Positions 1 to 64,000 of a stretch of DNA of 64,000 bases are shown piece by piece. The notes below the pieces were generated by a model, which was not told the origin of the DNA, did no database searches, and saw nothing but the letters and a program-made list of their open reading frames with translations. The stretch is from Minisyncoccota bacterium (lineage in GTDB: Bacteria; Patescibacteriota; Minisyncoccia; 2-02-FULL-40-12; IGHO2-01-FULL-4-A): NCBI GenBank assembly GCA_036517175.1, contig DATDXQ010000028.1, forward strand, positions 2,113 through 66,112, read 5' to 3'. Within the stretch, counting starts at the first letter, position 1. The number at the start of each line of letters is the position of its first letter. The position numbers were made by a program, and so were the translations under genes.

Positions 1-295
1 CCTCTAATAGACGCTTATTTTTGCCAAAATGTTGCTTAAGCAATTTCAACCTATCCTCCTGGAACATGACCGCGGTTTCGAATAATTCCTTAGGATTAGT
101 CGCCACCCCAAGCTTGGGTGAAGCAATTTTTCGGTACTTACCCGCATAGTATTTTTTGAGCTCATTGGATGAAACATTTTGACCCAACATACCAAGGTCA
201 CATTTCGCACAATAAAAAACCGGCACCTTCTCGCCACCTCTAAGTTTTTTGCTTAAAATTTCACTTATTTTTTCCTTACAAATTAGGCAAATCAT
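1..295 (-). CDS. Partial CDS (N-terminal about 98 aa) with a zinc-ribbon N-terminus, possibly a methyltransferase family N-terminal domain. It is not in the ORF track because it runs off the window edge.
   Basis: My own translation from the ATG at 293-295: MICLICKEKISEILSKKLRGGEKVPVFYCAKCDLGML... with no stop before position 1. The CxxC...CxxC pattern resembles the N-terminus of the C-methyltransferase at 10785. Confidence 0.4.
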   Translation of the reverse strand, partial: MICLICKEKISEILSKKLRGGEKVPVFYCAKCDLGMLGQNVSSNELKKYYAGKYRKIASPKLGVATNPKELFETAVMFQEDRLKLLKQHFGKNKRLLE

Positions 296-357
296 AAATA
301 AAAAAGAGACATTTAAGTCTCTTCAAGATAACACGCAAAAATACTTGTGGCAATATT

Positions 358-1296
358 TTAAAATTTAGGCCAAAGGGCAGGATCAACCTGCTCCGGATCG
401 CTTATCGCCAGTTCGGAAAGTCTAAGACAAACCTCATCTGGTAATGGACCATACTCAGCAGCAAGTACGGCCTCATAAAGATGCTCTAACTTATTCGTAC
501 CGATCAAAGATGTCGAAATAGAAAAATCCTTAGACAATGCAAAACGAATAGCCAAAGAAGGCAAACTCATACTCAACTCCGTAGCTATTCTATTCGCCTC
601 CAAAGAATTATTTTTTAATAAATTTAACTCCCTTGGTAGATCTACTGCGCAATCGCCCAATACACCCCTCAAAAGAATAGAACGGTTGATCACACCTACG
701 TTTTCCATAAGGGCCATGGGAAGAAAAAGGTCCCCCAATCTCTGATCCAGAATACTGTATGCAATATTAACTACATCAAAAAAATCGCAACTAACTGCCG
801 CCATCGCAGCAAGTTCACCACGAATTGAAATGCCTGAAAACTGTATCTTTCCTTCCTGTTTAAGTTTGCTCAACACCTCTATCAAATCTCCCCTTTTTAT
901 CTGTGCCCGACTACCTCCGTGCAATTGCAAAATGGTAAGAGAATCAACTTGCAAGTTACGTAAATTATCTTCAACCTCAGTTCTTATTCTTCTCTCCAAT
1001 TCTACTCTCGGTGGATCTTCACCTTTTTCAAGAAAGTGGGCGCACTTAGTGGCAATGATTACGCCTGGCAATTTAGCTATGCCCGACTTAGCAATTCTTT
1101 CATCAGCGCGTTGGTGAATATGTGCCGTATCAAAAAGATTAATTCCCAAATCAACAGCCCCCCTGAGCAATTGAATGGCTTGTAGCTCAGTCGGCACTGT
1201 ACGCAGCCCAATTCCGTAGGGCATACCTATTTCTGCGGTTCCTAAACCCAGACGCGAAACCCGCAATCCGGTTCGTCCCATTGTTTTGTATTGCAT
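358..1296 (-). CDS. Aldo/keto reductase family oxidoreductase.
   Basis: N-terminus MGRTGLRVSRLGLGTAEIG. AKR-like (beta/alpha)8 motif pattern. Confidence 0.8.
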   Translation of the reverse strand: MQYKTMGRTGLRVSRLGLGTAEIGMPYGIGLRTVPTELQAIQLLRGAVDLGINLFDTAHIHQRADERIAKSGIAKLPGVIIATKCAHFLEKGEDPPRVELERRIRTEVEDNLRNLQVDSLTILQLHGGSRAQIKRGDLIEVLSKLKQEGKIQFSGISIRGELAAMAAVSCDFFDVVNIAYSILDQRLGDLFLPMALMENVGVINRSILLRGVLGDCAVDLPRELNLLKNNSLEANRIATELSMSLPSLAIRFALSKDFSISTSLIGTNKLEHLYEAVLAAEYGPLPDEVCLRLSELAISDPEQVDPALWPKF

Positions 1297-1349
1297 TTTA
1301 TTTTCTCTATCATTTTAAATGAACTCTGGCAAAATAACATATTTTATTA

Positions 1350-1385
1350 AAAAAGTAAACCCCACTAAAATGCGGGGATAAAAAT
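1350..1385 (-). terminator. Rho-independent terminator after the SDR gene.
   Basis: Hairpin ccccac-taaaat-gcgggg. On the minus strand it is followed by a T-run. Confidence 0.5.
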
Positions 1386-1386
1386 A

Positions 1387-2205
1387 TCACAAAGAGGTCT
1401 GGCCGCCATCAACTATCAAATTCTGGCCAGTCATAAAAGAAGATGCATCGGAACAAAGAAACAACAGAGCACCCTGATAGTCGTTCGGCCTTGCCGGACG
1501 GCGAAGCATATTGCGCTCACCAAGCTTAGCAAGAAATTCCGGTTCAATTGAGCCGAAGTTTACCGCACCAGGAGATAAGGCATTACATCGAATATTAGGC
1601 GCTACCATTGCGAAATAAGCAGCCCAAGTCTTTGCCAGATGCACAACTGCAGCCTTTACTACGGGATAAGCAACTGACTTATATCTTCCAGGTTTGTACT
1701 TTCTATGATCTGGAACAGTTATCGCTGAGGTTGAACCAATATTTACAATGCATCCCATGTTTCTGGGTATCATATGTCTTGAAACCGCCTGCGTGCAATT
1801 CTGAGCTCCTATTAAACCAACCTCCAATTCTAACTTAAATTGCTCCAACGGGAATTCTTCGTAACGAGACCAGTCCGCATCCTCGGACAAATCGGCAACA
1901 CCAGCATTAACCTTTGGATTGAGCGCAGCATTGTTTATCAAGACATCGACACTCCCAAACATACCCACAACAGAATCAACATTTGCTTTTGCAGATCTCG
2001 GCTTGGTTATATCAACATGTAGTTGAAGGACACCTAACGCTTCTAACTTATTTGAATGATCGGCAACATCAAACGACACAACCTTAGCTCCGGCGGCTTT
2101 GAGTATTTCCGCATGTCTAATCCCCAATCTGCCTGCTCCGCCGGTAATAATTGCTACCTTGCCTTCCAAGGAAAATAGATTCCCTATTTTTTGCTGATCC
2201 ATCAT
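1387..2205 (-). CDS. Short-chain dehydrogenase/reductase (SDR).
   Basis: Rossmann motif ITGGAGRLG. ATG at 2203-2205 preceded by GGAGG. ATGA overlap with the stop of the upstream gene. The ORF-track TTG start at 2235 is probably an over-extension. Confidence 0.8.
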   Translation of the reverse strand: MMDQQKIGNLFSLEGKVAIITGGAGRLGIRHAEILKAAGAKVVSFDVADHSNKLEALGVLQLHVDITKPRSAKANVDSVVGMFGSVDVLINNAALNPKVNAGVADLSEDADWSRYEEFPLEQFKLELEVGLIGAQNCTQAVSRHMIPRNMGCIVNIGSTSAITVPDHRKYKPGRYKSVAYPVVKAAVVHLAKTWAAYFAMVAPNIRCNALSPGAVNFGSIEPEFLAKLGERNMLRRPARPNDYQGALLFLCSDASSFMTGQNLIVDGGQTSL

Positions 2206-3023
2206 TCTGTTCCTCCATACACGCTTGTTAACCAATATTTACAAAGTTCAAAATAAGTCTGGTTCAAAACAACGTCGTCCTTATTCTCTGATCGGGCACC
2301 CTGAATTATAAATGGCCTTACATAATCAACCCTTTCTAGAGCCTTGAAGGCGCCAAATATATCCGCACAGCCCATGCCAAGAGGAACAGTCTCCCCTCCA
2401 TTAGGCATCCTGTCTTTTACATGAACTCCAACAATATGAGAACCCAGTAGCGAAATTTCTCCAGGAACATCAACTCCCACACTTGCCATGTTTCCAATGT
2501 CATAATAGACACCGATATGCGGATCGTTAAAAGAAGAAACAAAATCCAACAATTCAGAAGCCGGCATTTCAGATTCAATACCTATTTGGACGCCCGTATT
2601 TTTGCAAATACTTAGGACTCGTTTCAACAAAGTCCGCGCTGATTGTTTATCTTCTAAAGTTTTCAAGGTATTTTCTTTAAAGAAAGATACCAAAACAACT
2701 GAAGCCCCAATCTTGTGAGCTGAATTAATTATCGAACCCAAAACCATAGGATAGCCATCGCTCTTTTCATAAAATCCATGCACTGAAGGAAGATACAATC
2801 TATTACCGCCCGATAACCAGCTCAACTCAGAAATACCGCCATAATACCAGAGCGGGCTCTTTTTGTATTTCTTGGCCTTAACCAATAGTTCCACACAATC
2901 AAAGCCAATCTTTTTTGCGACAGGAAACTCTGCCTGCCAATCTTCTGGAAAAAACTGGATACTACCATCGGGAGAAGGCGTAAGTCGCCCCTGCAATATC
3001 CCAAGCAGAGGGATGTTTGCCAT
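2202..3023 (-). CDS. Sugar phosphate isomerase/epimerase (xylose-isomerase-like TIM barrel).
   Basis: N-terminus MANIPLLGILQGRL with AGGAG upstream of the ATG at 3021-3023. Family assignment is by overall similarity pattern. Confidence 0.55.
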   Translation of the reverse strand: MANIPLLGILQGRLTPSPDGSIQFFPEDWQAEFPVAKKIGFDCVELLVKAKKYKKSPLWYYGGISELSWLSGGNRLYLPSVHGFYEKSDGYPMVLGSIINSAHKIGASVVLVSFFKENTLKTLEDKQSARTLLKRVLSICKNTGVQIGIESEMPASELLDFVSSFNDPHIGVYYDIGNMASVGVDVPGEISLLGSHIVGVHVKDRMPNGGETVPLGMGCADIFGAFKALERVDYVRPFIIQGARSENKDDVVLNQTYFELCKYWLTSVYGGTE

Positions 3024-3092
3024 TAATTTACTCCTTAAAATTATTAAACAGCATCCCACTAAAATATCATTTATTTACAAAAGGTCAACCCA

Positions 3093-4466
3093 TCAGATGA
3101 TTCTACTCGTCTCTTTTACAGATTCCTCAAAAACACGAACACCTTCTTTGAGTGCGGCATCTGGTATGGTGAGTGGTGGCGCAAGCTTGATTGACTCACG
3201 CCCAGTGTGGACCAGTAACAAACCCTTCTGCATAGCAAGTTCACAAACACGGCTAGCAAAATCACCATCTGGCTCTCCGGTCCTTGATTTTTTGAATAAC
3301 ACCGCAGCCACAAGTCCTCGTCCGTTTATATGAGCAATGTGCTGAGGATATTTTTGCTTGATTTCGTTAAGCATGCCGAACAGAATCTCACCTTTTCTCG
3401 AAGACTCGCCGACCAAATTTCTTGATTCTATCTCTTCTAAATTAGCCAGCCCGGCGGCACACGCCAAAGCATTACCAGAATGAGTACTGTGTCCAACGTC
3501 AGCTAATTCCGCCAGATCAATCAGATCCCTTCTTCCAACAACCGCCGATAAGGGCAGGCTACTACTCAACCCCTTCCCAAGACAAATTAAATCCGGTTTT
3601 ATTTTATAGTGTTCGAAGGCAAACAACTTACCAGTTCTGCCAAAACCGCTTTGTATTTCATCGACAGTAATCAAAAGTTTGTTAATTTTTGCGAACTTAA
3701 TTAATTCGTCCAAATAAGGCTTGGGGTAAAATAATGCTCCCCAACCCTGATAGGCCTCAATCATGACCCCACACAAATTTTCTATTTTCAATCCTTTGCT
3801 AACAAGATCCTTTATATCACTCCTAAATTTCTCCGCCCAATCAATTTTTTTATTTTCCCAACTAAACGGGAAAGGTAACCGATGAATATTTGGATCAGAA
3901 AAACCAAAAACATTAATAAACTTGGCATTACCCTTTAGCGTTTGAGCAACACTTGAAACACCGTGCATATTCCCAAGAAAAGAAAGAACACCAATTTTGT
4001 TCTTATTCGTGAGTTGTCCGTTAACTCTCATTATCAAAACAGCACATTCAGCAACTTCTGTTCCAGAAGAAGCCAAGATAACTTTTTGGCAAAAATCTGG
4101 GGTCACATCAATAAGTTTTTTAGCAAATTTATTTTTTATATCAGTAGGATAATCGTAAGCATGCAGAAGATCATCATTAACCTGTCCAATTATTGCCTTT
4201 TTTATCTTCTTATTTGAATGTCCGCTATTCGCAACAAAAATAGTCGAGGTAAAATCAATCCATTTGTTACCGGCTCCGTCAAAAACGTTAAAATCGATTG
4301 CCCGATCCCAAGCCAGTGGTATCTGTCGTGGCGGCAGACCAACACCAAACCTACCGCCCCCTCTTATTATCTTGACTGTTTCTGGCGAAGGAATGGACGT
4401 TTTTATTATTCTGTATTTTGTCTTAACAAGAGTTACTTTTTTTGGTTTTAAGGAAAAATTATACAT
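3093..4466 (-). CDS. Class III PLP-dependent aminotransferase, probably a sugar aminotransferase.
   Basis: 457 aa. Class-III fold motifs: GSEAVE-like SGTEVAECA, and the DEIQSGFGRTG PLP region. Confidence 0.75.
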   Translation of the reverse strand: MYNFSLKPKKVTLVKTKYRIIKTSIPSPETVKIIRGGGRFGVGLPPRQIPLAWDRAIDFNVFDGAGNKWIDFTSTIFVANSGHSNKKIKKAIIGQVNDDLLHAYDYPTDIKNKFAKKLIDVTPDFCQKVILASSGTEVAECAVLIMRVNGQLTNKNKIGVLSFLGNMHGVSSVAQTLKGNAKFINVFGFSDPNIHRLPFPFSWENKKIDWAEKFRSDIKDLVSKGLKIENLCGVMIEAYQGWGALFYPKPYLDELIKFAKINKLLITVDEIQSGFGRTGKLFAFEHYKIKPDLICLGKGLSSSLPLSAVVGRRDLIDLAELADVGHSTHSGNALACAAGLANLEEIESRNLVGESSRKGEILFGMLNEIKQKYPQHIAHINGRGLVAAVLFKKSRTGEPDGDFASRVCELAMQKGLLLVHTGRESIKLAPPLTIPDAALKEGVRVFEESVKETSRII

Positions 4467-4494
4467 ATATAATTATAATGACTATAAATTTATT

Positions 4495-5253
4495 TTAGTT
4501 TTCTTTTTTGAAATTAGCTTTTAAATAATCGTAAACAGAATTATCTTGTTTCTTTGTAAAGATGTATTCCAAATATTCAACATCCTCAGGCGTATCAATT
4601 TCGATCGTAAATGGGGTTTCAAAAGCCAGTGATTTCTGACCATAAAATAGGCCTGGGTTCTGTTTAATAAAATCAGGCCTGACAATATCAACATAGCCGT
4701 TTGGATGAAAAGCGGTAGGAAACGATTGCCTAGGCAAATTATAATACTCAGGCCTGGGATCATCAGGAAAAAAACCGGTCCAGTAGCCACCCTCTCCAAT
4801 TTTAAACATCTTCTGCGGCGGTTCTGCTAGCTTGTGTGCTGAACGAAGAGAGGTCGCCCTTGGGTCTGCTCCCAGCTTCTCAATAGCAGAATCCATCATA
4901 ATTGGATCACGGAGCGGCGTCGCCGGCCGTAGTTGAACTAACAGGTCAGGTAGATCGCCCTCATTTTCCTCAAGCCACTTTATTGCATGAGTAAAAACAT
5001 CCAGGTCAGTAGAATTATCCTGGGCAAACTCTTCGGGTCTGATGAATGGCACTTCTGCACCATATTTTTTCGCAATTTCAGAAATTTCAGGCGAGTTGGT
5101 TGATACTATATTCCTACTAATCCTTTTGCTGAGTTTTGATGCAGCTATTGAGTATGCGATAACGGGATACCCACCCAAAAACTTGATGTTCTTACCGGGA
5201 ACACCCTTTGATCCACCGCGAGCTTGGATTATAGAGTAGATTTTTTGACTCAT
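4495..5253 (-). CDS. CMP-nonulosonic acid synthetase (acylneuraminate cytidylyltransferase family).
   Basis: N-terminus IIQARGGSKGVPGKNI, typical of NeuA/PseF/LegF-type cytidylyltransferases. Confidence 0.8.
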   Translation of the reverse strand: MSQKIYSIIQARGGSKGVPGKNIKFLGGYPVIAYSIAASKLSKRISRNIVSTNSPEISEIAKKYGAEVPFIRPEEFAQDNSTDLDVFTHAIKWLEENEGDLPDLLVQLRPATPLRDPIMMDSAIEKLGADPRATSLRSAHKLAEPPQKMFKIGEGGYWTGFFPDDPRPEYYNLPRQSFPTAFHPNGYVDIVRPDFIKQNPGLFYGQKSLAFETPFTIEIDTPEDVEYLEYIFTKKQDNSVYDYLKANFKKEN

Positions 5254-5324
5254 GTTATTTAAGTAGACGATGATTCAAGGCGCTAAGTTCTTATCTGCTA
5301 AATTACAATAAAAATGGAAAAAAG

Positions 5325-5356
5325 GCAATAAAAAACCGCGCATGCGGTTTGTTAAA
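5325..5356 (-). terminator. Rho-independent terminator.
   Basis: Palindrome aaccgcgcatgcggtt flanked by an A-run and a T-run, downstream of the NeuB-like gene. Confidence 0.5.
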
Positions 5357-5359
5357 AGA

Positions 5360-6340
5360 TCATCCTTTACGTCTTAATTTTCTCATTACTTCAACTTCTT
5401 GGGGGTAAATTTGCACCACGCCATCGCCCTTTGCGATTTCAAATTCACGAATCCAACGACATAATGTTCTCAATTCTTCGGGCTCTATTGAACTAGCCTG
5501 ATCGCTGCCCCACATGGAACGCTCAAGGGTTATGTGTTTTTCTACAATACACGCCCCCATTGCAACAGCGGCAAAAGTCGGAACAATGCCACTATCATGA
5601 CTAGAGAAACCAGTGTCTACGGAAAGTTGATTTCGAAGATTTTCAATACATCTCAAGTTAATCATTTCCAAAATCTCTGATCCAGCATTAAGGGTTTGCG
5701 GATAAACACTCGTACAGTGTAAAACAACTAAACTATTTGTGCCGCCTAAAACACTTATGGCGTGCCTTATCATATTCATGTTACTCATGCCCGTAGAAAG
5801 AATTATAGGCCTTCCCTTACTCCGAATATACCTGAGAAGACCATCGTCAGTCAGACAAGGTGAGGCAATTTTATGACAAGGCGGATTGAACTCTTCCAAA
5901 AAATCAACGCTTTCTTCATCCCAAGGAGAGGCAAACCACAATATTCCTTTCTCGCGACAGTACAGATCTATTTGACTGTACTCTTCACGAGTAAACTCTA
6001 GAGCCCATTTAAGATCACCGTTGGTTGAATTCTCAAAACTTGAACTCTCTAGACGATTAACTGATTCATCGGAAAGCACACCTCTTTTTACGGCATTCAC
6101 AAGAACATCTTTGTTAACTTGTCGAGGTTTTGTCAGACTACCAGGATCATAATTTGCACTTGAAGAATAAACTATGGGTATCGTTCTCTTCTGAAATTTA
6201 ACGGCATCACAGCCGGCCGACACGGCCACGTCTATCAACTTTTTGGCTATTTCAACACTGCCATTATGATTAATGCCTATTTCAGCAACTATAAATACCT
6301 TCTCATTGTGACCCACACGTCTCTTATCGATTACAAACAC
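5360..6340 (-). CDS. NeuB-family nonulosonic acid (sialic/legionaminic/pseudaminic-type) synthase.
   Basis: FIVAEIGINHNGS...AVKFQKR N-terminal TIM-barrel signature of the NeuB/PseI/LegI family. Confidence 0.8.
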   Translation of the reverse strand: MFVIDKRRVGHNEKVFIVAEIGINHNGSVEIAKKLIDVAVSAGCDAVKFQKRTIPIVYSSSANYDPGSLTKPRQVNKDVLVNAVKRGVLSDESVNRLESSSFENSTNGDLKWALEFTREEYSQIDLYCREKGILWFASPWDEESVDFLEEFNPPCHKIASPCLTDDGLLRYIRSKGRPIILSTGMSNMNMIRHAISVLGGTNSLVVLHCTSVYPQTLNAGSEILEMINLRCIENLRNQLSVDTGFSSHDSGIVPTFAAVAMGACIVEKHITLERSMWGSDQASSIEPEELRTLCRWIREFEIAKGDGVVQIYPQEVEVMRKLRRKG

Positions 6341-6418
6341 AGCAAACCCCTCTTTGATATTGCAAAGAACCTTTCGTTACATAATCAGATATTTTAAAAT
6401 TAATCAATATTGACAACA

Positions 6419-7042
6419 TTAACAGATGTCTTCCTCAATCAGTCTACAAAGTTCGTGAATGGCAAAAAGGTGCACCTCCTGGATTAACGAGGTTTTATCA
6501 CTAGGTGCGATAATCATGGCATCAACCCCACCAAGAAGATAATCTGTTCCGGCACCAAAGAATCCTATTCTCTTGACTCCCCCCATTGCCTTCGCGGCGT
6601 TAAAACCCTCTATTATATTTCGCGATTGATTGTGTTTCTGATTAGGATCACTCGTAGTAAAACCGATTACCAAATCACCAGGCCTGGCAAGCGCTTCAAT
6701 CTGTCTAGCGAAAACCATATGAAAACCGAAGTCATTGCTTTGGGCTGTGAGTATTGAGCTGTCTGTAGTCAATGCTATTGCGGCAATAGGCTTACGAACT
6801 TTCTCAAACTTACATACAAGTTCTGCAGCAAAATGTTGTGCCTCTGCCGCTGACCCCCCATTTCCGAAAAGCAAAATTTTACCACCAGAGTCTATGCATT
6901 CCTTTATTAACTGGTAAATCTCCAGAATACTAGTGACGAACTTGTCACTTAAAAGCACCGTGTATAAGTCGCGCCTACTATTTATTTCCATAATTATCTT
7001 GGCCTTAATAGTAACGACTGAATTTTTCATTACGCACCTCAT
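6419..7042 (-). CDS. SIS-domain sugar-phosphate isomerase (GmhA/PtmF-like).
   Basis: LLFGNGGSAAEAQHFAAEL motif. About 200 aa. Confidence 0.7.
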   Translation of the reverse strand: MRCVMKNSVVTIKAKIIMEINSRRDLYTVLLSDKFVTSILEIYQLIKECIDSGGKILLFGNGGSAAEAQHFAAELVCKFEKVRKPIAAIALTTDSSILTAQSNDFGFHMVFARQIEALARPGDLVIGFTTSDPNQKHNQSRNIIEGFNAAKAMGGVKRIGFFGAGTDYLLGGVDAMIIAPSDKTSLIQEVHLFAIHELCRLIEEDIC

Positions 7043-7117
7043 TTTTAATCAACTAAACACAAACTAAAACAAAGATGGCCAAAAGTAAACTTGATTAGAT
7101 TTGAAGTTCCAACATCT

Positions 7118-7840
7118 TTAGTGCTTGATTTTCCAAGGCAGGCAAAGAGATTCCCAGATGAGTTTATTGGAAATTTTGGATTGACCCTGGGTCCTATCCG
7201 AGACAACCACAGGATATTCAGATATTTTGTAGCCCGCACCTATTATTTTGTGCTTCAGCTCGATTCTAATCGCAGTACCAGCAGACCTAATTGAATCAAG
7301 ATCTAAAGACACAAGAACACTCTTCTTGAGAACAAAGAAGGCGGACGCAACATCCTTCATTGGTATGCCCAATGTTAAGCGAAGATACAATGCGGCAAGA
7401 CGACTCAAAAGAGTCCTCTTTAAGCCCCAGCCAGATGCACCCCCGCCCTTTACATATCTTGAACCGACAACTATATCGCATCCAGGCTGCGACAAACTCT
7501 CAACCATTCCAGGAATATACTTGGGATCATGAGACAGATCAGCATCCATCATAATTATCGTATCGTAGCGATTATCTGGAATCAGTCTTTTAAAACCATC
7601 GATATAAGACCTACCGAATCCCCTATCTGTCGTCCTTAACATAAAATCAAGATTAGGAAATTCTTTTTTAAGATTTGCCACCTCTTCGGTCGTCTTATCT
7701 GGGGAGTTGTCGTCAACAACCAACATAGAAGCACCGGGCAACGCATTAAAAAAGTCCCTCACCAAAAAGCCTATGGACTGACGTTCATTATAAGTAGGCA
7801 CTATCGCTATCACCTTAGAATAAGTATCATCCATGTCCAT
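7118..7840 (-). CDS. GT2 polyprenyl-phosphate sugar synthase (dolichol-phosphate mannosyltransferase DPM1/Ppm1-like).
   Basis: IAIVPTYNE...VVDDNSPDKT and a DAD motif region. 240 aa. Confidence 0.75.
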   Translation of the reverse strand: MDMDDTYSKVIAIVPTYNERQSIGFLVRDFFNALPGASMLVVDDNSPDKTTEEVANLKKEFPNLDFMLRTTDRGFGRSYIDGFKRLIPDNRYDTIIMMDADLSHDPKYIPGMVESLSQPGCDIVVGSRYVKGGGASGWGLKRTLLSRLAALYLRLTLGIPMKDVASAFFVLKKSVLVSLDLDSIRSAGTAIRIELKHKIIGAGYKISEYPVVVSDRTQGQSKISNKLIWESLCLPWKIKH

Positions 7841-7845
7841 GGCGC

Positions 7846-8427
7846 TTAAGACAACTGGTCCATCCTCCCGTCCTGGATATCACTTGCAGCGTTACGATGG
7901 GACGGATGTATTTCATCACTAGCAGAAACCTCTTGCAACGTCATCCACTCCGGCTTAAAAATATCATCATCTGACCGAACACGAGCAACCTCTTCCAACG
8001 TCAGTGTTGTCACCACCGTAACACCGTTCATGTGGCAACCCCTATCCTGTGGCGGCTGTTCACGCAATGACCAAAGCCAAGAATCTGACCTTACAAACCG
8101 AAACCTTGCTGGATCAACATTAAGCCCGGTGTTTTTCAGTGTGTGGCGCGCTGCTGTGTCTCCATAGCTTTCACCTGGAATTTGCCTGCCCCCAGGAAAA
8201 GCCCAACCATTTTTATAGGGCTCATTATGTCTTCGCGCCATCAATATCTTCCCGTCTGGAGATATAAGTGCCGCATCAACACAGTTAACGACAATGTTGT
8301 CCAGAATGATTGTATATTCTTCGTCGGTAACCCGCCGCGCGTTTTTGCGAAGCTTACTAACTGTTTCCAGGTTTCCCGCACTGAGCGCTTTCCCATCTAT
8401 AAAGTATCTCTTATTTGTTTGAGTCAT
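7846..8427 (-). CDS. NUDIX hydrolase, GDP-mannose mannosyl hydrolase-like.
   Basis: Nudix box GWAFPGGRQIPGESYGDTAARHTLKNTGL. Directly adjacent to gmd. Confidence 0.65.
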   Translation of the reverse strand: MTQTNKRYFIDGKALSAGNLETVSKLRKNARRVTDEEYTIILDNIVVNCVDAALISPDGKILMARRHNEPYKNGWAFPGGRQIPGESYGDTAARHTLKNTGLNVDPARFRFVRSDSWLWSLREQPPQDRGCHMNGVTVVTTLTLEEVARVRSDDDIFKPEWMTLQEVSASDEIHPSHRNAASDIQDGRMDQLS

Positions 8428-8475
8428 TTTTTTACCTCCTTGTTAAAATAATATAAAGATAATAATGCCCAAAAG

Positions 8476-9498
8476 TCAACGCCGGCTTTCTAACATCAAC
8501 CTTACTAGTTTTCTGAAACTAGCCCTAGGTTGCCAACCCAATTTTCGTTTAATTTTAGAAATGTCGCCTACATAATATCCGCTCTCATTGCGATAAAAAT
8601 TTGGGTTAATTTTTACAATAGTTCGTCCTGACTTATCCACTCCGACCTCATTAACTCCTTGGCCTTGCCATTTAACCACCGTGCCCAAAGATATCGCCGT
8701 AAGTTCCACCAACTCTCTGACCGTGTGCGCCTTACCGGTTGCAATTACAAAATCATCCGCCTTACGAGATTGGAGCATTTTCCACATTGCTTCAACATAA
8801 TCACCAGCATAACCCCAATCCCTAATGGTTTCTAAATTACCTAGCTCCAAACAATCAAGTTTATCGACCTTAATTTTGACCAATGAACTGGTCACCTTAT
8901 AAACAACCAAATCCTTCCGGCGTGGCGACTCATGATTAAACGAAAAACCGGAACAAACATAAAGTCCTTTTTTACGAAAAGGCAAAACATATTTTTGGTG
9001 AAGCTTTAGCTTAGATACGGCATACGGATTCTCCGGTTTAAATGCTGTGCGCTCACTCTGAGGCGGATGAGAACTGTCAAAAATCTGAGCCGATGACGCC
9101 ATAAACATTTTTACATTGGGCAAAATCTTAAAAGCATCTGCAATCATTTTACCAGGGGCTTCACAATTAACTTCCATGGTTTTCTCCGGATTCTTAAATG
9201 AAGTTGCCAAATCTGAAATTGCCGCAAGATTATATATCTCGCCAGGATTAAACTCATTCAGGATTTCACGAACCAAGGAGCGATCTGACAAATCGCCAAC
9301 AATTATTTCTATGTGTGATTTAATTTTAGGATCGCATCCATTAAATACTTTTTCGGCCGCCCTCTTATCTCTAACCAAACCGCAAACTACATAACCCTTG
9401 GAAACCAAAAGCTTTGACAGATAGTATCCGTCCTGTCCAGATATCCCAGTAATAAAGGCTCGCTTAGAAGTTTTGCCTTTCGTTTTGCTCTTTTTCAT
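8476..9498 (-). CDS. gmd: GDP-mannose 4,6-dehydratase.
   Basis: AFITGISGQDGYYL extended-SDR N-terminus and overall Gmd-like length. Start trimmed to the ATG at 9496-9498 (MKKSKTKGKTSKRAFITG...). Confidence 0.8.
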   Translation of the reverse strand: MKKSKTKGKTSKRAFITGISGQDGYYLSKLLVSKGYVVCGLVRDKRAAEKVFNGCDPKIKSHIEIIVGDLSDRSLVREILNEFNPGEIYNLAAISDLATSFKNPEKTMEVNCEAPGKMIADAFKILPNVKMFMASSAQIFDSSHPPQSERTAFKPENPYAVSKLKLHQKYVLPFRKKGLYVCSGFSFNHESPRRKDLVVYKVTSSLVKIKVDKLDCLELGNLETIRDWGYAGDYVEAMWKMLQSRKADDFVIATGKAHTVRELVELTAISLGTVVKWQGQGVNEVGVDKSGRTIVKINPNFYRNESGYYVGDISKIKRKLGWQPRASFRKLVRLMLESRR

Positions 9499-9611
9499 AG
9501 AAATATAACTTAAAACCATTCTGACACCATACCCCCAATAGATCAATTAAAATAACCAGAAAACCAAGCTTGTATTTGTATTTATTAAGAAAAAAGATTT
9601 ATACTAATTTC

Positions 9612-10076
9612 ATGACCAAAAAGAAGAAAATAGAGAAACTATCTAATGAAAGGATGGAAATATTTTACCCAACCTGCAACATCGACACAGTAAAGGACGG
9701 TCGTGGCGGAATTTTTACATGGGTTCCTCCAGATGTTATAAAAGAATTCAACCTACTATATTTTACACCGGGAGCAACAAGGGGCAATCATTTTCACCCT
9801 GAGTTCGTTGAATATTCCTTGATAGTCGAAGGTCAGGGGGTAGCTGTGACTCGGGACAAAAAAAGTAAAGAAGAAAGAATAATACACCTCAGTAAAGGAT
9901 CTTGCGTAAGAACACCTCCGGGTGTTACCCACGCAATCTATGCCATAACAAACCTTACCGTAATGGCCCTGCTTACTAAACCATGGGATGATTGCAAGGT
10001 ACCCATAGTTAGGGAGAGCATATTTGAAGATAAGAAATCAAAAAAATTGTACAAGAAAAGTCTCCTTATAAAATAA
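9612..10076 (+). CDS. Cupin-fold sugar ketoisomerase/epimerase-like protein.
   Basis: Cupin motif GATRGNHFHPEFVEYSLIVEG. The ORF-track start at 9570 is TTG. The ATG at 9612 is preferred but the start remains uncertain. Confidence 0.5.
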   Translation: MTKKKKIEKLSNERMEIFYPTCNIDTVKDGRGGIFTWVPPDVIKEFNLLYFTPGATRGNHFHPEFVEYSLIVEGQGVAVTRDKKSKEERIIHLSKGSCVRTPPGVTHAIYAITNLTVMALLTKPWDDCKVPIVRESIFEDKKSKKLYKKSLLIK

Positions 10077-10077
10077 T

Positions 10078-10782
10078 ATGGACTCAGTGGCGATATTCGG
10101 AGCCAATGGTTTCGTTGGCAAAAAAATATATGAGGGCTTGGTTGCAACAGGCAAATACACCGTAACTCCAGTTACGCGTGATAATTACCAAGAAAATGTT
10201 GGTAAGTTTTATAACATTATCATCAACTCGGCTATGCCCGGCGCAAGATTTTGGGCACAAAACAATCCTGACAAAGATTTTATAGAAACGGTACAAAAAA
10301 CGGCTAACTTGATTTACGGCTGCAAATTCGACAAATTTGTACAGATAAGTACTCTGTCTGCAAGATGCCAACTTGATACAATATACGGAAGACACAAGTT
10401 AGCTGCTGAAAAAATATCAGACTATGGTAGTAACCTAATCTTCAGACTCGGCGCTATGTTTGGCGACGGATTAAAAAAAGGTGTCTTGGTAGACATGCTA
10501 AAAGGCCAGAAGGTTTTTGTCAGCAAAGAAAGCCGTTATAATTTCTGTGATGTTGCCTTCATTGGCAGTTATATAGCCTCTCACTTGGATCTGGAGGGAA
10601 TAATTGAGATTGGCGCTTTCAACACAGTATGTCTGGCTGATATAGCAGAATACCTTAATACAGAGAGTCAGTTCAGTGGTCAAACCGAAATTCAGGAAAT
10701 TCAAAACCCAATCCAAGAAATGCCAGATGCAAAAAAGGTTTATGAATATTTAGATAAAGCAAAAAGTTACATCATTAAATAA
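10078..10782 (+). CDS. NAD(P)-dependent epimerase/reductase (short Rossmann protein).
   Basis: AIFGANGFVGKKIYEGL glycine-rich dinucleotide motif. Confidence 0.55.
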   Translation: MDSVAIFGANGFVGKKIYEGLVATGKYTVTPVTRDNYQENVGKFYNIIINSAMPGARFWAQNNPDKDFIETVQKTANLIYGCKFDKFVQISTLSARCQLDTIYGRHKLAAEKISDYGSNLIFRLGAMFGDGLKKGVLVDMLKGQKVFVSKESRYNFCDVAFIGSYIASHLDLEGIIEIGAFNTVCLADIAEYLNTESQFSGQTEIQEIQNPIQEMPDAKKVYEYLDKAKSYIIK

Positions 10783-10784
10783 AT

Positions 10785-12035
10785 ATGCAAACAGATAACA
10801 AAATCAAAAGCTGCCGATTCTGTGGGAACAAATCTCTAATCCCCTGCGTAGATCTTGGGGCACAATACCTGTCTTCCATTTTCCCTAAAGATTTAAATTA
10901 CAGAGGAACACTCCAAAAAAAGCACTTGGATTTAGTTATGTGCGAGAAAAAAGACAACACATGCGGAGTGCCCCAACTAGGACACTCCTTCGACATGTCC
11001 AGCATGTATGACGAGTATCCCTTCACGAGCTCCACAAACTCTTCCATGCCCAAGATTTTAAAAGATGTTCTTGATGACGCTCTGACACGCGTTGATCTTA
11101 AGGATGGCGACCTTGTCCTTGACATAGGAGGAAACGACGGCACCCTCCTATCCTTCTTAAAAGATAGGAACCTTGACTTGCTATGCATTGATGCAGCCAA
11201 AAATGTTAAACAGGTTTTTAGTTCCGATAGGTTCAAAATAATCACAGATTTTTTTAACGAGAGGGCCTATAAATCAGCTACACCCAAAAAGGCAAAACTG
11301 GTATTCAGCATTGCCATGTTTTATCACCTGTCTGATCCCGTACAGTTCTCTAAAGACATCGCCTCATGCATGAGTGATGATGGTATCTGGGTAATACAGA
11401 TGGCCTATCTCCCGGCCATGTTAAAAACAAACATGTACGACAATATCGTACATGAACATGCAGGATACTATGCCACCGACCACGTGCGTTGGGTAGTGGA
11501 AAAAGCTGGTCTGGAAATTTTTGACGTGTCTCTTAATGACGTTTATGGAGGCAGTTTCAGGTTATTTATAAAAAAGAAGGGAAACACATCGCATCCACAA
11601 ACAGAACGTTACTTCGAAGAGATTGAGAGGGAAAAGGCATCAGGAATTTATGATCAGATAACCTACGCCAATTTTACAAAGAGGATAGAAAAAACGCGTG
11701 ATGATTTAATCACCCTATGTAAAAAGATCAAATCACAAGGGAAAAAGATTTGGGTTTATGGCGCCTCAACTAAGGGCAATACAATTCTTCAATACTGCGG
11801 CATAGGCAATGACCTGATAGAAGCGGCCGCTGATTCAAATTCCTTTAAATTTAATAAATATATAATAGGTTCGGATATTCCCATTAAAAATGAGATGGAA
11901 CTGAGACTTGCCCAACCAGATTATTTACTAGCATTGCCATACAGTTTCCTTGCCGGCTTTATGAAACGAGAAAAAGAACTATTGGCCGCAGGAACCAAAT
12001 TCATAGTCCCCCTACCGGAAGTATCCATACCGTAA
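10785..12035 (+). CDS. SAM-dependent C-methyltransferase of the NDP-hexose C-methyltransferase type, with an N-terminal zinc ribbon.
   Basis: CRFCGNKS...C N-terminal zinc ribbon, then a class-I MTase core (LDIGGNDGTLL). Architecture as in TylCIII-like sugar C-methyltransferases. Confidence 0.65.
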   Translation: MQTDNKIKSCRFCGNKSLIPCVDLGAQYLSSIFPKDLNYRGTLQKKHLDLVMCEKKDNTCGVPQLGHSFDMSSMYDEYPFTSSTNSSMPKILKDVLDDALTRVDLKDGDLVLDIGGNDGTLLSFLKDRNLDLLCIDAAKNVKQVFSSDRFKIITDFFNERAYKSATPKKAKLVFSIAMFYHLSDPVQFSKDIASCMSDDGIWVIQMAYLPAMLKTNMYDNIVHEHAGYYATDHVRWVVEKAGLEIFDVSLNDVYGGSFRLFIKKKGNTSHPQTERYFEEIEREKASGIYDQITYANFTKRIEKTRDDLITLCKKIKSQGKKIWVYGASTKGNTILQYCGIGNDLIEAAADSNSFKFNKYIIGSDIPIKNEMELRLAQPDYLLALPYSFLAGFMKREKELLAAGTKFIVPLPEVSIP

Positions 12036-12107
12036 AATTAATTCGTGCTATTGCAAAAATTATAAAAAGTGTTACTATTTGAATGAATTTAGGAAAGAGT
12101 ACGGGAC

Positions 12108-12635
12108 ATGACTTCACACGTTGTGTATTGTCCGGCATATTGCCTGACCAAAGATGGTTCACGTCTAACCTCAATGAACCAGGACTGTACCGAAGCAGCC
12201 ATCAGAGAAATCTTGGCGGGAAGAGCAGACCATATCATATTTTCTACCGCGTACCCAAAAATCTGGGCAACAGAAGCGAGACTAAAAACGGAAATGGCAA
12301 AAAAGGAAGGAGTCAGTTCTTTTACCATAATCCCTGAAGTGACAAACACATACACCGAAACACAAGAAGCTTTGAAAATTATAAAGAAACTTGGATCGCC
12401 AACCCTTATCGTTGTAGCTGAAAAGTACCACATCAAACGCGTAGTTAAAATCTTCCACCAAGCGTTACCGGAAATTTCTATTATTCCGATACCGGTTCTC
12501 TGCAAGCACTTTGAGCAAGCGCTTGAGCCTTCGCTAATTAAAAGCATGAGGGCTGGATATAAACCCCTGTGGATTCTCTGGAACTATTTTTTTTACCTTT
12601 TAACACCCTTCCTGAGTCAAAATATAATAAGGTAA
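12108..12635 (+). CDS. DUF218/YdcF-like protein.
   Basis: 175 aa. Weak pattern similarity only. AGGAAAGAG upstream of the ATG. Confidence 0.4.
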   Translation: MTSHVVYCPAYCLTKDGSRLTSMNQDCTEAAIREILAGRADHIIFSTAYPKIWATEARLKTEMAKKEGVSSFTIIPEVTNTYTETQEALKIIKKLGSPTLIVVAEKYHIKRVVKIFHQALPEISIIPIPVLCKHFEQALEPSLIKSMRAGYKPLWILWNYFFYLLTPFLSQNIIR

Positions 12636-12694
12636 GTACTTTAAAAAATTAATACCCACCAAGCGGGTATTTTTGTTACAACGATTAAACACAA

Positions 12695-14122
12695 TTACTT
12701 CTTTTCGAACACAAAGTATAAATCTCTGTAAAGCTTGGTTTTAAGTTTATATTTTTTAAGAAACTCACGGCCAGAGTTCATTGATTTACTTGAAATTATT
12801 ACTTCGTCCGGGATACCAGAAGTCAAAAATTCTCTATCACCCAAATATCTATCCCCAGTTATGTGAAAAAACTGATAGTAGTTGTCACTCTGCAAAAAAG
12901 TCACGGCTTCGGCTGCCTCGTAAACAAATATAGACTTGTTTTTATCCAAATTACCAAGGTATTCTCGCAACTCCTTGGATCTAGTACTTTTGTAATCACC
13001 GGCGACCCAGGAACTGAACCCAATTTGATAAAATTGAAAAGCTATTATAACCGCAAAAATAATTGACCAGAAAAATTGCGGGGCCGCGCTTCTTAATAAC
13101 TTATTATTTACAAAATCATAAACCCTTGAAAAAGCGGATGGGGAAAAAATTAATGCCAGCACTTGGCCCGGGAAGAGATATCTATACCACCCAGGGGTTT
13201 TCAAGTAAGCAATCGCAATCAGTATCGCAAACAGAATGGCAACATTTTCCGCAAGTCCAATGGCTTGTTTCTTTCTAATCCTTAATAAATAAGAACAGAG
13301 CCAAAATAACATTGTTAATGCAAAATAACCTGGCGTCGTCTCTTTAAAAAATCTCTCCAAATTATTGGGTATAGCCGCTAAAATATCACCCAAGCCGGCA
13401 CTGTAATTATTTCCATAAAAAGACAAGACGCCAAAAACAGAATCTTTTTCTCCAAAGTAAGTTACAAAAAATAAAAGAACTAGAATCAAGAAAAATAGTC
13501 CAATAAAAAAGATATTATTACCAGTGAAATTAATTTTTTTTCTTCTGAGCCAGATGCAAATAAGGACAGCTGGAATAAGTAGAATAAATATAGGTTTTGT
13601 AACCACAACAAGACCACCAACAAGACCCAACAAAATACTTGGCACAATTTTTTTGTGACTTACTTCTTCAATTCGGTTCAACAACAACAAAAACAAAACC
13701 AAAAAAAACATACCGGGCACTTCACCCAGCACAAGCTTGCCATTACCATAAACAGGTGCAAAACTAGCGAGCAACAAAGTAGAAACAATGGCATGCTTAT
13801 AACCAAATAATCTATATATTAAAAAGAAAACCACCACCAGCAGCAACAATATAAAAACAACCATGGGAATTCTGGCTTGCAACAGTCCAACACCAAAAAA
13901 CTTAAACACCAAACCTATGGGATAGGTAACAGAGTACCCCGTTGTAACATACCCGGCAATCGACTCGTCTAACTCCCCCGGCGAAGATTGGACACCAAAG
14001 ACACCGAAATGCGCAAAGTTCCTGGCAACTTGCATAAAAAGCCCATCATCATACCAAGTACGTGGAGATTCAGTGAGTTTATAGGTGGAAATAAAAATAA
14101 CCACTAAAAGTATCGGAATCAA
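12695..14122 (-). CDS. Polytopic membrane glycosyltransferase, GT-C fold (ArnT / PMT-like).
   Basis: 475 aa with about 11 predicted TM helices. N-terminal loop DDGLFMQVARNF resembles the GT-C first loop with a DD/DE motif. TTG start as in the ORF track. Confidence 0.5.
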   Translation of the reverse strand: MIPILLVVIFISTYKLTESPRTWYDDGLFMQVARNFAHFGVFGVQSSPGELDESIAGYVTTGYSVTYPIGLVFKFFGVGLLQARIPMVVFILLLLVVVFFLIYRLFGYKHAIVSTLLLASFAPVYGNGKLVLGEVPGMFFLVLFLLLLNRIEEVSHKKIVPSILLGLVGGLVVVTKPIFILLIPAVLICIWLRRKKINFTGNNIFFIGLFFLILVLLFFVTYFGEKDSVFGVLSFYGNNYSAGLGDILAAIPNNLERFFKETTPGYFALTMLFWLCSYLLRIRKKQAIGLAENVAILFAILIAIAYLKTPGWYRYLFPGQVLALIFSPSAFSRVYDFVNNKLLRSAAPQFFWSIIFAVIIAFQFYQIGFSSWVAGDYKSTRSKELREYLGNLDKNKSIFVYEAAEAVTFLQSDNYYQFFHITGDRYLGDREFLTSGIPDEVIISSKSMNSGREFLKKYKLKTKLYRDLYFVFEKK

Positions 14123-14185
14123 AACTAGTAGTTTTTTATAGGGAGTAGATATCGTTGCATGTTTTGGTTGTAATGCCTTATAGCA

Positions 14186-14320
14186 CCGTCAAAAGGGTGG
14201 ATTGTCCCGATTCTGCTCTGCAGAATCGAGGATCCTCGATTTTCATGAATGAAAATCGGGACATGGTCATCGAGCAGTATAATTATTATTCACTGTGAGA
14301 TGAATCCACGCTTTTGACGG
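14186..14320. repeat. Nested palindromic element in the intergenic region.
   Basis: Outer 18-bp inverted repeat CCGTCAAAAGGGTGGATT / AATCCACGCTTTTGACGG with 1 mismatch. Inner 9-bp inverted repeat GTCCCGATT / AATCGGGAC. Internal perfect palindromes AATCGAGGATCCTCGATT and TCTGCAGA. Confidence 0.6.
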
Positions 14321-14379
14321 AATGCAGCAACTTCGCTGGAGTTGCAAATGGTGATAGAAGGCATTACACCAAAAACTTT

Positions 14380-15792
14380 TTATATGAATTTTATTTTTTT
14401 CATTGCAAAAGCAACCATTCTCAACAAAAGCCAACCGTGCTTCCAACGACTTATGTTTGTCGTACCATAGGTCCTCTCCCTGTAATGAACCGGCAAATCA
14501 ACTATTTTTAAATTAAGCTTAGCTGCCCCAAAAATCAGATCAAAGTCTCCGAAAGGATCAAAGTCTCCAAAGAATTTGCGGCCATTTTTTATATCTTCAT
14601 AATCAGTTCGCCACAAAACCTTAGTACCACAAAGGGTATCCTTAATCTTCTGCCCCAAAAGCCAACTAAACGCAAAACCAAAAAACTTGTTGCCCAAATA
14701 ATTAAGGAAGCGCATTGACTCTTTTTCCATAGGATAAACCAGCCTTGATCCGTTTATGAATTCTCCACGTCCAGTCACGATCGCATCATAAAATTTGTGC
14801 AATTCATGAGGGGGCACAGTCATATCAGCGTCATAAATCATTAATATATCGTTGCTCGCCATATCAAAACCCTTCCTAACAGCGTCACCCTTTCCCCTTC
14901 CATCCTGGACGGCAAACTTGATATTTTTTGATCCCCTATATTTGGCGACAGAAATTTTTATTTTTTCAAGAGTACCGTCTGATGAACCACCCTCAACAAA
15001 AATAAGTTCTGTTCTACTCCCAAGATCAGGTAATTCTTTGATTATTTTGTCTATCATGCCAGCCTCATTTCTTGCGGCAACAACAATCGAAACCGATGGC
15101 GCGGTCTCAAAATTATTACGCAGAGGAACAGGCCTTGCAACCAAATAGTTTATTAAACCCAACTTGTTGAAAGGCCAGATATTTCCTAAAAAATTGTTCA
15201 GAAGATCGGAAACAAAAGGTATTCTCTTGGGCATTATCATTTTTTTCCCTTTCTTTATTATCTCAAAACCAGATAAATAAAATAGGTTTTCTATATCATT
15301 TTCTGATATCCAATTCTGGAGTTTCGAGGGCATTCTGACTCCAAGCTTGGAGCCAATATTCAAAATCGGCTCCCAAATCTGACTATATTGTGTTACCACT
15401 ATTTTACTGCGTGGATAAACAACCGTGTGCAGTTTATTAAAAAGATCCTGTACATCATCCAAATAACCAACTAGGTCTGACATAACTATAAAATCAAATT
15501 TTTCCGCAATATGTTCAATTGCCACAGAACTAAATTCAAGTGGAGAATTGGGGTATTTTTGAGACGCCAACCTAACCATGACTTCACTAATGTCACTGCC
15601 CAAACCCCTGGATGGTATGAGTTTGGCGATAAGGTCTCCGATGCCACAACCTATCTCCAAAACCCTTTTGCCCGAAGGAATCAAAAATGGCAGAAGTTTG
15701 TCTTCTACATATCCATAATAATAACTATTCTTTTTTTTCCAGTATTCTCGTTTAGGAGCTACCTGATCAAAATATTCTTTAATTTTAGGCAT
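14380..15792 (-). CDS. Bifunctional class-I SAM methyltransferase plus family-2 glycosyltransferase fusion.
   Basis: N-terminal VLEIGCGIGDLIAKL (MTase motif I). C-terminal VSIVVAARNEAGMIDKII...DADMTV (GT2 DxD). Confidence 0.65.
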   Translation of the reverse strand: MPKIKEYFDQVAPKREYWKKKNSYYYGYVEDKLLPFLIPSGKRVLEIGCGIGDLIAKLIPSRGLGSDISEVMVRLASQKYPNSPLEFSSVAIEHIAEKFDFIVMSDLVGYLDDVQDLFNKLHTVVYPRSKIVVTQYSQIWEPILNIGSKLGVRMPSKLQNWISENDIENLFYLSGFEIIKKGKKMIMPKRIPFVSDLLNNFLGNIWPFNKLGLINYLVARPVPLRNNFETAPSVSIVVAARNEAGMIDKIIKELPDLGSRTELIFVEGGSSDGTLEKIKISVAKYRGSKNIKFAVQDGRGKGDAVRKGFDMASNDILMIYDADMTVPPHELHKFYDAIVTGRGEFINGSRLVYPMEKESMRFLNYLGNKFFGFAFSWLLGQKIKDTLCGTKVLWRTDYEDIKNGRKFFGDFDPFGDFDLIFGAAKLNLKIVDLPVHYRERTYGTTNISRWKHGWLLLRMVAFAMKKIKFI

Positions 15793-15807
15793 CTTTATTA
15801 TAATTGG

Positions 15808-17481
15808 TTAATTATTTTTATTCTGACAATCATAAATCTTTGCTGAAATTTTGACAGAATAATCTTCATAAATAACATCGCAAGTTAAAAAGTGTTCGAA
15901 GTAAGGGCTGCTCGGGCTAAGGTGGGGAATATCAATAACTAGGTAGTGGCCATTAAAGTTCTTCAAAATCTCCGTGTATGCTCTTTCAAACTTTGGGGCA
16001 GCATAAAGTCTTCGCTCATACTTACCGATGTTTGTAAGCTCATACGCCCCAATATCGTTGTAAGATATGACCTTATGTATCCTGTCTTCCCTCTCTATGA
16101 AATTAACCGCGTTTTTAAGTAGCGCATTTGGGTTTCCGTTAATTTTACCAAACAAGTACTCCTCAGAAAAAACCACGCTATAAGCCAATCCCACAAGCAA
16201 GATAACGCATGCGACCAACCTCATCAATCCCCTCCTAAACAGCGAGACAATTACCAATAATATAGACACTGCCCACGTTGTGGCAATAAATAACCAAGAG
16301 ACATAAAAGCCAAGAGGACCAGAACCACCCGTAAAAGGAAAAACAAAATTCCACCTTAACTTAATGATACGTCCAATCCACTCTTCCTTTGGATACAGGG
16401 CCGGAGCAAAGTGAGGAATAAACTGTAGCACCGAAATAATGAACGCCACCACTAACCCAAAAAAGACGAGTTCACCCAACCGAGTCAGTGACCTGGAATC
16501 TTTCTCTCCAAAAATACCAGACATGAGCGTACCTGATATTATTGAGAGCGGTACAATTATGTAAGCAAGGTATTTATCCAGCGCGGATCTGGAAAAATCA
16601 AAAACAACTAAATAGAAAACTCCGCCCAATAACAAAAATATCCACAATACCCTGAACCTTTTCCAATCGCTCCTGGACAACCAAAACAGCGGCACCAACA
16701 AAAGAGGAGAAGCGTACATAACTGCTTTGGCAACCTGTATCGCTATCTGGAGGTAAGCTCTGCCAGACAATTTAATAAAATCTTTGACGTGATTAATCGT
16801 CATCGTCAAATCATAGGATTTAAAAAAGAACTTGGCGTTCAACAAAATAACACCCAATAAAACAATAAGGCCGAGAGCGGCACCTAAATACTTGAACATC
16901 AGTTTTCTATTCACCGGCCCGGTTTTTTTATCAATCAAAAAATCTATAATAAAAGCACCAACGGCAATAATATAGTTCAGCTTAGTCAAAAACCCCAGAG
17001 TGATCGCCAGAAGAAAAACCAGCCCCCAAATAATCCTTTTTTTGGTCACTTCGGCATCCTTCCAATTGAAGTATGATATAAGTGAGAGCAGGAAAAAAAA
17101 TGGCAAAACCTGACCATCCATTTCCGTCATCAAAGAACCAAGAACCGAATAAAATGATACTGAGAAAAAGACAGTAGACCAGACAGCCGCCTTTTCACCA
17201 AACCTCTTCCTCATGAAGTAAAAAATCAGGACCAGATTTGCTACGCCGAAAACCATTGGCATGGCACGAAAGTTATCCCTTCCGAATATTGATGCATCCA
17301 GAGCAAAAATCGCTCGTGTGAGAGGCGGATGCGGTGTTCCCGATGACCAAGAACTATAACCTACCACCGCCTTTCTTTCATCTTGATGGTAAGGTAAATG
17401 CAACCCTGGCAGCCTTAAGGCCAAAAACAAAAGAAAAAGACATAAAAGTATGATTTTTTGTTTCTTGAAAAAATTAAACAT
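15808..17481 (-). CDS. Polytopic membrane glycosyltransferase, GT-C fold (PMT_2 / ArnT-like; polyprenyl-phosphate sugar dependent).
   Basis: 557 aa with many TM helices. The N-terminal loop HQDERKA resembles the GT-C DE motif. Periplasmic C-terminal domain. Confidence 0.55.
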   Translation of the reverse strand: MFNFFKKQKIILLCLFLLFLALRLPGLHLPYHQDERKAVVGYSSWSSGTPHPPLTRAIFALDASIFGRDNFRAMPMVFGVANLVLIFYFMRKRFGEKAAVWSTVFFSVSFYSVLGSLMTEMDGQVLPFFFLLSLISYFNWKDAEVTKKRIIWGLVFLLAITLGFLTKLNYIIAVGAFIIDFLIDKKTGPVNRKLMFKYLGAALGLIVLLGVILLNAKFFFKSYDLTMTINHVKDFIKLSGRAYLQIAIQVAKAVMYASPLLLVPLFWLSRSDWKRFRVLWIFLLLGGVFYLVVFDFSRSALDKYLAYIIVPLSIISGTLMSGIFGEKDSRSLTRLGELVFFGLVVAFIISVLQFIPHFAPALYPKEEWIGRIIKLRWNFVFPFTGGSGPLGFYVSWLFIATTWAVSILLVIVSLFRRGLMRLVACVILLVGLAYSVVFSEEYLFGKINGNPNALLKNAVNFIEREDRIHKVISYNDIGAYELTNIGKYERRLYAAPKFERAYTEILKNFNGHYLVIDIPHLSPSSPYFEHFLTCDVIYEDYSVKISAKIYDCQNKNN

Positions 17482-17508
17482 GCAATAAGTGGTCCCGGAT
17501 TTTATGTT

Positions 17509-17916
17509 TCATCTTCTTCTTTTAAAAAATAAAAATGCTAAAAACGAACCCAGGATATCAATGACCAAATCTTTCAGAGTATCAAAAAGATTCCCCCCGC
17601 GAAATATACTGAAGTATGACGGCAGGATGCGAGTTGATGAATATTCGAAAACTTCCCATGCCACTCCTATAAGCAAAGAGGCTCCCAGCACAATTATTAT
17701 ATCGTTGGTCACCGAACGCTCTGCCGCAATCGCCCTGCGCAAAAAACTTACAAAAAACATTGCCACGAAAAAACCGCCAAAAAAATGGAGTGGGACATCA
17801 ATCCATGTCACATGCTTAAATATACCAGTGTAAACAATCAGCCATGTAAATAAAAATAAAAACACTAGAAAAATTAGTGCTTTTATTTCATTTTTTTTAG
17901 AATTAGTTATCGGCAT
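17509..17916 (-). CDS. Small integral membrane protein (possibly VanZ-like).
   Basis: 135 aa with 4 TM helices. Family unassigned. Confidence 0.35.
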   Translation of the reverse strand: MPITNSKKNEIKALIFLVFLFLFTWLIVYTGIFKHVTWIDVPLHFFGGFFVAMFFVSFLRRAIAAERSVTNDIIIVLGASLLIGVAWEVFEYSSTRILPSYFSIFRGGNLFDTLKDLVIDILGSFLAFLFFKRRR

Positions 17917-17919
17917 TTA

Positions 17920-19056
17920 TTAGAAATTTTTAATTATCTCTAAGTGTGCCCTAGTGACACGTTCCCAATTCTGACTTAGGTCAAATTTTCTTACAATATT
18001 TAAGGCATCACCATAAAAATCAACACTGAACATTTGTTCCATTTTTTCAATAAATTCTTTTTCATTTTGCGGATCAAAAAGAAACTCTTCTGGCAATTTT
18101 ACAGAAAGACCATTCTCACGACTTAGCAACACTGGCCTTCCAAGAGACAAACACTCTAATATAAAATTTGGATTGAATTCTGTAAGTGCTGGCCCCACAC
18201 CGAACCACGAAGATTGGATATATTCAAAAAGTTTCTCCTGACCAAGCTTGGGAATCACATCCACAGAGCTTGATAAGGAAAGTTCTTTTATCTTTTTTTC
18301 CAATTTATATTTGTCTGGACCCTCACCTATCATAACCAACCTACCACGCCTAGTTTTTTGTCTAACCTTATCAAAAACTCTAATCAATAGTTCTAGATTC
18401 TTATAGGCCACAAAGCGACCAGCAAACAAAACTGTGGGCTCTCCAGACCTCTCCACTCCAGAAGGTTCTCGATGGAAAACAGGATTCAAAATAATCCTAA
18501 CTCTCTTAGGGTCGATATTGTAATATTTCTCATAAATGTCGGACAGGAAACGTGAATAAAAAACAATCAGATCAAACTTGGGTAAGACATACTTAGTAAA
18601 TCGGAATAGCCACGGCCGATCTTTCACATAGAGACCTTGCTTATAGTAATTAACAAAGGAAACAAATCTGTCTCCCCTTTCAACCACTCTCTCCCAAATA
18701 GGATCGCCGGGTAAACGCATAATTATTTTTTTATGCAGCATCTTGCCAACAATAAAAACTGGAAACCCAGCAGTCGCAATATTAAAGGCGTAAAGCAAGC
18801 TTGCCTCATGAGATTCTTTTAAAACGACCACTAAGTATTTCAGTCGCCTGAGTAGGACCGGCAGCTTATTTGAAATTCTAATAACCTTGAATTGGAAATC
18901 ATTCGGACCATCATAATCTCCGTAAGCTATGACCACAGGCCTATAGCCAGACGTTTCAAGTGTCTCAGCTATCTTTCTCACATGTATTGCGGGACCCCCA
19001 ACATCAGGAAAAAATATTCCTGTAGCAAGAATAATTTTATTGGATTTTTTTGACAT
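17920..19056 (-). CDS. Glycosyltransferase family 4 (GT-B).
   Basis: GT4 N-terminal ILATGIFFPDVGG. C-terminal E-x7-E region. Confidence 0.75.
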   Translation of the reverse strand: MSKKSNKIILATGIFFPDVGGPAIHVRKIAETLETSGYRPVVIAYGDYDGPNDFQFKVIRISNKLPVLLRRLKYLVVVLKESHEASLLYAFNIATAGFPVFIVGKMLHKKIIMRLPGDPIWERVVERGDRFVSFVNYYKQGLYVKDRPWLFRFTKYVLPKFDLIVFYSRFLSDIYEKYYNIDPKRVRIILNPVFHREPSGVERSGEPTVLFAGRFVAYKNLELLIRVFDKVRQKTRRGRLVMIGEGPDKYKLEKKIKELSLSSSVDVIPKLGQEKLFEYIQSSWFGVGPALTEFNPNFILECLSLGRPVLLSRENGLSVKLPEEFLFDPQNEKEFIEKMEQMFSVDFYGDALNIVRKFDLSQNWERVTRAHLEIIKNF

Positions 19057-19079
19057 TTTGATTTATTATTGATATTACC

Positions 19080-19982
19080 ATGAAAAATAATAAAAATGTA
19101 GCCCTGATTGGAGTTGGCAGGTGGGGCAAAAACCTACTAAGAGAGTTCTCCAAAATAGCCAGTGTAGATTATTGTTATTACCAAGGCAATCAAAAAACCT
19201 CAGATTGGCTGGCGTCCAATTATCCAAATATAAAAAGGGTTGACTCATATGATGATATTTTAAAAAATCCGGTCATAGATGCCGTGGTAATTGCCACTCC
19301 CATCAGGACCCATTTTGAATTGGCCAAATTGGCACTGGGAGCCGGGAAAAATGTATTCGTAGAAAAACCAATTTCTGAAACACCAGAGCAGGCGCAAGAA
19401 CTTATAGATCTAGCGGACAAAAAAAAACTAATGCTTTTTGTAGGCTACACCTTCATATATCACCCTATTTTTCAAAAAATAAAAGATATAATTTCTGAGG
19501 AGGGTGCAGAATATATTAAAATGCAATGGGAAAAATTTGGACACTTCGGAGAAAACATAGAACTCAATCTCCTGTGTCATGAATTTTCTATAATTTATAG
19601 CCTTCTTGGCAGACCCTTAAAAATCACTGAGCTTAAACGCAGAAAAATTATAAGCGAGGCGGACATCATAAGCATACAAGCCAAATATCCCAAAACAACA
19701 GTCGACATAGACATAAATAGAGCTTCGCTGATTAAACGTAAAACGCTTTATCTTGTCACTGAGAAAAACACTTATCTCTGGGAAACAAGCACCTTATTTA
19801 AATTAGACCAGGGCTCAAAGGAGTTTGTTAAAATATTTGAATCTGCAGACACACCCCTTGAACTTGAGTGTATGGAATTCATCAAATGCCTTTCAGAATC
19901 AAAAAAGCCCAAGACAGATGGTGAGTTTGGTCTTGAAATAAACAATCTTCTCACCAAGATGGTCAAACTTAAAACATTTTAG
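19080..19982 (+). CDS. Gfo/Idh/MocA-family NAD(P)-dependent oxidoreductase.
   Basis: VALIGVGRWGKNLL Rossmann N-terminus and an EKP motif (VFVEKP). Confidence 0.7.
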   Translation: MKNNKNVALIGVGRWGKNLLREFSKIASVDYCYYQGNQKTSDWLASNYPNIKRVDSYDDILKNPVIDAVVIATPIRTHFELAKLALGAGKNVFVEKPISETPEQAQELIDLADKKKLMLFVGYTFIYHPIFQKIKDIISEEGAEYIKMQWEKFGHFGENIELNLLCHEFSIIYSLLGRPLKITELKRRKIISEADIISIQAKYPKTTVDIDINRASLIKRKTLYLVTEKNTYLWETSTLFKLDQGSKEFVKIFESADTPLELECMEFIKCLSESKKPKTDGEFGLEINNLLTKMVKLKTF

Positions 19983-21025
19983 ATCTGTTTGATTTTTAAC
20001 ACAACTTCTTCTGCCGCCTCCACGCAATTGCCTATTTTCCCCGAAAAAATAGTAATTGTTTTTGGATCAACCATAGTTACAACGGTTGGTCTGGCATCAG
20101 TTTTTTCAAGTTTCGGTAAAACTGTACGGAAGGTAAACATTGAGCCAACATGCTTAGCCTTAGCGAGCCCTGGTATGAATTCCGAGCCGGATTCAATGAT
20201 TTTTCTAAAATTAGTAACGGGTGGGTTTTTTATTATTCCCCTATTCAAAATTTTATTAAACTTTGGTGGTATGTACGGCTTCTTGCCAACATTCATACTG
20301 TGTATGGCATGAACAACATTTCCTAGAACAAAATTACCTGTCCTTCCCATAGGATCAATACACATAAAAGGACCGTCCATAACAACTAGGCACTGCTTAT
20401 CGAACTCCCGAGGAAGCTTCACAACAGCTTTTTCACAAAGCTCAAATTGATAGTTTTTGCGCTTGGATACGGGCAGTAGTTCGTTGAGGTTAGCATATGT
20501 TGCAATTACTTTTAGATCGTATTTTTTTAATTCAGCAACTGTCGCCAGTTTTTTTAATTCAACGTTAACACCGGAAGATTTTAATTTACTCCAGCACAAC
20601 TTTCTTAATTTGTCAGGATCTATCCTGCTTTCCTCGCCCTTAATTGACCTGCCTATCTTGTCGTAATTAACCAATGCCGGCCTTGCCTCAATAAAACTCA
20701 AGCCTACGTCACTGCAAACCTTAACATAATCGTCGTGATGTATTAGACTGCCTTCTTTAGCAATACAATAGTGGTGATCATCGCCAGTAATAACCGCTTG
20801 TCTGTATTCTTTTATAAAACCCGCCTCTGCCCTCATGCAATCTTGGATGGTTTCTCCACTGCGCGGATAATGATAGCCTTTGTGTAAACGAAATTGATTA
20901 GAGCCCGATGCGGCCATCAAAATATCGCCTTCCTTCTCAAAAAGGTCAACATTGTGGCCTACCCCAGCAAGCTTGATTGCAGTGGTTACCCCAAATATTC
21001 CCCCTCCGACAACGGCAATATACAT
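19979..21025 (-). CDS. FAD-dependent oxidoreductase (DAO/GlpD-like).
   Basis: MYIAVVGGGIFGVTTA dinucleotide motif. ATG at 21023-21025. The ORF-track start is TTG. Confidence 0.6.
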   Translation of the reverse strand: MYIAVVGGGIFGVTTAIKLAGVGHNVDLFEKEGDILMAASGSNQFRLHKGYHYPRSGETIQDCMRAEAGFIKEYRQAVITGDDHHYCIAKEGSLIHHDDYVKVCSDVGLSFIEARPALVNYDKIGRSIKGEESRIDPDKLRKLCWSKLKSSGVNVELKKLATVAELKKYDLKVIATYANLNELLPVSKRKNYQFELCEKAVVKLPREFDKQCLVVMDGPFMCIDPMGRTGNFVLGNVVHAIHSMNVGKKPYIPPKFNKILNRGIIKNPPVTNFRKIIESGSEFIPGLAKAKHVGSMFTFRTVLPKLEKTDARPTVVTMVDPKTITIFSGKIGNCVEAAEEVVLKIKQI

Positions 21026-21060
21026 GGCCGGACCATACCACAGCAAACCAATCTTGTTAA

Positions 21061-22251
21061 CTAGACAAAACCTTCCAAAAATTTCGTTATTTTTTCTGCG
21101 ACTACCGCGTGACTGAAGTTTGTGGCTACATATTCTCTCCCGAATTTGCCCATTTCTTTGGCCATATTTTCATCAGAGATTATTCTAAATAAAGCTTTTG
21201 ATAATTCCTCCGGGTTACTTGCCTGAACCAAAAGACCACTTTTTTCATGAACCACAACCTCATCTATTGAACCCGTACGTGTGGCAACAACTGGCACACC
21301 ACAAGCGCTGGCTTCGGCCATAGCATAACCAAACTGCTCTTCCCAACCTCCTTGTGGTACGCTTGGATAAACAAATACGTCGACGACATTAAGCAACGCT
21401 GGTAGCTGATCATTGGGCAACCAGTCCAGAATAGTAATTTTGTCATTAAGTTCTAGATTCTTAATTTTAGATTCTAGATTCTGTTTTTCCGGCCCAGTAC
21501 CAACAAGAACCAATCTCGTATTAGAAATTGCGTTTTTATCAATAAGAAGCTTAAACGCATCAACAAGAATCTCAAGTCCCTTCCTTGTATCTAATGCTCC
21601 GTAAAACAACACGACCCTTTCTTCCATTTTAATTCCCAATTTATCACGCCAATCGCTTTCAATCCCTGGATGAAATCTTTCAACATCAACACCAGACAAT
21701 GGACAAACTAGTGTCTTAGACACCAAATCATGATTTGTGAACATTTTCATAATTTCCTGAGATTTTTGATTGCCACAGATAATTCCATCAGCCAAATTTA
21801 AGTTCATTCTTATTAATTTTGAGTAGATCTTAAGCTTAAAACCCGCTAGATATTTTTTAGGTTCCACATTTTGCCAAGTAAAAAATATAAATTTCATACC
21901 GCAAAAATTTGCCATCAAACCATTGAATAACGTGGTTAAAAGATAAGGTTCAGAGCACGAATACAAAACCTTACTTCCATATTTAAGCTTCAGATAAGGC
22001 AATAAAAAAAATATGCCTGGTAAAAAACCCTTAAACAAGCCCGTGATCCCACGTCCGCCAAAAGAAGCCGCAGCCAAACCATAAATTTTAAAACCCGCCT
22101 TTGATTCTAATTTAATTCTGACCTTACCCTTCTTTGCCAACCACAATCTAGGCAAAAGAAAAACCAGGTCATCTCTGTTTTCCATCTTCTCAAAAACCTT
22201 GAAATAATAAGGATAGGCGTAAGGGTGTCCAGTGATGACAATTTTATTCAT
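21061..22251 (-). CDS. Glycosyltransferase family 4.
   Basis: C-terminal GVPVVATRTGSIDEVV...EKSGLLV GT4 signature. Confidence 0.75.
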   Translation of the reverse strand: MNKIVITGHPYAYPYYFKVFEKMENRDDLVFLLPRLWLAKKGKVRIKLESKAGFKIYGLAAASFGGRGITGLFKGFLPGIFFLLPYLKLKYGSKVLYSCSEPYLLTTLFNGLMANFCGMKFIFFTWQNVEPKKYLAGFKLKIYSKLIRMNLNLADGIICGNQKSQEIMKMFTNHDLVSKTLVCPLSGVDVERFHPGIESDWRDKLGIKMEERVVLFYGALDTRKGLEILVDAFKLLIDKNAISNTRLVLVGTGPEKQNLESKIKNLELNDKITILDWLPNDQLPALLNVVDVFVYPSVPQGGWEEQFGYAMAEASACGVPVVATRTGSIDEVVVHEKSGLLVQASNPEELSKALFRIISDENMAKEMGKFGREYVATNFSHAVVAEKITKFLEGFV

Positions 22252-23323
22252 TTAGGAGAGTTGAGCTTATTTTTTTTATTAACCCTTCCAGATTGTGATT
22301 TTGAACAACTATATTTCTCAGATAATCCGACGCCGCAGCTCTCTCATCACCAGCAAGGTTCATAATATATTTTATACCGTCCGCCAATTTTCGATAGTCG
22401 CGCTTCGGGTACATAAGTTTTTCTCTGTATTCACCAAGTATATTTTCATATGCCTCATTACAAGTCAGCACAGGTAGACCACAAGACATCGCCTCAAGAA
22501 CCGCCTTGTCCAGACTACCCGTATGACTCATATTTACAAACAGATCACCTGAGAGGAGAAAATCAGGAAGGTCCTTATTGGCAATTGGGCCAATGAATTT
22601 AATTACATCCCCCAAACCCTTACTTGAAATTGTATTCTTTAATTTTTCAAGATAATCAAAATCTAGTGGGTTTATGGCGCTTCCAGCAACTTCAACACGC
22701 AGTCCAACGCCTTCGTCAATTAAAGCACTGATGGCTCCGATCATTGTATCGTAATCTTTTGAGAGGGCTATTCTGCCAACTGAAACAATCTTAAAGACAC
22801 CTTTTCCATCTCTTGTGTATCCATTTTTTGGTTTGAACTTTTCTACATCTATACCTTGTCCCACAATTCTAAGTTTCCTACTTGGCAAACGATAACCTTC
22901 TGGGGTTGATGCAAATGCGATATTGGTTAATCGGTCTGCAATCTTAAGTATAGTAGGCACATAGCCATGTGCATACCAAAGAGACATCTTTTTGCCAAGC
23001 AACTTCCACGCTGGCCAACCGAGGGGTATATATTGCGGATTCATGTGAGAAAAAACTGCATTGTAATCATGCCTATACGTCCAAATATATTTGTAGAATC
23101 TAAATAGATACTTTAATTTAACACCCGGCCCAAATCCACTATTTTTTTCTTTTCCAAGAGAGACAACTCTAACATTGCTAGGTAAGTCATAGTCACCAAG
23201 CTTCAAACATATTACCGTAACCTTGTCCCATCTTTTAGAAAACTCTCTTACCCACTCATGAAAAAATCCAAGAATGTCATTGTTATAGTCAATCTTTTGA
23301 GTTATTATTAGAATTCCTCGCAT
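22244..23323 (-). CDS. Glycosyltransferase family 4.
   Basis: MSCGLPVLTCNEAYENIL GT-B C-terminal domain motif. 8-nt overlap with the downstream gene. Confidence 0.7.
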   Translation of the reverse strand: MRGILIITQKIDYNNDILGFFHEWVREFSKRWDKVTVICLKLGDYDLPSNVRVVSLGKEKNSGFGPGVKLKYLFRFYKYIWTYRHDYNAVFSHMNPQYIPLGWPAWKLLGKKMSLWYAHGYVPTILKIADRLTNIAFASTPEGYRLPSRKLRIVGQGIDVEKFKPKNGYTRDGKGVFKIVSVGRIALSKDYDTMIGAISALIDEGVGLRVEVAGSAINPLDFDYLEKLKNTISSKGLGDVIKFIGPIANKDLPDFLLSGDLFVNMSHTGSLDKAVLEAMSCGLPVLTCNEAYENILGEYREKLMYPKRDYRKLADGIKYIMNLAGDERAAASDYLRNIVVQNHNLEGLIKKISSTLLNE

Positions 23324-23365
23324 TTTATGATACTACAATAAAAGCCCCCCTGATTCAATTCACAA

Positions 23366-23396
23366 ATTAAAAGACGTCCATGAGGTCGTCTTTTAA
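23366..23396 (-). terminator. Rho-independent terminator.
   Basis: aagacgtcc-atga-ggtcgtctt hairpin plus a T-run. Confidence 0.5.
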
Positions 23397-23410
23397 AAAT
23401 CTAGATAGGA

Positions 23411-25072
23411 TTATATTTCCGTCACATAATCTCCAGATACCCAACCAGTCGTGCCATTCGATAATTTAACCTTATACCAACCATTGCTTATTTCCCAAAA
23501 ATCAATCTGCTGATCTGGAGATAGTTGTCCCAATATACTGCTGGATGTTGTGGCAGCTTGTCTAACCCTCAAGAAACTTATATTACTGAGAACCTTAAGA
23601 GTTCCCCCCACCCTCATTTTGGCAAATTCTTCTCCTGATATAATTTTTACATCCGCCCAATTATAACCGGCAGCGTTAAATTCGGCCAATGTTCTTATCC
23701 ACCTCAACGTGCCATCTGAACCAACAACATATACCTTAGGATCATTAACTTTCCTGTAAAGCTGCGGCGAAGACATCTCTCCTGGCGCAAAGCTCATACT
23801 AGTGAATTCATTTACCGATATTATCTTAACGTCCGACCATTTATAATTAGAGGCATTAAATTCCTCAAGAGTCTTTACCCAATGAAGTCCGTCATCTTTT
23901 TGAACATAGACCTTTGGATCGCCATCTTTTCTGTACAATTTCATTATTCCTGTCGTGGCTTCTGATGTCGGTGTCGGCTCAGGAGTTGTTTGCGTGAAAA
24001 CCTCAGGGGTTGCTGTAGGTGTTGGCGTGGGGGATGCGGCGTCCGCAATACTTCCGCCTCCACCGCTTGGAGCAGTCTTTGGAGGAGTAATGTCTGTAGA
24101 AACCTGGGCGTCTGAGTCGGATGTTCGATCAGTGTAGGTTACACTTGTAGTGTCGTATCCGGTCAAAACAAACTTAGCTGAGGTTCCCGTATTTGCAAGC
24201 GGCACAGAACAATACCAATTACCGTCTGAATTATTCGTACACGTTGTTCCAAAGCTGTCTCCGGCCGTTACAGTTCCTGTTGTAAATTTGTTGTTAGTAA
24301 AATCTCCACCAGATTCATAAACTCTAACTTTATGTCCAAAAGACAAACCACTTTCATCAACATCACTATCATCTCCAGTTCCGAAATCAATAGATTGAGA
24401 AGCAGTGCCGGATACTGTAAGAGTTCCGCTTGAAGTTGCCTTAACATAACCATCAGCCTCAGCGGTAACAGTGCCTCCACTAGTTGAACCGGCAATATAC
24501 TTCTTACCACCTCTATAAGACTCTGACGCAGTTGTTCCATTGTAAGATGCCGAAGCGCTAGAACCATCAAGAGTAATGGCTGTACCAAGCTCATCATCTA
24601 CACCGTTTATTACAATATTGAAATCCAAACTTGCATAAGTTGTAAATGGACTGGATGTGGAAGCGCCTGGAAAAGAAGCGTTAGTCCACTCTCTTACAAC
24701 CCAACCGTCAATAGATGCAGAAGCTCTTAATGTTTCACTTTCTCCTATGGTACAGCTAGCAGCTGTCATTTCCGCAGATGCTGAAGCCACCTTTATTATA
24801 CCATCACGCGCGTTGGTGCTTTCTGAAGCTGTGTTATCGTTAACTTGACCAAAACTGGAAGCGCCATCGCAGTACCACCTTATAGTCAATGTTCCGCCTT
24901 CGGACAAAAGATCGTTCAGTTCAGTGTCTATTCTAAACCAGACAAACTCTCCATCATCAGCGGCATGCGCTTTGTCTGAAAACAACAAAAAAGTCGCAAG
25001 TGTCGCGACAAAAACTGCAAATACAATAAAAACTCGACCTAGAGTTAAACTAGCATAAGATGAATTATTCAT
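23411..25072 (-). CDS. Secreted Thr/Ser/Gly-rich surface protein with two tandem roughly 45-aa repeats and a C-terminal bacterial SH3 domain.
   Basis: Signal peptide ...SDKAHA|ADDG. Low-complexity T/S/G body. Duplicated LYRKxxDPKVYVxxxDGxxxWIxTLxEFNAxxYxWxDVKIIS. C-terminal NGWYKVKLSNGTTGWVSGDYV (SH3b). Confidence 0.6.
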   Translation of the reverse strand: MNNSSYASLTLGRVFIVFAVFVATLATFLLFSDKAHAADDGEFVWFRIDTELNDLLSEGGTLTIRWYCDGASSFGQVNDNTASESTNARDGIIKVASASAEMTAASCTIGESETLRASASIDGWVVREWTNASFPGASTSSPFTTYASLDFNIVINGVDDELGTAITLDGSSASASYNGTTASESYRGGKKYIAGSTSGGTVTAEADGYVKATSSGTLTVSGTASQSIDFGTGDDSDVDESGLSFGHKVRVYESGGDFTNNKFTTGTVTAGDSFGTTCTNNSDGNWYCSVPLANTGTSAKFVLTGYDTTSVTYTDRTSDSDAQVSTDITPPKTAPSGGGGSIADAASPTPTPTATPEVFTQTTPEPTPTSEATTGIMKLYRKDGDPKVYVQKDDGLHWVKTLEEFNASNYKWSDVKIISVNEFTSMSFAPGEMSSPQLYRKVNDPKVYVVGSDGTLRWIRTLAEFNAAGYNWADVKIISGEEFAKMRVGGTLKVLSNISFLRVRQAATTSSSILGQLSPDQQIDFWEISNGWYKVKLSNGTTGWVSGDYVTEI

Positions 25073-25132
25073 ATGCTAGCATTATACAACATAATATATA
25101 TATATATTAAAATATTGTGGATAACTCAACAT

Positions 25133-26275
25133 TTAAGACGCTGCTGACCCCCCTTCGGTTGCAATAAGTTTTTGTAATTCTTGAAAAAGTTTTTTTATTG
25201 CTGATTTTTTTTCAAAATTTTTGGAAATTTTAATGCCCTCAACCCCATATTTAGTCAAAACGTCAGGATGTGACAATAAATCCGATATTTTAAAGGACAG
25301 GTCACGCCAATCCCAATCAGCTATACTACCGCTTTCTCCATCAATAATCACATCTGGCACTATACCGACCATTGTTGCCACAACTGGTACACCGCAGGCC
25401 ATAGATTCTAACACAACCCTCGGACCACCTTCACTGTATGATGTCATCACCAAAATCTTAGATTTATTTATAAATTCAGCGACTTCTAGAGAATCCTTAG
25501 CCCAACCATACAGTACGACATTATCACCCAATTTTAAATTTTTAATTTTTGATTTTAGATTATGCCACTCTGGTCCTGTTCCGACAATTAGTAATTTGAT
25601 ATTTTGTATATTTATTTTTAGATTTTTAACAGCATCCAACAGGAGGTCAAGACCCTTGTTTTTATCCAAGCGACCAATAAAAATCAGATCATACTCCTTG
25701 ATTAAAGCCATCGGCCTAAACACATCGAGATCTATATAGAAAGAAGGGATATGTACTATTTTCTTAAGAGGAACACCTGATTTTAGTAAAAATTCCTGGG
25801 TTTGCCTTTGATTAACGACCCTCACCGCCAATGCCCTTGAAGAGTCGTATCTTATAAACAATCTCGTGGCAAACTTGTAAATTAGATCTTTAAAATTAGC
25901 ACTCTTTGGATACCCCGGAACATGGTGAGTCTCTAGAACATATGGGATCTTTATCTTGCCCCAAAGCAAGCGGGCCCCAATGCCATTGTAAAAGGGGGGG
26001 TACTCATGAACCATAATAATGTTAAATTTTTGTTCTAGAAATGTCTGTAAGCCCTTCTTGAATATCCATACAGGCTGTAACCACAAGGCCCAAGGAGATG
26101 GGTGGAGAAAAACATTGCCAAATAAAACTTCATTTTGTCTCTCGCCATTTACTGCTCTAGGAGATATTATGTCTATACGCTCCCAATACTTGTGAAATTC
26201 TTCCAGGGTATTATAAAATGCACCCTTCTTATCAAGAGATGTGGCACCATAACCGCTTATCATTAGTAGTTTCAT
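25133..26275 (-). CDS. Glycosyltransferase family 4. It contains a G7 tract.
   Basis: MACGVPVVATMVGIVPDVI..GESG GT4 motif. Homopolymer G7 at 25994-26000. Confidence 0.75.
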   Translation of the reverse strand: MKLLMISGYGATSLDKKGAFYNTLEEFHKYWERIDIISPRAVNGERQNEVLFGNVFLHPSPWALWLQPVWIFKKGLQTFLEQKFNIIMVHEYPPFYNGIGARLLWGKIKIPYVLETHHVPGYPKSANFKDLIYKFATRLFIRYDSSRALAVRVVNQRQTQEFLLKSGVPLKKIVHIPSFYIDLDVFRPMALIKEYDLIFIGRLDKNKGLDLLLDAVKNLKINIQNIKLLIVGTGPEWHNLKSKIKNLKLGDNVVLYGWAKDSLEVAEFINKSKILVMTSYSEGGPRVVLESMACGVPVVATMVGIVPDVIIDGESGSIADWDWRDLSFKISDLLSHPDVLTKYGVEGIKISKNFEKKSAIKKLFQELQKLIATEGGSAAS

Positions 26276-27354
26276 ATTATTTTTGCAATATCCTTGGCTG
26301 CTTCTCTTAACCTAGCCGACGTTTCAAGACCAGCTTCAACAAATTGGTCCCTTAATACAGCATTACGCCAAAGAGCCTTAACCGCCTCTAGTATATTGAA
26401 TTCGTCATTATATCTTACAATAAAACCGTTCTCGCCCTGCCTGATTAACTCCGGATTAGCACCCACAGCAGTAGCCACTACTGGCACCCCAGCTGACATT
26501 GCGCGCAAAACAGTGCTGGAGGAAGGCTCATGACCACTGTTTAAAATAAGCAGGTCAGCAGCCAAGAAAAAACGACTCAATTCTTCTTCCTCTTTTATTT
26601 CGCCGACAAAAATCACCTTACCATTTAGACCAATGTTCTTTATCATAGATTCTAGAACCTTTTGCTCTGGGCCACTACCCATAATGACTAACCTAAAAAA
26701 CTGGTTAATTTCTAGAAGCTGCGGCATAATTTTTACAAGCATTCTAAATCCCATCCAAGGCACAAGCGGGCCCTTAGAAACAATCAAGGCACCCGGAATA
26801 CCTATTTTTTTTCTACATTCCTCTTTAGTCATGCCCGCAATATAAAAATCTGTTGGATAAATTAGTATTTTTATCTTAGTTGGATCTATACCCCACCCCA
26901 AAACTATTCTTGACATAAAAGAAGACGGAACCAATACAGAACCCGAAATTTCGCAGGATTTAATTTGTTTTTTGTTAATTGAAGAAGTGGTACCCTCTTT
27001 TTTTGATTTCTGGAAATCTCCAACAAGAAGATAATTGTCACCTCTTCTTATTGCCTCTCTCCAAGCGTAATCATCTTCAACCCAAACAACAAATCTTTTA
27101 TTGGCTCTTTGCGCCGCCTTAGCAGCTAACGATCCTGTACCAACAGGACTCAAGGCCATAACAACATCTGCTTGGCGAGCCAATTTTAATATTTTTAAAA
27201 AAACCACCATATTTCTTAGGGGCTGGGGTAACCAATGGTCAAAAGACGCAACAACAACACTGCAACTGACCGACAAGTCTAAGGCCAAACGATTTGGATC
27301 TATTGTACCAACACCAGATCTGCGCCATTCAGGAATTATTAATAATTTTTTCAT
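26272..27354 (-). CDS. Glycosyltransferase family 4.
   Basis: MSAGVPVVATAVGANPELI GT4 motif. Start trimmed to the ATG at 27352-27354. Confidence 0.7.
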   Translation of the reverse strand: MKKLLIIPEWRRSGVGTIDPNRLALDLSVSCSVVVASFDHWLPQPLRNMVVFLKILKLARQADVVMALSPVGTGSLAAKAAQRANKRFVVWVEDDYAWREAIRRGDNYLLVGDFQKSKKEGTTSSINKKQIKSCEISGSVLVPSSFMSRIVLGWGIDPTKIKILIYPTDFYIAGMTKEECRKKIGIPGALIVSKGPLVPWMGFRMLVKIMPQLLEINQFFRLVIMGSGPEQKVLESMIKNIGLNGKVIFVGEIKEEEELSRFFLAADLLILNSGHEPSSSTVLRAMSAGVPVVATAVGANPELIRQGENGFIVRYNDEFNILEAVKALWRNAVLRDQFVEAGLETSARLREAAKDIAKII

Positions 27355-27367
27355 AATAAAGCCGGAG

Positions 27368-28552
27368 TTAGCTGCGCAAAATGTCACCGCAACTTTTAGC
27401 TATAATATCCCAGTCGTAATTTTCTAAAACTAAATTGCTGGCATTTTTGATAATAATCTCTTTCAACTTAGGTTCCTGGCTCAATTTAAAAATCTGCCCA
27501 GCCAAATCTTCGGCATCATTGATCTTACAAAACAAACCAGTTTTTTCATTTTCCAAAAAATCTGGTATTCCACCAACGTTGGTACCAATAACGGGGACAC
27601 CAGCTGCCATTGCCTCTAGAAAGGCATTGCCCAAACCCTCTGATCGTGATGGCCTGACAAAAACTTCAGCGATCTTAAGATACTTAGGTAACTCGTCGTG
27701 TCCGACTGATCCAACAAATACAACCTTATCGCCTAGTCCCAAATTTTCAGCTCTAGATTCCAGACTGGGCCTTTCCTGACCGCTTCCCACGATGAGAAGT
27801 TTCATGTTTGTTATTTTATATTTTGTATTTAGGATACCCAGCGCCTCAATTAAAACATCTATAGCGTTCTTGGGCACTAGACGAGAAACACTTATAATTA
27901 TCTTTTCTCCTGGCTCTATACCCAGAGTCTCTGCTAGACCAGAGAGTTCTCCATAACTATAGTCCCTTTTGAAATTAGCGATATCTACACCGTTTGGCAC
28001 TCTTATAACCTTAGCTCTTTTATTTAAATCCTTGGCATAATTCTTTAGATAATTGCTTATGGCTATAACCACATCTGCTTTCTTTATGATAAGCCCTCTG
28101 AAAAAATTGAGTAAGAAACCTTGTTTATTAAAATCCTGGCCCTCCTGTAAATTAAGAATATAGCGAACTCTAGGATTAAAAAACTTAAATAACCAAGCAG
28201 CGCCCCCCCCCTGGGAGGCCTGCAAAGCATAAATCTTTTTATAAGGTCCCAATTTTTTTGACAGCTCCCTTCCCTTAAAATAGGCCATTATTGGATATAG
28301 AGCCTTAGGAATAAAGATCCTGGACAAGTTCAATCTAGATCCCACGCGGTATACAGTAGTGTTATTAATTTTTTCCTCAGTTGGAAGAAGTTTTTTGGGA
28401 TTTGAGGGATCTGGCAACCGAGAAGCGATCAAGTCAAAAGTTATATCTGGAAGTCGAGTCGCAATTTCATGGAATGCCAGTTCGGCTCCACCAATGTTGG
28501 GCAAATAGTTGGTTGCAAAAACCAATATTCTTTGGGTTGTATTTTTATACAT
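27368..28552 (-). CDS. Glycosyltransferase family 4. It contains a G9 tract (C9 on the plus strand).
   Basis: MAAGVPVIGTNVGGIPDFL..EKTG GT4 motif. Start trimmed to the ATG at 28550-28552. Homopolymer at 28203-28211. Confidence 0.7.
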   Translation of the reverse strand: MYKNTTQRILVFATNYLPNIGGAELAFHEIATRLPDITFDLIASRLPDPSNPKKLLPTEEKINNTTVYRVGSRLNLSRIFIPKALYPIMAYFKGRELSKKLGPYKKIYALQASQGGGAAWLFKFFNPRVRYILNLQEGQDFNKQGFLLNFFRGLIIKKADVVIAISNYLKNYAKDLNKRAKVIRVPNGVDIANFKRDYSYGELSGLAETLGIEPGEKIIISVSRLVPKNAIDVLIEALGILNTKYKITNMKLLIVGSGQERPSLESRAENLGLGDKVVFVGSVGHDELPKYLKIAEVFVRPSRSEGLGNAFLEAMAAGVPVIGTNVGGIPDFLENEKTGLFCKINDAEDLAGQIFKLSQEPKLKEIIIKNASNLVLENYDWDIIAKSCGDILRS

Positions 28553-28575
28553 TTTACTATATAATAGTGTCACAA

Positions 28576-29796
28576 ATGAACACTGGAATCAACCAGATAA
28601 TCTTACCTAATAACAAGAACCCGATAAGGGTTTTGTTTATTATTACCCAATCAGAACTTGGAGGTGCTCAAAGATTTATTTCACAGTTGTTGCCCAATCT
28701 CAGCAAGAATAACTTTGAACTAACCGTGGCCACAGGACGTGATGGCAAAGAGGAGCTACAATCTCTATTGCCCGCCAATACAAAGTACATCAATACCAAG
28801 AACCTGCGTCGCAATCCAAACCTACTTTCAGACATATTGTCCCTGTTTGAAATAAAAAAAATAATCAAACAGCTCAGCCCCGATGTTTTGTTTTTAAACA
28901 GTTCCAAGGCAGGATTCATCGGCTCCCTATCAGCTCGCCTATTGAAACCAAAGCAAAGGCAACCCAAAGTAATTTACCGAATCGGCGGCTGGACATTCAA
29001 TGACCCCTGGCCTTTGTGGAAAAAAATCCTATATCGATGGTTGGAAAAAATAAGCGCCAAATGGAAGGATTACATAATAGTAAACAACAAGCATGATTAT
29101 GATCAAGCCATCAAATTTGGGATAAAACCGCGAAAAAAAGTCGAGCTTATATATAATGGCATCGACCCTTATAAACTTGATTTTCTGGAAAAGGATGAGG
29201 CTAAGATAAGATTGTATGAAAAGCTGCCACCATCAGAAAAACACGGCAGTTTTTTGCACAAAGGCCTGCTCATAGGCACAATTGCTAATTTTTATCCCGC
29301 AAAAGGCTTAGAGTATCTAATTGATGCATTCTCCAGCATTCAATCACCCACTGCTAATTTAATAATTATCGGGGATGGTCAAGGAAGGCAGGATCTTGAA
29401 TCTAGAATTAAAAACCTAGGGTTAGAAAATAAGGTTTTTCTAGCCGGGCATATATTGAATGGGCACAAATACCTCAAGGCATTTGATATTTTTGTTTTGC
29501 CTTCAGTCAAAGAAGGATTCCCCTGGTCATTGCTTGAGGCGATGTCAGCCAAACTTGCAGTTGTAGCCACCAGCGTAGGAGCTATTCCAGAAATAATTGA
29601 AGATGGAAAAAATGGTTTTCTTGCACAACCAGCAAACGCACAAAGCCTAGCCAAGGCAATTAAGGAATTATATAGCAATGAGGATATGAGGCGCGAATTC
29701 GGCATCCAGGCTCATCAAACTATTATCCACAAATTTTCTCTCAACAAGATGGTCGAACAGACCAAAGAGATACTTCAGAAAGGCTTTTTGTGTTAA
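28576..29796 (+). CDS. Glycosyltransferase family 4.
   Basis: RVLFIITQSELGGAQRF N-terminus and MSAKLAVVATSVGAIPEII..GKNG. The ATG at 28576 is preferred over the ORF-track start at 28381. Confidence 0.75.
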   Translation: MNTGINQIILPNNKNPIRVLFIITQSELGGAQRFISQLLPNLSKNNFELTVATGRDGKEELQSLLPANTKYINTKNLRRNPNLLSDILSLFEIKKIIKQLSPDVLFLNSSKAGFIGSLSARLLKPKQRQPKVIYRIGGWTFNDPWPLWKKILYRWLEKISAKWKDYIIVNNKHDYDQAIKFGIKPRKKVELIYNGIDPYKLDFLEKDEAKIRLYEKLPPSEKHGSFLHKGLLIGTIANFYPAKGLEYLIDAFSSIQSPTANLIIIGDGQGRQDLESRIKNLGLENKVFLAGHILNGHKYLKAFDIFVLPSVKEGFPWSLLEAMSAKLAVVATSVGAIPEIIEDGKNGFLAQPANAQSLAKAIKELYSNEDMRREFGIQAHQTIIHKFSLNKMVEQTKEILQKGFLC

Positions 29797-29822
29797 TTAA
29801 AAACGACCCCCATGGGTCGCCT
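29797..29822. terminator. Bidirectional terminator between convergent genes.
   Basis: cgaccc-ccat-gggtcg hairpin with flanking A and T runs. Confidence 0.45.
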
Positions 29823-30570
29823 ACGAACAAATTTGTCCAACTTCCTCAATGTATAGTTTTGTAGCTTGAGTATCCAACAAATCATTGTTGTCCCTGATTC
29901 CGCTTTCTGCATCTGTACTAAGATCAAATTCCTTAATAAGCTTAGCCACTGGACCTAAAGTTTTATGGCTTAATGCACCTGCGATACCCAAACCAACAGA
30001 AGAAATTTTCTCCCTGATCGCCAAGATATAATCTCTAGCAACTTGAGAAACAATAGGTACACCCAATCCACCGCTTGGATCAAGAAGAACATAATCTATA
30101 ACATCCTCATACTCAGCTAGACGAGAGGCCAATTGCTCGGGAGAATTGTTGATTTCATCAAATGCCCGCTTGCCAACTTGCAAAACAATCTTGTTTGGCC
30201 ACTCATTCTTGTGTTTTAAAACTTCCTTATACGGCGGCCAGGCAATGTTTAATTGGAATCCATCTAAAAATGGTCCGCCCAGTTCCGACATGTCGTTGAG
30301 TTGCGCCGCCAGGGTTTCAGGTTCATCGGTGTTATAGTGGATTAGATTTAAAAACCTGTCATCATCCAAAAATATATGGCTGATATGACTAATCCTTGGG
30401 TATCTATTCGGCCGTTTGTTCGGCTGATTTCTTAACTTCTTTAGACTCGAAAGTACTCCAACCATAAGCAATCTTTTTGAATTGCTTGGAATGCAATCTA
30501 AAGCTATGACAACATCAGTGCTTCTCATAAAACCAGTTACACCAATATACGGCTTAGGACGATCTCCCAC
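29821..30570 (-). CDS. TIM-barrel protein with a phosphoribosylanthranilate-isomerase (TrpF)-like motif pattern.
   Basis: YIGVTGF..., LLDPSGGLGVPI and VGLGIAGAL segments resemble PRAI strands. GTG start preceded by AAGGAG. Confidence 0.4.
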   Translation of the reverse strand: MGDRPKPYIGVTGFMRSTDVVIALDCIPSNSKRLLMVGVLSSLKKLRNQPNKRPNRYPRISHISHIFLDDDRFLNLIHYNTDEPETLAAQLNDMSELGGPFLDGFQLNIAWPPYKEVLKHKNEWPNKIVLQVGKRAFDEINNSPEQLASRLAEYEDVIDYVLLDPSGGLGVPIVSQVARDYILAIREKISSVGLGIAGALSHKTLGPVAKLIKEFDLSTDAESGIRDNNDLLDTQATKLYIEEVGQICS

Positions 30571-30640
30571 AAAATTTCTCCTTTTTAAAACAGCCTATTT
30601 AACTTAATACAACATCCATCATATGTAAAGTTAAAATAAA

Positions 30641-32008
30641 TCACTTAGTTGGGACAACTCTATAAATTAGGCCCGCAGAGTCGTCAGAGATATATAAGGC
30701 ACCGTCAGGACCGAATTTGAGATCAACGGGTCTGCCGATTATAGCACCTTGCCCTGGACCAGCTTGTCCTGAGTCCGTCGAACGGGCCGAAGGGTCAAAA
30801 AATCCGGTTAAAAAATCCTCACCATCCTGATTTTTTGGCTGTTGCAGATTGCCATTTTTATCAAGATTAAACCTGACAATCTTATAACCTACGGGCTCAC
30901 TCCTGTTCCATGAACCATGATAGGCAACTAGCAGATCACCAGCCCACCCACCAGGCCATTTATTTGAATCAATAAACGCCAGGCCCAGCGGCGCAGAATG
31001 TGCCGGTATTTCTATCAGGGGTGCTTCTGTCTGACTGCAATCGGCTGATATATCGACTCGGTCTACCTTGGTCGGATTGAATGTCTTGTCTCTAATCTTG
31101 TCGCCATAGCAAAAAGGCCAGCCATAACGACGAGCTCCGAACTTGTGCTCTTCGGTCGCAACCTTTACGATATTTATTTCATCAGGGGGCAGTTCATCAC
31201 CAAGATTATCGCGCCCCATATCAGTCGCCCAAATCTCATCTGTTTCGGGATGGAATGCAAAAAATACAGAATTCCTTAATCCACCAGCAAATTCTGCCGT
31301 ATACTTACCTTCCGGATCTGACTCTAAAATGCTTGCCCTCTTCCATGTTTCAGTTTCCACGCAAACATCACACGATGAGCCAACACTTATATAAAGCTTC
31401 ATCGGAACCTGCGTATCCACCTCACTTTTGCCACCTATAATCTGTTCTTCACGAAAATTGCGCCCGAAAGCGATAGTCCTAGTAAAATGCATACCGTCAG
31501 CCGGTAGGTTAGCTATGTTCTTGCCAATCGTATTCATTAAGGTTCCCTTCGACACGTCATACTCAAAGCGTGAGACTTGATAAGTTTCAGCCACGTAAAG
31601 ATAAACTTTTTTAGTCTTGGGATCAGTGTAAAAAGCCAATCCATGCGGAGACTTGCGGTTTTCCAGTATCACTGTTTTCTTTTCAGCCAAGCCGTCGTTA
31701 TCAGCGTCTGTAAGGGATACGACCCGCCCAGCCTTAGTTTCACTTACAAACATTCTGCCCTTAGAATCAAAGGCGATGACCCTGGGATTGATAAGATTAT
31801 CAGCAAAAACCGAGATGGAGAATCCAGGAGGAAGAGTCAGAAAATCAAGCTTACCATCCGCACTTGGAGACGGCGTAGATGTAGTCTTCGGAACATTATA
31901 TCCGGCTATTTTTTTAAGAACCAGGGAGTCAGTCACGAAAAAATATGTTCCCACAATCAAAACCGCCAAAAACAAAACAGCATAAATCTTGTTAATCTTG
32001 ATCTTCAT
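30641..32008 (-). CDS. Membrane-anchored soluble-quinoprotein-type sugar (glucose/sorbosone) dehydrogenase beta-propeller.
   Basis: N-terminal TM helix. GFSISVFADNLINPRVIAFDSKGRMFVSE propeller blade signature of the SGDH family. Confidence 0.6.
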   Translation of the reverse strand: MKIKINKIYAVLFLAVLIVGTYFFVTDSLVLKKIAGYNVPKTTSTPSPSADGKLDFLTLPPGFSISVFADNLINPRVIAFDSKGRMFVSETKAGRVVSLTDADNDGLAEKKTVILENRKSPHGLAFYTDPKTKKVYLYVAETYQVSRFEYDVSKGTLMNTIGKNIANLPADGMHFTRTIAFGRNFREEQIIGGKSEVDTQVPMKLYISVGSSCDVCVETETWKRASILESDPEGKYTAEFAGGLRNSVFFAFHPETDEIWATDMGRDNLGDELPPDEINIVKVATEEHKFGARRYGWPFCYGDKIRDKTFNPTKVDRVDISADCSQTEAPLIEIPAHSAPLGLAFIDSNKWPGGWAGDLLVAYHGSWNRSEPVGYKIVRFNLDKNGNLQQPKNQDGEDFLTGFFDPSARSTDSGQAGPGQGAIIGRPVDLKFGPDGALYISDDSAGLIYRVVPTK

Positions 32009-32009
32009 A

Positions 32010-32564
32010 TTAATATTTTAACTCCACAGGAATCTGGCCGGTACAGGAAGATTCTTTGATTTCTAGATTCCTATTTATAAAGACTCCGTAGGTAACCTTA
32101 GCGGTCAAAATATAGTTTTTGGATTTAGGACTATCCGGTAAACTCACCGTTAAGTCTTCCATGCCATCGGGCAACGGAAGATTAGCAAAAATATTCGGAC
32201 CTACTGACAAATTATCATCGGGAGATATAGTCCAAAAAATAAGTCTGGCTATGCTGTCAATATTTTTATAAATAATATTGGCATCCTTATTCTCGTATAA
32301 CTTGGGCGAAATGAACACAATACTGCCTGTCAATTGGCATTCTGCTGGTGGATATTTGTTCATGGCATCTGGTGTTTGAGTAACTTGAGAGGTCGGGAGC
32401 GGAGTCACTGTCACAGAAGTAGTCGCGCTAGGTTCTGCGGTAACGGTGGGGGTAGGGACCTCGCCAGGCTCTTGGACTCTCAGTTTTGAAAAATATAAAA
32501 ACAAAACTAAAGCAGCGCCAACCGCCAAAACCACTAGCAATATTATAGTTTTTTTAGTAATCAT
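32010..32564 (-). CDS. Membrane-anchored hypothetical protein with a Pro/Thr linker.
   Basis: Single N-terminal TM helix, then TPTVTAEPSATTSVTVTPLPTSQVTQTP linker. Confidence 0.4.
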   Translation of the reverse strand: MITKKTIILLVVLAVGAALVLFLYFSKLRVQEPGEVPTPTVTAEPSATTSVTVTPLPTSQVTQTPDAMNKYPPAECQLTGSIVFISPKLYENKDANIIYKNIDSIARLIFWTISPDDNLSVGPNIFANLPLPDGMEDLTVSLPDSPKSKNYILTAKVTYGVFINRNLEIKESSCTGQIPVELKY

Positions 32565-32581
32565 ATTAATCAAATTATTGA

Positions 32582-34351
32582 CTATTTTAGTCTCTTAATC
32601 AAGTCTTCAATCAACCGTCCGGCTTCTGGATCATTCCCCACCACCTCAAGGCCCAGATTAAGATTTTCAATGGCAGATTTGTGATTATTTATAGCCAAAT
32701 ATAACAATGCGGCATTATAATAGACTCTCGGATCATTAGATCTCAGCCTTTTTAGAATCTCGGCGTATTCTATTGCTTTGGTTAAATCGCCTTGATTGGC
32801 ATAAATAACCACCAAATTTTGATAGGAATAGTGGAAATTTGGATCAATCTCTATCGCCCTTTCAAATTCTTTGATGGCACCAAACATATCCCCCTCAGAT
32901 TGGAGTATGCCTCCAATGTTGAAATGGGGCTGGGGGAAAACATCCTCCACCGCGGCTGATTTCATATAATACTTGCGTGCAAGTTCTTTATCTCCCTGAT
33001 TGAAATACAAATTTCCCAAATTATTATTTACTCGAGCACTCTGTGGTTCATATTTCAAAATATCTTTAAAAAATTCAATCGGTTTGCCCCAAAGAATATT
33101 GCGCCTTATGGCTTGATAACCGAAAAATGAAAAATAAATAACCAACAAAGCAGAAAGTACGAAATAGAGAGTAGGAAGTTTTTTAGATTTTAATAAATCA
33201 AACATTTTTAGCAAATAAAATGAGATAACAAACCAGAATCCTACCATGGGCAGGTAGAGCCAATGTTCATACATGACGGCGTTGATCGGCACAATGCCGG
33301 AAACCGGACTAAGACCGACAAAAAACCAGCCTACCCCCAATAGCCAAATCTTATACGTCCTGTCCCCTGCCCTATACAATCGCCAAACTTGCCACATGAT
33401 GCCCACGGTTATCATAACCCCAAACCAAACCGGCCATTGAAACAAAGAAGTATGCACTGTCACACTTCTTTCCATATGCAGACCGACTGGCACGAACAAC
33501 AGCCGTATGTAATCAACAAGAACATGCATGAAAGTCATTATCCGATACCACAGATTTTCTGAATACAGATTCGGCGCGGTGTAAAAGTTGAGGGTATTCT
33601 GGAAATTAAGGACTGTGAGTCGCAGGATGCCGTAAATTATGACTACCCCGAAATACAACCACGCCTCTTTTAGGGCTTTTTTAATTGAGATTAAAAATTT
33701 ATCAGTAGAAATAAACGCAATGTAAAAAACCACCAAAAGAAACGGAAATATAATACCAGTTTCCCTGCTTAATATACCGATAGCCGCTGAGGCCAAAGAT
33801 ATAAATTTGTATATCAAAGACTTAGACGGATTATCTTTTGATTTAATAAATAGAAACAGGGCCAAAAACATAAAAAACACGACCAGTGAATCACCCCGGC
33901 CGGCAATATATGTTACGGCTTCGGTTTGAAGAGGATGAATAGTAAAAATAAAAGCCGTCAGAAAAGCCACAAGATTAGACCTTTTTGAAGATCCGAGGTC
34001 GAATCTTTTAAGCAGAAAAAAAACTAAGACTGCGTTAGCTATATGTATTAAATTGCTTGTGAGGTGCCAAAATATGGGCTGTATTCCTGATGCTACATAA
34101 TTGATGGCGAAAGTTAAAAATAGAAACGGCCGGTAGTAATTGCTATCCAAGCCCACTCCAGCGAGAGTATTATGACTGAACCAAAACTTAAGGTTATTCC
34201 AGGTTATATCATGTACAAAGACATTGTTTATTATCCAATCATCGTCATCCCAAAAAAGAGGATTGTCCAAATTAAAGGCGTAAATAAAAAATCCAGCGGC
34301 AGCGAGAACTAGAATTGGCCAAAAACGGCGGAATAAATGAGAAATAAACAT
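32582..34351 (-). CDS. Polytopic membrane protein with a C-terminal TPR-repeat domain (GT-C / TMTC-like putative protein glycosyltransferase).
   Basis: About 12 TM helices over 400 aa, then 4-5 TPR-like repeats (NLGNLYFNQGD..., YQNLVVIYANQGD...). Confidence 0.5.
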   Translation of the reverse strand: MFISHLFRRFWPILVLAAAGFFIYAFNLDNPLFWDDDDWIINNVFVHDITWNNLKFWFSHNTLAGVGLDSNYYRPFLFLTFAINYVASGIQPIFWHLTSNLIHIANAVLVFFLLKRFDLGSSKRSNLVAFLTAFIFTIHPLQTEAVTYIAGRGDSLVVFFMFLALFLFIKSKDNPSKSLIYKFISLASAAIGILSRETGIIFPFLLVVFYIAFISTDKFLISIKKALKEAWLYFGVVIIYGILRLTVLNFQNTLNFYTAPNLYSENLWYRIMTFMHVLVDYIRLLFVPVGLHMERSVTVHTSLFQWPVWFGVMITVGIMWQVWRLYRAGDRTYKIWLLGVGWFFVGLSPVSGIVPINAVMYEHWLYLPMVGFWFVISFYLLKMFDLLKSKKLPTLYFVLSALLVIYFSFFGYQAIRRNILWGKPIEFFKDILKYEPQSARVNNNLGNLYFNQGDKELARKYYMKSAAVEDVFPQPHFNIGGILQSEGDMFGAIKEFERAIEIDPNFHYSYQNLVVIYANQGDLTKAIEYAEILKRLRSNDPRVYYNAALLYLAINNHKSAIENLNLGLEVVGNDPEAGRLIEDLIKRLK

Positions 34352-34491
34352 AACTAAAATGTATCAAAAAAAGGCCTGCCAAGCAAACCAAAACCCCACC
34401 ATTTGGTGGGGTTTTGTAATTTCTTGGCCAAGACCCGATGCAAGATCGGGAGTGCCAAATACTTGACTAAAGCCAGCTCAGCTGGTTAAAC

Positions 34492-37400
34492 CTAGAAACC
34501 ACTCGTGACAAAGGAGGTTCCGTTAAGCGGCAATGTCTTCAAGACATTTGCTACGTTTGCGGTTCCGATGTCAGTTACATCAGAGTTAGCTACCCAGTTA
34601 ACCTGACTAGCCTCATCACGCAATACCAATTGGAAGTAGTCGCCGTTTGTAGCGAATCCTGCAAATGTAGTAGTCGCGTAAATTGTCTTAGATGAACCAC
34701 CGGAGATCTCTAGATCCTGACCAGTGCCTGACGTACCGAAGCTCAACGAAGCCACCATATCAGTACCGGACTGTGCAGTCTCGAGAATATCTGTTCCATA
34801 GGTTACGTTGTCATCAGCACCTAAGAATGTCAATGTCATATTGGCATTCGTCTGACCAGAAGCCACTGTGTCGAATAGTATGGATCCGGAAGAATTGATA
34901 ACGCCTCCGTCGAATAATAGCTTCGAGTCGGCAAGACCAACGGCCTCAATAGTAAACCTAAGTACTTCTTTATTACCACCGATGGCATTACCACCACTTG
35001 AAGCGCTCAAGTTGGTAAACTTAGGAAATACTCTATAGGCATACATATTGTTGCCTGCCCTGTTTACAATATCCGCGTCTGTTCCGCTCGTTACCGTTCC
35101 GGATTCACCGACTGACCTAAACTCGTTAGCTCCGCCACCAGAGAAGTCGATGGAGAAGTTCACGGCATTAGTCGCACCCTCTGCCTTGGTCTTCATATCG
35201 GCCTTAACTGTCACGTCCAATGAACTGTCAGCAGGTACATATGGTCGGTTATCTCCCGTCCATGCAAATGATACCGAAGCCTTAGTGTCAAATACACCTT
35301 CGCTCGTTATCGTGGCTCCCGCTTTGTTCTTGTAGGTCAAATAGACCTTCTCAACATTGGCAATCACATCAGCGATTGTATCGCCAGTTTGCAAAGTTAC
35401 CTCTTCCAGATACTGACCCTCGTCAGTTGCTGTAAATCTGAATTTGGAAAACTCGGCACCGTTCTGGCCCCAATATACTCCAGCCTTGGCAGTAGTTGCC
35501 GGAGCGGCAGCCACCGTAAGATTACCAGAATTCTTAACAGTCAAGACAACTGTCGGCGTGACACCCCCGTTAGGACTGTTGTTGCCATTATTAACGGTGT
35601 TGTTGGAATCATCTATGGCCGTAACATCAGTTGCGCCATCGATATCGAAAGAATATCCGTCTCCCTCTGAACCTGATGCTGTGTTATTTGAGAGATTGGC
35701 CTTAACCAATAAGGTCCTTGTCTCACCAGCAGCAAGCATCCAGTTCAAATTACTGAACTTAATAGTACCAGTGTTGATTACGCTTAAATTATTGCTATTT
35801 GGGGTGTTGGAAATCAAAGCGCCAGTTCCACCGTCATAGATTGCTACGCTGCTAACAGCATTGGCAATAGATACCCCAGCATTGCTAGTATCAACACCTT
35901 CATTCTGAGTTCCTGTAAGAGCTCCGTCCGTACCGTCTTCAACATAACCAGTTAAGGTAATATCAGTAACTTTTAATCCAGAACCTTGAGCTGCGGCAAA
36001 TGTTATGCCTACGAATTCAGCTCCGTTAGTTCCCTTGATATAGGTCCTGTCTGTCGGTGAAGCTGCTAGACCTAAGGTCAAAGATGAACCCTTTAAGGTA
36101 ATGTTAGAACCGGATATATCTGAGTTAGGAACAACATCAGTAGTAGCAACCGCTGTGTTGGTTCCTGAGTACTTCATTACAGTTACGTCAGCTCCTGGAT
36201 AAGAATCAAGAACCATTCTGACTACGCTGTTAGCGTCTAGGTCAGCGGTACCGGTATCATCAACGGCATCACCATCAAAGTCAGCTGTAACCTTGAAGTT
36301 GTATGTTTGGCCGGCAGACAAATCAATCACATCTGTAAATGTATTCTTAGCTCCGTCAACATTGTCCGGACATGAAACATCATCGGCTTCATTAAATGCA
36401 GATCCGTCAACCGGACCCATCACAACCTGGCCAGAGTCCTCATTAATAACTTTAACGTCAAGGACATCAGCACTCAAACCGTTGGTTGTATCTTCTACTG
36501 CTGCATAAGTTCCATTTCCATCATCGTCGGAACAGAATACCAATTCCGTCTTACGAACCTCAATGTTGCTTACGGCAGTCATTGAGAATCGGAGAAGGGT
36601 AACATCTGTAGAATTGGTGGCAATATTAGTGGCGTTCGGACCATTATAAGCGATTGTCAAAACTCCACCTTGTAGGGTTAGGTCAGTGACATCGCTAGCC
36701 GCATCTATATCCGTATCGGTAACAGCCATACCTTGGCCGTACTGATCTCCAACAGCATAGGTGTCGGCATCATTTTCAAAGTAAAAGTCAATTGTCTCAG
36801 ACTTCTTGCCAGCTAGGTCAGCCCACACCTTGAATATGGCATTTCCTCCCTTGATAATGGTAAATCCTGAACCAAGATCAAACACGGCATAACCGTCAGA
36901 AGTCATACTACCAGACCATGTGCTGGTACCGCTTGTTAACTTAAGATTGGTCATATCGCTAGGCTTGATTGTTCCACCATTGATTAAAGTCAGTCTCTTC
37001 ACGCTGGCAGCTTCTGTGTTGGCAGTAATTTTGAATTCAGAAACCTGCGCAGCTTTTTGACCAACAGTCGGGTTAGACAATGAACCTGACCTGACAAGTG
37101 TTACTCCACCAGATGAAGCTCCGGAACTGGAAACATTATTTCCATTCAAAGGTAAACCGGATACGGTGCCCGAAGCGGACACACTCAATAATTGCATGAA
37201 GTTAACATTGCCAGCTGTATTAGCGGCAGCCATGTCAGCGATAACTGAAAGGTCCTTCCATCCACTTACCGGAACATTCAGCAAGAATGTGACCTCACCA
37301 TTTGAAGATGAGAACGTCTTACCAGAAACTAATCTCTTTGCGCCATCATATATGTAGACGTTGGCAAAGTCATCAGTTTGACCGGCACCCAGTCTCTTAA

Positions 37401-38109
37401 CTGTCATACCAGTGATTGTTCCGCTACCGGAAAATCTAACTTTCAAGAACTCAACACCTGTTGCATTCAGTGTGATCGTCTTAGCTAATGGACTATCAGG
37501 AGCTAAAACAACAGACAATGGACCGGTTGCAACCGGAGTTGAACCTGGAGTCCTGGAATAGTTAGGGACCTGGTTTACTGAAGTGTAATTAGATCCTTTG
37601 GCATACCAATTGAACTCATTGTTGTTGATACAGAAAACTTTCTTGAAGAAATTGGCGTCATCAGCAACAGCCTGTGAGCCTGTTGTGTTAACCCAGTGGA
37701 GCATACCGACATCTTCACCGGTAGTCTCAACACCATAAACTTTCTCATCATTGGCTTCACAATTTCTGAACAAACCGGAAGTGCCGAAAGCATCTCTGGT
37801 TGCAGGTGAGACATTCTTAACAGCCGCGAAGCCGCCAAGGTGTCCATAGAAGCCGAATATTGCAGGGTTCAAGAACAATCTCTTGTAACCGTGCTCATTA
37901 ACAATATATACATCTGGATCGTCAGAACCGGCGGCGCTTACAACGTCACCCTCTTTCAATCCATAATCGCTAGGAGCTACAGCTGAGGCATTATTCACAC
38001 CAAAGAAGTAGACAAAACCTGCGACTAGCAACATCGCTGTTGCTATAGCAACAATCGTGGAAACATTTTTAAGTTCCCCGATGCCACCATAAGTCGTAGC
38101 TTTACTCAT
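34492..38109 (-). CDS. Large (1205 aa) secreted/anchored surface protein, candidate S-layer protein.
   Basis: N-terminal signal anchor. Composition dominated by T, S, G, N, D, A and V. No catalytic motifs. Positioned after the glycosylation locus. Confidence 0.55.
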   Translation of the reverse strand: MSKATTYGGIGELKNVSTIVAIATAMLLVAGFVYFFGVNNASAVAPSDYGLKEGDVVSAAGSDDPDVYIVNEHGYKRLFLNPAIFGFYGHLGGFAAVKNVSPATRDAFGTSGLFRNCEANDEKVYGVETTGEDVGMLHWVNTTGSQAVADDANFFKKVFCINNNEFNWYAKGSNYTSVNQVPNYSRTPGSTPVATGPLSVVLAPDSPLAKTITLNATGVEFLKVRFSGSGTITGMTVKRLGAGQTDDFANVYIYDGAKRLVSGKTFSSSNGEVTFLLNVPVSGWKDLSVIADMAAANTAGNVNFMQLLSVSASGTVSGLPLNGNNVSSSGASSGGVTLVRSGSLSNPTVGQKAAQVSEFKITANTEAASVKRLTLINGGTIKPSDMTNLKLTSGTSTWSGSMTSDGYAVFDLGSGFTIIKGGNAIFKVWADLAGKKSETIDFYFENDADTYAVGDQYGQGMAVTDTDIDAASDVTDLTLQGGVLTIAYNGPNATNIATNSTDVTLLRFSMTAVSNIEVRKTELVFCSDDDGNGTYAAVEDTTNGLSADVLDVKVINEDSGQVVMGPVDGSAFNEADDVSCPDNVDGAKNTFTDVIDLSAGQTYNFKVTADFDGDAVDDTGTADLDANSVVRMVLDSYPGADVTVMKYSGTNTAVATTDVVPNSDISGSNITLKGSSLTLGLAASPTDRTYIKGTNGAEFVGITFAAAQGSGLKVTDITLTGYVEDGTDGALTGTQNEGVDTSNAGVSIANAVSSVAIYDGGTGALISNTPNSNNLSVINTGTIKFSNLNWMLAAGETRTLLVKANLSNNTASGSEGDGYSFDIDGATDVTAIDDSNNTVNNGNNSPNGGVTPTVVLTVKNSGNLTVAAAPATTAKAGVYWGQNGAEFSKFRFTATDEGQYLEEVTLQTGDTIADVIANVEKVYLTYKNKAGATITSEGVFDTKASVSFAWTGDNRPYVPADSSLDVTVKADMKTKAEGATNAVNFSIDFSGGGANEFRSVGESGTVTSGTDADIVNRAGNNMYAYRVFPKFTNLSASSGGNAIGGNKEVLRFTIEAVGLADSKLLFDGGVINSSGSILFDTVASGQTNANMTLTFLGADDNVTYGTDILETAQSGTDMVASLSFGTSGTGQDLEISGGSSKTIYATTTFAGFATNGDYFQLVLRDEASQVNWVANSDVTDIGTANVANVLKTLPLNGTSFVTSGF

Positions 38110-39140
38110 GTTTTAATTTATTTTGATTCACCAACGCCCTGTCTAAAGACCGGGAATTGATGAGTTATTAATTTTAGAAGCAGAAACAAATACGATAACC
38201 GAATCTTAATTTCCTAATGCAATTTGAATATTGCAACTCGAGAGATGCATTCGACCACAAGTCTCAAGTTACATTGCAAATACTCGACCCACATAAAATT
38301 CGCTTATCACAACATAACAATAATTAACAATAATATTTTCTAATATTCTTGCGGCAATTTAAATCTTCTTGAAGCAACATGTTTATTAATTTTCAAAGTC
38401 CATTCCTATTGCCTTCCAATGACAGAAGCCTAAACCCTTAAAAATAATGGCAAGCATCTAACATCAGAATACAATCAATCAATATGATAACACTCCTTCT
38501 CAAAAACAACAAAGCAACCAAAATGGCTATTTCCAAAAGGTTGCATAGTGATTCAAGAATATCATATTTTCCTGTTATTTTTATATAAAATTGACTCTCT
38601 AGTGACATCTAACAGGGTTGCACTAATCTTATCAAAAGTGGCCCTAAAGGTCAACTTATAACTAAAAATAATAGCCAACCAGCAGCTACCAATAATTTTT
38701 AAATTTAACTTATCTAAATGGTAATGCGCTAGTTCATTTACAATTATAAACGATACTTATTAAGTCACAAGCTTTTCTGTGGATAAATTAGCAATATTTT
38801 TATAATTTTAAACAACATTGCAGCAATAAAATAGGGTGTGTTAATGTACTAAAATAAAATATACATGCTGATATATACAAGAATAGCGATCAATATTGTT
38901 TAACAAAAATAGTATATGTAGTTATTCGGAATAAACTATAAAAATAGCCTGGAGATAAATACGTTACTTAAATTGAGCTAATTTAAGCACTAAAGCTATT
39001 TAATAGATAGTTAGATAGCTTTAGTAATTTAACTTAATTATCAATTTAATCATGCCACGATGGTGTCACGATGATGTCGTAAACATTGTCATCATGCTGA
39101 CACCATTATCACCGTGACAAAAATTAAGCAACATCATTAC
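38110..39140 (-). promoter_or_regulatory. 1 kb AT-rich ORF-free leader/promoter region of the S-layer-like gene. It includes an imperfect 17-bp inverted repeat at 39059-39107.
   Basis: No ORF of 60 aa or more on either strand. Inverted repeat ATGGTGTCACGATGATG ... CATCATGCTGACACCAT. Confidence 0.45.
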
Positions 39141-39141
39141 T

Positions 39142-39172
39142 TTTAAAAAAAGATCGCTTAAATTAGCGACCT
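39142..39172 (-). terminator. Rho-independent terminator of the PD40 gene.
   Basis: gatcgct-taaatt-agcgacc hairpin. Minus-strand T7 run. Confidence 0.45.
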
Positions 39173-39181
39173 TGATACAGC

Positions 39182-41041
39182 TCAGTTATTACTTAGGACA
39201 AATATTTCCTGATTTGAGTCTTCATTCCTATTACTAGGATTTGATATTGATTGGAATACTATCTTATCGCCCCATCCATTCATTGATGGTAGCAATGTTC
39301 TAAGATTAACACTTACTTGTTGAATGACCTGTGTCTTAAAATTTATAATAAAAATATTTTCTAATGAGTGGTACATAAATAACGAACCGTCAAAAGATAG
39401 ATCTATCGCCTGCGAACCTATAAAATTATTCGTCTTAAAAACATTTAGATATTCACCGTCTCCATTGTAAATAAATACCGAACCAGAATCAGAACCTGAG
39501 GTAGTTACTACAGTTGACCCGTCATCACTAATTGCTTGTGAATATATTTCATAATTATTAGGTTTTATTTCCCTAAAATTTGTTCCGTCTTTGTTTATTA
39601 TTGCTAAACGCCTGGAAATAGAATCTGATGTTTTGGGAATACTCAACGCCCTTGAAAAAAGAAAGGTTATTTTATTTCCATCTCCACTTATTCCTGGAAC
39701 AAATGATCCGTCACCAGAATTATTACAACAAAACTCAATAAGCATCTTCTGGTTGGCTCCGTCTGGATTAACAGTATAGATTCTTTTACTACCATAATAT
39801 TCTGGGAAAGAAGTATAAACTATCGTAGAGCCGTCGCTAGACATAGCCACACCAGCAACTATTCCGAAGGTTGGTATTTGCCTTAAGTTGGTGCCATCTG
39901 TGTTGGAAATAAAAATTCCAGGCAAGTCAGAAAAGGATCTCTTGGCTATGAAAGCCACTTTCTTACCATAAGCATCTAGCTCTGGTGGTTGACCAACAAA
40001 ATCAAATATGAGTTCCTCACCTATCCGGGTCAGTCCAGTTCCGTTAGATTTAATTACAAACAAAGCCCTCGCCATGGACTGATTGAGGCCTTGCAAGTTA
40101 GCATCTGAAACAAAGGCGACCCTACTACCATCCCTACTTATTGTAGGTGAAAAATTTTGAGAAGGCAGCTTGGTATCTGTTAATTGTAATATTTGGGGCT
40201 GTGGGTAACCAGTAATTTCAGCTATTATCTGGTCAAGAATTTTTGGTCCGCTTACAGGACCGGCTAGATATGAGTTAACAAACGAGTGGCACTCGACTGG
40301 CTTACCACAATCAAAATATGGAACATTGCTAACATTGGCAGGCATCGCCCTGATGTTTACGGGAAAAGAATTTATAACACCGTCCTCAATAATTGTAGTA
40401 TGGGTATATGGAGAATTTGAGCCCGAAACATAACTCGAAGGTGACCCAACAGAAACGATGGAAAAGGTATTATCGTTTTCAGCACTTGGGGTTCCATATA
40501 TATAACTGTAAGCTGCATTGGCATAGAAATTTCCCTGAGAATGAGCGACCACTATGCTTTTATTGCCGGCTCTTTTTTCTTTAACATAATGTAGTACGTG
40601 CTCTCTTAGATCGTTATCTACAATGTAAGAAAATTCATCATTTAATTTCGCCTGTTCAGATGCAAAATCCTGTAGAGCATCTGGGATTATCTGCAAGCTG
40701 GACAGCCATCGCCATAAAATTGACATGTCTTCACCAACAAGTTGGGCCATGGCTTCAAGTAAATCTAGTTTTACCTTTTCTTTTGAATTATATGCCAGGG
40801 CGAATTTTAGACATTCAAATTTTACAGGACTATGAATCTCCTCCAACCGAGACCTCAGCCTTGTCTCTAAACCATTGGGGCTTATTTCTCCCAATTCCTG
40901 TTCGCGAGCGTCCTCTCTGCTTACAAACATACCATTACCAAAGAAAATTGTTGTTACCTTGTCAGGACACTGGCAAAACAATGCTCCGCTGAAAATAAAA
41001 GAGGCCAAGAAAATGCCTCTGATTCTTGATGTCTTCGTCAT
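39182..41041 (-). CDS. Secreted protein with an N-terminal lipase/esterase-like domain and C-terminal PD40 (TolB-like) beta-propeller repeats.
   Basis: Signal peptide. VVAHSQGNFYAN (GxSxG-like). Repeated DGS(R/T)(V/I)xF(V/T)S PD40 motifs. Confidence 0.5.
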   Translation of the reverse strand: MTKTSRIRGIFLASFIFSGALFCQCPDKVTTIFFGNGMFVSREDAREQELGEISPNGLETRLRSRLEEIHSPVKFECLKFALAYNSKEKVKLDLLEAMAQLVGEDMSILWRWLSSLQIIPDALQDFASEQAKLNDEFSYIVDNDLREHVLHYVKEKRAGNKSIVVAHSQGNFYANAAYSYIYGTPSAENDNTFSIVSVGSPSSYVSGSNSPYTHTTIIEDGVINSFPVNIRAMPANVSNVPYFDCGKPVECHSFVNSYLAGPVSGPKILDQIIAEITGYPQPQILQLTDTKLPSQNFSPTISRDGSRVAFVSDANLQGLNQSMARALFVIKSNGTGLTRIGEELIFDFVGQPPELDAYGKKVAFIAKRSFSDLPGIFISNTDGTNLRQIPTFGIVAGVAMSSDGSTIVYTSFPEYYGSKRIYTVNPDGANQKMLIEFCCNNSGDGSFVPGISGDGNKITFLFSRALSIPKTSDSISRRLAIINKDGTNFREIKPNNYEIYSQAISDDGSTVVTTSGSDSGSVFIYNGDGEYLNVFKTNNFIGSQAIDLSFDGSLFMYHSLENIFIINFKTQVIQQVSVNLRTLLPSMNGWGDKIVFQSISNPSNRNEDSNQEIFVLSNN

Positions 41042-41050
41042 GCAGACCTC

Positions 41051-41914
41051 TTAGTTCCCGACCAAATCTGGATCGAAAGCACACTGTTCTTTCTTTTTTA
41101 AAAACGGCACACCCTCAAAAACAACACCACTTAATTTTGAATCTGCCCTAATATAAGCAAGGCTTCTTTCCAAAGTGTTAAGTATCACTGATCTTACTTC
41201 GGGAATTATTTTGTAAGCATCTTGAGGCCTAATATAAAAAAGGCAATCTGAAGCCATGTCTTGATTAATGGCATTAGCAACAACTGTATTCTTATCTGTA
41301 GTCTGCACAATAAAATCCTGAGTTACTTTTGCATACCTATATAAGGCAGCTCTTGTTTTTGCAGAATCCTCAAAAAGAAAAGCTATATAACGCTGGACAT
41401 CATCCCGAACTCCATCTTCATCAGAATCTATACCCCCCAAAGTTTGTTTACCTAAAACGCCTGGATCTGGAGGTAAGCCTATACGGATCCTCAATCGTAG
41501 TCTTTGTTCAACAAAAACAGGACCATCCAACAAATAAACCTCACCGGAAAGAACACCCATCCGTGAACTCTCTGGAACATGAAATGTAATAACAAGAGAG
41601 TCCACAGAACTAACATAGACTCTGTCTAAATAACTTTTGTTTAGTGAAATAACTCCCATCAGAGATCCCGTAACATATACATTTGCACGACCTAGATTTG
41701 ATCTCCCAAATACCTGCACACTCTTAACAACGGTATCGCCAGGAAACAATGTTACATCAAGTACTGGCTTAGACCAGTAAATTTGATCATCCCCATGACT
41801 CCGTGAATATGAATTGAGAACACTTTGTTCCTTGGCATCATTTTGAGCATTGGACTGAAGTCCAAAAAATAGTCCAATAACAAAAAAGGCAATCAAAACT
41901 CTAGATACGATCAT
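41051..41914 (-). CDS. Secreted hypothetical protein.
   Basis: Signal peptide MIVSRVLIAFFVIGLFFGLQSNAQN. No recognisable domain. Confidence 0.4.
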   Translation of the reverse strand: MIVSRVLIAFFVIGLFFGLQSNAQNDAKEQSVLNSYSRSHGDDQIYWSKPVLDVTLFPGDTVVKSVQVFGRSNLGRANVYVTGSLMGVISLNKSYLDRVYVSSVDSLVITFHVPESSRMGVLSGEVYLLDGPVFVEQRLRLRIRIGLPPDPGVLGKQTLGGIDSDEDGVRDDVQRYIAFLFEDSAKTRAALYRYAKVTQDFIVQTTDKNTVVANAINQDMASDCLFYIRPQDAYKIIPEVRSVILNTLERSLAYIRADSKLSGVVFEGVPFLKKKEQCAFDPDLVGN

Positions 41915-41988
41915 TACAACTCCTTTTTGTTTTCAAAAAACATAAAAAAACACTATCAGCTAGTGACATTACGCGTCAAGTAAAAAAA

Positions 41989-42612
41989 TTAATTGCCATG
42001 AGGTTCAGGCCTATTTGCTAAGGAATAAAATACAATTTTGCCGTTAGCTGTTCTTTTGAGAAAACCGGCCTCTATCAGTTCGTGCAACTTGCGTTTAAGA
42101 GTTCGCTTAGATATTTCGGGAATCTTTTGAAAAATTTCTACATTTCTTACTTGTTCATGACCATTCATAAGCTGCATGATTCGATTATGACCCTGACCAA
42201 TTGAGATTTGAACAGAAGCAGCCACGGGTTGCTGAACGATTTTAACCACTTCTTTCTCTACCTTTTGCTGTTTCTGATTTTTTACAGACAGAAGAAATAA
42301 TTTTATTGAAAGCAGATCTCGCTCAAGCAAAAGGGGACAGGTCCGGTCTAAGTTTAAATTCAAATAATTACAAACTTTTACTAAAGTAATTATATTTTGA
42401 ACACGAGAAAATAATCTTGCATTATATTGTGCGACATGATTATTCTGGGCAGGAGCCGTATTCCTCAAGAAAAATAAATAATCCGAAAATAAATTTTCAA
42501 ATTCTTTATCTAAAATTTCTGAAAAAAATTTATCAGAAAGTCCGGCACTTAATTTGGCCAGCAATCTGAAACACCTAGAAAAGATTGTAATCACCTCTCG
42601 CCTGTCAATCAC
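41989..42612 (-). CDS. Hypothetical protein with a C-terminal winged-HTH-like segment.
   Basis: C-terminus ISKRTLKRKLHELIEAGFLKRTANGKIVFYSL. GTG start. Low confidence. Confidence 0.3.
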   Translation of the reverse strand: MIDRREVITIFSRCFRLLAKLSAGLSDKFFSEILDKEFENLFSDYLFFLRNTAPAQNNHVAQYNARLFSRVQNIITLVKVCNYLNLNLDRTCPLLLERDLLSIKLFLLSVKNQKQQKVEKEVVKIVQQPVAASVQISIGQGHNRIMQLMNGHEQVRNVEIFQKIPEISKRTLKRKLHELIEAGFLKRTANGKIVFYSLANRPEPHGN

Positions 42613-42641
42613 ATCTTCACTCTTACTACAATCATTTGTGC

Positions 42642-43661
42642 TTAGTCAACACCGAACAGCTGTCTTGCCCTTTCCCAAAACTCAGGATGGTTCTGATTTT
42701 CTTTCATCCAATACCACCACTCGGCACCCCAAAGATATTGAGAAGAGAAACCAGATTCTTCAGCAAAATTGATAATTTCATTGAATTTATCAATGCCCAT
42801 TCTGTCCAGTATAGTATCGATGTCAGCAGTTACTATTGGCTGAAGTAACCATGGCTCACTTGAAAGCTCAATTAAAATCTTGGTTTTTTTACCATAAAAT
42901 ATATCGACTAAACTTTGTTTTATTCTGAAAAATCCTGGAAATATGGGATATCTTATCGGACCAGTTTTCCACCAAACATAAAGATAGAGACTAGAGCCAA
43001 AAACATCACCCCGCTTGTAAGCCGGAAACCAGGAATCAAATTCTCCGGCCGCTGTAATTAATATGGGCCTTTCTGGATCAAGAGTTCTAATCAATTCAAT
43101 CTCTTTTTCCAAAAGCTCCTCATCTAAATCTCCACACATTGACCGACTAAAAAAAGCCAAGTAGGGCTCGTTCTCAACTTGCCAATACAATATGTTGTTA
43201 TAATCCTTGTATCTATTTACTACAGTTTCAATATATTTCAACAATTGTTCCCCCTTAAACTGTCGTTTCTTATCTTCCTCCGCGATCCCAGAAATTTTTT
43301 CTGCCAACCAGTCTGGTTCATGACATTCTGGCCAACCGGGAAGTCGACGGCCAACCGCAAGAATTACTGAAGCGCCCCGCTTACGCGCCTCATTCATTTG
43401 GAAATCGAGCTCTGAAAAATTAAAGCTGTTATCTTCTGGCTCTGTGTTTGGCCAGTGAGCACTAAATCTGAACTTGCGCACCTCAAGATCATCCAACAAT
43501 GCCACATAAACCTCGCGCCAATCCACTTCCAACTCGTCAGAGTGAAATTTACTAAAAGATACACCGTATTCTATTTTGTCAGGAATTTTACGAAGAGAAA
43601 GAACAAATAAAATTAAGACAACTATTACACAAACCAGAATAAAAATCTTTATTTTCTTCAT
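42642..43661 (-). CDS. Membrane-anchored glycoside hydrolase, clan GH-A TIM barrel (GH5-like).
   Basis: N-terminal TM helix. WQVENEP (acid/base) and ELSSEPW (nucleophile) spaced about 100 aa apart. Confidence 0.5.
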   Translation of the reverse strand: MKKIKIFILVCVIVVLILFVLSLRKIPDKIEYGVSFSKFHSDELEVDWREVYVALLDDLEVRKFRFSAHWPNTEPEDNSFNFSELDFQMNEARKRGASVILAVGRRLPGWPECHEPDWLAEKISGIAEEDKKRQFKGEQLLKYIETVVNRYKDYNNILYWQVENEPYLAFFSRSMCGDLDEELLEKEIELIRTLDPERPILITAAGEFDSWFPAYKRGDVFGSSLYLYVWWKTGPIRYPIFPGFFRIKQSLVDIFYGKKTKILIELSSEPWLLQPIVTADIDTILDRMGIDKFNEIINFAEESGFSSQYLWGAEWWYWMKENQNHPEFWERARQLFGVD

Positions 43662-44539
43662 ATAAACAAGAGAAAAAAACCTATAACAATAAGGGCAGTT
43701 GAGACAAATTTATGAAGAAAAATATTTTTTTCCGTAACTTTTTCAGAAAAATAGCGTGGTAATTTTTTTGTAAAAATAAAAGCAAAAATTAAAACAAAAA
43801 TAAATTGCATGCCTGCCATGGCATTAACCAACGATACCTCTCCCAGTTTGATAGCAACCAAAATAAGCCAGAAAGCCGTCCCTGCTAGAGCCTTGTTGGC
43901 AACCACAAGAAATTTGGTATTAAAACTAGATTCTTTAATCGTTACTAGAAACGCCTTGAAATTAGATGGCCAGGCCAATAGAGCAAGCGCGCCAACAACA
44001 TTAGCCATTCTTGACCAGAAAAAGCCAGTCAAAAAATCTGTTCCCAAAAACATTTTTTTAACATAAACAGAAGACAATCCAAACAAAACTCCAGCAATAA
44101 CAACATACAGGACCGAACGGCTACTGAACCTAAAGTGCGACATAATCAGAGTTCCAACAACAAGAAAAACAAAACTCACAAAAAATCTAGAAGGAAGAGC
44201 ATCTCCCAAAATTACAAGGCTGAATCCAAAGGTAGCAACTGCCGAAACGGCACCCATTACCGGTGCGACATCCGAGGCATCTGATATCTTTAATGACTTA
44301 TACAAAAAGAATATTGAAAAAATATAAGTAAAGGCTATTACAAAAGAAAGTCCAACAATATTAACAGTAGGGTAAGTCACTAAGGGGAAAACCACGATAA
44401 CAACGCCAGACAAAAGACCAACAAAAATAGTATAGACCGTGGGGTTAGAAATCGCACGAGAGGAAACCAAAAACTTATCAAGAAGTATAACTGCACCACT
44501 TAAAATTTGAGCAATAAAAGCAAGATATATCCAGATCAT
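43658..44539 (-). CDS. EamA/DMT-family transporter.
   Basis: 293 aa, 10 TM helices, duplicated EamA-like halves. Confidence 0.65.
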   Translation of the reverse strand: MIWIYLAFIAQILSGAVILLDKFLVSSRAISNPTVYTIFVGLLSGVVIVVFPLVTYPTVNIVGLSFVIAFTYIFSIFFLYKSLKISDASDVAPVMGAVSAVATFGFSLVILGDALPSRFFVSFVFLVVGTLIMSHFRFSSRSVLYVVIAGVLFGLSSVYVKKMFLGTDFLTGFFWSRMANVVGALALLAWPSNFKAFLVTIKESSFNTKFLVVANKALAGTAFWLILVAIKLGEVSLVNAMAGMQFIFVLIFAFIFTKKLPRYFSEKVTEKNIFLHKFVSTALIVIGFFLLFI

Positions 44540-44551
44540 ATTTATTGATAA

Positions 44552-45718
44552 TTAATCACTAGGAATTAGGGAATTGGAAATGCAAATATTTTTGTACACA
44601 TGGGCCGACTGACGCACAGTACGCCTCATGTTGTTGTAGTCTACCTCAATTAAACCAAATCTATACTTAAAACCTTCAGCCAATTCAAGATTATCTAACA
44701 GAGACCAGTAAAAATAACCACGAATATCTACCCCTTCCTGAATCGCGCACCAAACCCAGTACAAGTGATCCTCTATAAATTTAGCCCTCCTCGTATCTGA
44801 AGAATCAGCAATCCCATTTTCTGTAATATAAATCGGCCTCTTGTAACGTTTAATCTGGTTTAGAACTTTATGGATACCTTGTGGGTATATATCCCAATCC
44901 ATGTCAGATTTTTGAAAATTAATTTTTGAACCATATTGAATAGGTCTGTAATAATTAACACCTATAAAATCCTGAGCTATTTTACTCAAAAACCTGCGGT
45001 TCCTGTACCAATTTAAAATCATTGACAAAACAATATTAAACGGGTTCTTATTATAAATATATAAAACTTGGTCTGCAGCTATACCAATATTTATGTTAGG
45101 TTTTACTTTCTTAATTTTTTTATATGCAACATTGTGCGACTCGATTAAGTTATCCACAACTCTCAGAACCTTAATAAAGCTTCTTTTAAATGGTGGCCAT
45201 ATACCGTGGGCATAGCTTTGGCCAACATAAACCATGGGTTCGTTAATAGTGATTAAAAAATTAGTTAAATCCCCCAACCTATCGGCCACATACTCGCAAT
45301 AACGACTAAAATAAAAAGGGGCTTTCTTATTTTCAAAACCCCCAATATTTGAAAACCATAGTGGCAACGCAAAATGCCAAATGGTTACAAAGGGCTCTAG
45401 GCCTCGATTTTTTAAGGCCAATAATACTTGCCGATAATGCTCGACTTCAGCATTATTGAATTTCCCCTCCTCTGGCTCTATTCTTGACCACTCAATTGAT
45501 AGCCTATGAGTATTCTGGCCTAATGATTTAGCAAAATCAAAATCCTCCTCGTAGAGGTTATAACTGTCGCAGGCTTTTCCAGCCGCCGGTATTTTGCCTT
45601 TTCTTGCAGCCTCAGCCCAATCATTGTTTTCTATTCCTCCCTCAACCTGGTAACTGGAGGTTGCACTCCCCCACAAAAACCCTTGAGGAAATATTTTTTT
45701 ATCAACCTCTTGGATCAC
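44552..45718 (-). CDS. Glycoside hydrolase family 1 (beta-glucosidase/galactosidase).
   Basis: FLWGSATSSYQVEGG N-terminal signature. ITENG nucleophile motif. TINEP acid/base. Confidence 0.8.
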   Translation of the reverse strand: MIQEVDKKIFPQGFLWGSATSSYQVEGGIENNDWAEAARKGKIPAAGKACDSYNLYEEDFDFAKSLGQNTHRLSIEWSRIEPEEGKFNNAEVEHYRQVLLALKNRGLEPFVTIWHFALPLWFSNIGGFENKKAPFYFSRYCEYVADRLGDLTNFLITINEPMVYVGQSYAHGIWPPFKRSFIKVLRVVDNLIESHNVAYKKIKKVKPNINIGIAADQVLYIYNKNPFNIVLSMILNWYRNRRFLSKIAQDFIGVNYYRPIQYGSKINFQKSDMDWDIYPQGIHKVLNQIKRYKRPIYITENGIADSSDTRRAKFIEDHLYWVWCAIQEGVDIRGYFYWSLLDNLELAEGFKYRFGLIEVDYNNMRRTVRQSAHVYKNICISNSLIPSD

Positions 45719-45820
45719 ATATAAATTATAATTTAATCAATTCAAACAGACCATACTTCTATTTATTTTATAAAAGTGCTACTTTGCTGTATATAAAGTA
45801 GAACTTTAAAAAGAGGTCCC

Positions 45821-46699
45821 TTGAAAATCCATAGGATAATTTTACTGGCAGGCATTTTAAACATATCTATCATTTCTTCTTTTGGCCAAATATCAAGCAG
45901 CACAGAAAAGGCCGGGCAAGAGATGAAAGTCTCAGGCGATATTTTTTTGGATATGAATATTTTAAGCAAGAAACCCGTATTTATAAGGGGGCAATTACCT
46001 TATCAGAGCTGGTCAGCAGGACTAAACCTTCAACTAGAAAAAGGTGAACGAATAAAGATTAACTTGCTCACCGCAATAGGAGGTGGCACACCTTTTGATA
46101 ATCCTGAGTTGTACGGGTATATTCTGACGACCCAATTCAATCTCAATAAAAAACTAGGAGTTGTTTGGGGAGCTGAAGCAAGCTACAACATAAACCAAAT
46201 CCCAGTTCTTGATTATGCTGGCAGAATCCCACACACCGGTCTGAGTAACATGTACGCAGGACCTAAATTTATGCACACTTGGAACAAAAAAGGCTACATA
46301 AAAACAGAAACCTATGCTTACAAAACAATCAGAGGGAATACACCAGTTAACAACAATGGCTTTACTGCTCCGTATATTGGATGGCGTGTTGGCAACACCC
46401 TAATCTTGGGACGTACCCAAAACAAGAGGTCATTTGTTATGTATACCGACACTTACCTTGAAGGAAATAACGATAAATTTATCGGCCACTTTGAAGCTGT
46501 TGGTATTTCTTTAAAAATAGACTTCCTTGTCAGTAGACACTTCTCAATTCAGCAAGGCGCTTCAATAAGAAGAAACATCAGGGGTAGTCCTTATTCTGGT
46601 ACACAGTCTAAATCCTTTAATCCCTCGATAGGTATTTCTGCCGCACCGATAAACAATGACGTATTCATGGTTTGGATAGGCCCACGTTTTGTATTTTAA
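45821..46699 (+). CDS. Secreted beta-rich protein, possibly an outer-membrane beta-barrel.
   Basis: Signal peptide. C-terminal ...WIGPRFVF with terminal Phe. TTG start with AAGAGG upstream. Confidence 0.35.
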   Translation: MKIHRIILLAGILNISIISSFGQISSSTEKAGQEMKVSGDIFLDMNILSKKPVFIRGQLPYQSWSAGLNLQLEKGERIKINLLTAIGGGTPFDNPELYGYILTTQFNLNKKLGVVWGAEASYNINQIPVLDYAGRIPHTGLSNMYAGPKFMHTWNKKGYIKTETYAYKTIRGNTPVNNNGFTAPYIGWRVGNTLILGRTQNKRSFVMYTDTYLEGNNDKFIGHFEAVGISLKIDFLVSRHFSIQQGASIRRNIRGSPYSGTQSKSFNPSIGISAAPINNDVFMVWIGPRFVF

Positions 46700-46728
46700 A
46701 ACCCCGCTATGCGGGGTTTATTTTTTAA
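46697..46728. terminator. Bidirectional rho-independent terminator.
   Basis: aaccccgc-tat-gcggggtt hairpin plus a T-run. Confidence 0.6.
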
Positions 46729-46736
46729 ATACAATT

Positions 46737-47159
46737 TTATTTTCCAGAAGAACCAAAACCTTGAGTACCTCTATCAGATTCGTTCAGCGTATCAACCTCC
46801 AGAAAATCAGCAACTTCAACTTTTTGAATCAACATTTGAGCAACTCTATCGCCCGCACTTACCACGTGTTCAGCAGTAGACAAATTGGTAAGTCCCACCA
46901 TCACTTCACCTCGATAATTGGAGTCGATAACACCACCCATTGTTTTTAAACTACTTTTGATGGCCAGCCCGCTCCTGTCCCATATGAGACCAACATATCC
47001 TGGCGGTATAGCCACAGCCAAACCAGTGCTGATTGCAGTTGTACTTCCTGGTTTTATAACACAGGAACTTACTGCATAAAGATCAAATCCAGCATCACCA
47101 AAACGCATCATTTTAGGAACCATTGCGTTAGGAACAAGTTTTTTAATAGGAATTACCAT
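46737..47159 (-). CDS. dut: dUTP diphosphatase.
   Basis: GFDLYA, IWDRSGLAIK and C-terminal RGTQGFGSSG dUTPase motifs. GGAG SD. Confidence 0.85.
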   Translation of the reverse strand: MVIPIKKLVPNAMVPKMMRFGDAGFDLYAVSSCVIKPGSTTAISTGLAVAIPPGYVGLIWDRSGLAIKSSLKTMGGVIDSNYRGEVMVGLTNLSTAEHVVSAGDRVAQMLIQKVEVADFLEVDTLNESDRGTQGFGSSGK

Positions 47160-47302
47160 TTACTTTTCTCCTCTAATCTTCAGTAAGCCGAATTAACAAT
47201 ATTATCTAGCAGCAATCACAAATTTTCAAGATTGACATATTAACTAAAAAACTTCAAAGTTAATCTCATTACAATAGGTCGCCCGTGGGGGGATCTTTAA
47301 AA

Positions 47303-48421
47303 ATGAGGTATGAATTTATCAAAGCAGATATTGCAATAATAGGAGCCGGGGCTGTCGGCTGTGCTCTGGCTCGCAGAGCAAGCATGTCGTATCCAAATAA
47401 AAAAATAGTAGTTATAGAAAAAAGACACGCACCAGGTCAGGAAACAAGCCGACTAAACAGTAATGTCATACACTCTGGCCTGCATCAAAAACCAGATTCT
47501 CTAAAAGCACTTTTAGCTCGCCGCGGCAACAAACTTATCGTTGATTATGCCTTAGCCAGGAGGATAAACACACGCCAAACAGGAATGATCATAGCAATTC
47601 CGAGCCATGATTTACTATCTAATCCCATAAGCAAGCTGGCATCCCTTACTCACTTAATCAGACAGGGACATAAACAAAACATTAAATTTGAATTCCTTTC
47701 AAAATCTGGAATTAAAAGATATGAGCCCCAAATATCAGCCTTGGCCGGAATCTTTATCCCAAATGTATGGATTATTGATATCTACCAATTCATGAGATCT
47801 CTTTACCTTGACGCCAACTCAAATGGTGTTAACTTCCTTTTTCACAAGGAAGTTACTGGGATAGAAAAAACTTCTAATGGTTATCAAATCTCGGCTAATA
47901 AACTAAGAGTAAGCTCAGAAATAGTGATTAACGCGGCCGGCCTTTATGCTGACAAAATAGCGGCAATGGCGGGGTTCGAATATCAAACGGAATTCTGGCG
48001 TGGAGAATATTACGAAGTTTCACTGGAAAAAAGTAATTTAATACATCGCTTAGTCTATCCTGTTACATCAACCCAATCACCGTCCAAGGGTATACATTTC
48101 AGCCCACGCATAAACGGTCGACTATTTATAGGACCAAATGCAAAGCTAGTACCGACTAGAGATTACTACAACATGGACAAAACAGGAGCCGACTACTTCC
48201 TAGAAACAGCCTCTAGATTCTGTTCCAGAATAAGATCATCCGATCTACGCTGGGGATATTCTGGCATAAGACCAAAACTTAAAAATTGGCAAAAGGATTC
48301 AGATTTTGTCATCAACAAAGATAATGACAGACCAGTTTTTATAAATCTTGTAGGAATAGATTCCCCCGGCCTAACAGCCAGCATGGCAATAGCAGAAAAA
48401 GTTATGACTATGATTAGTTAA
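47303..48421 (+). CDS. FAD-dependent oxidoreductase (L-2-hydroxyglutarate oxidase LhgO-like).
   Basis: DIAIIGAGAVGCALA plus ETSRLNSNVIHSGLH motif. ATG at 47303. Confidence 0.65.
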   Translation: MRYEFIKADIAIIGAGAVGCALARRASMSYPNKKIVVIEKRHAPGQETSRLNSNVIHSGLHQKPDSLKALLARRGNKLIVDYALARRINTRQTGMIIAIPSHDLLSNPISKLASLTHLIRQGHKQNIKFEFLSKSGIKRYEPQISALAGIFIPNVWIIDIYQFMRSLYLDANSNGVNFLFHKEVTGIEKTSNGYQISANKLRVSSEIVINAAGLYADKIAAMAGFEYQTEFWRGEYYEVSLEKSNLIHRLVYPVTSTQSPSKGIHFSPRINGRLFIGPNAKLVPTRDYYNMDKTGADYFLETASRFCSRIRSSDLRWGYSGIRPKLKNWQKDSDFVINKDNDRPVFINLVGIDSPGLTASMAIAEKVMTMIS

Positions 48422-48450
48422 AAACCGAGCAAAGCTCGGTTTTGTTTTTA
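48421..48450 (+). terminator. Rho-independent terminator.
   Basis: ccgagc-aaa-gctcgg hairpin then TTTTGTTTTT. Confidence 0.6.
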
Positions 48451-48451
48451 A

Positions 48452-49615
48452 TTATCTCATTAATACTTCATCAAAATCTTTAATTAATTCATTCATGTTG
48501 CCGAGACTCACCGACAATCTAACTAATTGCGGTGGGATATTAACAACAGCAAGCTCTTCTAATGATAGCTTGCTATGCGTGGTAGACGCTGGATGAATTA
48601 TAAGATTTTCATTTTCGTCACCTAGGTGAGGCGCCATTCTGGCGCTACGAACTGATTCAACCAAATTACGTGCTGCATCAAAACTGGGCATCTCAAACGA
48701 TAACATTCCTCCCCCACCAGTCATTTGTCTTCGAGCCAGATTGTATTTTGGATTGCTTGATAAGAATGGGTAATTAACCCTACAAACTCTGGCATGATTT
48801 TCTAGAAAAACTGCAACTTTGAGTGCATTTTCAGAAAACAAAGCCATATCTCTCTCCAGTGTTGTACGATTAAGAAGTGTTAAATAAGCTGAGAGAGGAT
48901 GCATTATGGCTCCAGTAGAAACATGATAATCATTTAGAACTTTTTCTGTTTTATCCAAAAATCTAGGCGAACCAATCAATGCTCCACCCAACCCAGTAGA
49001 CTGCCTATTCAAGGCCTTAGTAACCGAGTAAAGAACCGCATCAGCACCAAGTTCAAGTGGTTTCTGCAAAACAGGCGTTAATGTATTATCGACCACCAGA
49101 AATGAGTCATACTTGTGAGTTATTTCAGCAACAGCACTAATGTCAAAAATATCAACCGTCGGATTTGCAGGAGTCTCCATAAACACAAAAGCGGCTCCAG
49201 GCCTTATCGCTTGCTCCCAAGCATCAAGATCAAAAGGATTGTCAACAAAAACAATCTCACAAGCATGATCTTTCTGCCAAAGCTGCAACTGGTGAAAACT
49301 GCCACCATATATATAAGAGGAGGTCACAACCCGTCTCCCTCTTCCAAGAGATAGAGAGGTCAAACCCCAAAACAAAAGAGCAAGAGCAGACAAACCACTA
49401 CTTGTAGCCCAAACAGAACCCTCCCTAACTCTTTCTACTCCAGCAAGCCAATGCTCAAACGCAGTGACAGTCGGGTTGCCCATTCTACCGTAAGCATACC
49501 CGCAGGCAGGATCTTCAAAAATTTGTGCGCCTCGCTCTACGCTCTCGAAGCTAAAAGAAACCCCGAGGTGAAGCGGCGGAACAATTCCATTAAAATGATC
49601 TTTATCTTTCGACAC
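48452..49615 (-). CDS. PLP-dependent Cys/Met-metabolism enzyme (cystathionine gamma-synthase / O-acylhomoserine sulfhydrylase / Met gamma-lyase family).
   Basis: YSVTKALNRQSTGLGGAL (PLP-lysine region) and overall family pattern. GTG start with AAGGA upstream. Confidence 0.7.
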   Translation of the reverse strand: MSKDKDHFNGIVPPLHLGVSFSFESVERGAQIFEDPACGYAYGRMGNPTVTAFEHWLAGVERVREGSVWATSSGLSALALLFWGLTSLSLGRGRRVVTSSYIYGGSFHQLQLWQKDHACEIVFVDNPFDLDAWEQAIRPGAAFVFMETPANPTVDIFDISAVAEITHKYDSFLVVDNTLTPVLQKPLELGADAVLYSVTKALNRQSTGLGGALIGSPRFLDKTEKVLNDYHVSTGAIMHPLSAYLTLLNRTTLERDMALFSENALKVAVFLENHARVCRVNYPFLSSNPKYNLARRQMTGGGGMLSFEMPSFDAARNLVESVRSARMAPHLGDENENLIIHPASTTHSKLSLEELAVVNIPPQLVRLSVSLGNMNELIKDFDEVLMR

Positions 49616-49696
49616 ATGAATCCTTTTTTAAAGTCCTACGATTTAAAAATCATATAACAAAAATAAAAAAACCGCTAATAAAAATAGCGGTAAAAT

Positions 49697-50671
49697 TTAA
49701 GCTAAATAGGAATGGGTCGACTGTACAGCCATTGCTCCCTCACCCACTGAAGATGCGACTCTTTTAACAGAACTGAATCTAGCATCGCCTGCCGCGAAAA
49801 CACCTGCTTGAGATGTCTCCATATGTACCGGCACAGAACCATCTAATCTATTATTAACAAACTGCCCAGTAAGAATATAACCATTCTTGTCTTTTTCAAC
49901 ACAACCATCAAGCCACAAAGTCTTTGGTCTTGCACCAATTAGTATAAATAACCTATCGGCTGGAACAATGCTTTCATCGTTATTAGTCTTCAATCTTATT
50001 TCTTCCAGATGCTCAACCCCTCTGCATTCCACAAGAGATGTATTTTCATGCACATGAACATTACCATAATCCACGATTCTTTTTATAAGATACTCGCTCA
50101 TTTTGTCCTTGATGGAATCACCCCTAACTAACAGATGTATTTCACAACCTGTACATCTTGCCAAATGCACAACAGCCTGCCCGGCAGAATTAGCGCCACC
50201 CACAACATATAATTTCTTGTCATTATACACAGAACTAAGTGAGGGGGAACCATATGAAATCCCATTGCCAAGGAATCTAGCAAGACCCGAAACAGTAAGG
50301 GTCTGGTATTGAACTCCGAGTGCCAATATAACTGCCCGAGACACAATCACATCTCCCTCGTCGCTAATAATGGTCTTCCTGTCTCCATCACAAACTAGTC
50401 TATTGGCCCTGAATGGAGCCAAAAAATTAGTGTTAAATTTTGCGGCCTGCGCCACTGCCCGGCGAACTAAATCTTGACCAGTCAAACCATCTGGAAATCC
50501 AAGAAAATTTTCAATAAGTGTCGAGGTGCCTGCCTGACCTCCAAACTGAGTTTGTGCATCTATAAGGACGGTAGACAATCCCTCAGAAGAAGCGTTAACA
50601 GCAGCAGAAAGGCCCGCTGGTCCTCCACCGACTATGCATAAATCATATTCATTATTAGTCACCTTGATCAC
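49697..50671 (-). CDS. Thioredoxin-reductase-like FAD/NAD(P) flavoprotein lacking the CxxC redox disulfide.
   Basis: YDLCIVGGGPAGL FAD motif. VVGGANSAGQAV NADPH motif. No CATC-type motif between them. Confidence 0.65.
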   Translation of the reverse strand: MIKVTNNEYDLCIVGGGPAGLSAAVNASSEGLSTVLIDAQTQFGGQAGTSTLIENFLGFPDGLTGQDLVRRAVAQAAKFNTNFLAPFRANRLVCDGDRKTIISDEGDVIVSRAVILALGVQYQTLTVSGLARFLGNGISYGSPSLSSVYNDKKLYVVGGANSAGQAVVHLARCTGCEIHLLVRGDSIKDKMSEYLIKRIVDYGNVHVHENTSLVECRGVEHLEEIRLKTNNDESIVPADRLFILIGARPKTLWLDGCVEKDKNGYILTGQFVNNRLDGSVPVHMETSQAGVFAAGDARFSSVKRVASSVGEGAMAVQSTHSYLA

Positions 50672-50755
50672 CTCTGTTTAAATTTTTAAAAATCTATCCT
50701 AATATAGTATAATGAAAAGTAATACATGTCAACAAGAAAACAAAAATAAAAACGG

Positions 50756-51157
50756 CTAATATTGCCGTTGTGCACCTGCTGGGTAAACCAGACAGGAATA
50801 TTGTCCAGCCTTAAAATAAATGCATTCTTCGTCAACAATTCTAGCTACTTCAGCGATCCTCTCGAGAAGAGCAGGGATTCTATTCTTGCCCTCAAAAGAA
50901 ACTTCATAAACCCTGTGACGATCTCTATAAACTACTCTCTGTTTATTTATCCAAAGGCCAAAATTAGCAACCACGGAGGAGGTAAATGCTCCAAACTCTC
51001 TGGACAAAAAATTCTGCAAATACTCCTCAACTGTCTCTCCTCCAATTATTATATTTAACTTGTTTTCCGGGATATAAAATACTGCTGGCCTACCAAGATC
51101 AACAAGTCTGTACTTAGATCTATCATTAAATTCCCGCCACCTACTTTTATTTTTCAA
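50756..51157 (-). CDS. Hypothetical protein (first gene of a three-gene operon).
   Basis: 133 aa. No recognisable motif. TTG start. Confidence 0.35.
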   Translation of the reverse strand: MKNKSRWREFNDRSKYRLVDLGRPAVFYIPENKLNIIIGGETVEEYLQNFLSREFGAFTSSVVANFGLWINKQRVVYRDRHRVYEVSFEGKNRIPALLERIAEVARIVDEECIYFKAGQYSCLVYPAGAQRQY

Positions 51158-51164
51158 GGCTCAC

Positions 51165-51410
51165 CTATCCAGAAACGGAATTTACATGAAAGTGGTCACC
51201 CTGTGAGACAACATTAAATCTCTGGCCACAGCGACAAATAAAAGCAGGTGAAGCTGATGTTCTCCGATCACCCACAAGAATAGAATGATGGAATCCAACC
51301 TCACCAGTGTTTTCATTTTTTAGACCATTCCTACCACAACCACAGGTAATATCTATGGCAACCATATTTTTGCTTATAGGCTCTATCCTAATACCCATGA
51401 TACCCTTCAT
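51165..51410 (-). CDS. Small zinc-ribbon protein.
   Basis: 81 aa. CGCG...CRCG Cys pairs. ATGA overlap with the upstream gene. Confidence 0.45.
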   Translation of the reverse strand: MKGIMGIRIEPISKNMVAIDITCGCGRNGLKNENTGEVGFHHSILVGDRRTSASPAFICRCGQRFNVVSQGDHFHVNSVSG

Positions 51411-51712
51411 CCCTGTCCTCTCAGGTTTTCTACTCTATCCTTTTCATTTACATCCACCGCCATTCTTGTTCCGCCCCCGGCAAGACCCATATCACTTCCC
51501 AAAATCTCAAGGATTATATCCTCAGCCAATCCTTGCCTTCGACAACTAGCGATCGCGCCCGCAATCATAAGTTCCTGGAATTTTAGAGCCATCGCGTCAA
51601 CAACCGGATCACCGCTCTGAGTATCTTGACGTTGTGCTCTTAAGGCGGCCAAATGTAGGATTAATGCACCCTTGGCCATGCCTGCCACAAATTCATTATC
51701 TCGTCCACTCAT
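51407..51712 (-). CDS. Hypothetical protein.
   Basis: ATG at 51710-51712 with a GGAG SD (MSGRDNEF...). The ORF-track TTG start at 51790 is probably an over-extension. Confidence 0.4.
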   Translation of the reverse strand: MSGRDNEFVAGMAKGALILHLAALRAQRQDTQSGDPVVDAMALKFQELMIAGAIASCRRQGLAEDIILEILGSDMGLAGGGTRMAVDVNEKDRVENLRGQG

Positions 51713-51854
51713 GTCATCTTCTCCAATTTTAAATAGCACTTTGATTATACTGCCCAATATAGTTTTTGTCAAATTAAGATAGCACTTCAAATATTAGTTT
51801 AGTGCATATCTTTGCAAATCAAAACCGCCAATAATGGCGGGTGGCAAGATACTC

Positions 51855-52318
51855 CTATAAATTTTTTTCTAGAAATAACCTAGCTTTCCTAAATGCTTCA
51901 CCTCGATGAGATATTTTATTCTCATCCTCTGTCGTCATTTCAGCCAAAACTAAATTGGTACCTTCAGGAACAAATAGCCCACTGTAGGGCATCCCTGGTT
52001 GAAACTTTGCTCTAGGAGCTTCCAGTAATTGTCCATAGACTTTACCTGAAAAGAAATACTCATCGCCACTTGGTGCAACAACCACAAAGACCTTTCAGCA
52101 ACGCCTTCATTGGATTCACTTTCCTTGAATAGCATGCGATACCTATTTGCCCGATCGTGTAATAAGATCCCTTCAAATTGAGTAAGGGCAAATCTTCCAA
52201 GTTTCTTCAGAATCACACAAACTTCTGGATTATTCCCGTTTACTTCAAGTTCTTTTTCAATTTCGCCAATAAATACTTGAATTGTGACTTCAACTGTAAT
52301 TTTAGACAACATATCCAT
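51855..52318 (-). pseudogene. Candidate frameshifted gene: two overlapping ORFs in different frames.
   Basis: The 122-aa ORF (52318 to 51950) and the 76-aa ORF (52085 to 51855) overlap by 135 nt. Together they would read as one roughly 150-aa protein. Confidence 0.35.
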
Positions 52319-52449
52319 TGTCTAACTACTATTTTAAAGAATAAACCAACAATACCATAGAAATATTGTATTGTAAAGTACATTGCTGAGCTGGGACTTA
52401 GTTGGAAATCGATATTATTGAATATCCAAGAGATTTACGCTTTCGCAAA

Positions 52450-52485
52450 TTAAAAAGCCGAGCATAACTCGGTCCTACATTTTAT
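52450..52485 (-). terminator. Rho-independent terminator.
   Basis: gccgagc-ataa-ctcggtc hairpin. Minus-strand T-run with a conserved TTTTTAATTTGCGAA tail. Confidence 0.5.
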
Positions 52486-52487
52486 GA

Positions 52488-52700
52488 TTAGGTTTTACTT
52501 TTAAAATGGTCGAACTTATACCAAAGATCATCAAAATACGCCTTACAAGATGTGCAATCAGCAAAATGCAGAAGATCTTCATATGTTAGTCCGCTAACAC
52601 ACATCTTATGAAATTGCCCCACAGTGAAGTGGGTTCCTAGAGGAATTTCTAATCCAGTTGGTTTTGGTTTCTTAAATCTCTTTAATAACCATACTAGCAT
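52488..52700 (-). CDS. Small Cys/His-containing hypothetical protein.
   Basis: 70 aa. AGGAG SD. TTGACA-N17-TATTGT promoter at 52732-52760. Confidence 0.45.
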   Translation of the reverse strand: MLVWLLKRFKKPKPTGLEIPLGTHFTVGQFHKMCVSGLTYEDLLHFADCTSCKAYFDDLWYKFDHFKSKT

Positions 52701-52731
52701 TTTAGTCTCCTGTTATTAAGGAATAGGAAAA

Positions 52732-52760
52732 ACAATACTTCTTCTTGTTAGCATTGTCAA
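52732..52760 (-). promoter_or_regulatory. Sigma70-like promoter TTGACA-N17-TATTGT.
   Basis: Exact -35 hexamer and 17-nt spacer. Lies 30 nt upstream of the AGGAG SD of the 52700 gene. Confidence 0.5.
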
Positions 52761-52793
52761 TCTATTGGGGAAGGTTACTTAAGGGAGTAAGAA

Positions 52794-53870
52794 TTACTTT
52801 TTATTGTTCTGCAAAGGGTGGGATTTATTCTTCTCTACCCTTTCTATCATAAATTTTACAGCCTCGTTCGTATTGATAAATTGTAGCTTTATATCTGGAA
52901 GGTTGTTGTGAAATACCCTAAATATTTCATCCGCAAAAGCTTGTCCAATCATAGGAACCTTATCAAAATCAAATACGACAGATTTAAATTTATCTAAACC
53001 AGACAATACTCTACGTGCTTGGGAGCGAGAAACAAATACACCACCTATTGTATACAGCTTTATCTTAACTTCAGTTTTATCAAATCCTTGATAACCGTCC
53101 TCATTTTCTCCAGTATATTTTCTAAATATATCGTTTAGGTGCCTATCTGAATCTATCGAAATAGAAAAACTAACTTTAGTACCCTTTCTTATAGCTTTTG
53201 GTTTTTGTAAGAAAACATCATTAATTCTGTTGTTTACTATAACTAGTCTGTATCCAAAACTATCTAAATTAAACAGGTCGCCAGCCCTTGAAGTAAAGAA
53301 AATACCCTCACCAGAATGAGATTTAGGTTGTGTGGTTGTTTTTCCTTTCAATAAATCCTGAATGGCCTCGAGCTCCGATTTAAGAGTTCTTTTGACCATT
53401 ATGTTTTTATATACTCCAATTCCAGAATCTATTACATCAAAGAAAAGCTTCTTATTTTCAATTCTGACCTCGACCGTAATATTCTTTGATTTTGAATGCT
53501 CAATAGCATTGTTGAGCATCTCAGAAAAAGCATAAGTAAAAATACTCCTAACATTTTCCTTGAGGGTCAAGATAAGGGGAAACTTATTCTCTAGTTCATT
53601 CAAAACCTTGTGCTCTTCCAGCCCCTTATTCTTTAACGTTTTTTTTATTTTGTTAGGAAAAAGTTCTAAGTGGTTCGCAGCGTATTTAGGATTTAGATAT
53701 GAAGCCTTACTAGTTGAGCCGGTCTTTACTATTTTTCTCTCATTGACCAACTGTTTTAATAAAAAGCTTATATATTGCCTAGAAACGCCAAATATAGAGA
53801 CTAGATCCCTAGTTTTTAATTGTTTTTTTTGCTCTAAAATATTTAGTATTGTTTCTTTAGACAACTTCAT
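52794..53870 (-). CDS. Single-polypeptide wHTH + GHKL (HATPase_c) ATPase + STAS-like (DUF4325) protein.
   Basis: N-terminal HTH (LKTRDLVSIFGVSRQYISFLL). N-box NNAIEHS and G-box DSGIGV. C-terminal VVFDFDKVPMIGQAFADEIFRV, typical of DUF4325. Tandem TTGACA boxes with TATACT 7 nt from the ATG suggest a leaderless start. Confidence 0.6.
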   Translation of the reverse strand: MKLSKETILNILEQKKQLKTRDLVSIFGVSRQYISFLLKQLVNERKIVKTGSTSKASYLNPKYAANHLELFPNKIKKTLKNKGLEEHKVLNELENKFPLILTLKENVRSIFTYAFSEMLNNAIEHSKSKNITVEVRIENKKLFFDVIDSGIGVYKNIMVKRTLKSELEAIQDLLKGKTTTQPKSHSGEGIFFTSRAGDLFNLDSFGYRLVIVNNRINDVFLQKPKAIRKGTKVSFSISIDSDRHLNDIFRKYTGENEDGYQGFDKTEVKIKLYTIGGVFVSRSQARRVLSGLDKFKSVVFDFDKVPMIGQAFADEIFRVFHNNLPDIKLQFINTNEAVKFMIERVEKNKSHPLQNNKK

Positions 53871-54133
53871 TGACTTAAGTATATCAGTTGTAAAGCGGTT
53901 GTCAAGTAGTCTGGGGACGGTTGTCAACTTGGTTGTAAAGTTAGTGGCCGAGCTAGGTCTTCGTTGCTTCGCTCCTCCGAAGCTTTAGCAAAGGAGGGGG
54001 CATTTATTGATACCGAATATCCGGGAGATTTACTATTTTGCTACAAATTAAAAAGCGCCCTTCGATAAACTCAGAGCACTTCTTAATCTCAGTTTACACT
54101 GAGCTTGTCGAAGTGTTGCGGGGACAATCAATC

Positions 54134-54219
54134 GTTGGAACTACTTCTAAGCGATTAGTTGAGAAAGTTTTTAGGTATTACTTAAAAATAAAACCTATCG
54201 ATTAAGATAGGTGTTGGAA
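54134..54219 (-). repeat. Conserved 3'-end element copy A (GATTAGTTGA box plus terminator hairpin), flanked by GTTGGAA.
   Basis: Homologous to 54741-54840 and 58916-59030. Hairpin cctatc/gatagg. Confidence 0.55.
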
Positions 54220-54222
54220 ATA

Positions 54223-54633
54223 TCATCTACGGCCAGACCAGTTTTTACCACAGTCATCGCACCAATAGGCAGTAAAATCATATTCAGATTTTGATTTTAG
54301 GTTTGGGTGTTGGCATCTTTTTTGCAGTTCTATCAATTCATTTTCTACTACAGTAAGTTGGGCTTGAACTCCCTTTTTTCGAGACTCAATTTTTTTTCGG
54401 AGCTCAATTACATTATTCTGGGTAGCCTGAACAGATTCCTTAAATTCTTGACATCGGCAAGCGTTACAGCTTGTCCCAACTTTAATATTTTCTGACAATC
54501 CAATGTGATTATGATAATTGCGTGGGTGGCCACATTCACAGATTAATTCTGGATTGTAACGGCCAAAGACAGAGTGTGATACTTCGCTCACGCTCAACTC
54601 TTTGTTGTAAATTATCTGCCTAGAGAATATCAC
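54223..54633 (-). CDS. Zn-finger / coiled-coil small protein.
   Basis: 136 aa with no internal Met. CECGH...CNACRC and C-terminal CQHP...CDDCG. Central coiled coil. Non-ATG start; the exact start is uncertain. Confidence 0.45.
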   Translation of the reverse strand: MIFSRQIIYNKELSVSEVSHSVFGRYNPELICECGHPRNYHNHIGLSENIKVGTSCNACRCQEFKESVQATQNNVIELRKKIESRKKGVQAQLTVVENELIELQKRCQHPNLKSKSEYDFTAYWCDDCGKNWSGRR

Positions 54634-54740
54634 CCAAAAACCTTTTAATCAATATCCCTGCTGTCCCTCGATTTCCTCGGGATAAATCATTCCTTCGATA
54701 GTTCGGCAGGCACTTCGGCCGTGAGCCCAGCACCGAATGG

Positions 54741-54840
54741 CTCACTACTTGATCAGGGCAAGACTGCAAGCGATTAGTTGAAAGGGTGTTTAAATATTAC
54801 TTAGAAAATAAAAAAGAGGGATAAATCCCTCATCTTGGAA
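54741..54840 (-). repeat. Conserved 3'-end element copy B.
   Basis: GATTAGTTGA box at 54772-54781 plus hairpin gaggga/tccctc overlapping the RidA stop codon. Confidence 0.55.
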
Positions 54841-55276
54841 TAGCAGCAATTCCTCTGATTTCTACCATCGTATCTTCCAAGGGGTACTCCCACGGCACTT
54901 CTGATACCCAAACCTGACACCTGGCAGGCATGTTTCCTTTTTCTCTTGTAATACCGTATTGAGCAAAAAATTCACAGTAGGCAGAATTATAATCTTCACG
55001 GGATTTCTTTCGGTCTTTACAATCTTTCAAAAATACATCCATTGCTACAAACGAGCTGGCATCACCGCCTGCCTCCTCAACGATAGCAAGCATATTTTTC
55101 AATACTTGAGCGGTCTGTGGCCCATAACCACCTTCAACAACTGGCTCGCCATCACGGCTTTTATCATTTCCTGTTTGCCCAGCAAGAAAAAGAATTTTGT
55201 GGTTCATCGGGTCTACTAATACACCCTGACTGTATGCACCTGGAGTGGGAGTCTTATCAGTAAAAATATTCTGCAT
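54830..55276 (-). CDS. RidA/YjgF/Endoribonuclease L-PSP family protein.
   Basis: GAYSQGV..., GPQTAQVLKNM, VDVFL and the C-terminal PARCQVWVSEV...VEIRGIAA pattern. AAGGAG SD at the ATG at 55276. Confidence 0.65.
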   Translation of the reverse strand: MQNIFTDKTPTPGAYSQGVLVDPMNHKILFLAGQTGNDKSRDGEPVVEGGYGPQTAQVLKNMLAIVEEAGGDASSFVAMDVFLKDCKDRKKSREDYNSAYCEFFAQYGITREKGNMPARCQVWVSEVPWEYPLEDTMVEIRGIAAIPR

Positions 55277-55324
55277 TGTCTTTCTCCTTGTCAAAAATCA
55301 AAGTGATATTATCCTATCATATAT

Positions 55325-55591
55325 TTACAATAAGTCTAGCCCGGCTGATTTATCAGAACAAAAAAGCCGAGGGTTAGTCGGCATTTTGGGTAGTGCCCAA
55401 TTTGTAGGTGGATGGCGCAAGGGCTTCTTTATTCCACAATCCCAACAGTGACCACAATCGCTTATTAAATAATCGTGGTCGCAGGCCCACTTACCTACAT
55501 CGTCAGCACTAATTCTTTTTTTGAGGCCACTCAAACGAATTCTTAACACAAGATATTTAGCATTAGGGGCACGTTCGTATTCTGCTTTCAT
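55325..55591 (-). CDS. Small Cys-rich protein.
   Basis: CDHDYLISDCGHCWDCG cluster. The ATG at 55589-55591 lies 1 nt after the stop of the upstream gene. A hairpin/terminator is embedded in its last 15 codons. Confidence 0.4.
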   Translation of the reverse strand: MKAEYERAPNAKYLVLRIRLSGLKKRISADDVGKWACDHDYLISDCGHCWDCGIKKPLRHPPTNWALPKMPTNPRLFCSDKSAGLDLL

Positions 55592-55592
55592 T

Positions 55593-55811
55593 TTATTTCC
55601 AACCCAATACTTTCCAACCGTGTTCAGCATATAGGCCAAGGCCGTCTTTTCCTTCACAGCATTCAAGGAATGCATTTTCTGTATCAGACCAATAGAAATC
55701 GCCTGTAGAAACTTTTACACCAGGTCCTTCAAAGCGAAGCTTTACTGGTCTCGCCGTTCTCTTGGATGGTTCTGTGGTTTTCCAATTTCTATTTCTTGCT
55801 TTGGTAGCCAT
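55593..55811 (-). CDS. Small basic hypothetical protein (P1).
   Basis: 72 aa. GGAGGAAGAGA SD. Promoter/operator module upstream. Confidence 0.5.
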   Translation of the reverse strand: MATKARNRNWKTTEPSKRTARPVKLRFEGPGVKVSTGDFYWSDTENAFLECCEGKDGLGLYAEHGWKVLGWK

Positions 55812-55846
55812 TCTCTTCCTCCGATAATTTCAATGAACCTGGAAAC

Positions 55847-55875
55847 AAAATACACCTTATTGGTGTATTTTGCAA
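55847..55875 (-). promoter_or_regulatory. Promoter TTGCAA-N17-TATTTT with an embedded operator palindrome AAAATACACC-N5-GGTGTATTTT.
   Basis: Perfect 10-bp inverted repeat spanning the spacer. A near-identical copy sits at 57824-57852. Confidence 0.55.
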
Positions 55876-56072
55876 AATGCCAACCAGGTCTGGGACCCGG
55901 GAAAATTGTACTCGCCGCCTACTGGTGCTGGGCATACCACGACTTCTGTCTCTGGCATTTCGGAGCTCTCGCTCCTCAACTGTCACTCGCCAAAAGGTAT
56001 GTACCACACCTGCTGGCTTTGGTGTTTGGGCAAATCAAAAAGCGGCTAATGCCGCTTTAAACAACTGTTCAA

Positions 56073-56357
56073 TTAGTAAATAGCGAGGGTTTGTCCATTT
56101 ATTACTATCGCCACATCCCTATCCAACGAAGTACATTCAGAATCTACAACAAAATCATCGTTTTTCGTCCGTATCAAAAGAACCAGATGTGCTGGAAATC
56201 CCTCCTTCACTACAAGATCAAAACTAATATCCCCGCTAGAAACATCGCGTAGTTTTTTTCTTGTTTCAAAAACCGCTTCTGAATTTTCTATTGTACGCCC
56301 AGTCTCCTCCAGTGCTATAATCCGATCTTCTTGAGCAGATAACTGCCTTATTTTCAT
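56073..56357 (-). CDS. Hypothetical protein.
   Basis: 95 aa. ATG at 56355-56357 with an AGGAG SD. TTGACA-N17-TATTAT promoter at 56386-56414. The ORF-track start at 56435 is an over-extension. Confidence 0.45.
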   Translation of the reverse strand: MKIRQLSAQEDRIIALEETGRTIENSEAVFETRKKLRDVSSGDISFDLVVKEGFPAHLVLLIRTKNDDFVVDSECTSLDRDVAIVINGQTLAIY

Positions 56358-56623
56358 AACGACTCCTATTTTAAAAGACAATACAATAATACAACCTACA
56401 TGTGGTATTGTCAATCTACACTTTGGCCTGCACATCCACTCTATTGAGCTCTGTATTTCTTCGTTCTCACTCAGTCACTGGCCTCAGTACAAAATTACCT
56501 TCATTCGCTTGTTGCAGAGCTTCGACAGAATTGCCTGCCTGCCGTAGCTTTAGCAAAGTAGGGTGAGGAGTTGGTAAAAATAAAACCGAGGAGAGCTCGG
56601 TATTGGTAAAACGTAATTATTTA

Positions 56624-57358
56624 TTAGTATTCTGCGACTGTTAAATTCATGGATAAATCTAAAAAGGAATCTACGCAGAGAAATGGCCCACCGGGGGTTT
56701 CAAATGTTCTTTTATTTTGTAAGACTGGTTCGACACACACATAATCTTTAGGTGCATCGGTCCACAAGACAAGTTGGGATTTGACTGGCGCAAACGCTCC
56801 TCCAAGCTCCATCATTATATTTTTGCTTGGCATAGCGATAAGAATGGCCTCACTACTTATTCCTACTGATCTCGATTCACAAGAAAAACCATTGTAGGCA
56901 GCTCCACCATTCAAAACTCTTACAGTGCTCTCGTCTTTACATCCAAAATACGGATGAAATGCTGGAAGCACTGGGGCTGGTATAACTTCTTTGTCATCCA
57001 TCCGATCTATACGTAATGTCATCTTCAATCCATTAGTATATGCGTAGACTCCAATCTCGTATCCTAAAGACCATGGATAGCTTTCATTCCCAGGATGATG
57101 AAAAATTAGTTTGGCATTATTAGATTCGAGTTTTACATCTCGGGCCTCCAAATCTCGTAGATAACCATGCTTCTTCTTGCTTCTTGGGGATTGACCAAAC
57201 CATGGAGCACATATATGACAGCCACCACGTGCCTTATCTCCAATTTGGCGCCAAGGATACAATATCTCTAGCTTATCTACTACGGCAGAGGTAATAGTCC
57301 CGCCAGTAGAAGAGAGGTGAATTTCCGTTTGGCCATTTCTAATAACAATATCTTCCAT
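56624..57358 (-). CDS. D-hexose-6-phosphate mutarotase / aldose 1-epimerase family (YeaD-like).
   Basis: GGCHICAPWFG and HGYLR motifs. ATG at 57356-57358 with a GGAGG SD. TTGACA-N17-TATTTT promoter at 57400-57428. Confidence 0.6.
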   Translation of the reverse strand: MEDIVIRNGQTEIHLSSTGGTITSAVVDKLEILYPWRQIGDKARGGCHICAPWFGQSPRSKKKHGYLRDLEARDVKLESNNAKLIFHHPGNESYPWSLGYEIGVYAYTNGLKMTLRIDRMDDKEVIPAPVLPAFHPYFGCKDESTVRVLNGGAAYNGFSCESRSVGISSEAILIAMPSKNIMMELGGAFAPVKSQLVLWTDAPKDYVCVEPVLQNKRTFETPGGPFLCVDSFLDLSMNLTVAEY

Positions 57359-57565
57359 CGTGTCCTCCAGACCTAGCAAATTGTTAAATAGATAATAAAA
57401 AAATAGCACTTCATTGCTATTTTGTCAATATATTCTTGCCCTTCGTGATTACACTCAGGGCTGCGTCGGCCTTCGCCTCCTTGTTGCAGAAGTGTTGCGT
57501 GATTGGCAACAAATACTGCTTGATTTGAAAGAAGTCTACACTTTTGCAAATTAAAAAGTGCGATA

Positions 57566-57793
57566 TTATCGCACTTCAAATCTTCGGCCAAACCAATAAC
57601 AGCCGGGTTCTTCTTGAAGTTCCATTCGGCCACCCTCGTTATGCCATTGGGCAGGATTGTCTGCAAAAAGAGTTCTGCACTTATCGGAAGGTATAAATTC
57701 TTTTACAGTATATTTTCTTCCTTTTGTCAGCGCTGGTCCAATACCTTCCATTTTTTCATCAACACATTCGACCGTCTGGCCTTCTTGAAACAT
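57566..57793 (-). CDS. Small hypothetical protein (P2).
   Basis: 75 aa. AAGGAG SD. The operator-containing promoter at 57824-57852 is paralogous to the P1 promoter. Confidence 0.5.
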   Translation of the reverse strand: MFQEGQTVECVDEKMEGIGPALTKGRKYTVKEFIPSDKCRTLFADNPAQWHNEGGRMELQEEPGCYWFGRRFEVR

Positions 57794-57823
57794 ACACTTC
57801 TCCTTGTTAATTTAGCTGAAAAC

Positions 57824-57852
57824 AAAATACACCAATAAGGTGTATTTTGCAA
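57824..57852 (-). promoter_or_regulatory. Promoter TTGCAA-N17-TATTTT with operator palindrome AAAATACACC-N5-GGTGTATTTT (copy 2).
   Basis: Same palindrome arms as 55847-55871. The loop is AATAA rather than TTATT. Confidence 0.55.
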
Positions 57853-57949
57853 CTTATGCCAATCTTGTCTCATTTGTTGCGGAACTCTTACGCAGTTGAC
57901 ACCTTTTGATACCGAATATACAAAAGATTTGCAATTTTGCTCTGGTATA

Positions 57950-58146
57950 AAAAGTGAACCCCCGGGTCGTGGCCACGACATCGGGGGTTAATGTGCACGG
58001 ATTGTTTACCGTGCTGCCTGTTTTCGACCTTGCGGTCGGGCGACCTCCAATAGGGTTTGGGGAGCCTAGGCTCCTTATCCGCCTGTGGCGGACCTACCTT
58101 CGAACCCTCCTCTCGAGAAGCTACCTCAAGAGAAACTCAATGTTGT
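57950..58146 (-). ncRNA. Standalone roughly 200-nt GC-rich structured RNA with its own promoter and terminator. Class not identified.
   Basis: TTGACT-N17-TATACT promoter at 58153-58181. GC-rich terminator hairpin at 57957-57989 plus T5. No ORF. Much more GC-rich than the surrounding sequence. Confidence 0.55.
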
Positions 58147-58346
58147 GAATTAAGTATAGCATATCCTAAGTATAAAGTCAATAGCAACCAAAAACAGCCC
58201 TTGAAAGCTGTTTTTGCAAAGTGCCAAATGGGTCTGGGACCTGGAAATTTGTTGCAGAATTAGGACTTCGTTGGTATTTAATATTACCGGGTATCAAAGA
58301 AATTTATCAGTTTAATCTTGTAAATTAAAAGTCCGCAAAGCGGACA

Positions 58347-58529
58347 TTAGATAGATTTGGGAATTTTACCTTTACCATTGCAGGTCGGGCAGGTTGTAGT
58401 TCTGGTTTCTGGCATTGGAAAACCAAATAATCCTATATATGCAGCGTTCATGATTGTTTCTGTCTTTGAGCCAGACCCGCTGCAATTCCAGCAGATCTGC
58501 TCTTTATTTTGATCTTTGTTGGTTGCCAC
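58347..58529 (-). CDS. Small zinc-ribbon protein.
   Basis: 61 aa. CWNC...CPTC. ATG with a GGGGGTGA SD. TTGACA-N17-TATTGT promoter at 58568-58596. Confidence 0.5.
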   Translation of the reverse strand: MATNKDQNKEQICWNCSGSGSKTETIMNAAYIGLFGFPMPETRTTTCPTCNGKGKIPKSI

Positions 58530-58698
58530 CATACTATCACCCCCTATCTGTGTTAAGGAACAATAAAACAATACGCCATTTCTGGCGTATTGTCAATATT
58601 TGCACTTCGGCCTGTTGGCCTCAGTACAAAATTACCTTCGTAATTTATTTTTGTACCCTTCGGCTGTTGCCTACGGGCACTGCGTCGCCTTCGCTCCT

Positions 58699-58718
58699 TG
58701 TTGCGGGGGCAGGATTTG
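58699..58718 (-). repeat. 20-nt direct repeat of the tRNA-fMet 3' end (att-like).
   Basis: TGTTGCGGGGGCAGGATTTG is identical to 60584-60603 inside or adjacent to the tRNA gene. Confidence 0.6.
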
Positions 58719-58915
58719 GTTTCGCCTCTCGTTGGCTTCCGCCTCCTCGGGCTAACCACCACCTCGCGTGACTTTATGCCAATTGCATAAAGTCACATGC
58801 TCCGGCGTTCAAATACTGACGAAAGTGACACGGGTCACTTCCTCTCCCCGCAAACATATACGATAAATATAAACGGCTCACATGGTGAGCCGTTTATATT
58901 TTGGGGCAATCAAAT

Positions 58916-59030
58916 GTTGGAACCCTTCGACTACGCTCAGGACAGGCTTGTAAAAGATTAGTTGAGAATATATTTAGATATTATTTGGAGAATAAAAACG
59001 GCATTTAGCCGTATATATTTGTTGGTGAAG
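58916..59030 (-). repeat. Conserved 3'-end element copy C.
   Basis: GATTAGTTGA box at 58956-58965. Hairpin cggc/gccg at the stop codon of the 59005 gene. GTTGGAA / GTTGGTGAA flanks. Confidence 0.5.
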
Positions 59031-59472
59031 TCTCAAGCAGTAGGTCGCAATCTCTGCATACTAATCCGAATCCGCAACCTTGCCCGATTTCTTCAACCCT
59101 CTTTTCGTTTGAATGAGAACAACTTTTCTGTTTCCTTGTGAGTCCAGTCTTACCTTTGGCCTTTTTTCCTTCGACTACTTTGATAGAAAAACTGTGCTTA
59201 TACCGTTTCCCGCTACGATGAGCAGATTCTGTGAAAATTATCTTTGTACCCAGCGGGATTTTATCTAAAAAATTACTCGACTTTTCTATCTTCTCTGGTA
59301 TCAGGCAACTTTTGCCTTTCCTTGTTTCGACCTTACCGTGAGTAGACCATTTCTCATTAACAACGCCATTAACTACGAATTGTGTTGGAGTACGATTCGG
59401 TTCTGTTTTCTCCAGAACTCCTGTAGCAGTATATGTATACCATCCATCTATAGCATCTTTTCGTTTAGCCAT
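59005..59472 (-). CDS. Hypothetical protein with a C-terminal zinc ribbon.
   Basis: 155 aa. C-terminal CSHS...GCGFGLVCRDC. AAAGGAGAA SD. 1-nt TAATG overlap with the upstream gene. Confidence 0.45.
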   Translation of the reverse strand: MAKRKDAIDGWYTYTATGVLEKTEPNRTPTQFVVNGVVNEKWSTHGKVETRKGKSCLIPEKIEKSSNFLDKIPLGTKIIFTESAHRSGKRYKHSFSIKVVEGKKAKGKTGLTRKQKSCSHSNEKRVEEIGQGCGFGLVCRDCDLLLETSPTNIYG

Positions 59473-59774
59473 TACTTAAGTTCTCCTTTCGGCACATCTT
59501 CCGTCAACACAACAGTTGTCACTAATCCTAAGCCACTATTGAATTTCCAGTTTTGACCATCCCAATCCATACCATGGTCGAAAGTATCAGTAAATAATCT
59601 TCCTTTCTTAACTCCGATAGCATCACTGCCATCTTCGTAAGATACCAGGCCATAGCCAGTGTTTTTGTAGGCGAACTTATCGCCTGGCTTTAGATTCTTT
59701 AGCCGTTTTAGACGGTCTTCAGGAGTTAATGCGATTGAAACCGCTTTATTCTGCTTAGTCTTTTTTGCCATCAT
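59472..59774 (-). CDS. Hypothetical protein.
   Basis: 100 aa. Translationally coupled to the 59005 gene. Confidence 0.45.
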   Translation of the reverse strand: MMAKKTKQNKAVSIALTPEDRLKRLKNLKPGDKFAYKNTGYGLVSYEDGSDAIGVKKGRLFTDTFDHGMDWDGQNWKFNSGLGLVTTVVLTEDVPKGELK

Positions 59775-59943
59775 TCACCTCTAAGTTGAATAAGGACTGG
59801 AAAGATATTAGCAAACAAGGGGTTCCAAATCAATGTCCCCGATGTCATTCACGACATTCGCTAAGCATGCTCCGCATACAACTTGTTGTTGTGCGGGGTT
59901 CGCCAAGTTTTACAATGTCCCAGAAATGTACTAATCTTTTGAA

Positions 59944-60402
59944 ATGGATTTTGAATATTTTAACTCAAGGAAAGAAAAAGTCCGAGAAACTTACAATAAA
60001 CAAAAGGCTATTTTCTGTCCCTTTCTTCAGGCTCAGGTTGTTTTAAACTCAGATGGATTTCATCACTTACAATTCTCCGATAGAAGAGAGCGAGGCAAAG
60101 AAGAGCAACTATTAAAATTTAATCTATTACCTCTGGCGCTCGATATTATTAAAAAATCAGGAACGCTTCAGGAATACAGAAAGGAACCGGTTAGAATCGG
60201 GCGCACATCAAAAGACGGTTTTTCTACAACTAAAATCGCTGAATATTTTGGATTCGTAGCCATAGTCGGAGAAAAGAAAATTAAGATAAGGGTTATTGTG
60301 AGACGAATCGGCGATGGGAATTTTAGCTTTTGGAGTGTAATGCCAGACAGTAAGCTGAAAGGCGGTCAAAGATTATATGATTACGGAATCGAAGATAATT
60401 AA
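59944..60402 (+). CDS. Hypothetical protein.
   Basis: 152 aa. TTTACA-N17-TAATCT promoter-like sequence close to the ATG. Terminator hairpin at 60404-60440. Confidence 0.4.
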   Translation: MDFEYFNSRKEKVRETYNKQKAIFCPFLQAQVVLNSDGFHHLQFSDRRERGKEEQLLKFNLLPLALDIIKKSGTLQEYRKEPVRIGRTSKDGFSTTKIAEYFGFVAIVGEKKIKIRVIVRRIGDGNFSFWSVMPDSKLKGGQRLYDYGIEDN

Positions 60403-60585
60403 AACTAAAAAACGCCCCATGAGGCGTTTTTTAGTGTGCCTGTCTTCAGCTTTGGAAATCCTTAGCTGAACGGGGCTTGCGCCCACAAGCACGATGTAAA
60501 TGTAGCATACTTTAGTTAAAAAAAGCAAGTCCTGTTGATAATTCTATGAAAAACAGGAGATTTCTCTCCTGTTTCTCCTGCTCTG

Positions 60586-60658
60586 TTGCGGGGGCAGGAT
60601 TTGAACCTGCGATCTTTGGGTTATGAGCCCAACGAGATGACCACTTCTCCACCCCGCG
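60586..60658 (-). tRNA. Initiator tRNA-fMet (anticodon CAT).
   Basis: Cloverleaf folded by hand. C1:A72 mismatch. D-stem GAGA/TCTC with A11:U24. Three G-C pairs at the base of the anticodon stem (GGG/CCC). T-loop GGTTCAAATCC. Terminator hairpin at 60548-60580. Confidence 0.8.
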
Positions 60659-60715
60659 ATAATGTTTTATAAATTAAAAACTAATTGAAATCATAACAAA
60701 TTAAGACCAAAAAGC

Positions 60716-60746
60716 AAACTGACCAGGCTTAAAACCTGGTCAGTTT
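60716..60746 (-). terminator. Rho-independent terminator of nrdJ.
   Basis: Perfect 12-bp stem aaactgaccagg / cctggtcagttt, followed on the minus strand by a T-run. Confidence 0.6.
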
Positions 60747-60769
60747 AGAATAAATATATAAGACAAGAG

Positions 60770-63640
60770 TTAATTACAGACCCCGGTAGTTGCAAAACAA
60801 TTCGGGCAAGTATAACAGGATCCTGCCTTGAACATCATAGTACCGCATTCACAAACAGGAGCATCCGTGTGAGCATCCTCACCAGGGCTAGAATCCCATG
60901 CAGACGCGGCACTCGCGACAACATCTTCTCGGCCACCACGCACCAACTCAACTAGAGGAGAACTTTCTTTTTCTTCCAAAACAGGAATCATAGAAGTATT
61001 TTCAACGTGAGCGACACCAAAAATATCCTCCCGATCTTCCCTAGAAAGGAATCTGGTACCGAGATATCTGAAAATGTAATCCATAAATGATTTAGCAAAA
61101 GGTATTTCAGAATTACTTGTAATACCTGATGGCTCAAAACGCAGATCTTTAAACTTCCTAACCAACGTCTTCAAAGGGATACCAGACTGTAAACACATCG
61201 AGGTAAGCGTTGCAATAACATCAAACAAGCCAGATATCGTACTCCCCTCCTTCGCTATGGTTATAAAAGTCTCACCGGGCTTCTTGCTCTCTGGATAAAG
61301 ACCGACTGTCAGGTACCCCTCATGATTGCCTATAGAAAACTTGTGAGTTATCGAAGGTCTCTCATCAGGAAGTTTAATCCTAGTATGTCCGTTGACTTTC
61401 TCCACCAGACCGCTCTTGGCAAGTTTGGCAACCTCTTCTTTGTTTTTATCTTCAGAAGAAGTATTCAAAGGCTGAACACTCTTGCAACCATCTCGATAAA
61501 CGGCGACCGCCTTTAGACCGTACTTCCACGACTGCACAAAGGCATCACGAATATCTTCTTTAGTAGCCTCGTTGGGTAAGTTAACGGTTTTTGAAATAGC
61601 ACCAGAAATAAATGGCTGAGCAGCACCCATCATTTTAATATGTCCCATATAACTTATGCTTCTTTTGCCATTAAAAGCCTTGAATGAACAATCAAAAACG
61701 TCCAGGTCTGTATCCTTCAAGTGAGGCGCCCCCTCTATAGTTTCCTTGTCCAACAGATATGAATTAATGTCAGATATCTGCTCCTCAGAATAACCTAGCT
61801 TTCTTAGCGCTGGAGGAACCTGATTATTTACCAACTTAAGAGTTCCACCTCCAACAAGTTTCTTGTATTTAACTAAAGCCAGCTCAGGTTCAATCCCAGT
61901 AGTATCACAATCCATTAGAAATGCTATGGTGCCTGTCGGAGCCAAAACAGTAGCCTGGGAATTTCGGAAACCATTTCTCAAGCCAAGATCCACCGCTTCT
62001 CTCCAAACACCAACAGATTCTTTAAACAAATCCCGATGAGCCGAAAGCATTTTGTCGCTAGAATCACTAAAATGACCAATTAATCTACTGGCAACCAGGC
62101 CATGCTTCCTCATAACAGAAATCATAGGTTCCTTATTGATCTCATAGCCAGCAAATGGCCCGACAACTCCTGCCAACCTTGCGGACATTTTATACGCCTG
62201 ACCACACATAAGTGAAGTAATTGATCCCGCTATCGCCCTACCGTTATCAGAATCGTATGGCAAACCCATATTCATAAGTAAGCTTCCGAGGTTAGCATAA
62301 CCAAGACCAAGTTCTCTAAAATTAATCGCATTTTCAGTTATTTTAGGGGTTGGGTAAGATGAGTTACCAACAATTATCTCTTGGGCTGTTATTACAACGT
62401 CAACTGCCTTTTTAAAACCATCCACGTCAAAAGATCCATCCGCCATCAAAAACTTGAGTAGATTAAGTGATGCCAGATTGCAGGCGCTGTTGTCCAAATG
62501 CATATATTCTGAGCAGGGATTGGATGCGTTTATCCGACCACTATTGGGACATGTATGCCAATCATTTATAGTAGTATCAAACTGCATGCCGGGATCAGCA
62601 GAACTCCATGCGGCATCCGCTATCCAATCCATAACTTCTCTGGCTTTTAACTTTTCGAGTGACTGGCCACTGACGACAGCCCGTAGATCCCAATCTCCAT
62701 CAGCTTCTACACCCTTCATAAAATCATCAGTTACTCTTACAGAATTATTCGCATTTTGATAAGGCAACAATGTATAGGAATTAAAAAGCTCTCCCTCGAT
62801 AGAAGCCTTCATTCCGCTGGCACTGAGAACCTTGGCCATATCTTCTATTATCTTTTTACAATAAATAAAGTCTTTTATATCCGGATGATCTACATTTAAA
62901 ACAACCATCTTGGCCGCACGGCGAGTCGTGCCGCCAGAACGTATGCTATTGGCAACTCCGTCTGCTCCTTTCATGAATGAAACTGGACCAGAAGACCTAC
63001 CACCGCGAGAAAGAGGTTCGCGTGAGGAACGCAAATTGGACAAATTAATACCAGAACCGGAACCAAACTTAAAAATCCAACCCTCGTCACGATACCATTC
63101 CAATATTGATTGCATGTTATCCTCAACAGCCAAGATAAAACAAGCACTACATTGTGGCCTCTCATATACTCCGACATTAAACCAGACCGGACTGTTGAAA
63201 GCAAAAAACTGATTTATGAGTAAGAACCTAAGATCTTGCTTGAAGTTTTCGCAATCAGCCGCAGACGCAAAGTATCCGTCTTTCATACCCCAACCAGCTA
63301 TCGTAAGTGCGACCCGATCAATCATCTGACGAGCGCTCTGCTCTCTACCTGGAGTTCCTAGTTGTCCACGGAAATACTTTGAAGCAACAATATCAGTAGC
63401 GGTCTGACTCCAGAAATCAGGGACCTCAACCCCAGTCTGTTCAAATACAACCTCACCATTGCCCTTAGTAATCCTGGCAGTTCTTTTTTCCCAATTTATT
63501 GCATCATAGGGATCACCCACGCCAAAAAATCTAGTCCACCTCAAACCTGCAGTTTCGTGAAACTTACCATTGCCAACAACTGCGTCACTATCTATTAATT
63601 GCTCTAGTTCTTCACTTCGAATTGGGTATAGATTTGTCAT
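60770..63640 (-). CDS. nrdJ: Class II (adenosylcobalamin-dependent) ribonucleotide reductase.
   Basis: 956 aa. Ten-stranded barrel motifs (NPCSE, active-site Cys region). C-terminal Zn-ribbon CECG...CPNC typical of NrdJ. Confidence 0.8.
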   Translation of the reverse strand: MTNLYPIRSEELEQLIDSDAVVGNGKFHETAGLRWTRFFGVGDPYDAINWEKRTARITKGNGEVVFEQTGVEVPDFWSQTATDIVASKYFRGQLGTPGREQSARQMIDRVALTIAGWGMKDGYFASAADCENFKQDLRFLLINQFFAFNSPVWFNVGVYERPQCSACFILAVEDNMQSILEWYRDEGWIFKFGSGSGINLSNLRSSREPLSRGGRSSGPVSFMKGADGVANSIRSGGTTRRAAKMVVLNVDHPDIKDFIYCKKIIEDMAKVLSASGMKASIEGELFNSYTLLPYQNANNSVRVTDDFMKGVEADGDWDLRAVVSGQSLEKLKAREVMDWIADAAWSSADPGMQFDTTINDWHTCPNSGRINASNPCSEYMHLDNSACNLASLNLLKFLMADGSFDVDGFKKAVDVVITAQEIIVGNSSYPTPKITENAINFRELGLGYANLGSLLMNMGLPYDSDNGRAIAGSITSLMCGQAYKMSARLAGVVGPFAGYEINKEPMISVMRKHGLVASRLIGHFSDSSDKMLSAHRDLFKESVGVWREAVDLGLRNGFRNSQATVLAPTGTIAFLMDCDTTGIEPELALVKYKKLVGGGTLKLVNNQVPPALRKLGYSEEQISDINSYLLDKETIEGAPHLKDTDLDVFDCSFKAFNGKRSISYMGHIKMMGAAQPFISGAISKTVNLPNEATKEDIRDAFVQSWKYGLKAVAVYRDGCKSVQPLNTSSEDKNKEEVAKLAKSGLVEKVNGHTRIKLPDERPSITHKFSIGNHEGYLTVGLYPESKKPGETFITIAKEGSTISGLFDVIATLTSMCLQSGIPLKTLVRKFKDLRFEPSGITSNSEIPFAKSFMDYIFRYLGTRFLSREDREDIFGVAHVENTSMIPVLEEKESSPLVELVRGGREDVVASAASAWDSSPGEDAHTDAPVCECGTMMFKAGSCYTCPNCFATTGVCN

Positions 63641-63789
63641 AAACTATGCATGATTTAGTTAAAACAAACTCGCCATAAAAGCGAGTTAGCTCACACGACC
63701 ACACGGATTGTGTGAAGCACTGATCATGCTTTAATTCTAGACACAAGATGGAAGAGTGCAAGTAGACAAAGTTGTGGATAACTCTGTCA

Positions 63790-63827
63790 AAAAACAAAAC
63801 CCCGCTGTTAGCGGGGTTTTGTTTTGA
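63790..63827. terminator. Bidirectional terminator.
   Basis: aaccccgc-tgtta-gcggggtt hairpin with flanking A/T runs. Confidence 0.55.
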
Positions 63828-63844
63828 ATAATTACTATTTTAAT

Positions 63845-64000
63845 TTACTTCATTTTCCTTCTTATAAAAGCAGGTATATCAAATTCTGTATCATCTAGAG
63901 TGCCGTCTATTATTTCCTTAGGCTCAGAAGATCTATATTCTTCTTTGTGCTTCAACTCCCCGTTACCTATGCTTGGTGTATCATCAAACATAGTTGATAC
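63845..64000 (-). CDS. ftsZ: Partial CDS: the C-terminal tail of FtsZ (about 51 codons).
   Basis: My translation ends ...TEFDIPAFIRRKMK*, the conserved FtsZ C-terminal peptide (DIPAFLR). Not in the ORF track because it runs off the window edge. Confidence 0.45.
   Translation of the reverse strand, partial: VSTMFDDTPSIGNGELKHKEEYRSSEPKEIIDGTLDDTEFDIPAFIRRKMK

What the first reader, a model, noticed from the sequence alone, without database searches (positions are those of the whole stretch)
55847..57852. Identical operator palindrome AAAATACACC-N5-GGTGTATTTT embedded in two paralogous promoters; the 5-nt loop is complemented
Both copies (55847-55871 and 57824-57848) lie exactly across the spacer of a TTGCAA-N17-TATTTT promoter. 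The downstream 5'UTRs are also similar. The two genes served (P1 at 55593..55811 and P2 at 57566..57793) are unrelated small proteins. The central 5 nt are TTATT in one copy and AATAA in the other. The likely reading is a shared repressor-operator regulon. No invertible switch is implied, because the arms are symmetric.
Basis: seen in the sequence. Interest (0 to 1): 0.55.

Follow-up and report, generated by a model that had tools for sequence, protein, structure and literature searches.

The report
Hairpin-in-promoter module behind initiator tRNA repeats
The two identical palindromes are real, but they are most likely two copies of a portable promoter-plus-terminator module that normally sits just behind the initiator tRNA gene in these groundwater bacteria, and not binding sites for a shared repressor.

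Summary
AAAATACACC-N5-GGTGTATTTT occurs at 55847-55871 and 57824-57848, with 0 matches expected by chance. It is really a 27-nt perfect hairpin whose loop is reverse-complemented between the copies. Each copy spans a TTGCAA-N17-TATTTT promoter-like site 30-36 nt upstream of an unrelated small ORF on the minus strand.

The operator reading is poorly supported.
- Neighbouring promoters in the same 51-60.5 kb island, and in related contigs, have the same layout with at least 7 different, always complementary, stem sequences. 15 of 18 such sites carry 9-11 bp stems; controls reach at most 5 bp.
- Every further -35-linked copy found (11 loci) lies 30-45 nt after a tRNA-Met 3'-end repeat. In three genomes it directly follows a complete initiator tRNA gene.
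- In one contig a large-serine-recombinase element separates the tRNA from the module.
- Homologues of P1 and P2 elsewhere use other promoters.

Best reading: a composite terminator/promoter module, functionally like the PeSLs of T4-type phages, belonging to the tRNA-fMet 3' flank and multiplied in an insertion island. The loop flip is a mutational scar that recurs in a second hairpin family, not a switch. No transcript data were available, so both activities are inferred.

The parts
55846..55872 (-). P1 copy of the 27-nt perfect hairpin (CAAAATACACC-AATAA-GGTGTATTTTG on the sense strand)
   Evidence: (I1); RNA dG -15.3 kcal/mol
55847..55875 (-). P1 promoter-like site: TTGCAA (55875-55870), 17-nt spacer, TATTTT (55852-55847)
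   Evidence: the TTG lies outside the palindrome yet is kept in all module variants
55876..55915 (-). Upstream flank of the P1 module (..GTACAATTTTCCCGGGTCCCAGACCTGGTTGGCATT), a degenerate tRNA-end repeat plus att-like flank. It is homologous to the flanks of Pk, L030, L128 and L136.
   Evidence: (D8)
55325..55811 (-). Cargo of the P1 module: P1 ORF (55593-55811, 72 aa) and a coupled 88-aa Cys-rich ORF (55325-55591). The terminator is at 55366-55382.
57823..57849 (-). P2 copy of the 27-nt hairpin (loop TTATT on the sense strand)
   Evidence: RNA dG -15.9 kcal/mol
57824..57852 (-). P2 promoter-like site: TTGCAA (57852-57847), N17, TATTTT (57829-57824)
57853..57882 (-). tRNA-end repeat CCGCAAC (57882-57876) plus the flank AAATGAGACAAGATTGGCATAAG upstream of P2. 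It is about 80% similar (by eye) to the native tRNA-fMet flank AAATAGGACGGAATTGGCAT of L130-L134.
57566..57793 (-). P2 ORF (75 aa, an ORFan). Its own terminator is at 57555-57577.
58189..58219 (-). Pk: same module type (flank 83% identical to P1's) with a different stem, CAAAAACAGC-N8-GCTGTTTTTG, and a defective -10 (TGTTTT). CTGCAAC repeat at 58257-58251. A second promoter, TTGACT-17-TATACT, lies at 58181-58153.
   Evidence: (D8)
57400..57428 (-). Pi: TTGACA-N17-TATTTT with hairpin AAAATAGCA-N6-TGCTATTTT, upstream of the aldose-epimerase-like ORF 56624-57358. CTGCAAC repeat at 57489-57483.
58568..58596 (-). G3 promoter: TTGACA-N17-TATTGT with hairpin ACAATACGCCA-GAAA-TGGCGTATTGT, upstream of the 61-aa zinc-ribbon ORF 58347-58532
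   Evidence: L136 carries the same arms with the loop flipped to TTTC
58699..58718 (-). Exact 20-nt copy of the tRNA-Met 3' end (CAAATCCTGCCCCCGCAACA)
56386..56414 (-). G6 promoter: TTGACA-N17-TATTAT with a decayed hairpin (3 mismatches), upstream of ORF 56073-56357. CTGCAAC repeat at 56517-56511.
60585..60658 (-). tRNA-Met(CAT) gene at the head of the island. It is of initiator type: C1xA72 mismatch and GGG/CCC in the anticodon stem (read from the sequence). Its own terminator is at 60551-60574.

Best explanation
The palindrome is the stem-loop of a composite terminator/promoter module. A sigma-70-type promoter (TTGCAA/TTGACA-N17-TATT(T/G)T) has a spacer, the 3' half of its -35 and its -10 that together fold into a 9-11 bp hairpin followed by a T-run.

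In this lineage of uncultured groundwater bacteria (Rifle and Hainich samples) the module belongs to the DNA just 3' of the initiator tRNA-Met gene. The order is tRNA end (..CCCCGCAAC), about 30 nt (..TTGGCA..), the hairpin promoter, an SD, then a variable small cargo gene.

Insertions at the tRNA 3' end have produced an island at 51-60.5 kb. One such insertion, by a large-serine-recombinase element, is seen in a related contig (L134). In the island, several copies and diverged versions of the module each head a one- or two-gene unit. P1 and P2 carry the same stem because they are copies of the same module subtype, not because they share a regulator.

Inferred mechanism: as RNA or DNA, the hairpin plus T-run stops transcription arriving from upstream (the tRNA, or the preceding unit). 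The embedded -35/-10 then restarts transcription of the cargo. The loop carries no information and has been flipped by a hairpin-mediated inversion.

Shown: the sequence anatomy, the covariation, the link to tRNA-end repeats and the variety of cargo. Inferred: promoter activity, terminator activity and the route of multiplication.
For: 1. Geometry. A perfect 27-nt hairpin sits exactly across TTGCAA-N17-TATTTT, with ATG 30-36 nt downstream and no room for another promoter.

2. The same layout occurs with other stems in the island (58568-58596, 58189-58219, 57400-57428, 56386-56414) and in relative L030.

3. Of 18 promoter-like sites lying within 150 nt after a C[CT]GCAAC repeat, 15 have 9-11 bp perfect stems. 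At most 2 of 2000 spacer shuffles reach this. Of 25 control sites, 24 reach at most 5 bp; the one exception (11 bp) is P1 itself, whose repeat is degenerate.

4. Covariation on arms centred on each hairpin's own axis: 94.5% of cells paired versus 62% in shuffles (0/500). Covariation score 0.774 versus 0.198. Slid registers give 33-56%. The outermost pair runs C-G, then T.G, then T-A; a wobble intermediate suggests the pairing matters in RNA.

5. The TTG of the -35 lies outside the stem yet is invariant. T-12, A-11 and T-7 of the -10 are kept in all but Pk. This argues for a real promoter.

6. Predicted RNA hairpins are -8 to -18 kcal/mol for the perfect stems (-8.3 for Pi, -11 to -18 for the others) and are followed by U-rich tails. 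Bona fide ORF and tRNA terminators in the locus span -7 to -20. The consensus scan calls two of the hairpins terminator-like.

7. All 10 metagenome loci with TTGYAAAATACACC-N5-GGTGTATTTT, and L030, have the tRNA-Met 3' end or its repeat 30-45 nt upstream, and their cargo differs. In L129 and L133 a complete tRNA-Met directly precedes the module. In L130 a group-I-intron-bearing tRNA-fMet does. No other terminator lies between tRNA and hairpin.

8. In L134 a large serine recombinase abuts the tRNA-fMet 3' exon. About 9.7 kb further on, the inserted DNA ends at CCGCAACAAGTAGGACG.. followed by the module.

9. P1 and P2 homologues elsewhere have other promoters.

10. There is a literature precedent for sigma-70 promoters with terminator stem-loops placed between -35 and -10, next to ORFans in hyperplastic regions: PMC2839356 and PMC4122927.
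Against: No transcript data exist, so neither promoter nor terminator activity is shown.

Each island ORF already has its own GC-rich terminator 100-450 nt upstream of the next hairpin. A second terminator therefore seems redundant in the window, and space is not limiting, so the overlap needs another rationale or is a relic of the compact tRNA flank.

In the window, L030, L120, L125 and L128 the tRNA-fMet gene has a different dedicated terminator.

The P1/P2 stems are AT-rich (5 G-C pairs of 11), and the simple terminator scan did not flag them.

Invariance of the type-A arms across loci was imposed by the search pattern, so it cannot be used for or against an operator.

The axis-centred alignment is biased towards pairing, and part of its 'covariation' comes from register shifts of related sequence.
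Confidence: 0.55

Rival explanations
1. Operator. A dimeric DNA-binding protein recognises the AAAATACACC/GGTGTATTTT half-sites and represses P1, P2 and the other type-A modules together by occluding the -35/-10 spacer.
For: The dyad is perfect with a free centre and lies exactly where repressors act. Between the window and L030 the arms are 20/20 identical, while flanks appear about 60-70% identical by eye. Loop sequence is unconstrained. An HTH-GHKL-STAS protein is encoded in the island.
Against: Sister modules keep the hairpin but change its sequence with compensation. The dyad axis also shifts by +/-0.5 nt relative to the promoter, which would need a different protein for each subtype in a small genome. 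Every copy found has the tRNA-end flank, so it spreads by descent and not by regulon recruitment. P1 and P2 homologues elsewhere lack it. The cargo genes are unrelated ORFans. The T.G intermediate at the outer pair is tolerated in RNA, not in a duplex recognition site. No cognate regulator was identified, and PADLOC and Pfam give no lead.
Confidence: 0.15
2. DNA-level recombination site. The hairpin, folded in single-stranded or cruciform DNA, is the point at which cargo is swapped, like an integron attC or a PeSL crossover. The promoter likeness then serves the captured gene.
For: Structure is conserved while sequence varies, as in attC. Cargo differs immediately downstream of an otherwise conserved module. 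L127 and L030 are 99.9% identical over 892 nt and diverge 5 nt after the hairpin. P1 is a mosaic: its upstream flank resembles Pk and its hairpin resembles P2 (D6/D8, 29). Loop flips recur in two hairpin families, which shows the DNA can fold or recombine at the arms. PeSL crossovers map within or next to the stem-loop.
Against: There are no integron R boxes (RYYYAAC/GTTRRRY) in the arms, by sequence inspection. None of the 14 island ORFs scanned with Pfam is a recombinase, and the window has no homologue of the L134 recombinase. The one clear insertion junction, in L134, is at the tRNA-end core 37 nt upstream of the hairpin, not in it. L127 is a 2x-coverage contig and may be an assembly chimera at a repeat. 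The strain contigs show no rearrangement.
Confidence: 0.12
3. Terminator or attenuator only. The hairpin is simply the tRNA-fMet trailer terminator, copied along with the flank. The -35/-10 likeness is a by-product of A/T tracts, and cargo is expressed by read-through from upstream.
For: The hairpin plus T-run directly follows complete tRNA genes in L129, L130 and L133. The bare palindrome serves as a terminator in many unrelated bacteria. At Pk the -10 is defective and a separate promoter follows.
Against: The unpaired TTG lies exactly 17 nt from TAxxxT in all subtypes. In the window the units are preceded by strong ORF terminators, so read-through would be minimal. At G6 the hairpin has decayed while the hexamers have moved towards consensus (TTGACA/TATTAT).
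Confidence: 0.1
4. Supercoiling-sensitive promoter. Cruciform extrusion of the palindrome under high negative supercoiling destroys the -35/-10 geometry and switches the promoter off. (Own knowledge: Horwitz & Loeb 1988 described such a selected E. coli promoter.)
For: The inverted repeat is perfect, AT-rich and 11 bp long, with a short loop, and it includes both hexamers. Pairing is under selection although the hairpin is not in the promoter's own transcript.
Against: There is no direct evidence. Cruciform extrusion of such short repeats is rare in vivo (own knowledge). The T.G intermediate would destabilise a DNA cruciform.
Confidence: 0.06

Closest known systems
PeSLs (promoter-early stem-loops) of T4-type phages (Arbiol et al. 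2010, PMC2839356; Comeau et al. 2014, PMC4122927)
   Same: Both are near-consensus sigma-70 promoters (TTGACA-N17-..) combined with a stem-loop. The stem-loop is most often placed between -35 and -10 or over the -10. SD and ATG follow closely. Both are repeated in front of small ORFans in a hyperplastic region. Stem sequence differs between element sets. The same module heads different cargo.
   Different: This is a bacterial chromosome island, not a phage genome. Stems are AT-rich with A/T tracts rather than G4..C4. Each unit has a separate ORF terminator and a long GC-rich spacer. Modules are tied to tRNA-fMet 3'-end repeats. No terminator or promoter assay and no mini-circles have been shown here.
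Intrinsic (bidirectional) terminators in tRNA gene trailers
   Same: A hairpin flanked by an A-tract and a T-tract lies 24-40 nt after the tRNA-fMet 3' end in L129, L130 and L133. Its predicted stability matches local terminators.
   Different: It carries a phased TTGNNA-N17-TAxxxT promoter, and in the window it occurs far from any tRNA.
Palindromic operators overlapping promoters (LexA/TetR-type repressors; MerR-type spacer operators)
   Same: Perfect dyad symmetry centred in the -35/-10 spacer.
   Different: The spacer is the optimal 17 bp, not the 19-20 bp typical of MerR-type promoters (own knowledge). The arms covary between copies and the dyad register shifts. No cognate protein is known, and copies are linked by descent.
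Integron attC sites
   Same: Hairpins at the boundary of small, same-strand ORFan units, conserved in structure more than in sequence.
   Different: They are 25-28 bp rather than 57-141 bp (own knowledge). There are no R''/R' core sites and no IntI. The units have their own promoters and terminators.
tRNA-targeting integrative elements and the islands they build, e.g. tycheposons of Prochlorococcus (bioRxiv 10.1101/2020.12.28.424599, listed; abstract only read)
   Same: An island next to a tRNA gene, with repeated partial tRNA 3' ends between blocks of variable cargo. A recombinase-bearing element sits at the same tRNA in a relative.
   Different: The units in the window are only 1-2 genes long. 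No recombinase lies within the 64-kb window's island. The target is the initiator tRNA. The repeats retain only 7-20 nt of the tRNA.
Small hairpin-loop inversions in perfect inverted repeats (well documented in chloroplast non-coding DNA; own knowledge)
   Same: The loop is replaced by its reverse complement while arms and flanks stay in place. This recurs independently: AATAA/TTATT in type A, and GAAA/TTTC in the G3/L136 family.
   Different: The setting here is a bacterial promoter. The mechanism (template switch or gene conversion from an inverted copy) is not established.

Membership tests
PeSL-like composite promoter/terminator cassette | Sigma-70-type -35 and -10 boxes at 17-nt spacing, followed by SD and start codon | tested here: met
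   TTGCAA/TTGACA-N17-TATT(T/G)T with SD-ATG 25-40 nt downstream in 15 hairpin modules
PeSL-like composite promoter/terminator cassette | Stem-loop within or overlapping the promoter | tested here: met
   9-11 bp perfect stems spanning the -35 3' half to the -10; at most 2 of 2000 shuffles match; covariation
PeSL-like composite promoter/terminator cassette | Enriched in a hyperplastic region in front of ORFans, with the same motif heading different genes | tested here: met
   Hairpin promoters occur only at 55.8-58.6 kb of the 64-kb window. P1 and P2 have 3 and 5 homologues among 5.8 billion proteins. Cargo differs in all loci.
PeSL-like composite promoter/terminator cassette | Promoter and terminator activity demonstrated | not testable with these tools
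   Only predicted: dG -8 to -18 kcal/mol with a U-rich tail
PeSL-like composite promoter/terminator cassette | Resides in a T4-type phage genome and recombines into mini-circles | tested here: not met
   The context is chromosomal (FtsA, FtsZ, RNR, tRNA). Viral-contig scans found no homologous module. So this is a functional analogue, not a family member.
Repressor operator / regulon | The same site at several otherwise unrelated promoters | tested here: not met
   All 13 type-A copies share the tRNA-end flank and upstream module. No copy was found outside that context, though the collections are not exhaustive; for example, L084 was not returned.
Repressor operator / regulon | Conservation of half-site sequence rather than of pairing | tested here: not met
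   At least 7 stem sequences with compensatory changes, and the axis shifts by +/-0.5 nt
Repressor operator / regulon | A cognate DNA-binding protein | not testable with these tools
   HTH-GHKL-STAS (52794-53927) is a candidate only by proximity; no binding data
Intrinsic terminator | Stable stem-loop followed by a U-run, downstream of a transcription unit | tested here: met
   It directly follows tRNA-fMet in L129, L130 and L133. The simple scan flags 58594-58567 and 58216-58189 but not the P1 or P2 copies.
Integron attC | R''/R' core sites RYYYAAC...GTTRRRY and an IntI integrase nearby | tested here: not met
   The arms are CAAAATAC../..GTATTTTG. No recombinase among the 14 island ORFs scanned.
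MerR-type spacer operator | Dyad in an over-long 19-20 bp spacer | tested here: not met
   The spacer is 17 bp in all copies
tRNA-gene insertion island | Intact tRNA at one edge and repeated partial 3' ends of that tRNA inside the island | tested here: met
   tRNA-Met at 60585-60658. Exact 20-nt copy at 58699-58718. Shorter C[CT]GCAAC repeats at 58257, 57882, 57489, 56517 and 54121.
tRNA-gene insertion island | A site-specific recombinase acting at that tRNA | tested here: inconclusive
   A large serine recombinase lies next to tRNA-fMet in related contig L134. None was found in the window.

The most novel reading that the evidence does not exclude
The hairpin promoter is not merely a regulatory relic but the working junction of an integron-like gene-capture platform anchored at the initiator tRNA of CPR-type groundwater bacteria. 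In this reading the tRNA-fMet end plus about 30 nt acts as the attachment site. The folded hairpin marks or catalyses cargo exchange just downstream. The embedded promoter expresses whatever is captured while the stem protects the essential tRNA from read-through.
Probability: 0.12. Interest if true: 0.8.

Novelty: new variant of a known kind. Interest (0 to 1): 0.42.

Why it matters
If the reading holds, small-genome groundwater bacteria carry a portable "stop-and-restart" transcription module behind their initiator tRNA. This module accompanies newly acquired ORFan genes. It would explain how foreign cargo inserted next to an essential tRNA gets expressed without disturbing the tRNA.

It would also extend the phage PeSL concept to bacterial chromosomes. 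And it provides a set of naturally covarying hairpin-in-spacer promoters that could be tested directly for coupling between termination and initiation.

It is also a caution: identical palindromes in promoters should not be read as operators until descent from a common module has been excluded.

Tried and rejected
- Loop switch. I looked for loop-orientation polymorphism across the strain contigs that carry each locus and found none.
- Strain cassette shuffling. I first thought L080 showed it. BLAST showed all strain contigs are colinear and 99.9-100% identical to the window, so the differences were gene calling only (corrected in note 3).
- L063. It looked related from its flank but is an ordinary terminator followed by the rpsP promoter.
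- Bare palindrome in 185,579 species genomes. 78 stretches were found, and all but L030 are non-homologous terminators.
- Viral contigs. Four scans found no homologous module. The generic TTGACAATAC-N12-GTATTGT pattern hits some phage promoters with palindromic spacers, but that pattern itself imposes 7-bp outer complementarity.
- Sigma-54 reading of TTGGCA..TTGCA. Rejected: the spacing is 1-3 nt where 5 is required.
- MerR-type operator. Rejected: the spacer is 17 bp.
- N4-type hairpin promoters and ssDNA (Frpo-type) promoters. Considered and rejected: here the two hexamers pair with each other rather than being displayed.
- Rfam. Nothing in the region except the tRNA.
- Pfam and PADLOC. No leads on regulators, recombinases or defence genes among the island ORFs.
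- Hairpin as the upstream gene's terminator. Rejected for the window, because each ORF has its own GC-rich terminator.
- Taxonomy. The organism could not be identified with the tools left. L030's record calls it 'Gammaproteobacteria', which I could not check.
Full report
**Observation.**
AAAATACACC-TTATT-GGTGTATTTT lies at 55847-55871 and AAAATACACC-AATAA-GGTGTATTTT at 57824-57848. With up to three mismatches these are the only two matches in the window, and none occurred in 100 shuffles.

The identity extends to 27 nt. The two copies are perfect reverse complements of each other (I1), so the loop is inverted inside otherwise direct flanks.

All genes here are on the minus strand. On that strand both copies read TTGCAA-N17-TATTTT, with SD and ATG 30-36 nt downstream. 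P1 and P2 share no protein similarity, have no Pfam hits, and have only 3 and 5 homologues in 5.8 billion proteins. An 88-aa ORF is translationally coupled to P1.

**The palindrome is one case of a local rule.**
A scan for perfect hairpins and for promoter-like sites found the same anatomy at neighbouring promoters. In each, the -35 3' half, the spacer and the -10 fold into one stem-loop, but the stem sequences differ:
- ACAATACGCCA-GAAA-TGGCGTATTGT at 58568-58596
- AAAATAGCA-N6-TGCTATTTT at 57400-57428
- CAAAAACAGC-N8-GCTGTTTTTG at 58189-58219
- a decayed copy at 56386-56414

None occurs in the core 1-50 kb.

Both sit in TTGACA/TTGTAA-N17-TATT(G/T)T promoters in front of unrelated genes.

Over the window and its relatives I found 18 promoter-like sites that follow a C[CT]GCAAC motif. 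Fifteen have perfect 9-11 bp stems, and at most 2 of 2000 spacer shuffles reach this. Of 25 control sites, 24 reach at most 5 bp; the one exception (11 bp) is P1 itself, whose tRNA-end repeat is degenerate.

I then counted pairs on arms centred on each hairpin's own axis:
- 94.5% of cells pair, against 62% in shuffles (0 of 500 shuffles reach this).
- The covariation score is 0.774 against 0.198.
- Slid registers give 33-56%.

This alignment is biased towards pairing, and part of the signal is a register shift of related sequence. Even so, three inner positions each show two or three Watson-Crick pair types. The outermost pair runs C-G, then T.G, then T-A across loci. The symmetry axis sits at promoter position 16.5, 17 or 17.5. 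The conserved TTG is never part of the stem.

So pairing is selected, and so is a phased -35/-10. One fixed half-site sequence is not.

**Where the module comes from.**
The island starts at a tRNA-Met gene (60585-60658). From its sequence this is an initiator tRNA: it has the C1xA72 mismatch and GGG/CCC in the anticodon stem. This reading rests on established identity rules.

Its last 20 nt recur exactly at 58699-58718. Shorter C[CT]GCAAC(A) copies precede every hairpin promoter.

A metagenome scan for the palindrome with its -35 (TTGYAAAATACACC-N5-GGTGTATTTT) returned ten loci from Hainich and Rifle groundwater. All ten have the tRNA end or its repeat 30-45 nt upstream, and their cargo genes differ.
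- In L129 and L133 a complete tRNA-Met directly precedes the module.
- In L130 the tRNA carries a group I intron (Rfam 76 bits).
- In these three loci the hairpin is the first terminator-like structure after the tRNA.
- In L134 a large serine recombinase (Resolvase+Recombinase+Zn_ribbon_recom) abuts the tRNA-fMet 3' exon. About 9.7 kb further on, the inserted DNA ends at CCGCAACAAGTAGGACG.. followed by the module.

The module is therefore part of the tRNA-fMet 3' flank. It is displaced, and evidently multiplied, by insertions at the tRNA end. How the extra copies arise was not resolved. Possibilities are element-borne mimics of the flank or unequal recombination.

**Gene-independence.**
The P1 homologue in L120 uses a different promoter module. 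The more distant homologue in L122 and L124 lies second in a two-gene unit with its own promoter. The P2 homologues in L125 and L126 have yet other promoters, though still in islands with tRNA-end repeats. Conversely, the type-A module heads at least eight unrelated cargo genes. P1's module is itself a mosaic: its upstream flank is 83% identical to Pk's, and its hairpin is identical to P2's.

**How it probably works.**
As RNA, the perfect stems fold at -8 to -18 kcal/mol and have U-rich tails. That is the same range as the ORF and tRNA terminators of the locus, -7 to -20.

The closest described system is the PeSL of T4-type phages. These are sigma-70 promoters with terminator stem-loops, most often between -35 and -10. 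They are repeated before ORFans in hyperplastic regions, have experimentally shown promoter and terminator activity, and are implicated in modular shuffling (PMC2839356, PMC4122927).

I therefore read the element as a stop-and-restart module. It terminates incoming transcription (the tRNA, or the preceding unit) and then initiates the cargo transcript.

The weaknesses are these:
- There are no transcript data.
- Island ORFs already have their own terminators.
- The P1 and P2 stems are AT-rich.
- In the window the tRNA has another terminator.

**The loop.**
Loop orientation is fixed at each locus in all strain contigs that carry it, and these contigs are colinear with the window. So there is no active switch.

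The flip is nevertheless recurrent. The G3 hairpin has loop GAAA in the window and TTTC in L136, with identical arms. Among type-A loops, three (TTATT, CTATT, GCATT) look like reverse complements of the majority class.

This is the signature of hairpin-mediated inversion or of conversion from an inverted copy. Such events are known from perfect inverted repeats elsewhere (own knowledge). It also shows that the loop carries no information.

**Rivals.**
An operator remains possible for the type-A subtype (0.15). It does not explain the covarying sister modules, the shifting axis, the T.G intermediate, or the exclusive link to the tRNA flank.

A DNA-level recombination role (0.12) is suggested by cargo changing right after the hairpin. 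L127 and L030 are 99.9% identical over 892 nt and then diverge 5 nt after the hairpin. However, L127 is a 2x-coverage contig, and the one clear insertion junction, in L134, lies at the tRNA core and not at the hairpin.

A terminator-only reading (0.10) and a cruciform/supercoiling control (0.06) are also listed.

**Verdict.**
The operator/regulon reading is not supported.

The element is a new variant of a known kind: a composite promoter/terminator cassette, here chromosomal and tied to tRNA-fMet insertion scars. Interest is moderate, 0.42.

Noticed in passing
window 57940-58150 (-), with promoter-like TTGACT-17-TATACT at 58181-58153 and a terminator hairpin at about 57950-57990: A GC-rich segment of about 210 nt with no ORF, lying between the Pk hairpin and the P2 module. 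It folds far better than shuffles (dG -87.8 kcal/mol, z = -5.3) and has no Rfam match. It is a candidate structured RNA.
   Followed up: partly
window 54134-54195, 54753-54814, 58937-58998 (repeat family D2); also L030, L120, L126, L131, L132: A conserved module of about 60 nt lies directly after ORF terminators. On the minus strand it reads TTTTCTAAGTAATA..CTTTCAACTAATCGCTT... It is usually followed by a pseudo T-arm/acceptor, GTTCCAAC-N8-TTG(T/C)CCCCGCAAC. On the plus strand it translates to ..LVEKVFRYYL.., but no long ORF exists. It may be the other arm of the attachment sites.
   Followed up: partly
L120 2824-3021, L125 141-343, L130 1113-1303: The initiator tRNA-Met genes of related genomes are interrupted by group I introns (Rfam RF00028, 74-80 bits). 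The window's tRNA-Met has no intron.
   Followed up: partly
L134 10276-11826 and about 2061: A large serine recombinase gene runs into the tRNA-fMet 3' exon. The inserted element of about 9.7 kb also encodes an AAA_25/DnaB-like protein. It ends at a CCGCAACAA repeat followed by the type-A hairpin promoter.
   Followed up: partly
L127 915-920 versus L030 2158-2163: The two contigs are 99.9% identical over 892 nt and then diverge completely 5 nt after the hairpin. This is either a real cargo swap at the promoter or an assembly chimera in a 2x-coverage contig.
   Followed up: partly
window 59775-59860 (-); L030 about 3340-3440 (-); L120 about 4290-4396: A third, hairpin-less promoter module (..GAATGACATCGGGGACATTGATT-N17-TAATAT..) is shared by three genomes. 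In each it follows an antisense gene placed right after the tRNA-fMet terminator. That gene is DUF3800 in L030 and L120, and an unassigned 152-aa ORF (59944-60402) in the window.
   Followed up: no
window 58865-58901 and 58768-58796: A 17-bp-arm perfect palindrome (AAATATAAACGGCTCAC-atg-GTGAGCCGTTTATATTT) and a 12-bp-arm palindrome lie in the long spacer upstream of the G3 promoter. Their function is unknown.
   Followed up: no
window 56479-56502 and 58616-58639: An exact 24-nt direct repeat (TGGCCTCAGTACAAAATTACCTTC on the plus strand) occurs in two different inter-unit spacers. It is part of the longer 'type B' spacer shared by the G3 and G6 upstream regions.
   Followed up: no
L004, L009, L011, L015, L024-L026, L028, L031, L036, L047, L048, L052, L057, L060, L075, L076, L078 (Enterousia and other alphaproteobacterial MAGs): The same 10-nt arms form a hairpin about 10 nt after a ..CCCCCGCAACCA tRNA 3' end in an unrelated phylum. 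In several loci it appears to lie between two convergent tRNA genes. This is probably coincidence, but it is the same tRNA type.
   Followed up: no
L134 7180-7301 (-): An Rfam LOOT RNA match (52.7 bits, gathering threshold 46.4) lies inside the inserted element.
   Followed up: no
window 51744-51795 (-): The canonical TTGACA-17-TATAAT promoter of the ORF that starts at about 51711 (inside listed ORF 51407-51790) is bracketed by a direct repeat, AGTGCTAT(C/T)TTAA(T/A)TT. This is a possible operator of a different kind.
   Followed up: no

What the first reader, a model, noticed from the sequence alone, without database searches (positions are those of the whole stretch)
55868..58258. Conserved upstream module GGTCCCAGACC ... 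TTGGCA(N2-4)TTGCAAAA plus palindrome, shared by three transcription units including the RNA gene
Copy 1 (55868-55897) precedes the P1 promoter. Copy 2 (58212-58241) precedes the RNA-gene promoter. A partial copy (57845-57862) precedes P2. Each is followed by a different perfect palindrome at the same position. ORF-track entries 55833..56060 and 58057..58263 (both containing FAKCQxGLGPG) are just translations of this motif. I tested the TGGCA..TTGCA resemblance to sigma54 promoters and rejected it on spacing (6-8 nt instead of 10).
Basis: seen in the sequence. Interest (0 to 1): 0.5.

Follow-up and report, generated by a model that had tools for sequence, protein, structure and literature searches.

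The report
Repeated cassette junctions beside initiator tRNA
The repeated motif is real, but it is not one shared regulatory site: it is the boundary sequence of small gene cassettes stacked next to the initiator tRNA gene of an uncultivated groundwater bacterium, joined in this genome to a promoter that carries a hairpin.

Summary
All motifs lie on the minus strand, which is the coding strand here. GGTCCCAGACC occurs exactly twice, and TTGGCA-N2/4-TTGCAAAA occurs three times against 0.03 expected.

The module has two unrelated halves.

- **Right half.** TTGCAA, 17 nt and TATTTT form a sigma-70-type promoter. Its spacer is an 11-bp-stem hairpin. Four hairpin promoters of this kind occur in the window, all inside a 9.5-kb island of small orphan genes. 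The architecture matches the PeSL promoter-terminator cassettes of T4-type phages.
- **Left half.** CAAnTTTCC(C)GGGTCCCAGACCnnnTTGGCA always follows an 8-9-nt core, YYGCAACA(A). That core is also the 3' end of the initiator tRNA-fMet gene at 60585-60658.

In three related metagenomic contigs the same left half abuts the terminator of a convergent gene, once directly after a complete tRNA-fMet. It therefore cannot be a promoter-upstream operator.

Relatives also show inserts of 0.2 and 1.3 kb bounded by the core, placed exactly at the tRNA 3' end. The window repeats the last 20 nt of its own tRNA 1.9 kb downstream.

The best reading is cassette-junction sequence in a tRNA-linked array of shuffled cassettes in a CPR bacterium. 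No recombinase was found and the mechanism of movement is inferred. Sigma-54 is correctly rejected.

The parts
55846..55909 (-). Module copy 1: ACAATTTTCCCGGGTCCCAGACCTGGTTGGCA, TT, TTGCAAAA, hairpin. GGTCCCAGACC lies at 55887-55897, TTGGCA at 55878-55883, the -35 TTGCAA at 55870-55875, the hairpin at 55846-55872 and the -10 TATTTT at 55847-55852. The ATG of the 72-aa gene is at 55811.
   Evidence: 97% identical over 32 nt to L133 1611-1642
58189..58257 (-). Module copy 2: core CTGCAACA at 58250-58257, then AATTTCCAGGTCCCAGACCCATTTGGCA, CT, TTGCAAAA, and the hairpin CAAAAACAGC..GCTGTTTTTG at 58189-58216.
   Evidence: (terminator-like site 58216-58189)
57823..57882 (-). Module copy 3 (partial): core CCGCAACA at 57875-57882, then AATGAGACAAGATTGGCA, TAAG, TTGCAAAA. 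The hairpin lies at 57823-57849 with its loop flipped relative to copy 1. The -35 is at 57847-57852 and the -10 at 57824-57829. The ATG of the 75-aa gene is at 57793.
   Evidence: (I1, D7)
60585..60658 (-). Initiator tRNA-fMet (C1-A72 mismatch, three G-C pairs in the anticodon stem). Its 3' end ...CCCCCGCAACA carries the YYGCAACA core.
58699..58718 (-). Exact 20-nt direct repeat of the tRNA-fMet 3' end (CAAATCCTGCCCCCGCAACA). It looks like an attachment site and sits at a cassette junction.
   Evidence: 0.01 expected; p<0.0005
58258..58335 (-). Junction unit (about 70 nt, family T1-A) that ends in the core immediately upstream of module copy 2.
   Evidence: alignment A2
57883..57960 (-). Junction unit that ends in the core immediately upstream of module copy 3. 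It follows the terminator of the RNA-gene candidate.
   Evidence: D3; 90% identical over 42 nt to L242 2352-2393
57477..57567 (-). Junction unit with core CTGCAACA at 57482-57489. It is followed by a different left-end piece (CAAGGAGGCGAAGG...) and by the hairpin promoter at 57428-57400.
58568..58596 (-). Hairpin promoter of the same architecture, TTGACA-ATACGCCAGAAATGGCG-TATTGT, with an 11-bp palindrome between -35 and -10.
   Evidence: z = -7.3
57400..57428 (-). Hairpin promoter TTGACA-AAATAGCAATGAAGTGC-TATTTT, with a 9-bp palindrome.
56386..56414 (-). Related promoter TTGACA-N17-TATTAT with an imperfect palindrome. It is a member of repeat family D1.
58153..58181 (-). Consensus-like promoter TTGACT-N17-TATACT of the RNA-gene candidate, 8 nt downstream of the copy-2 hairpin.
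57950..58146 (-). Non-coding RNA candidate forming its own cassette (strongly structured, with its own promoter and terminator, no known family).
   Evidence: z = -4.78
51000..60584 (-). Island of about 14 small, mostly orphan genes. Each has its own promoter and terminator, and they are separated by mosaic repeated intergenic pieces.

Best explanation
The module is a composite cassette junction. It lies in a 9.5-kb island of small, self-contained gene cassettes, each with its own promoter, one to three genes and its own terminator. The island sits directly downstream of the initiator tRNA-fMet gene of a CPR/Patescibacteria bacterium.

Each junction reads: terminator of the previous cassette; a junction unit of about 70 nt; an 8-9-nt core YYGCAACA(A), identical to the last bases of the tRNA; an optional left-end piece; then the promoter of the next cassette.

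It is carried at the core-proximal end of several unrelated cassettes.

The A-tract, stem and T-tract of that hairpin probably also stop incoming transcription, as PeSL elements do.

**Shown:** the repeats, their order, their recurrence in other genomes at cassette boundaries, inserts bounded by the core at the tRNA 3' end, and the swapping of upstream pieces between homologous genes.

**Inferred:**
- cassettes are gained and shuffled by recombination at the core and junction units, either site-specific through an unidentified recombinase encoded elsewhere, or homologous between the repeats;
- the left-end piece is a recombination-site arm or a passively co-inherited boundary;
- the hairpin promoters are active.
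For: **The motifs are non-random.**

**The core marks junctions.**
- CYGCAACAA occurs 5 times, all on the tRNA strand and all intergenic between 56.5 and 58.7 kb, against 1.24 expected.
- In a table of the 17 YYGCAACA sites in the tRNA-adjacent regions scanned in four genomes, three are the 3' ends of the tRNA-fMet genes, 13 lie at cassette junctions and one is inside a gene.
- The last 20 nt of the tRNA are repeated exactly at 58699-58718.

**Inserts sit precisely at the tRNA 3' end.** Three genomes share the flank tRNA-CCGCAACA|GAG(C/A/T)AGGAGAA. Between core and flank the window has no insert, L133 has 1.3 kb and L242 has 0.21 kb. Each insert is closed by a second core.

**The left half travels with cassette ends.**
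- L133 has a complete tRNA-fMet 3' exon followed by CAAGTTTCCCGGGTCCCAGACCTGGTTGGCA and then the terminator of a convergent 374-aa gene.
- L248, from another sample, has an 83%-identical gene with TCTGCAACAATTTTCCCGGGTCCTAGACCTGGTTGGCA after a core that is not part of a tRNA.
- L249 keeps only ACCTGGTTGGCA.

**The junction unit is conserved.** It aligns across four genomes with 64% mean column identity.

**Upstream pieces are swapped.** The 72-aa gene homolog in L242 is preceded by the piece that lies at 59762-59850 in the window (81% identity).

**The promoter reading is consistent.**
- The hexamer spacing is a constant 17 nt.
- The distance from the -10 to the start codon is 30-41 nt in all island promoters.
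- Only 4 of 40 promoter-like sites in the window have a perfect palindrome of 9 bp or more spanning -35 to -10, and all four are in the island. At a looser 8-bp cutoff, control loci give 2 of 706.

**There is a published precedent.** PeSLs are sigma-70 promoters with a stem-loop placed between or overlapping the -35 and -10 boxes. They flank orphan genes and mediate shuffling (PMC2839356, PMC4122927). Partial tRNAs scattered through islands by serial integration are described for tycheposons (bioRxiv 10.1101/2020.12.28.424599).
Against: - No integrase or other recombinase is present in the 64-kb window or in the related loci.
- Beyond the 8-9-nt core, the junction units are not significantly similar to the tRNA (p = 0.3-0.7). 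Most are therefore not demonstrable decayed tRNA copies, and an 8-mer could also serve simply as microhomology.
- All recovered strain contigs of the window organism are identical, so there is no within-species presence/absence evidence.
- TTGCAA/TATTTT matches only 8 of 12 consensus positions and fell below the threshold of the promoter scan.
- No transcript data exist.
- The GGTC-CCA-GACC hairpin shows no covariation. Its flanking pairs are lost in copy 2.
Confidence: 0.55

Rival explanations
1. The whole module is a cis-regulatory site, an operator or activator site on the GGTC-N3-GACC palindrome plus TTGGCA, that co-regulates three promoters including that of the RNA gene.
For: - GGTCCCAGACC is identical at 11 of 11 positions in two copies, and it is a small palindrome.
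- In copy 1 it lies about 35-45 nt upstream of a -35-like hexamer.
- The outer arms of the island's spacer palindromes share AATAC...GTATT. That could be a common operator.
Against: - In L133, L248 and L249 the same sequence abuts the 3' end of a convergent gene, with no promoter following.
- The distance to the functional-looking promoter differs by about 40 nt between copy 1 and copy 2.
- Copy 3 lacks the palindrome yet keeps the promoter.
- A homolog of the 72-aa gene uses another upstream piece.
Confidence: 0.12
2. The repeats are inert leftovers of segmental duplication and divergence of a promoter-bearing intergenic segment. The boundary position has no role in recombination, and the module has no function of its own.
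For: - Identity among copies is modest (76-83%).
- No recombinase was found.
- The tRNA-likeness of most junction units is not significant beyond 8 nt.
- Small genomes can carry such mosaics passively.
Against: - The same pieces recur in at least four genomes, always in the same order relative to the core.
- The left half is 97% identical between the window and L133 while the flanks are unrelated.
- Inserts lie precisely at the tRNA 3' end and are closed by a second core.
- An exact 20-nt repeat of the tRNA end is present.
Confidence: 0.2
3. The element acts at the RNA level. The module is a transcribed tRNA 3' trailer or 5' leader. Its two hairpins (GGGUC-CCA-GACC and the A/U-flanked stem) would act as a processing signal and an intrinsic terminator or attenuator, not as promoter DNA.
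For: - In L133 the module lies directly after a functional tRNA, so it would be transcribed as a trailer.
- The copy 1 segment folds with z = -4.4.
- The copy 2 hairpin is called terminator-like.
- The hairpins carry A-tracts and T-tracts on both sides.
Against: - The constant 17-nt hexamer spacing and the 30-41 nt from the -10 to the start codon fit promoters better than terminators of free length.
- No alternative promoter is seen upstream of copies 1 and 3.
- The small hairpin is not maintained in copy 2, and there are no compensatory changes.
- In L133 and L248 the following hairpin has its T-tract on the opposite strand.
Confidence: 0.08
4. The element is a sigma-54 (-24/-12) promoter, TGGCA...TTGCA.
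For: It resembles TGGCAC-N5-TTGCW at the level of the two pentamers.
Against: The GG-to-GC offset is 8 nt in copies 1 and 2 and 10 nt in copy 3, not the invariant 12. The spacing also varies between copies.
Confidence: 0.01

Closest known systems
PeSL (promoter-early stem-loop) regulatory cassettes of T4-type phages (Arbiol et al. 2010, PMC2839356; Comeau et al. 2014, PMC4122927)
   Same: - A sigma-70-type promoter carries a stem-loop placed between or over the -35 and -10 boxes, followed by a Shine-Dalgarno sequence and a start codon.
- The elements flank small orphan genes in a hypervariable region.
- The conserved sequence extends over about 100 bp.
- Upstream pieces are exchanged between genes.
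- No dedicated recombinase has been identified.
   Different: - The host here is a bacterial (CPR) chromosome, not a T4-type phage.
- The region upstream of the -35 is GC-rich (the module), not AT-rich.
- The junctions carry an extra core shared with a tRNA 3' end.
- Promoter and terminator activity, and mini-circles, are untested here.
tRNA-targeted integrative elements and islands built by serial integration (for example tycheposons of Prochlorococcus, bioRxiv 10.1101/2020.12.28.424599)
   Same: - The island starts at a tRNA gene.
- Repeats of the tRNA 3' end lie inside the island (20 nt exact).
- In relatives, inserts sit exactly at the tRNA 3' end and are closed by a second copy of the end sequence.
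- Several boundary remnants lie in tandem.
   Different: - There is no integrase or hallmark mobility gene.
- The units are only 0.2-1.9 kb.
- Most internal junctions share only 8-9 nt with the tRNA.
- The junction units form their own conserved family.
Integron cassette arrays (attI x attC)
   Same: - There is a one-sided array of small, mostly orphan-gene cassettes, mostly in the same orientation.
- Cassettes are separated by a family of recombination-site-like repeats.
- Those repeats share only a short core with the acceptor site.
   Different: - There is no IntI integrase.
- The junctions are not attC-type imperfect palindromes with RYYYAAC/GTTRRRY boxes.
- The cassettes carry their own promoters and terminators.
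- The acceptor is a tRNA 3' end.
Sigma-54 -24/-12 promoter
   Same: TGGCA and TTGCA pentamers are present.
   Different: The spacing is wrong and variable (8-10 nt against 12 nt).

Membership tests
Sigma-54 promoter | GG and GC doublets exactly 10 nt apart (TGGCAC-N5-TTGCW) | tested here: not met
   The GG-to-GC offset is 8 nt in copies 1 and 2 and 10 nt in copy 3.
Sigma-70-type promoter | -35 and -10 hexamers near TTGACA and TATAAT, separated by 16-18 nt | tested here: inconclusive
   Copies 1 and 3 have TTGCAA-17-TATTTT, which matches 8 of 12 positions and falls below the 9-of-12 cutoff of the scan. Sister promoters of the same architecture score 10-11 of 12 (58596, 57428, 56414). Copy 2 has TTGCAA-17-TGTTTT, a poor -10.
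Sigma-70-type promoter | Sensible distance to a ribosome-binding site and start codon | tested here: met
   There are 30-41 nt from the -10 to the ATG in all island promoters, each with a GGAG-type ribosome-binding site.
Sigma-70-type promoter | Transcription start 5-9 nt downstream of the -10 | not testable with these tools
   No transcript data are available.
PeSL-type composite promoter-terminator | Stem-loop between or overlapping the -35 and -10 boxes of a sigma-70-like promoter | tested here: met
   Perfect palindromes of 9-11 bp span -35 to -10 at 55875, 57852, 57428 and 58596. That is 4 of 40 promoter-like sites in the window; at a looser 8-bp cutoff, control loci give 2 of 706.
PeSL-type composite promoter-terminator | Flanks orphan genes in a hypervariable region and is exchanged between genes | tested here: met
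   The island genes have no informative Pfam, PHROG or NCBIfam hit. The 72-aa gene has a different upstream piece in L242.
PeSL-type composite promoter-terminator | AT-rich tract upstream of the -35; located in a T4-type phage genome | tested here: not met
   The sequence upstream of the -35 is the GC-rich module. The context is a bacterial chromosome carrying ftsZ, ftsA, rpsU and a class II ribonucleotide reductase. There is no DNA match to phages.
PeSL-type composite promoter-terminator | Demonstrated promoter and terminator activity; mini-circle formation | not testable with these tools
   This requires reporter assays and inverse PCR.
tRNA-targeted integrative element (att repeats) | Direct repeat of the tRNA 3' segment bounding the inserted DNA | tested here: met
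   There is a 20-nt exact repeat at 60584-60603 and 58699-58718. The L133 and L242 inserts are closed by CCGCAACA plus the shared flank.
tRNA-targeted integrative element (att repeats) | Element-encoded integrase (tyrosine or serine recombinase) | tested here: not met
   None was found in the window or in L133, L242 or L248 by Pfam, PHROGs or NCBIfam.
tRNA-targeted integrative element (att repeats) | Internal junctions are recognisable partial tRNAs | tested here: not met
   Beyond the 8-nt core, 10 of 13 junctions are no more tRNA-like than shuffled sequence.
Integron | IntI integrase with an adjacent attI; attC hairpins with R''/L''/L'/R' boxes (GTTRRRY core) | tested here: not met
   There is no integrase. 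The junction-unit consensus has no RYYYAAC...GTTRRRY boxes.
Intrinsic terminator | G+C-rich stem followed by a T-run | tested here: inconclusive
   The copy 2 hairpin is listed as terminator-like. The copy 1 and 3 stems are A/T-rich, with 4 G-C pairs of 11, and are followed by TTT(C/T).

The most novel reading that the evidence does not exclude
A clade of CPR/Patescibacteria bacteria may possess an integron-like cassette-capture system. The 3' end of the initiator tRNA-fMet gene would be the acceptor site. Small promoter-bearing cassettes, coding or non-coding, would carry a recombination site of about 70 nt that shares only the YYGCAACA(A) core with the tRNA. GGTCCCAGACC...TTGGCA would be one of its arm sequences. 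The recombinase would be unknown and encoded in trans.
Probability: 0.2. Interest if true: 0.75.

Novelty: new variant of a known kind. Interest (0 to 1): 0.45.

Why it matters
CPR bacteria have tiny genomes and few recognisable mobile elements, so how they acquire and shuffle accessory genes is poorly understood. This locus shows a concrete, sequence-defined architecture: a core shared with the initiator tRNA, a conserved junction unit, and hairpin promoters. Orphan-gene cassettes appear to be added and exchanged at that architecture. It combines features previously described separately for T4-type phage PeSLs and for tRNA-seeded genomic islands. If the junctions are true recombination sites, the consensus sequences given here allow direct searches for excised circles, empty sites and the responsible enzyme. 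If they are not, the result still guards against annotating the motif as a regulatory operator or as the two spurious plus-strand ORFs.

Tried and rejected
- **Rfam.** No family matched the RNA-gene candidate or the module, either over the whole window at gathering thresholds or over 55.3-59.0 kb at E up to 10.
- **Phage DNA.** A comparison of 55.5-58.8 kb against phage records found no match.
- **Relatives found through the ribonucleotide reductase** (genome collection). The nearest are Candidatus Yanofskybacteria MAGs and other Parcubacteria/Paceibacterota MAGs at 66-69% protein identity. They have neither the motif nor a tRNA-Met at this locus.
- **Viral scans**. The motif hits are coding sequence of an unrelated phage family. 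The hits to the tRNA 3' end are ordinary tRNA-fMet genes or attachment sites without the module.
- **Strain contigs L001-L015.** All are 99.6-100% identical to the window, so they give no polymorphism.
- **Homology of the RNA-gene candidate to the 210-nt insert of L242.** Rejected on alignment.
- **Most junction units as decayed tRNA copies.** Rejected beyond the 8-nt core by a shuffle test.
- **Function of the 374-aa cassette protein of L133.** No Pfam, PHROG, NCBIfam or PDB match. Its distant homologs in Kaiserbacteria and Doudnabacteria lack the cores and the module.
- **Sigma-54.** Rejected on spacing.
Full report
**Setting**

The window is a bacterial chromosome segment of about 40% G+C, with nearly all genes on the minus strand.
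- Exact-protein look-ups place it in groundwater metagenomes, including the Rifle aquifer data sets.
- Its class II ribonucleotide reductase is closest, at 66-69% protein identity, to Candidatus Yanofskybacteria MAGs and other Parcubacteria/Paceibacterota MAGs. The organism is therefore an uncultivated CPR/Patescibacteria bacterium whose species is not in the genome collection searched.
- The region 1-50 kb holds glycosyltransferase and cell-surface genes and metabolic genes. No recombinase is present.
- Between a thioredoxin-reductase-like gene (49697-50671) and a tRNA-Met gene (60585-60658, minus) lies a 9.5-kb island of about 14 small genes.
- Nearly all island genes lack Pfam, PHROG or NCBIfam matches.
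- Each island gene has its own promoter-like site and terminator-like hairpin. The scan found 25 terminator-like sites against 8.1 expected.
- The tRNA has a C1-A72 mismatch and three G-C pairs in the anticodon stem. By established identity rules these mark an initiator tRNA-fMet (my own knowledge applied to the sequence).

**The observation**

- GGTCCCAGACC lies at 55887-55897 and 58231-58241.
- TTGGCA-N2/4-TTGCAAAA lies at 55868-55883, 57845-57862 and 58212-58227. That is three copies against 0.03 expected.
- Copies 1 and 2 share 30 of 36 nt. Copies 1 and 3 share 76% over 62 nt, reaching into the 5' untranslated region.
- Copies 1 and 3 are followed by the same 11-bp stem with the 5-nt loop flipped. 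Copy 2 is followed by a different 10-12-bp stem.
- The CAAAA of TTGCAAAA is the foot of that stem.
- The plus-strand ORFs with FAKCQxGLGPG are translations of the motif.

**The right half is a promoter with a hairpin in its spacer**

In copies 1 and 3, TTGCAA is followed after exactly 17 nt by TATTTT. After a further 30-35 nt come a GGAG-type ribosome-binding site and the start codons of the 72-aa and 75-aa genes.

The same design recurs in the island with stronger hexamers:
- TTGACA-17-TATTGT at 58596;
- TTGACA-17-TATTTT at 57428;
- TTGACA-17-TATTAT at 56414;
- TTTACA-17-TATTGT at 52377.

These are mutually alignable (family D1). In every case the spacer is a palindrome whose outer arms run from the end of the -35 hexamer into the -10 hexamer.

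A scan of the whole window found 40 promoter-like sites. Only four have a perfect palindrome of 9 bp or more, and all four are in the island.

This is the architecture published for PeSLs of T4-type phages. [quoted passage not shown] Activity here is inferred. TTGCAA/TATTTT matches only 8 of 12 consensus positions, and the -10 of copy 2 (TGTTTT) is poor. A consensus promoter for the RNA-gene candidate (58181-58153) follows copy 2 just downstream.

**The left half belongs to cassette boundaries, not to promoters**

A metagenome scan for GGTCCCAGACC-N2-4-TTGGCA returned mostly chance hits in GC-rich DNA, plus one contig of 40% G+C, L133.

In L133...GGTTCGAATCCTCCCCCCGCAA, the 3' exon of an initiator tRNA-fMet, is followed directly by CAAGTTTCCCGGGTCCCAGACCTGGTTGGCA. 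This is 31 of 32 nt identical to window 55878-55909. Next comes the terminator of a convergent 374-aa gene.

Homologs of that gene led to two further contigs:
- L248 (83% protein identity, another sample) has TCTGCAACAATTTTCCCGGGTCCTAGACCTGGTTGGCA, again against the terminator of the gene. Here it follows a short core that is not part of a tRNA.
- L249 (80% identity) keeps only ACCTGGTTGGCA.

In three relatives, therefore, the piece sits at a gene's 3' end with no promoter after it. This excludes a role as an upstream operator.

In the window, copies 2 and 3 are preceded by the same core (CTGCAACA, CCGCAACA). Copy 1 is preceded by a degenerate version (GAGTACAA).

**The core and the junction unit**

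- CYGCAACAA occurs five times in the window, all on the tRNA strand and all intergenic between 56.5 and 58.7 kb, against 1.24 expected.
- The tRNA itself ends in CCGCAACA.
- The last 20 nt of the tRNA are repeated exactly at 58699-58718.
- Across the regions scanned in the window, L133, L242 and L248, 17 YYGCAACA sites were found. Three are the 3' ends of the tRNA-fMet genes, 13 lie at cassette junctions and one is inside a gene.
- Upstream of the core lies a unit of about 70 nt, conserved in four genomes with 64% mean column identity. Its consensus is ...AGCAAAnnnATAAATCTCTTGGATATTCGGTAnnATAAGnTGCCAACnAAGTCCnAnTTCCGCAACAAA.

I first read these units as decayed tRNA 3' halves. A shuffle test does not support that beyond the core. 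Only 58699-58718 and, less strongly, L242 3275 stand out as tRNA duplicates (p<0.0005 and 0.02); L242 2749, which also looks like a tRNA end, is only suggestive (p=0.10). The remaining ten junctions give p = 0.28-0.76. The units are better described as a repeat family of their own that shares 8-9 nt with the tRNA end.

**Evidence for insertion and shuffling**

Three genomes share the flank tRNA-CCGCAACA|GAG(C/A/T)AGGAGAA...terminator. The window has nothing between core and flank. L133 has a 1.3-kb cassette there, made of the module, the 374-aa gene and a junction unit. L242 has a 0.21-kb non-coding insert. Each insert is closed by a second core.

The 374-aa cassette is first after the tRNA in L133 but lies behind two tandem cores in L248.

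The 72-aa gene, which follows copy 1 in the window, is preceded in L242 by the piece found upstream of a different gene in the window (59762-59850, 81% identity).

These are the signatures expected of cassette gain and exchange at the junctions. Scattered partial tRNAs from serial integration are described for Prochlorococcus islands (bioRxiv 10.1101/2020.12.28.424599).

**What remains inferred**

- No recombinase was found, so site-specific and homologous mechanisms cannot be told apart.
- The strain contigs of the window organism are identical.
- The small GGTC-CCA-GACC hairpin has no covariation support. The only substitution (C to T in L248) is in the loop, and the extension pairs are absent in copy 2.
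- Whether the left half binds a protein, serves as a tRNA trailer when it lies first in the array, or merely hitch-hikes is open.

**Verdict**

The finding is a real, non-random repeat. The best reading is a composite of a cassette-boundary piece and a PeSL-like hairpin promoter, within a tRNA-fMet-linked array of orphan-gene cassettes in a CPR bacterium. It is a new variant of known kinds (PeSLs; tRNA-seeded islands) rather than a new regulatory motif. I found no paper describing such arrays in Patescibacteria in the searches I ran.

Noticed in passing
L242 2800-3069 (+); L133 2377-1640 (-); window 60585-60658 (-): The initiator tRNA-fMet of two relatives is split in the anticodon loop. In L242 the insert is a group I intron (Rfam RF00028, 73.8 bits, E = 8e-19). 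In L133 the homologous insert carries an extra LAGLIDADG-like ORF on the opposite strand. The window's tRNA-fMet has no intron. Group I introns in Patescibacteria tRNA genes are the subject of bioRxiv 10.1101/2025.07.03.662931.
   Followed up: partly
It has a consensus-like promoter (58181-58153) and a strong terminator, and its fold gives z = -4.78. There is no Rfam match and no homolog in the related loci. Its identity is unknown.
   Followed up: partly
window 55898-56040 (-): A GC-rich, strongly structured stretch lies between the terminator at 56058-56039 and module copy 1. Folded together with copy 1 (55840-56040), it gives z = -5.3. No promoter-like site precedes it, and it takes the place of the usual junction unit.
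   Followed up: no
window 55846-55872 and 57823-57849: The two 27-nt hairpins are perfectly complementary to each other. The stems are identical and the 5-nt loops are inverted (AATAA against TTATT), while the flanks remain in direct orientation. This is the signature of a hairpin loop-inversion event.
   Followed up: partly
window 58937-58998, 54753-54814, 54134-54195 (-): A second family of post-terminator repeats (TTTTATTyTCyAArTAATAyyTAAA...CTCAACTAATC) is 74-85% identical among its copies. It also occurs in L242 4871-4952 at 84-89% identity. It ends in GTTCCAACrwTTGATTGyCCC(C/A)GCAAC.
   Followed up: partly
window 58840-58853 (+) and 58767-58795: TCCTCTCCCCGCAA on the plus strand is an inverted copy of an L133-type tRNA-fMet 3' end (13 of 14 nt). 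Next to it lies the 29-nt palindrome GTGACTTTATGCAATTGGCATAAAGTCAC, which contains TTGGCATAAAGT, resembling copy 3. A 17-bp perfect hairpin lies at 58865-58901.
   Followed up: no
window 55868-55875, 57845-57852, 58212-58219: TTGCAAAA matches the core CTGCAACAA at 7 of 9 positions, and TTGCAA is itself a palindrome. The 21-30-nt left half may therefore lie between two core-like sites. This is an untested idea.
   Followed up: no
L255 and L256 2379-4832: In Kaiserbacteria contigs, the distant homolog (48% identity) of the 374-aa cassette gene sits between a 50-aa BacA fragment and a full bacA gene, as if inserted with duplication of the gene's 5' end. This orphan-gene family may itself be mobile.
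   Followed up: no
window 24882-45616 region and 1-26 kb: The rest of the window is a large cluster of glycosyltransferase (GT4), PMT_2 and methyltransferase genes, together with a 1205-aa protein that has no Pfam domain (34492-38109).
   Followed up: no

What the first reader, a model, noticed from the sequence alone, without database searches (positions are those of the whole stretch)
57950..58181. Standalone roughly 200-nt GC-rich RNA gene with a TTGACT-N17-TATACT promoter and a strong intrinsic terminator
No ORF is present. GC content is far above the surroundings. There are multiple internal helices (for example GGUCCGCC-ACAG-GGCGGA) and a GC-clamped terminator (CCCCCG...CGGGGG plus U5). 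Local resemblances to SRP-RNA helix 8 (AGGUCCG...GGA.AAGGAGCC) and to an RNase P segment (CACGGUAAAC) exist, but I could not make either fit. So it is either a divergent housekeeping RNA (SRP or 6S) or a novel sRNA. It is embedded in the accessory region and preceded by the conserved upstream module.
Basis: partly seen in the sequence, partly recalled or inferred. Interest (0 to 1): 0.65.

Follow-up and report, generated by a model that had tools for sequence, protein, structure and literature searches.

The report
Uncatalogued structured small RNA gene
This is a real gene of about 200 bases for a folded non-coding RNA, with its own strong promoter and terminator, that recurs in at least four uncultured groundwater bacteria of the candidate phyla radiation, matches no catalogued RNA family, and has an unknown job.

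Summary
A TTGACT-N17-TGnTATACT promoter (58181..58153) is followed by a GC-rich RNA (56% GC against 40% for the window). The RNA ends in a GC-clamped hairpin plus a U tract (57989..57949).

I found three further distinct homologues: L013/L035, L014 and L058, at 78-87% identity. Only the transcription unit is conserved. Each has a near-consensus extended -10 promoter and its own terminator of different sequence. The flanking genes are unrelated, and the downstream gene is convergent in all three.

Five hairpins are supported. On the four sequences, 97% of pair cells form standard pairs. Eight pairs carry compensatory double changes (0 of 500 shuffles reach this). One hairpin loop stays GNRA while its sequence changes.

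A 2-nt indel breaks every reading frame, so the region is not coding.

Rfam 15 gives nothing for SRP, 6S, RNase P or tmRNA, even at E<=10 on 211-nt slices. NCBI's annotation of the source genome (a Candidatus Paceibacterota MAG) has no gene here.

Verdict: a new family of independently transcribed structured sRNA. The SRP/6S/RNase P readings are rejected. Function is unknown. My best guess, by inference only, is a trans-acting RNA that works through its fold by binding a protein.

The parts
58153..58181 (-). Sigma-70-type promoter: -35 TTGACT (58181..58176), 17-nt spacer ending in TGC (extended -10), -10 TATACT (58158..58153).
   Evidence: 10 of 12 matches, TG present. The same architecture, TTGAC(A/T)-N16-18-TGnTATA(A/C)T, occurs at the same distance from P1 in L013, L014 and L058.
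57949..58146 (-). Predicted RNA, about 198 nt. The start is inferred 6-7 nt after the -10; the 3' end is the U tract.
   Evidence: The ends are predicted, not measured. The conserved core is 58140..57990 (CM R1, 176 bits).
58108..58134 (-). P1 hairpin, 11 bp (UUCUCUUGAGG / UCUCGAGAGGA) with a 5-nt variable loop.
   Evidence: 100% of cells paired; 2 pairs with compensatory double changes (U-A to G-C, A-U to G-C). Conserved U-G wobbles fit only this strand.
58045..58104 (-). Long arm: UUC/GAG (58104..58102 with 58047..58045) and GGUAGG/CCUAYU (58098..58093 with 58054..58049). It closes a three-way junction that carries P2 and P3. It includes the conserved GGGUU(C/U)GAAGGUAGGU stretch, which is invariant apart from one C-to-U change in L058.
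   Evidence: all cells pair, but changes are on one side only (G-U/G-C, C-G/U-G). The arm is consistent with the data but not proven.
58078..58092 (-). P2 hairpin (UCCGCC-ACA-GGCGGA).
   Evidence: 3 of 6 pairs have compensatory double changes (C-G to U-A twice, G-C to C-G). The loop varies in sequence and length.
58061..58074 (-). P3 hairpin, GGAGC-loop-GCUCC. The loop is CUAG here, UUCG in L013 and L014, and CUCG in L058.
   Evidence: The stem is almost invariant, with one G-U and one C.A. This hairpin contains the 'AAGGAGCC' string that was read as SRP-like.
58025..58038 (-). P4 hairpin, CGACC-GNRA-GGUCG. It may be extended by G-C/U-G/C-G (58044..58042 with 58018..58016).
   Evidence: the stem is invariant and the loop is GCAA / GUGA / GGAA / GCAA, always GNRA; the extension has one compensatory change (G-C to A-U in L058) and one mismatch (L013).
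57995..58014 (-). P5 hairpin, GCACGG-UAAACAAU-CCGUGC. The loop start UAAACA is conserved.
   Evidence: 2 of 6 pairs have compensatory double changes (C-G to U-A, A-U to G-C); one A.C mismatch in L058.
57949..57989 (-). Intrinsic terminator: composite GC-clamped hairpin (57989..57957) plus CACUUUUU.
   Evidence: Every homologue has a GC-rich hairpin (3' tails fold at -17 to -27 kcal/mol) and a U tract at the same place, with unrelated stem sequences.

Best explanation
This is an independently transcribed gene for a structured non-coding RNA of about 185-200 nt. It belongs to a family not yet in Rfam, found so far in uncultured groundwater bacteria labelled as candidate phyla radiation (Paceibacterota, Saccharibacteria).

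Shown:
- A near-consensus extended -10 promoter and an intrinsic terminator bracket the unit.
- The core is about 150 nt and folds into five hairpins: P1, P2 and P3 on a common arm, P4 with a GNRA loop, and P5 with a conserved UAAACA loop.
- The hairpins are linked by highly conserved purine-rich and A-rich junctions.
- The unit is conserved as a block while its genomic neighbourhood is not.

Inferred:
- It acts in trans, because there are no conserved neighbours and the downstream gene is convergent in three of four loci.
- It is abundant, judging from the strength of the promoter.
- It works through its folded shape, most likely as the RNA partner or scaffold of a protein, rather than as a simple antisense regulator. 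Nearly the whole molecule is helical or invariant, stability tetraloops are maintained, and no single accessible seed stands out.

The partner and the process are unknown. The confidence given (0.55) is for the whole statement: about 0.9 that this is a genuine structured non-coding RNA gene of an uncatalogued family, and about 0.4 that it works by protein binding.
For: - Promoter and terminator present in the window and in all four homologues, with diverged spacer and terminator sequences.
- Homologues were found independently: by a DNA pattern (L013, L014; L035) and through a spurious antisense ORF (P0008 leading to L058). CM scores are 155-178 bits.
- Similarity is confined to the transcription unit.
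- Structure: 97% of pair cells form standard pairs. Eight pairs have compensatory double changes and 0 of 500 shuffles reach that. Slid controls give 33-55% paired.
- The P4 loop stays GNRA while its sequence changes.
- G-U pairs fit only the minus strand.
- Not coding: a 2-nt indel and no clear codon-position bias.
- No Rfam family matches.
- No gene was called here by NCBI: locus tags VJH71_03425 and _03430 are consecutive.
- Neighbours are unrelated across loci.
Against: - There are only four distinct sequences at 78-87% identity. P3, P4 and the long-range helices rest on invariant or one-sided changes. With so few related sequences, the shuffle statistics overstate significance.
- No expression data exist, so the transcript ends are predicted.
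- The mechanism (protein binding) is inferred from general features. No partner is identified and there is no co-occurrence analysis.
- Distribution is unknown. One pattern scan of 185,579 species genomes found only one species, although that pattern would miss L058-type variants. This sparse recovery argues against a universal housekeeping role.
- In this window the gene lies beside an att-type tRNA repeat, so a mobile-element cargo function cannot be excluded.
Confidence: 0.55

Rival explanations
1. It is a divergent copy of a universal housekeeping RNA (SRP 4.5S, 6S, RNase P or tmRNA) that standard models fail to recognise in candidate phyla radiation bacteria.
For: It has a strong constitutive-type promoter, a suitable size and high GC. 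There are short string resemblances: GGUAGGUCC...GGA.AAGGAGCC to SRP helix 8, and CACGGUAAAC and GAGGAGGGUUC to RNase P conserved regions. These come from my own reading and are leads only.
Against: No SRP, 6S, RNase P or tmRNA model scores at E<=10 on 211-nt slices of three homologues or in the window. ARAGORN finds no tmRNA. The SRP-like string is split between P2 and an independent hairpin, P3. The 5' and 3' ends do not pair, so there is no 6S-type rod. The RNase P-like strings are in the wrong order, and the 150-nt core is too small. The pattern scan of 185,579 species found one species only.
Confidence: 0.04
2. It is a base-pairing regulatory sRNA that targets mRNAs through one of its conserved unpaired stretches, for example the P5 loop UAAACAAU, the junction GAAAACAGGCAG, or CCCCAAA.
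For: It is a standalone gene with promoter and terminator and no conserved neighbours. Several unpaired stretches are invariant.
Against: Most of the 150-nt core is helical and conserved, which exceeds what a seed-plus-terminator sRNA needs. GNRA and UNCG loops and a three-way junction point to a defined three-dimensional fold. As far as I know (not tested here), Hfq or ProQ-type chaperones are not generally reported in these bacteria. No target was identified.
Confidence: 0.2
3. It is cargo of a mobile or integrative element (for example an anti-defence, defence or maintenance RNA) and spreads horizontally. That would explain its patchy occurrence and its high identity between differently labelled hosts.
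For: In the window it lies in a variable region next to the initiator tRNA-Met gene. It sits about 550 nt from a 20-nt direct repeat of that tRNA's 3' end. The neighbours are orphan small ORFs. Identity is 78-87% between MAGs labelled Paceibacterota and Saccharibacteria, with entirely different flanks. Recovery in the genome scan was sparse.
Against: No integrase, reverse transcriptase, TnpB/IscB, Cas or defence protein lies next to it in any of the four loci. In L013, L014 and L058 the neighbours include housekeeping genes (EF-P, DnaJ, M29 peptidase, NUDIX, SNase). The RNA lies outside the repeat-bounded segment. There were no hits in viral contigs, phage records or plasmid records.
Confidence: 0.15
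4. It is a cis-acting leader or riboswitch that controls the downstream 75-aa gene through the terminator.
For: The order promoter, structured RNA, terminator, gene on the same strand is present in the window.
Against: 155 nt separate the terminator from the start codon. That gap holds the gene's own repeated promoter-region module (D1), shared with two other genes. Homologues of the 75-aa gene lack the RNA (L011, L012). In L013, L014 and L058 the gene after the terminator is convergent. No riboswitch family matches.
Confidence: 0.02
5. The conserved sequence encodes a small protein on the plus strand (64-aa ORF 57954..58148), and the hairpins are incidental.
For: An antisense frame is open in all the sequences: 64, 69 and 58 aa in the window, L013 and L014, and read as the N-terminus of the 294-aa P0008 in L058.
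Against: A 2-nt indel in L014 changes the frame in the middle of the conserved block. Substitutions are 17/11/21 by codon position, with 8 synonymous against 23 non-synonymous codon columns. Compensatory base-pair changes occur. Promoter and terminator face the other way. Gene callers did not call it in the ENA or NCBI records.
Confidence: 0.02

Closest known systems
Orphan structured bacterial ncRNAs such as the raiA motif RNA (Rfam RF03072) and similar 'GC-rich intergenic region' discoveries
   Same: A standalone gene of about 200 nt with its own promoter and intrinsic terminator. It has multiple conserved hairpins with invariant junction nucleotides, is much more GC-rich than its genome, has no conserved gene neighbour, and has no known function. 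This comparison rests on my knowledge of that literature.
   Different: No sequence or structure match to raiA or any other Rfam family. The host group is different (candidate phyla radiation). Only four members are known so far.
6S RNA (Rfam RF00013 and relatives)
   Same: Similar size, strong promoter, terminator, trans-acting, and expected to be abundant. A protein-sequestering mode of action is one way this RNA could work.
   Different: 6S is one long irregular hairpin with a large central bubble, closed by pairing of the 5' and 3' ends. This RNA is a string of local hairpins with covariation support (P1, P2, P5), and its ends do not pair. No 6S model hit.
Bacterial SRP RNA (4.5S; Rfam RF00169, RF01854)
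   Same: The local strings GGUAGGUCC and GGA.AAGGAGCC resemble the two strands of helix 8. One hairpin carries a GNRA loop.
   Different: The two strings belong to different hairpins (P2, P3). The GNRA loop caps a plain 5-bp stem (P4) without the symmetric and asymmetric internal loops. No SRP model hit at E<=10.
Bacterial RNase P RNA (Rfam RF00010, RF00011, RF02357)
   Same: The short strings CACGGUAAAC, CCAAA and GAGGAGGGUUC recall conserved regions of RNase P RNA. This is my recollection of the E. coli and B. subtilis sequences.
   Different: The strings are in the wrong order. No P4 pseudoknot partner is evident. The core is less than half the size. No RNase P model hit.

Membership tests
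Bacterial SRP RNA (4.5S / ffs) | Scores against the Rfam SRP covariance models (small, large and Bacteroidales types). | tested here: not met
   No SRP hit at gathering score in the window. None at E<=10 on 211-nt slices of the window, L013 and L014.
Bacterial SRP RNA (4.5S / ffs) | Helix 8: one hairpin with a GNRA loop closed by a short stem, then conserved symmetric and asymmetric internal loops formed by the two SRP-like strands. | tested here: not met
   The SRP-like strands fall in separate hairpins, P2 (triloop or pentaloop, variable) and P3 (UUCG or CUAG loop). The only GNRA loop caps P4, a plain 5-bp stem.
6S RNA | A single extended hairpin with a closing stem formed by the 5' and 3' ends and a large central bubble. 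| tested here: not met
   The consensus folds give five local hairpins with covariation. No pairing of the 5' end with the region before the terminator. No Rfam 6S hit.
RNase P RNA | Conserved regions CR-I and CR-V forming the P4 pseudoknot, in the canonical order, and detection by the Rfam RNase P models. | tested here: not met
   No RNase P family hit at E<=10. The resemblances are short strings in non-canonical order (reading).
tmRNA / tRNA | A tRNA-like acceptor and T-arm (and a tag reading frame for tmRNA), detectable by ARAGORN or Rfam. | tested here: not met
   ARAGORN finds only tRNA-Met at 60585..60658. The GGGUUCGAA string is not closed into a T-arm.
Riboswitch / cis-regulatory leader | Located in the 5' UTR of the regulated gene, in conserved association with a gene family. 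| tested here: not met
   The downstream gene is convergent in L013, L014 and L058. Homologues of the 75-aa gene lack the RNA.
Standalone structured ncRNA gene (generic kind) | Own promoter and terminator conserved with the RNA. | tested here: met
   all four loci have TTGAC(A/T)-N16-18-TGnTATA(A/C)T and a GC hairpin plus U tract.
Standalone structured ncRNA gene (generic kind) | Secondary structure maintained by compensatory substitutions. | tested here: met
   8 pairs with double changes in P1, P2, P5 and the P4 extension; 97% of cells paired; 0 of 500 shuffles. Caveat: only four sequences.
Standalone structured ncRNA gene (generic kind) | Not protein-coding. | tested here: met
   A 2-nt indel shifts both open frames. 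No clear codon-position bias.
Standalone structured ncRNA gene (generic kind) | Expressed as a discrete stable transcript. | not testable with these tools
   No RNA-seq or metatranscriptome data are accessible here.

The most novel reading that the evidence does not exclude
The RNA is the core of a previously unrecognised ribonucleoprotein, or is itself a catalytic or structural RNA, that is widespread in candidate phyla radiation bacteria. It would carry out a basic cellular function in these reduced genomes. My strict 21-nt search pattern would then have missed most members. The string GGGUU(C/U)GAAGG contains a T-loop-like motif, and motifs of that type dock the tRNA elbow in RNase P, T-boxes and the ribosome. 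A tRNA-handling role is therefore one concrete possibility.
Probability: 0.1. Interest if true: 0.85.

Novelty: new member of a known kind. Interest (0 to 1): 0.5.

Why it matters
Candidate phyla radiation bacteria have very small genomes, mostly cannot be cultured, and have almost no described regulatory or structural RNAs beyond the universal ones. This RNA has a near-consensus promoter, is conserved, and folds elaborately, yet belongs to no catalogued family. It is therefore a concrete new handle on their biology.

It can be searched for, mapped in groundwater metatranscriptomes, and used as bait for a protein partner. If it proves widespread it would join the short list of large orphan bacterial RNAs whose functions are open questions. 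If it is confined to a few lineages or to mobile DNA, it is one more orphan sRNA family.

Tried and rejected
1. Rfam at gathering score on the whole window, and at E<=10 on four slices: only terminator-type noise.
2. blastn against phage and plasmid records: no match.
3. Synteny route. Same-species contigs carrying the 75-aa gene are 99.7-100% identical over the RNA region, so they are uninformative. Divergent homologues of that gene (L011, L012) lack the RNA. The Zn-ribbon ORF has only one homologue cluster, in the same species.
4. The first genome scan used the anchor AAGGAGCC and found nothing, because the last C is not conserved.
5. The second genome scan gave 41 hits. 40 were chance or coding matches rejected by the covariance model, including L048, a Patescibacteria coding region.
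6. Six viral-contig scans: only chance hits, including a family of near-identical phage sequences that share the two anchors.
7. A chimeric six-frame 'protein' query meant to catch spurious ORFs over homologues: the candidate list saturated at 8000 and nothing scored. The single antisense ORF searched with HMMER did work.
8. Helices considered and dropped:
   - 5' GUUUUC with GAAAAC, which conflicts with P1 and P4 and is broken in L058.
   - AGGGUU with AACCCU, which is broken in L013 and L014.
   - GGG with the terminator CCC, an RNAalifold artefact.
9. K-turn, sarcin-ricin and SRP Alu-domain readings of the arm: the sequence requirements are not met (reading).
10. ARAGORN with introns on the upstream GC-rich region: no credible tRNA.
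11. Literature searches for sequence strings and for ncRNAs in these phyla: nothing relevant.

Full report
**1. What is at the coordinates**

Read on the minus strand, 58181..57949 is a complete transcription unit.
- The promoter is TTGACT, a 17-nt spacer ending in TGC, then TATACT (58181..58153; 10 of 12 matches plus the TG of an extended -10).
- About 17 nt later a GC-rich stretch begins. It is 56% GC; the window is 39.8%.
- The unit ends in a composite GC-clamped hairpin (57989..57957) followed by CACUUUUU.
- The single-sequence fold is -84 kcal/mol, z = -5.2.

**2. Known families**

cmscan against Rfam 15 finds only tRNA-Met (60585..60658, minus) at gathering score in the whole window. With permissive thresholds (E<=10) on slices around the RNA it finds only weak terminator-hairpin matches. 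ARAGORN finds no tmRNA. Phage and plasmid collections have no similar DNA.

**3. Source organism**

Exact protein look-ups place the window in an NCBI third-party-annotated MAG named Candidatus Paceibacterota bacterium.
- The proteins are HEY4507176 to HEY4507181, on an 80,992-bp contig.
- The 75-aa gene is VJH71_03425, the small Zn-ribbon gene is _03430, and the 155-aa gene is _03435.
- These tags are consecutive, assuming PGAP's usual step of five per gene. NCBI's pipeline therefore annotated nothing at this RNA.
- Metagenome contigs of the same species are 99.7-100% identical over the RNA region and add no information.

**4. Finding relatives**

The synteny route failed.
- Divergent homologues of the downstream 75-aa gene (84% and 64% identity) sit on contigs without the RNA.
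- The Zn-ribbon ORF is an orphan.

DNA pattern scans were more useful.
- A two-anchor DNA pattern in the metagenome collection returned two contigs, L013 (Hainich groundwater) and L014.
- In both, blastn similarity to a 7-kb stretch of the window is confined to the RNA unit, at 78% and 84% identity.
- A second scan of 185,579 species genomes gave 41 hits, about what chance predicts. A covariance model built from the three sequences (R1) accepted only one. That is L035, an uncultured Candidatus Saccharibacteria MAG of the same species as L013.

A fourth distinct member came from a trick.
- The antisense strand of the RNA happens to be open, so I searched the window's 64-aa antisense ORF with HMMER against 1.84 billion proteins.
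- One hit, P0008, is a 294-aa SNase-domain protein whose N-terminus is a mis-called extension running over an RNA homologue.
- Its contig, L058, carries the RNA at 155 bits.
- Viral contigs gave only chance matches.

**5. The conserved block is the transcription unit**

In all four loci the alignment starts a few bases before the -35 hexamer and ends at the terminator.
- All four have TTGAC(A/T), a 16-18-nt spacer of unrelated sequence ending in TGn, and TATA(A/C)T.
- P1 starts 14-17 nt after the -10.
- After P5 there is a GC-rich hairpin (3' tails fold at -17 to -27 kcal/mol) with a U tract. Its stem sequence differs in every locus.
- Predicted lengths are 185-201 nt.

The flanking genes are unrelated.
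- Window: orphan small ORFs.
- L013: DnaJ C-terminal domain, a cupredoxin-like protein and EF-P.
- L014: M29 peptidase, NTPase, NUDIX, HAD hydrolase and a methyltransferase.
- L058: SNase and acylphosphatase.

In L013, L014 and L058 the gene after the terminator is convergent. That rules out a leader or riboswitch and points to action in trans.

**6. Structure**

RNAalifold and explicit pair counts on the four-sequence alignment A4 support five hairpins.
- P1 has 11 bp, with two pairs showing compensatory double changes.
- P2 has three such pairs out of six.
- P5 has two.
- P3 has a nearly invariant stem whose loop is CUAG, UUCG, UUCG or CUCG.
- P4 has an invariant stem whose loop is GCAA, GUGA, GGAA or GCAA, always GNRA.

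Overall, 97% of pair cells form standard pairs and eight pairs carry double changes. None of 500 column shuffles reaches this. Sliding the 3' partners by 1-3 columns drops pairing to 33-55%. Several conserved G-U pairs would be A-C mismatches on the other strand, which fixes the transcribed strand.

The long-range part is less certain.
- An arm (UUC/GAG and GGUAGG/CCUAYU) that closes a three-way junction with P2 and P3 is fully compatible with the data, but it varies on one side only.
- A 3-bp extension under P4 has one compensatory change (G-C to A-U in L058) and one mismatch in L013. It competes with another pairing of the same bases.
- Highly conserved stretches that are unpaired or lie in the unproven arm are GGGUU(C/U)GAAGGUAGGU, AUAAGG, CCCCAA, GAAAACA, and the P5 loop UAAACA.

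With only four related sequences these statistics are indicative, not proof.

**7. Not coding**

The 64-aa plus-strand ORF and an open sense frame exist. However, L014 has a 2-nt insertion inside the conserved block that shifts both frames. In the stop-free antisense frame, substitutions fall 17/11/21 by codon position, with 8 synonymous against 23 non-synonymous codon columns. Gene callers did not call an ORF here in the ENA or NCBI records.

**8.

- **SRP.** The helix-8-like strings lie in two different hairpins. AAGGAGC is the 5' strand of P3. No SRP model scores.
- **6S.** The fold is a row of local hairpins, and the ends do not pair.
- **RNase P.** There are only short strings, in the wrong order.

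All three were tested and not met. The 'conserved upstream module' is repeat D1. It lies after the terminator, in front of the 75-aa gene, and its other two copies also sit in front of genes. It is therefore a promoter-region module of the neighbouring genes, not of this RNA.

**9. What it most likely does**

Shown: it is a conserved, structured, non-coding, self-contained transcription unit with a near-consensus promoter, and it is not tied to any neighbouring gene.

Inferred: it is an abundant trans-acting RNA whose function depends on its fold. I judge a protein-binding or RNP role most likely (roughly 0.4).
- Almost the whole core is either helical or invariant.
- Stabilising GNRA and UNCG loops are maintained.
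- No single accessible seed stands out.

A base-pairing sRNA (0.2) and cargo of a mobile element (0.15) remain open. The second gains some weight from two observations. The local context is an att-type repeat of the tRNA 3' end about 550 nt away. The RNA also shows high identity between MAGs labelled as different classes, yet recovery in the genome scan was sparse. Against it, no integrase, reverse transcriptase or nuclease lies next to the RNA in any locus, and three loci include housekeeping genes.

**10. Novelty and score**

It is a new family within a familiar kind of thing, a standalone structured bacterial ncRNA of unknown function. It occurs in a group of organisms where hardly any such RNAs are described. 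That is moderately interesting. It would become highly interesting only if a wider search shows it to be widespread in the candidate phyla radiation, or if a partner or activity is found. I found no description of it in the searchable literature.

Noticed in passing
window 58570..58870 (minus strand): A second GC-rich, ORF-free, very strongly folding region lies upstream of the small Zn-ribbon gene (MFE -133 kcal/mol, z = -10). It has no Rfam match and no gene in the NCBI annotation. It contains several CGAAGG-type loops. It ends in a hairpin (58594..58567) that is at once terminator-like and a TTGACA-N17-TATTGT promoter-like site. It has no similarity to the RNA studied, and none was seen in L013 or L014.
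   Followed up: partly
window 60584..60603 and 58699..58718 (both minus strand): A 20-nt direct repeat, CAAATCCTGCCCCCGCAACA. One copy is the T-loop-to-3'-end of the initiator-type tRNA-Met (C1xA72). The other lies inside the upstream GC-rich region. This is a classic att-type duplication. It bounds a segment of about 1.87 kb with three orphan ORFs (152, 99/100 and 155 aa) and no integrase. The bases GCGGGGAGAGGAAGUG about 140 nt before the second copy also resemble the tRNA's 5' end.
   Followed up: partly
window 58768..58796: A perfect 12-bp inverted repeat, GTGACTTTATGC-AATTG-GCATAAAGTCAC, lies within the repeat-bounded end of the putative integrated segment. It could be a protein-binding or recombination site rather than an RNA helix.
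   Followed up: no
window 52412..52460, 54007..54055, 57906..57954 (D1); 54149..54193, 54768..54812, 58952..58996 (D2); 55832..55875, 57809..57852 (D4): Three families of short repeated modules lie between the small genes of the 51-60 kb variable region. D1 lies in front of three genes, with the conserved part ..ATATTCGGTATCAA. D4 is a 27-nt palindrome, CAAAATACACC..GGTGTATTTTG. A D2-like sequence is also present in the related contig L012. This suggests shared regulatory or cassette-boundary elements.
   Followed up: no
L011 95..368 (complement): A related organism has an initiator-type tRNA-Met(CAU) interrupted by a 201-nt intron in the anticodon loop, next to a homologue of the 75-aa gene (ARAGORN). 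It is probably a group I intron, but that was not tested.
   Followed up: partly
window 58347..58532 (minus strand): A 61-aa ORF with two CXXCXGXG motifs has weak matches to the DnaJ zinc-finger and anti-TRAP models. It is an orphan, with only one homologue cluster among 5.8 billion, from the same species.
   Followed up: partly
window 52794..53927 (minus strand): A 358-377-aa protein combines a histidine-kinase-like ATPase domain with a C-terminal DUF4325 (STAS-like) domain and an N-terminal winged-helix-like stretch. It lies in the same variable region and might be a defence- or regulation-type gene.
   Followed up: no
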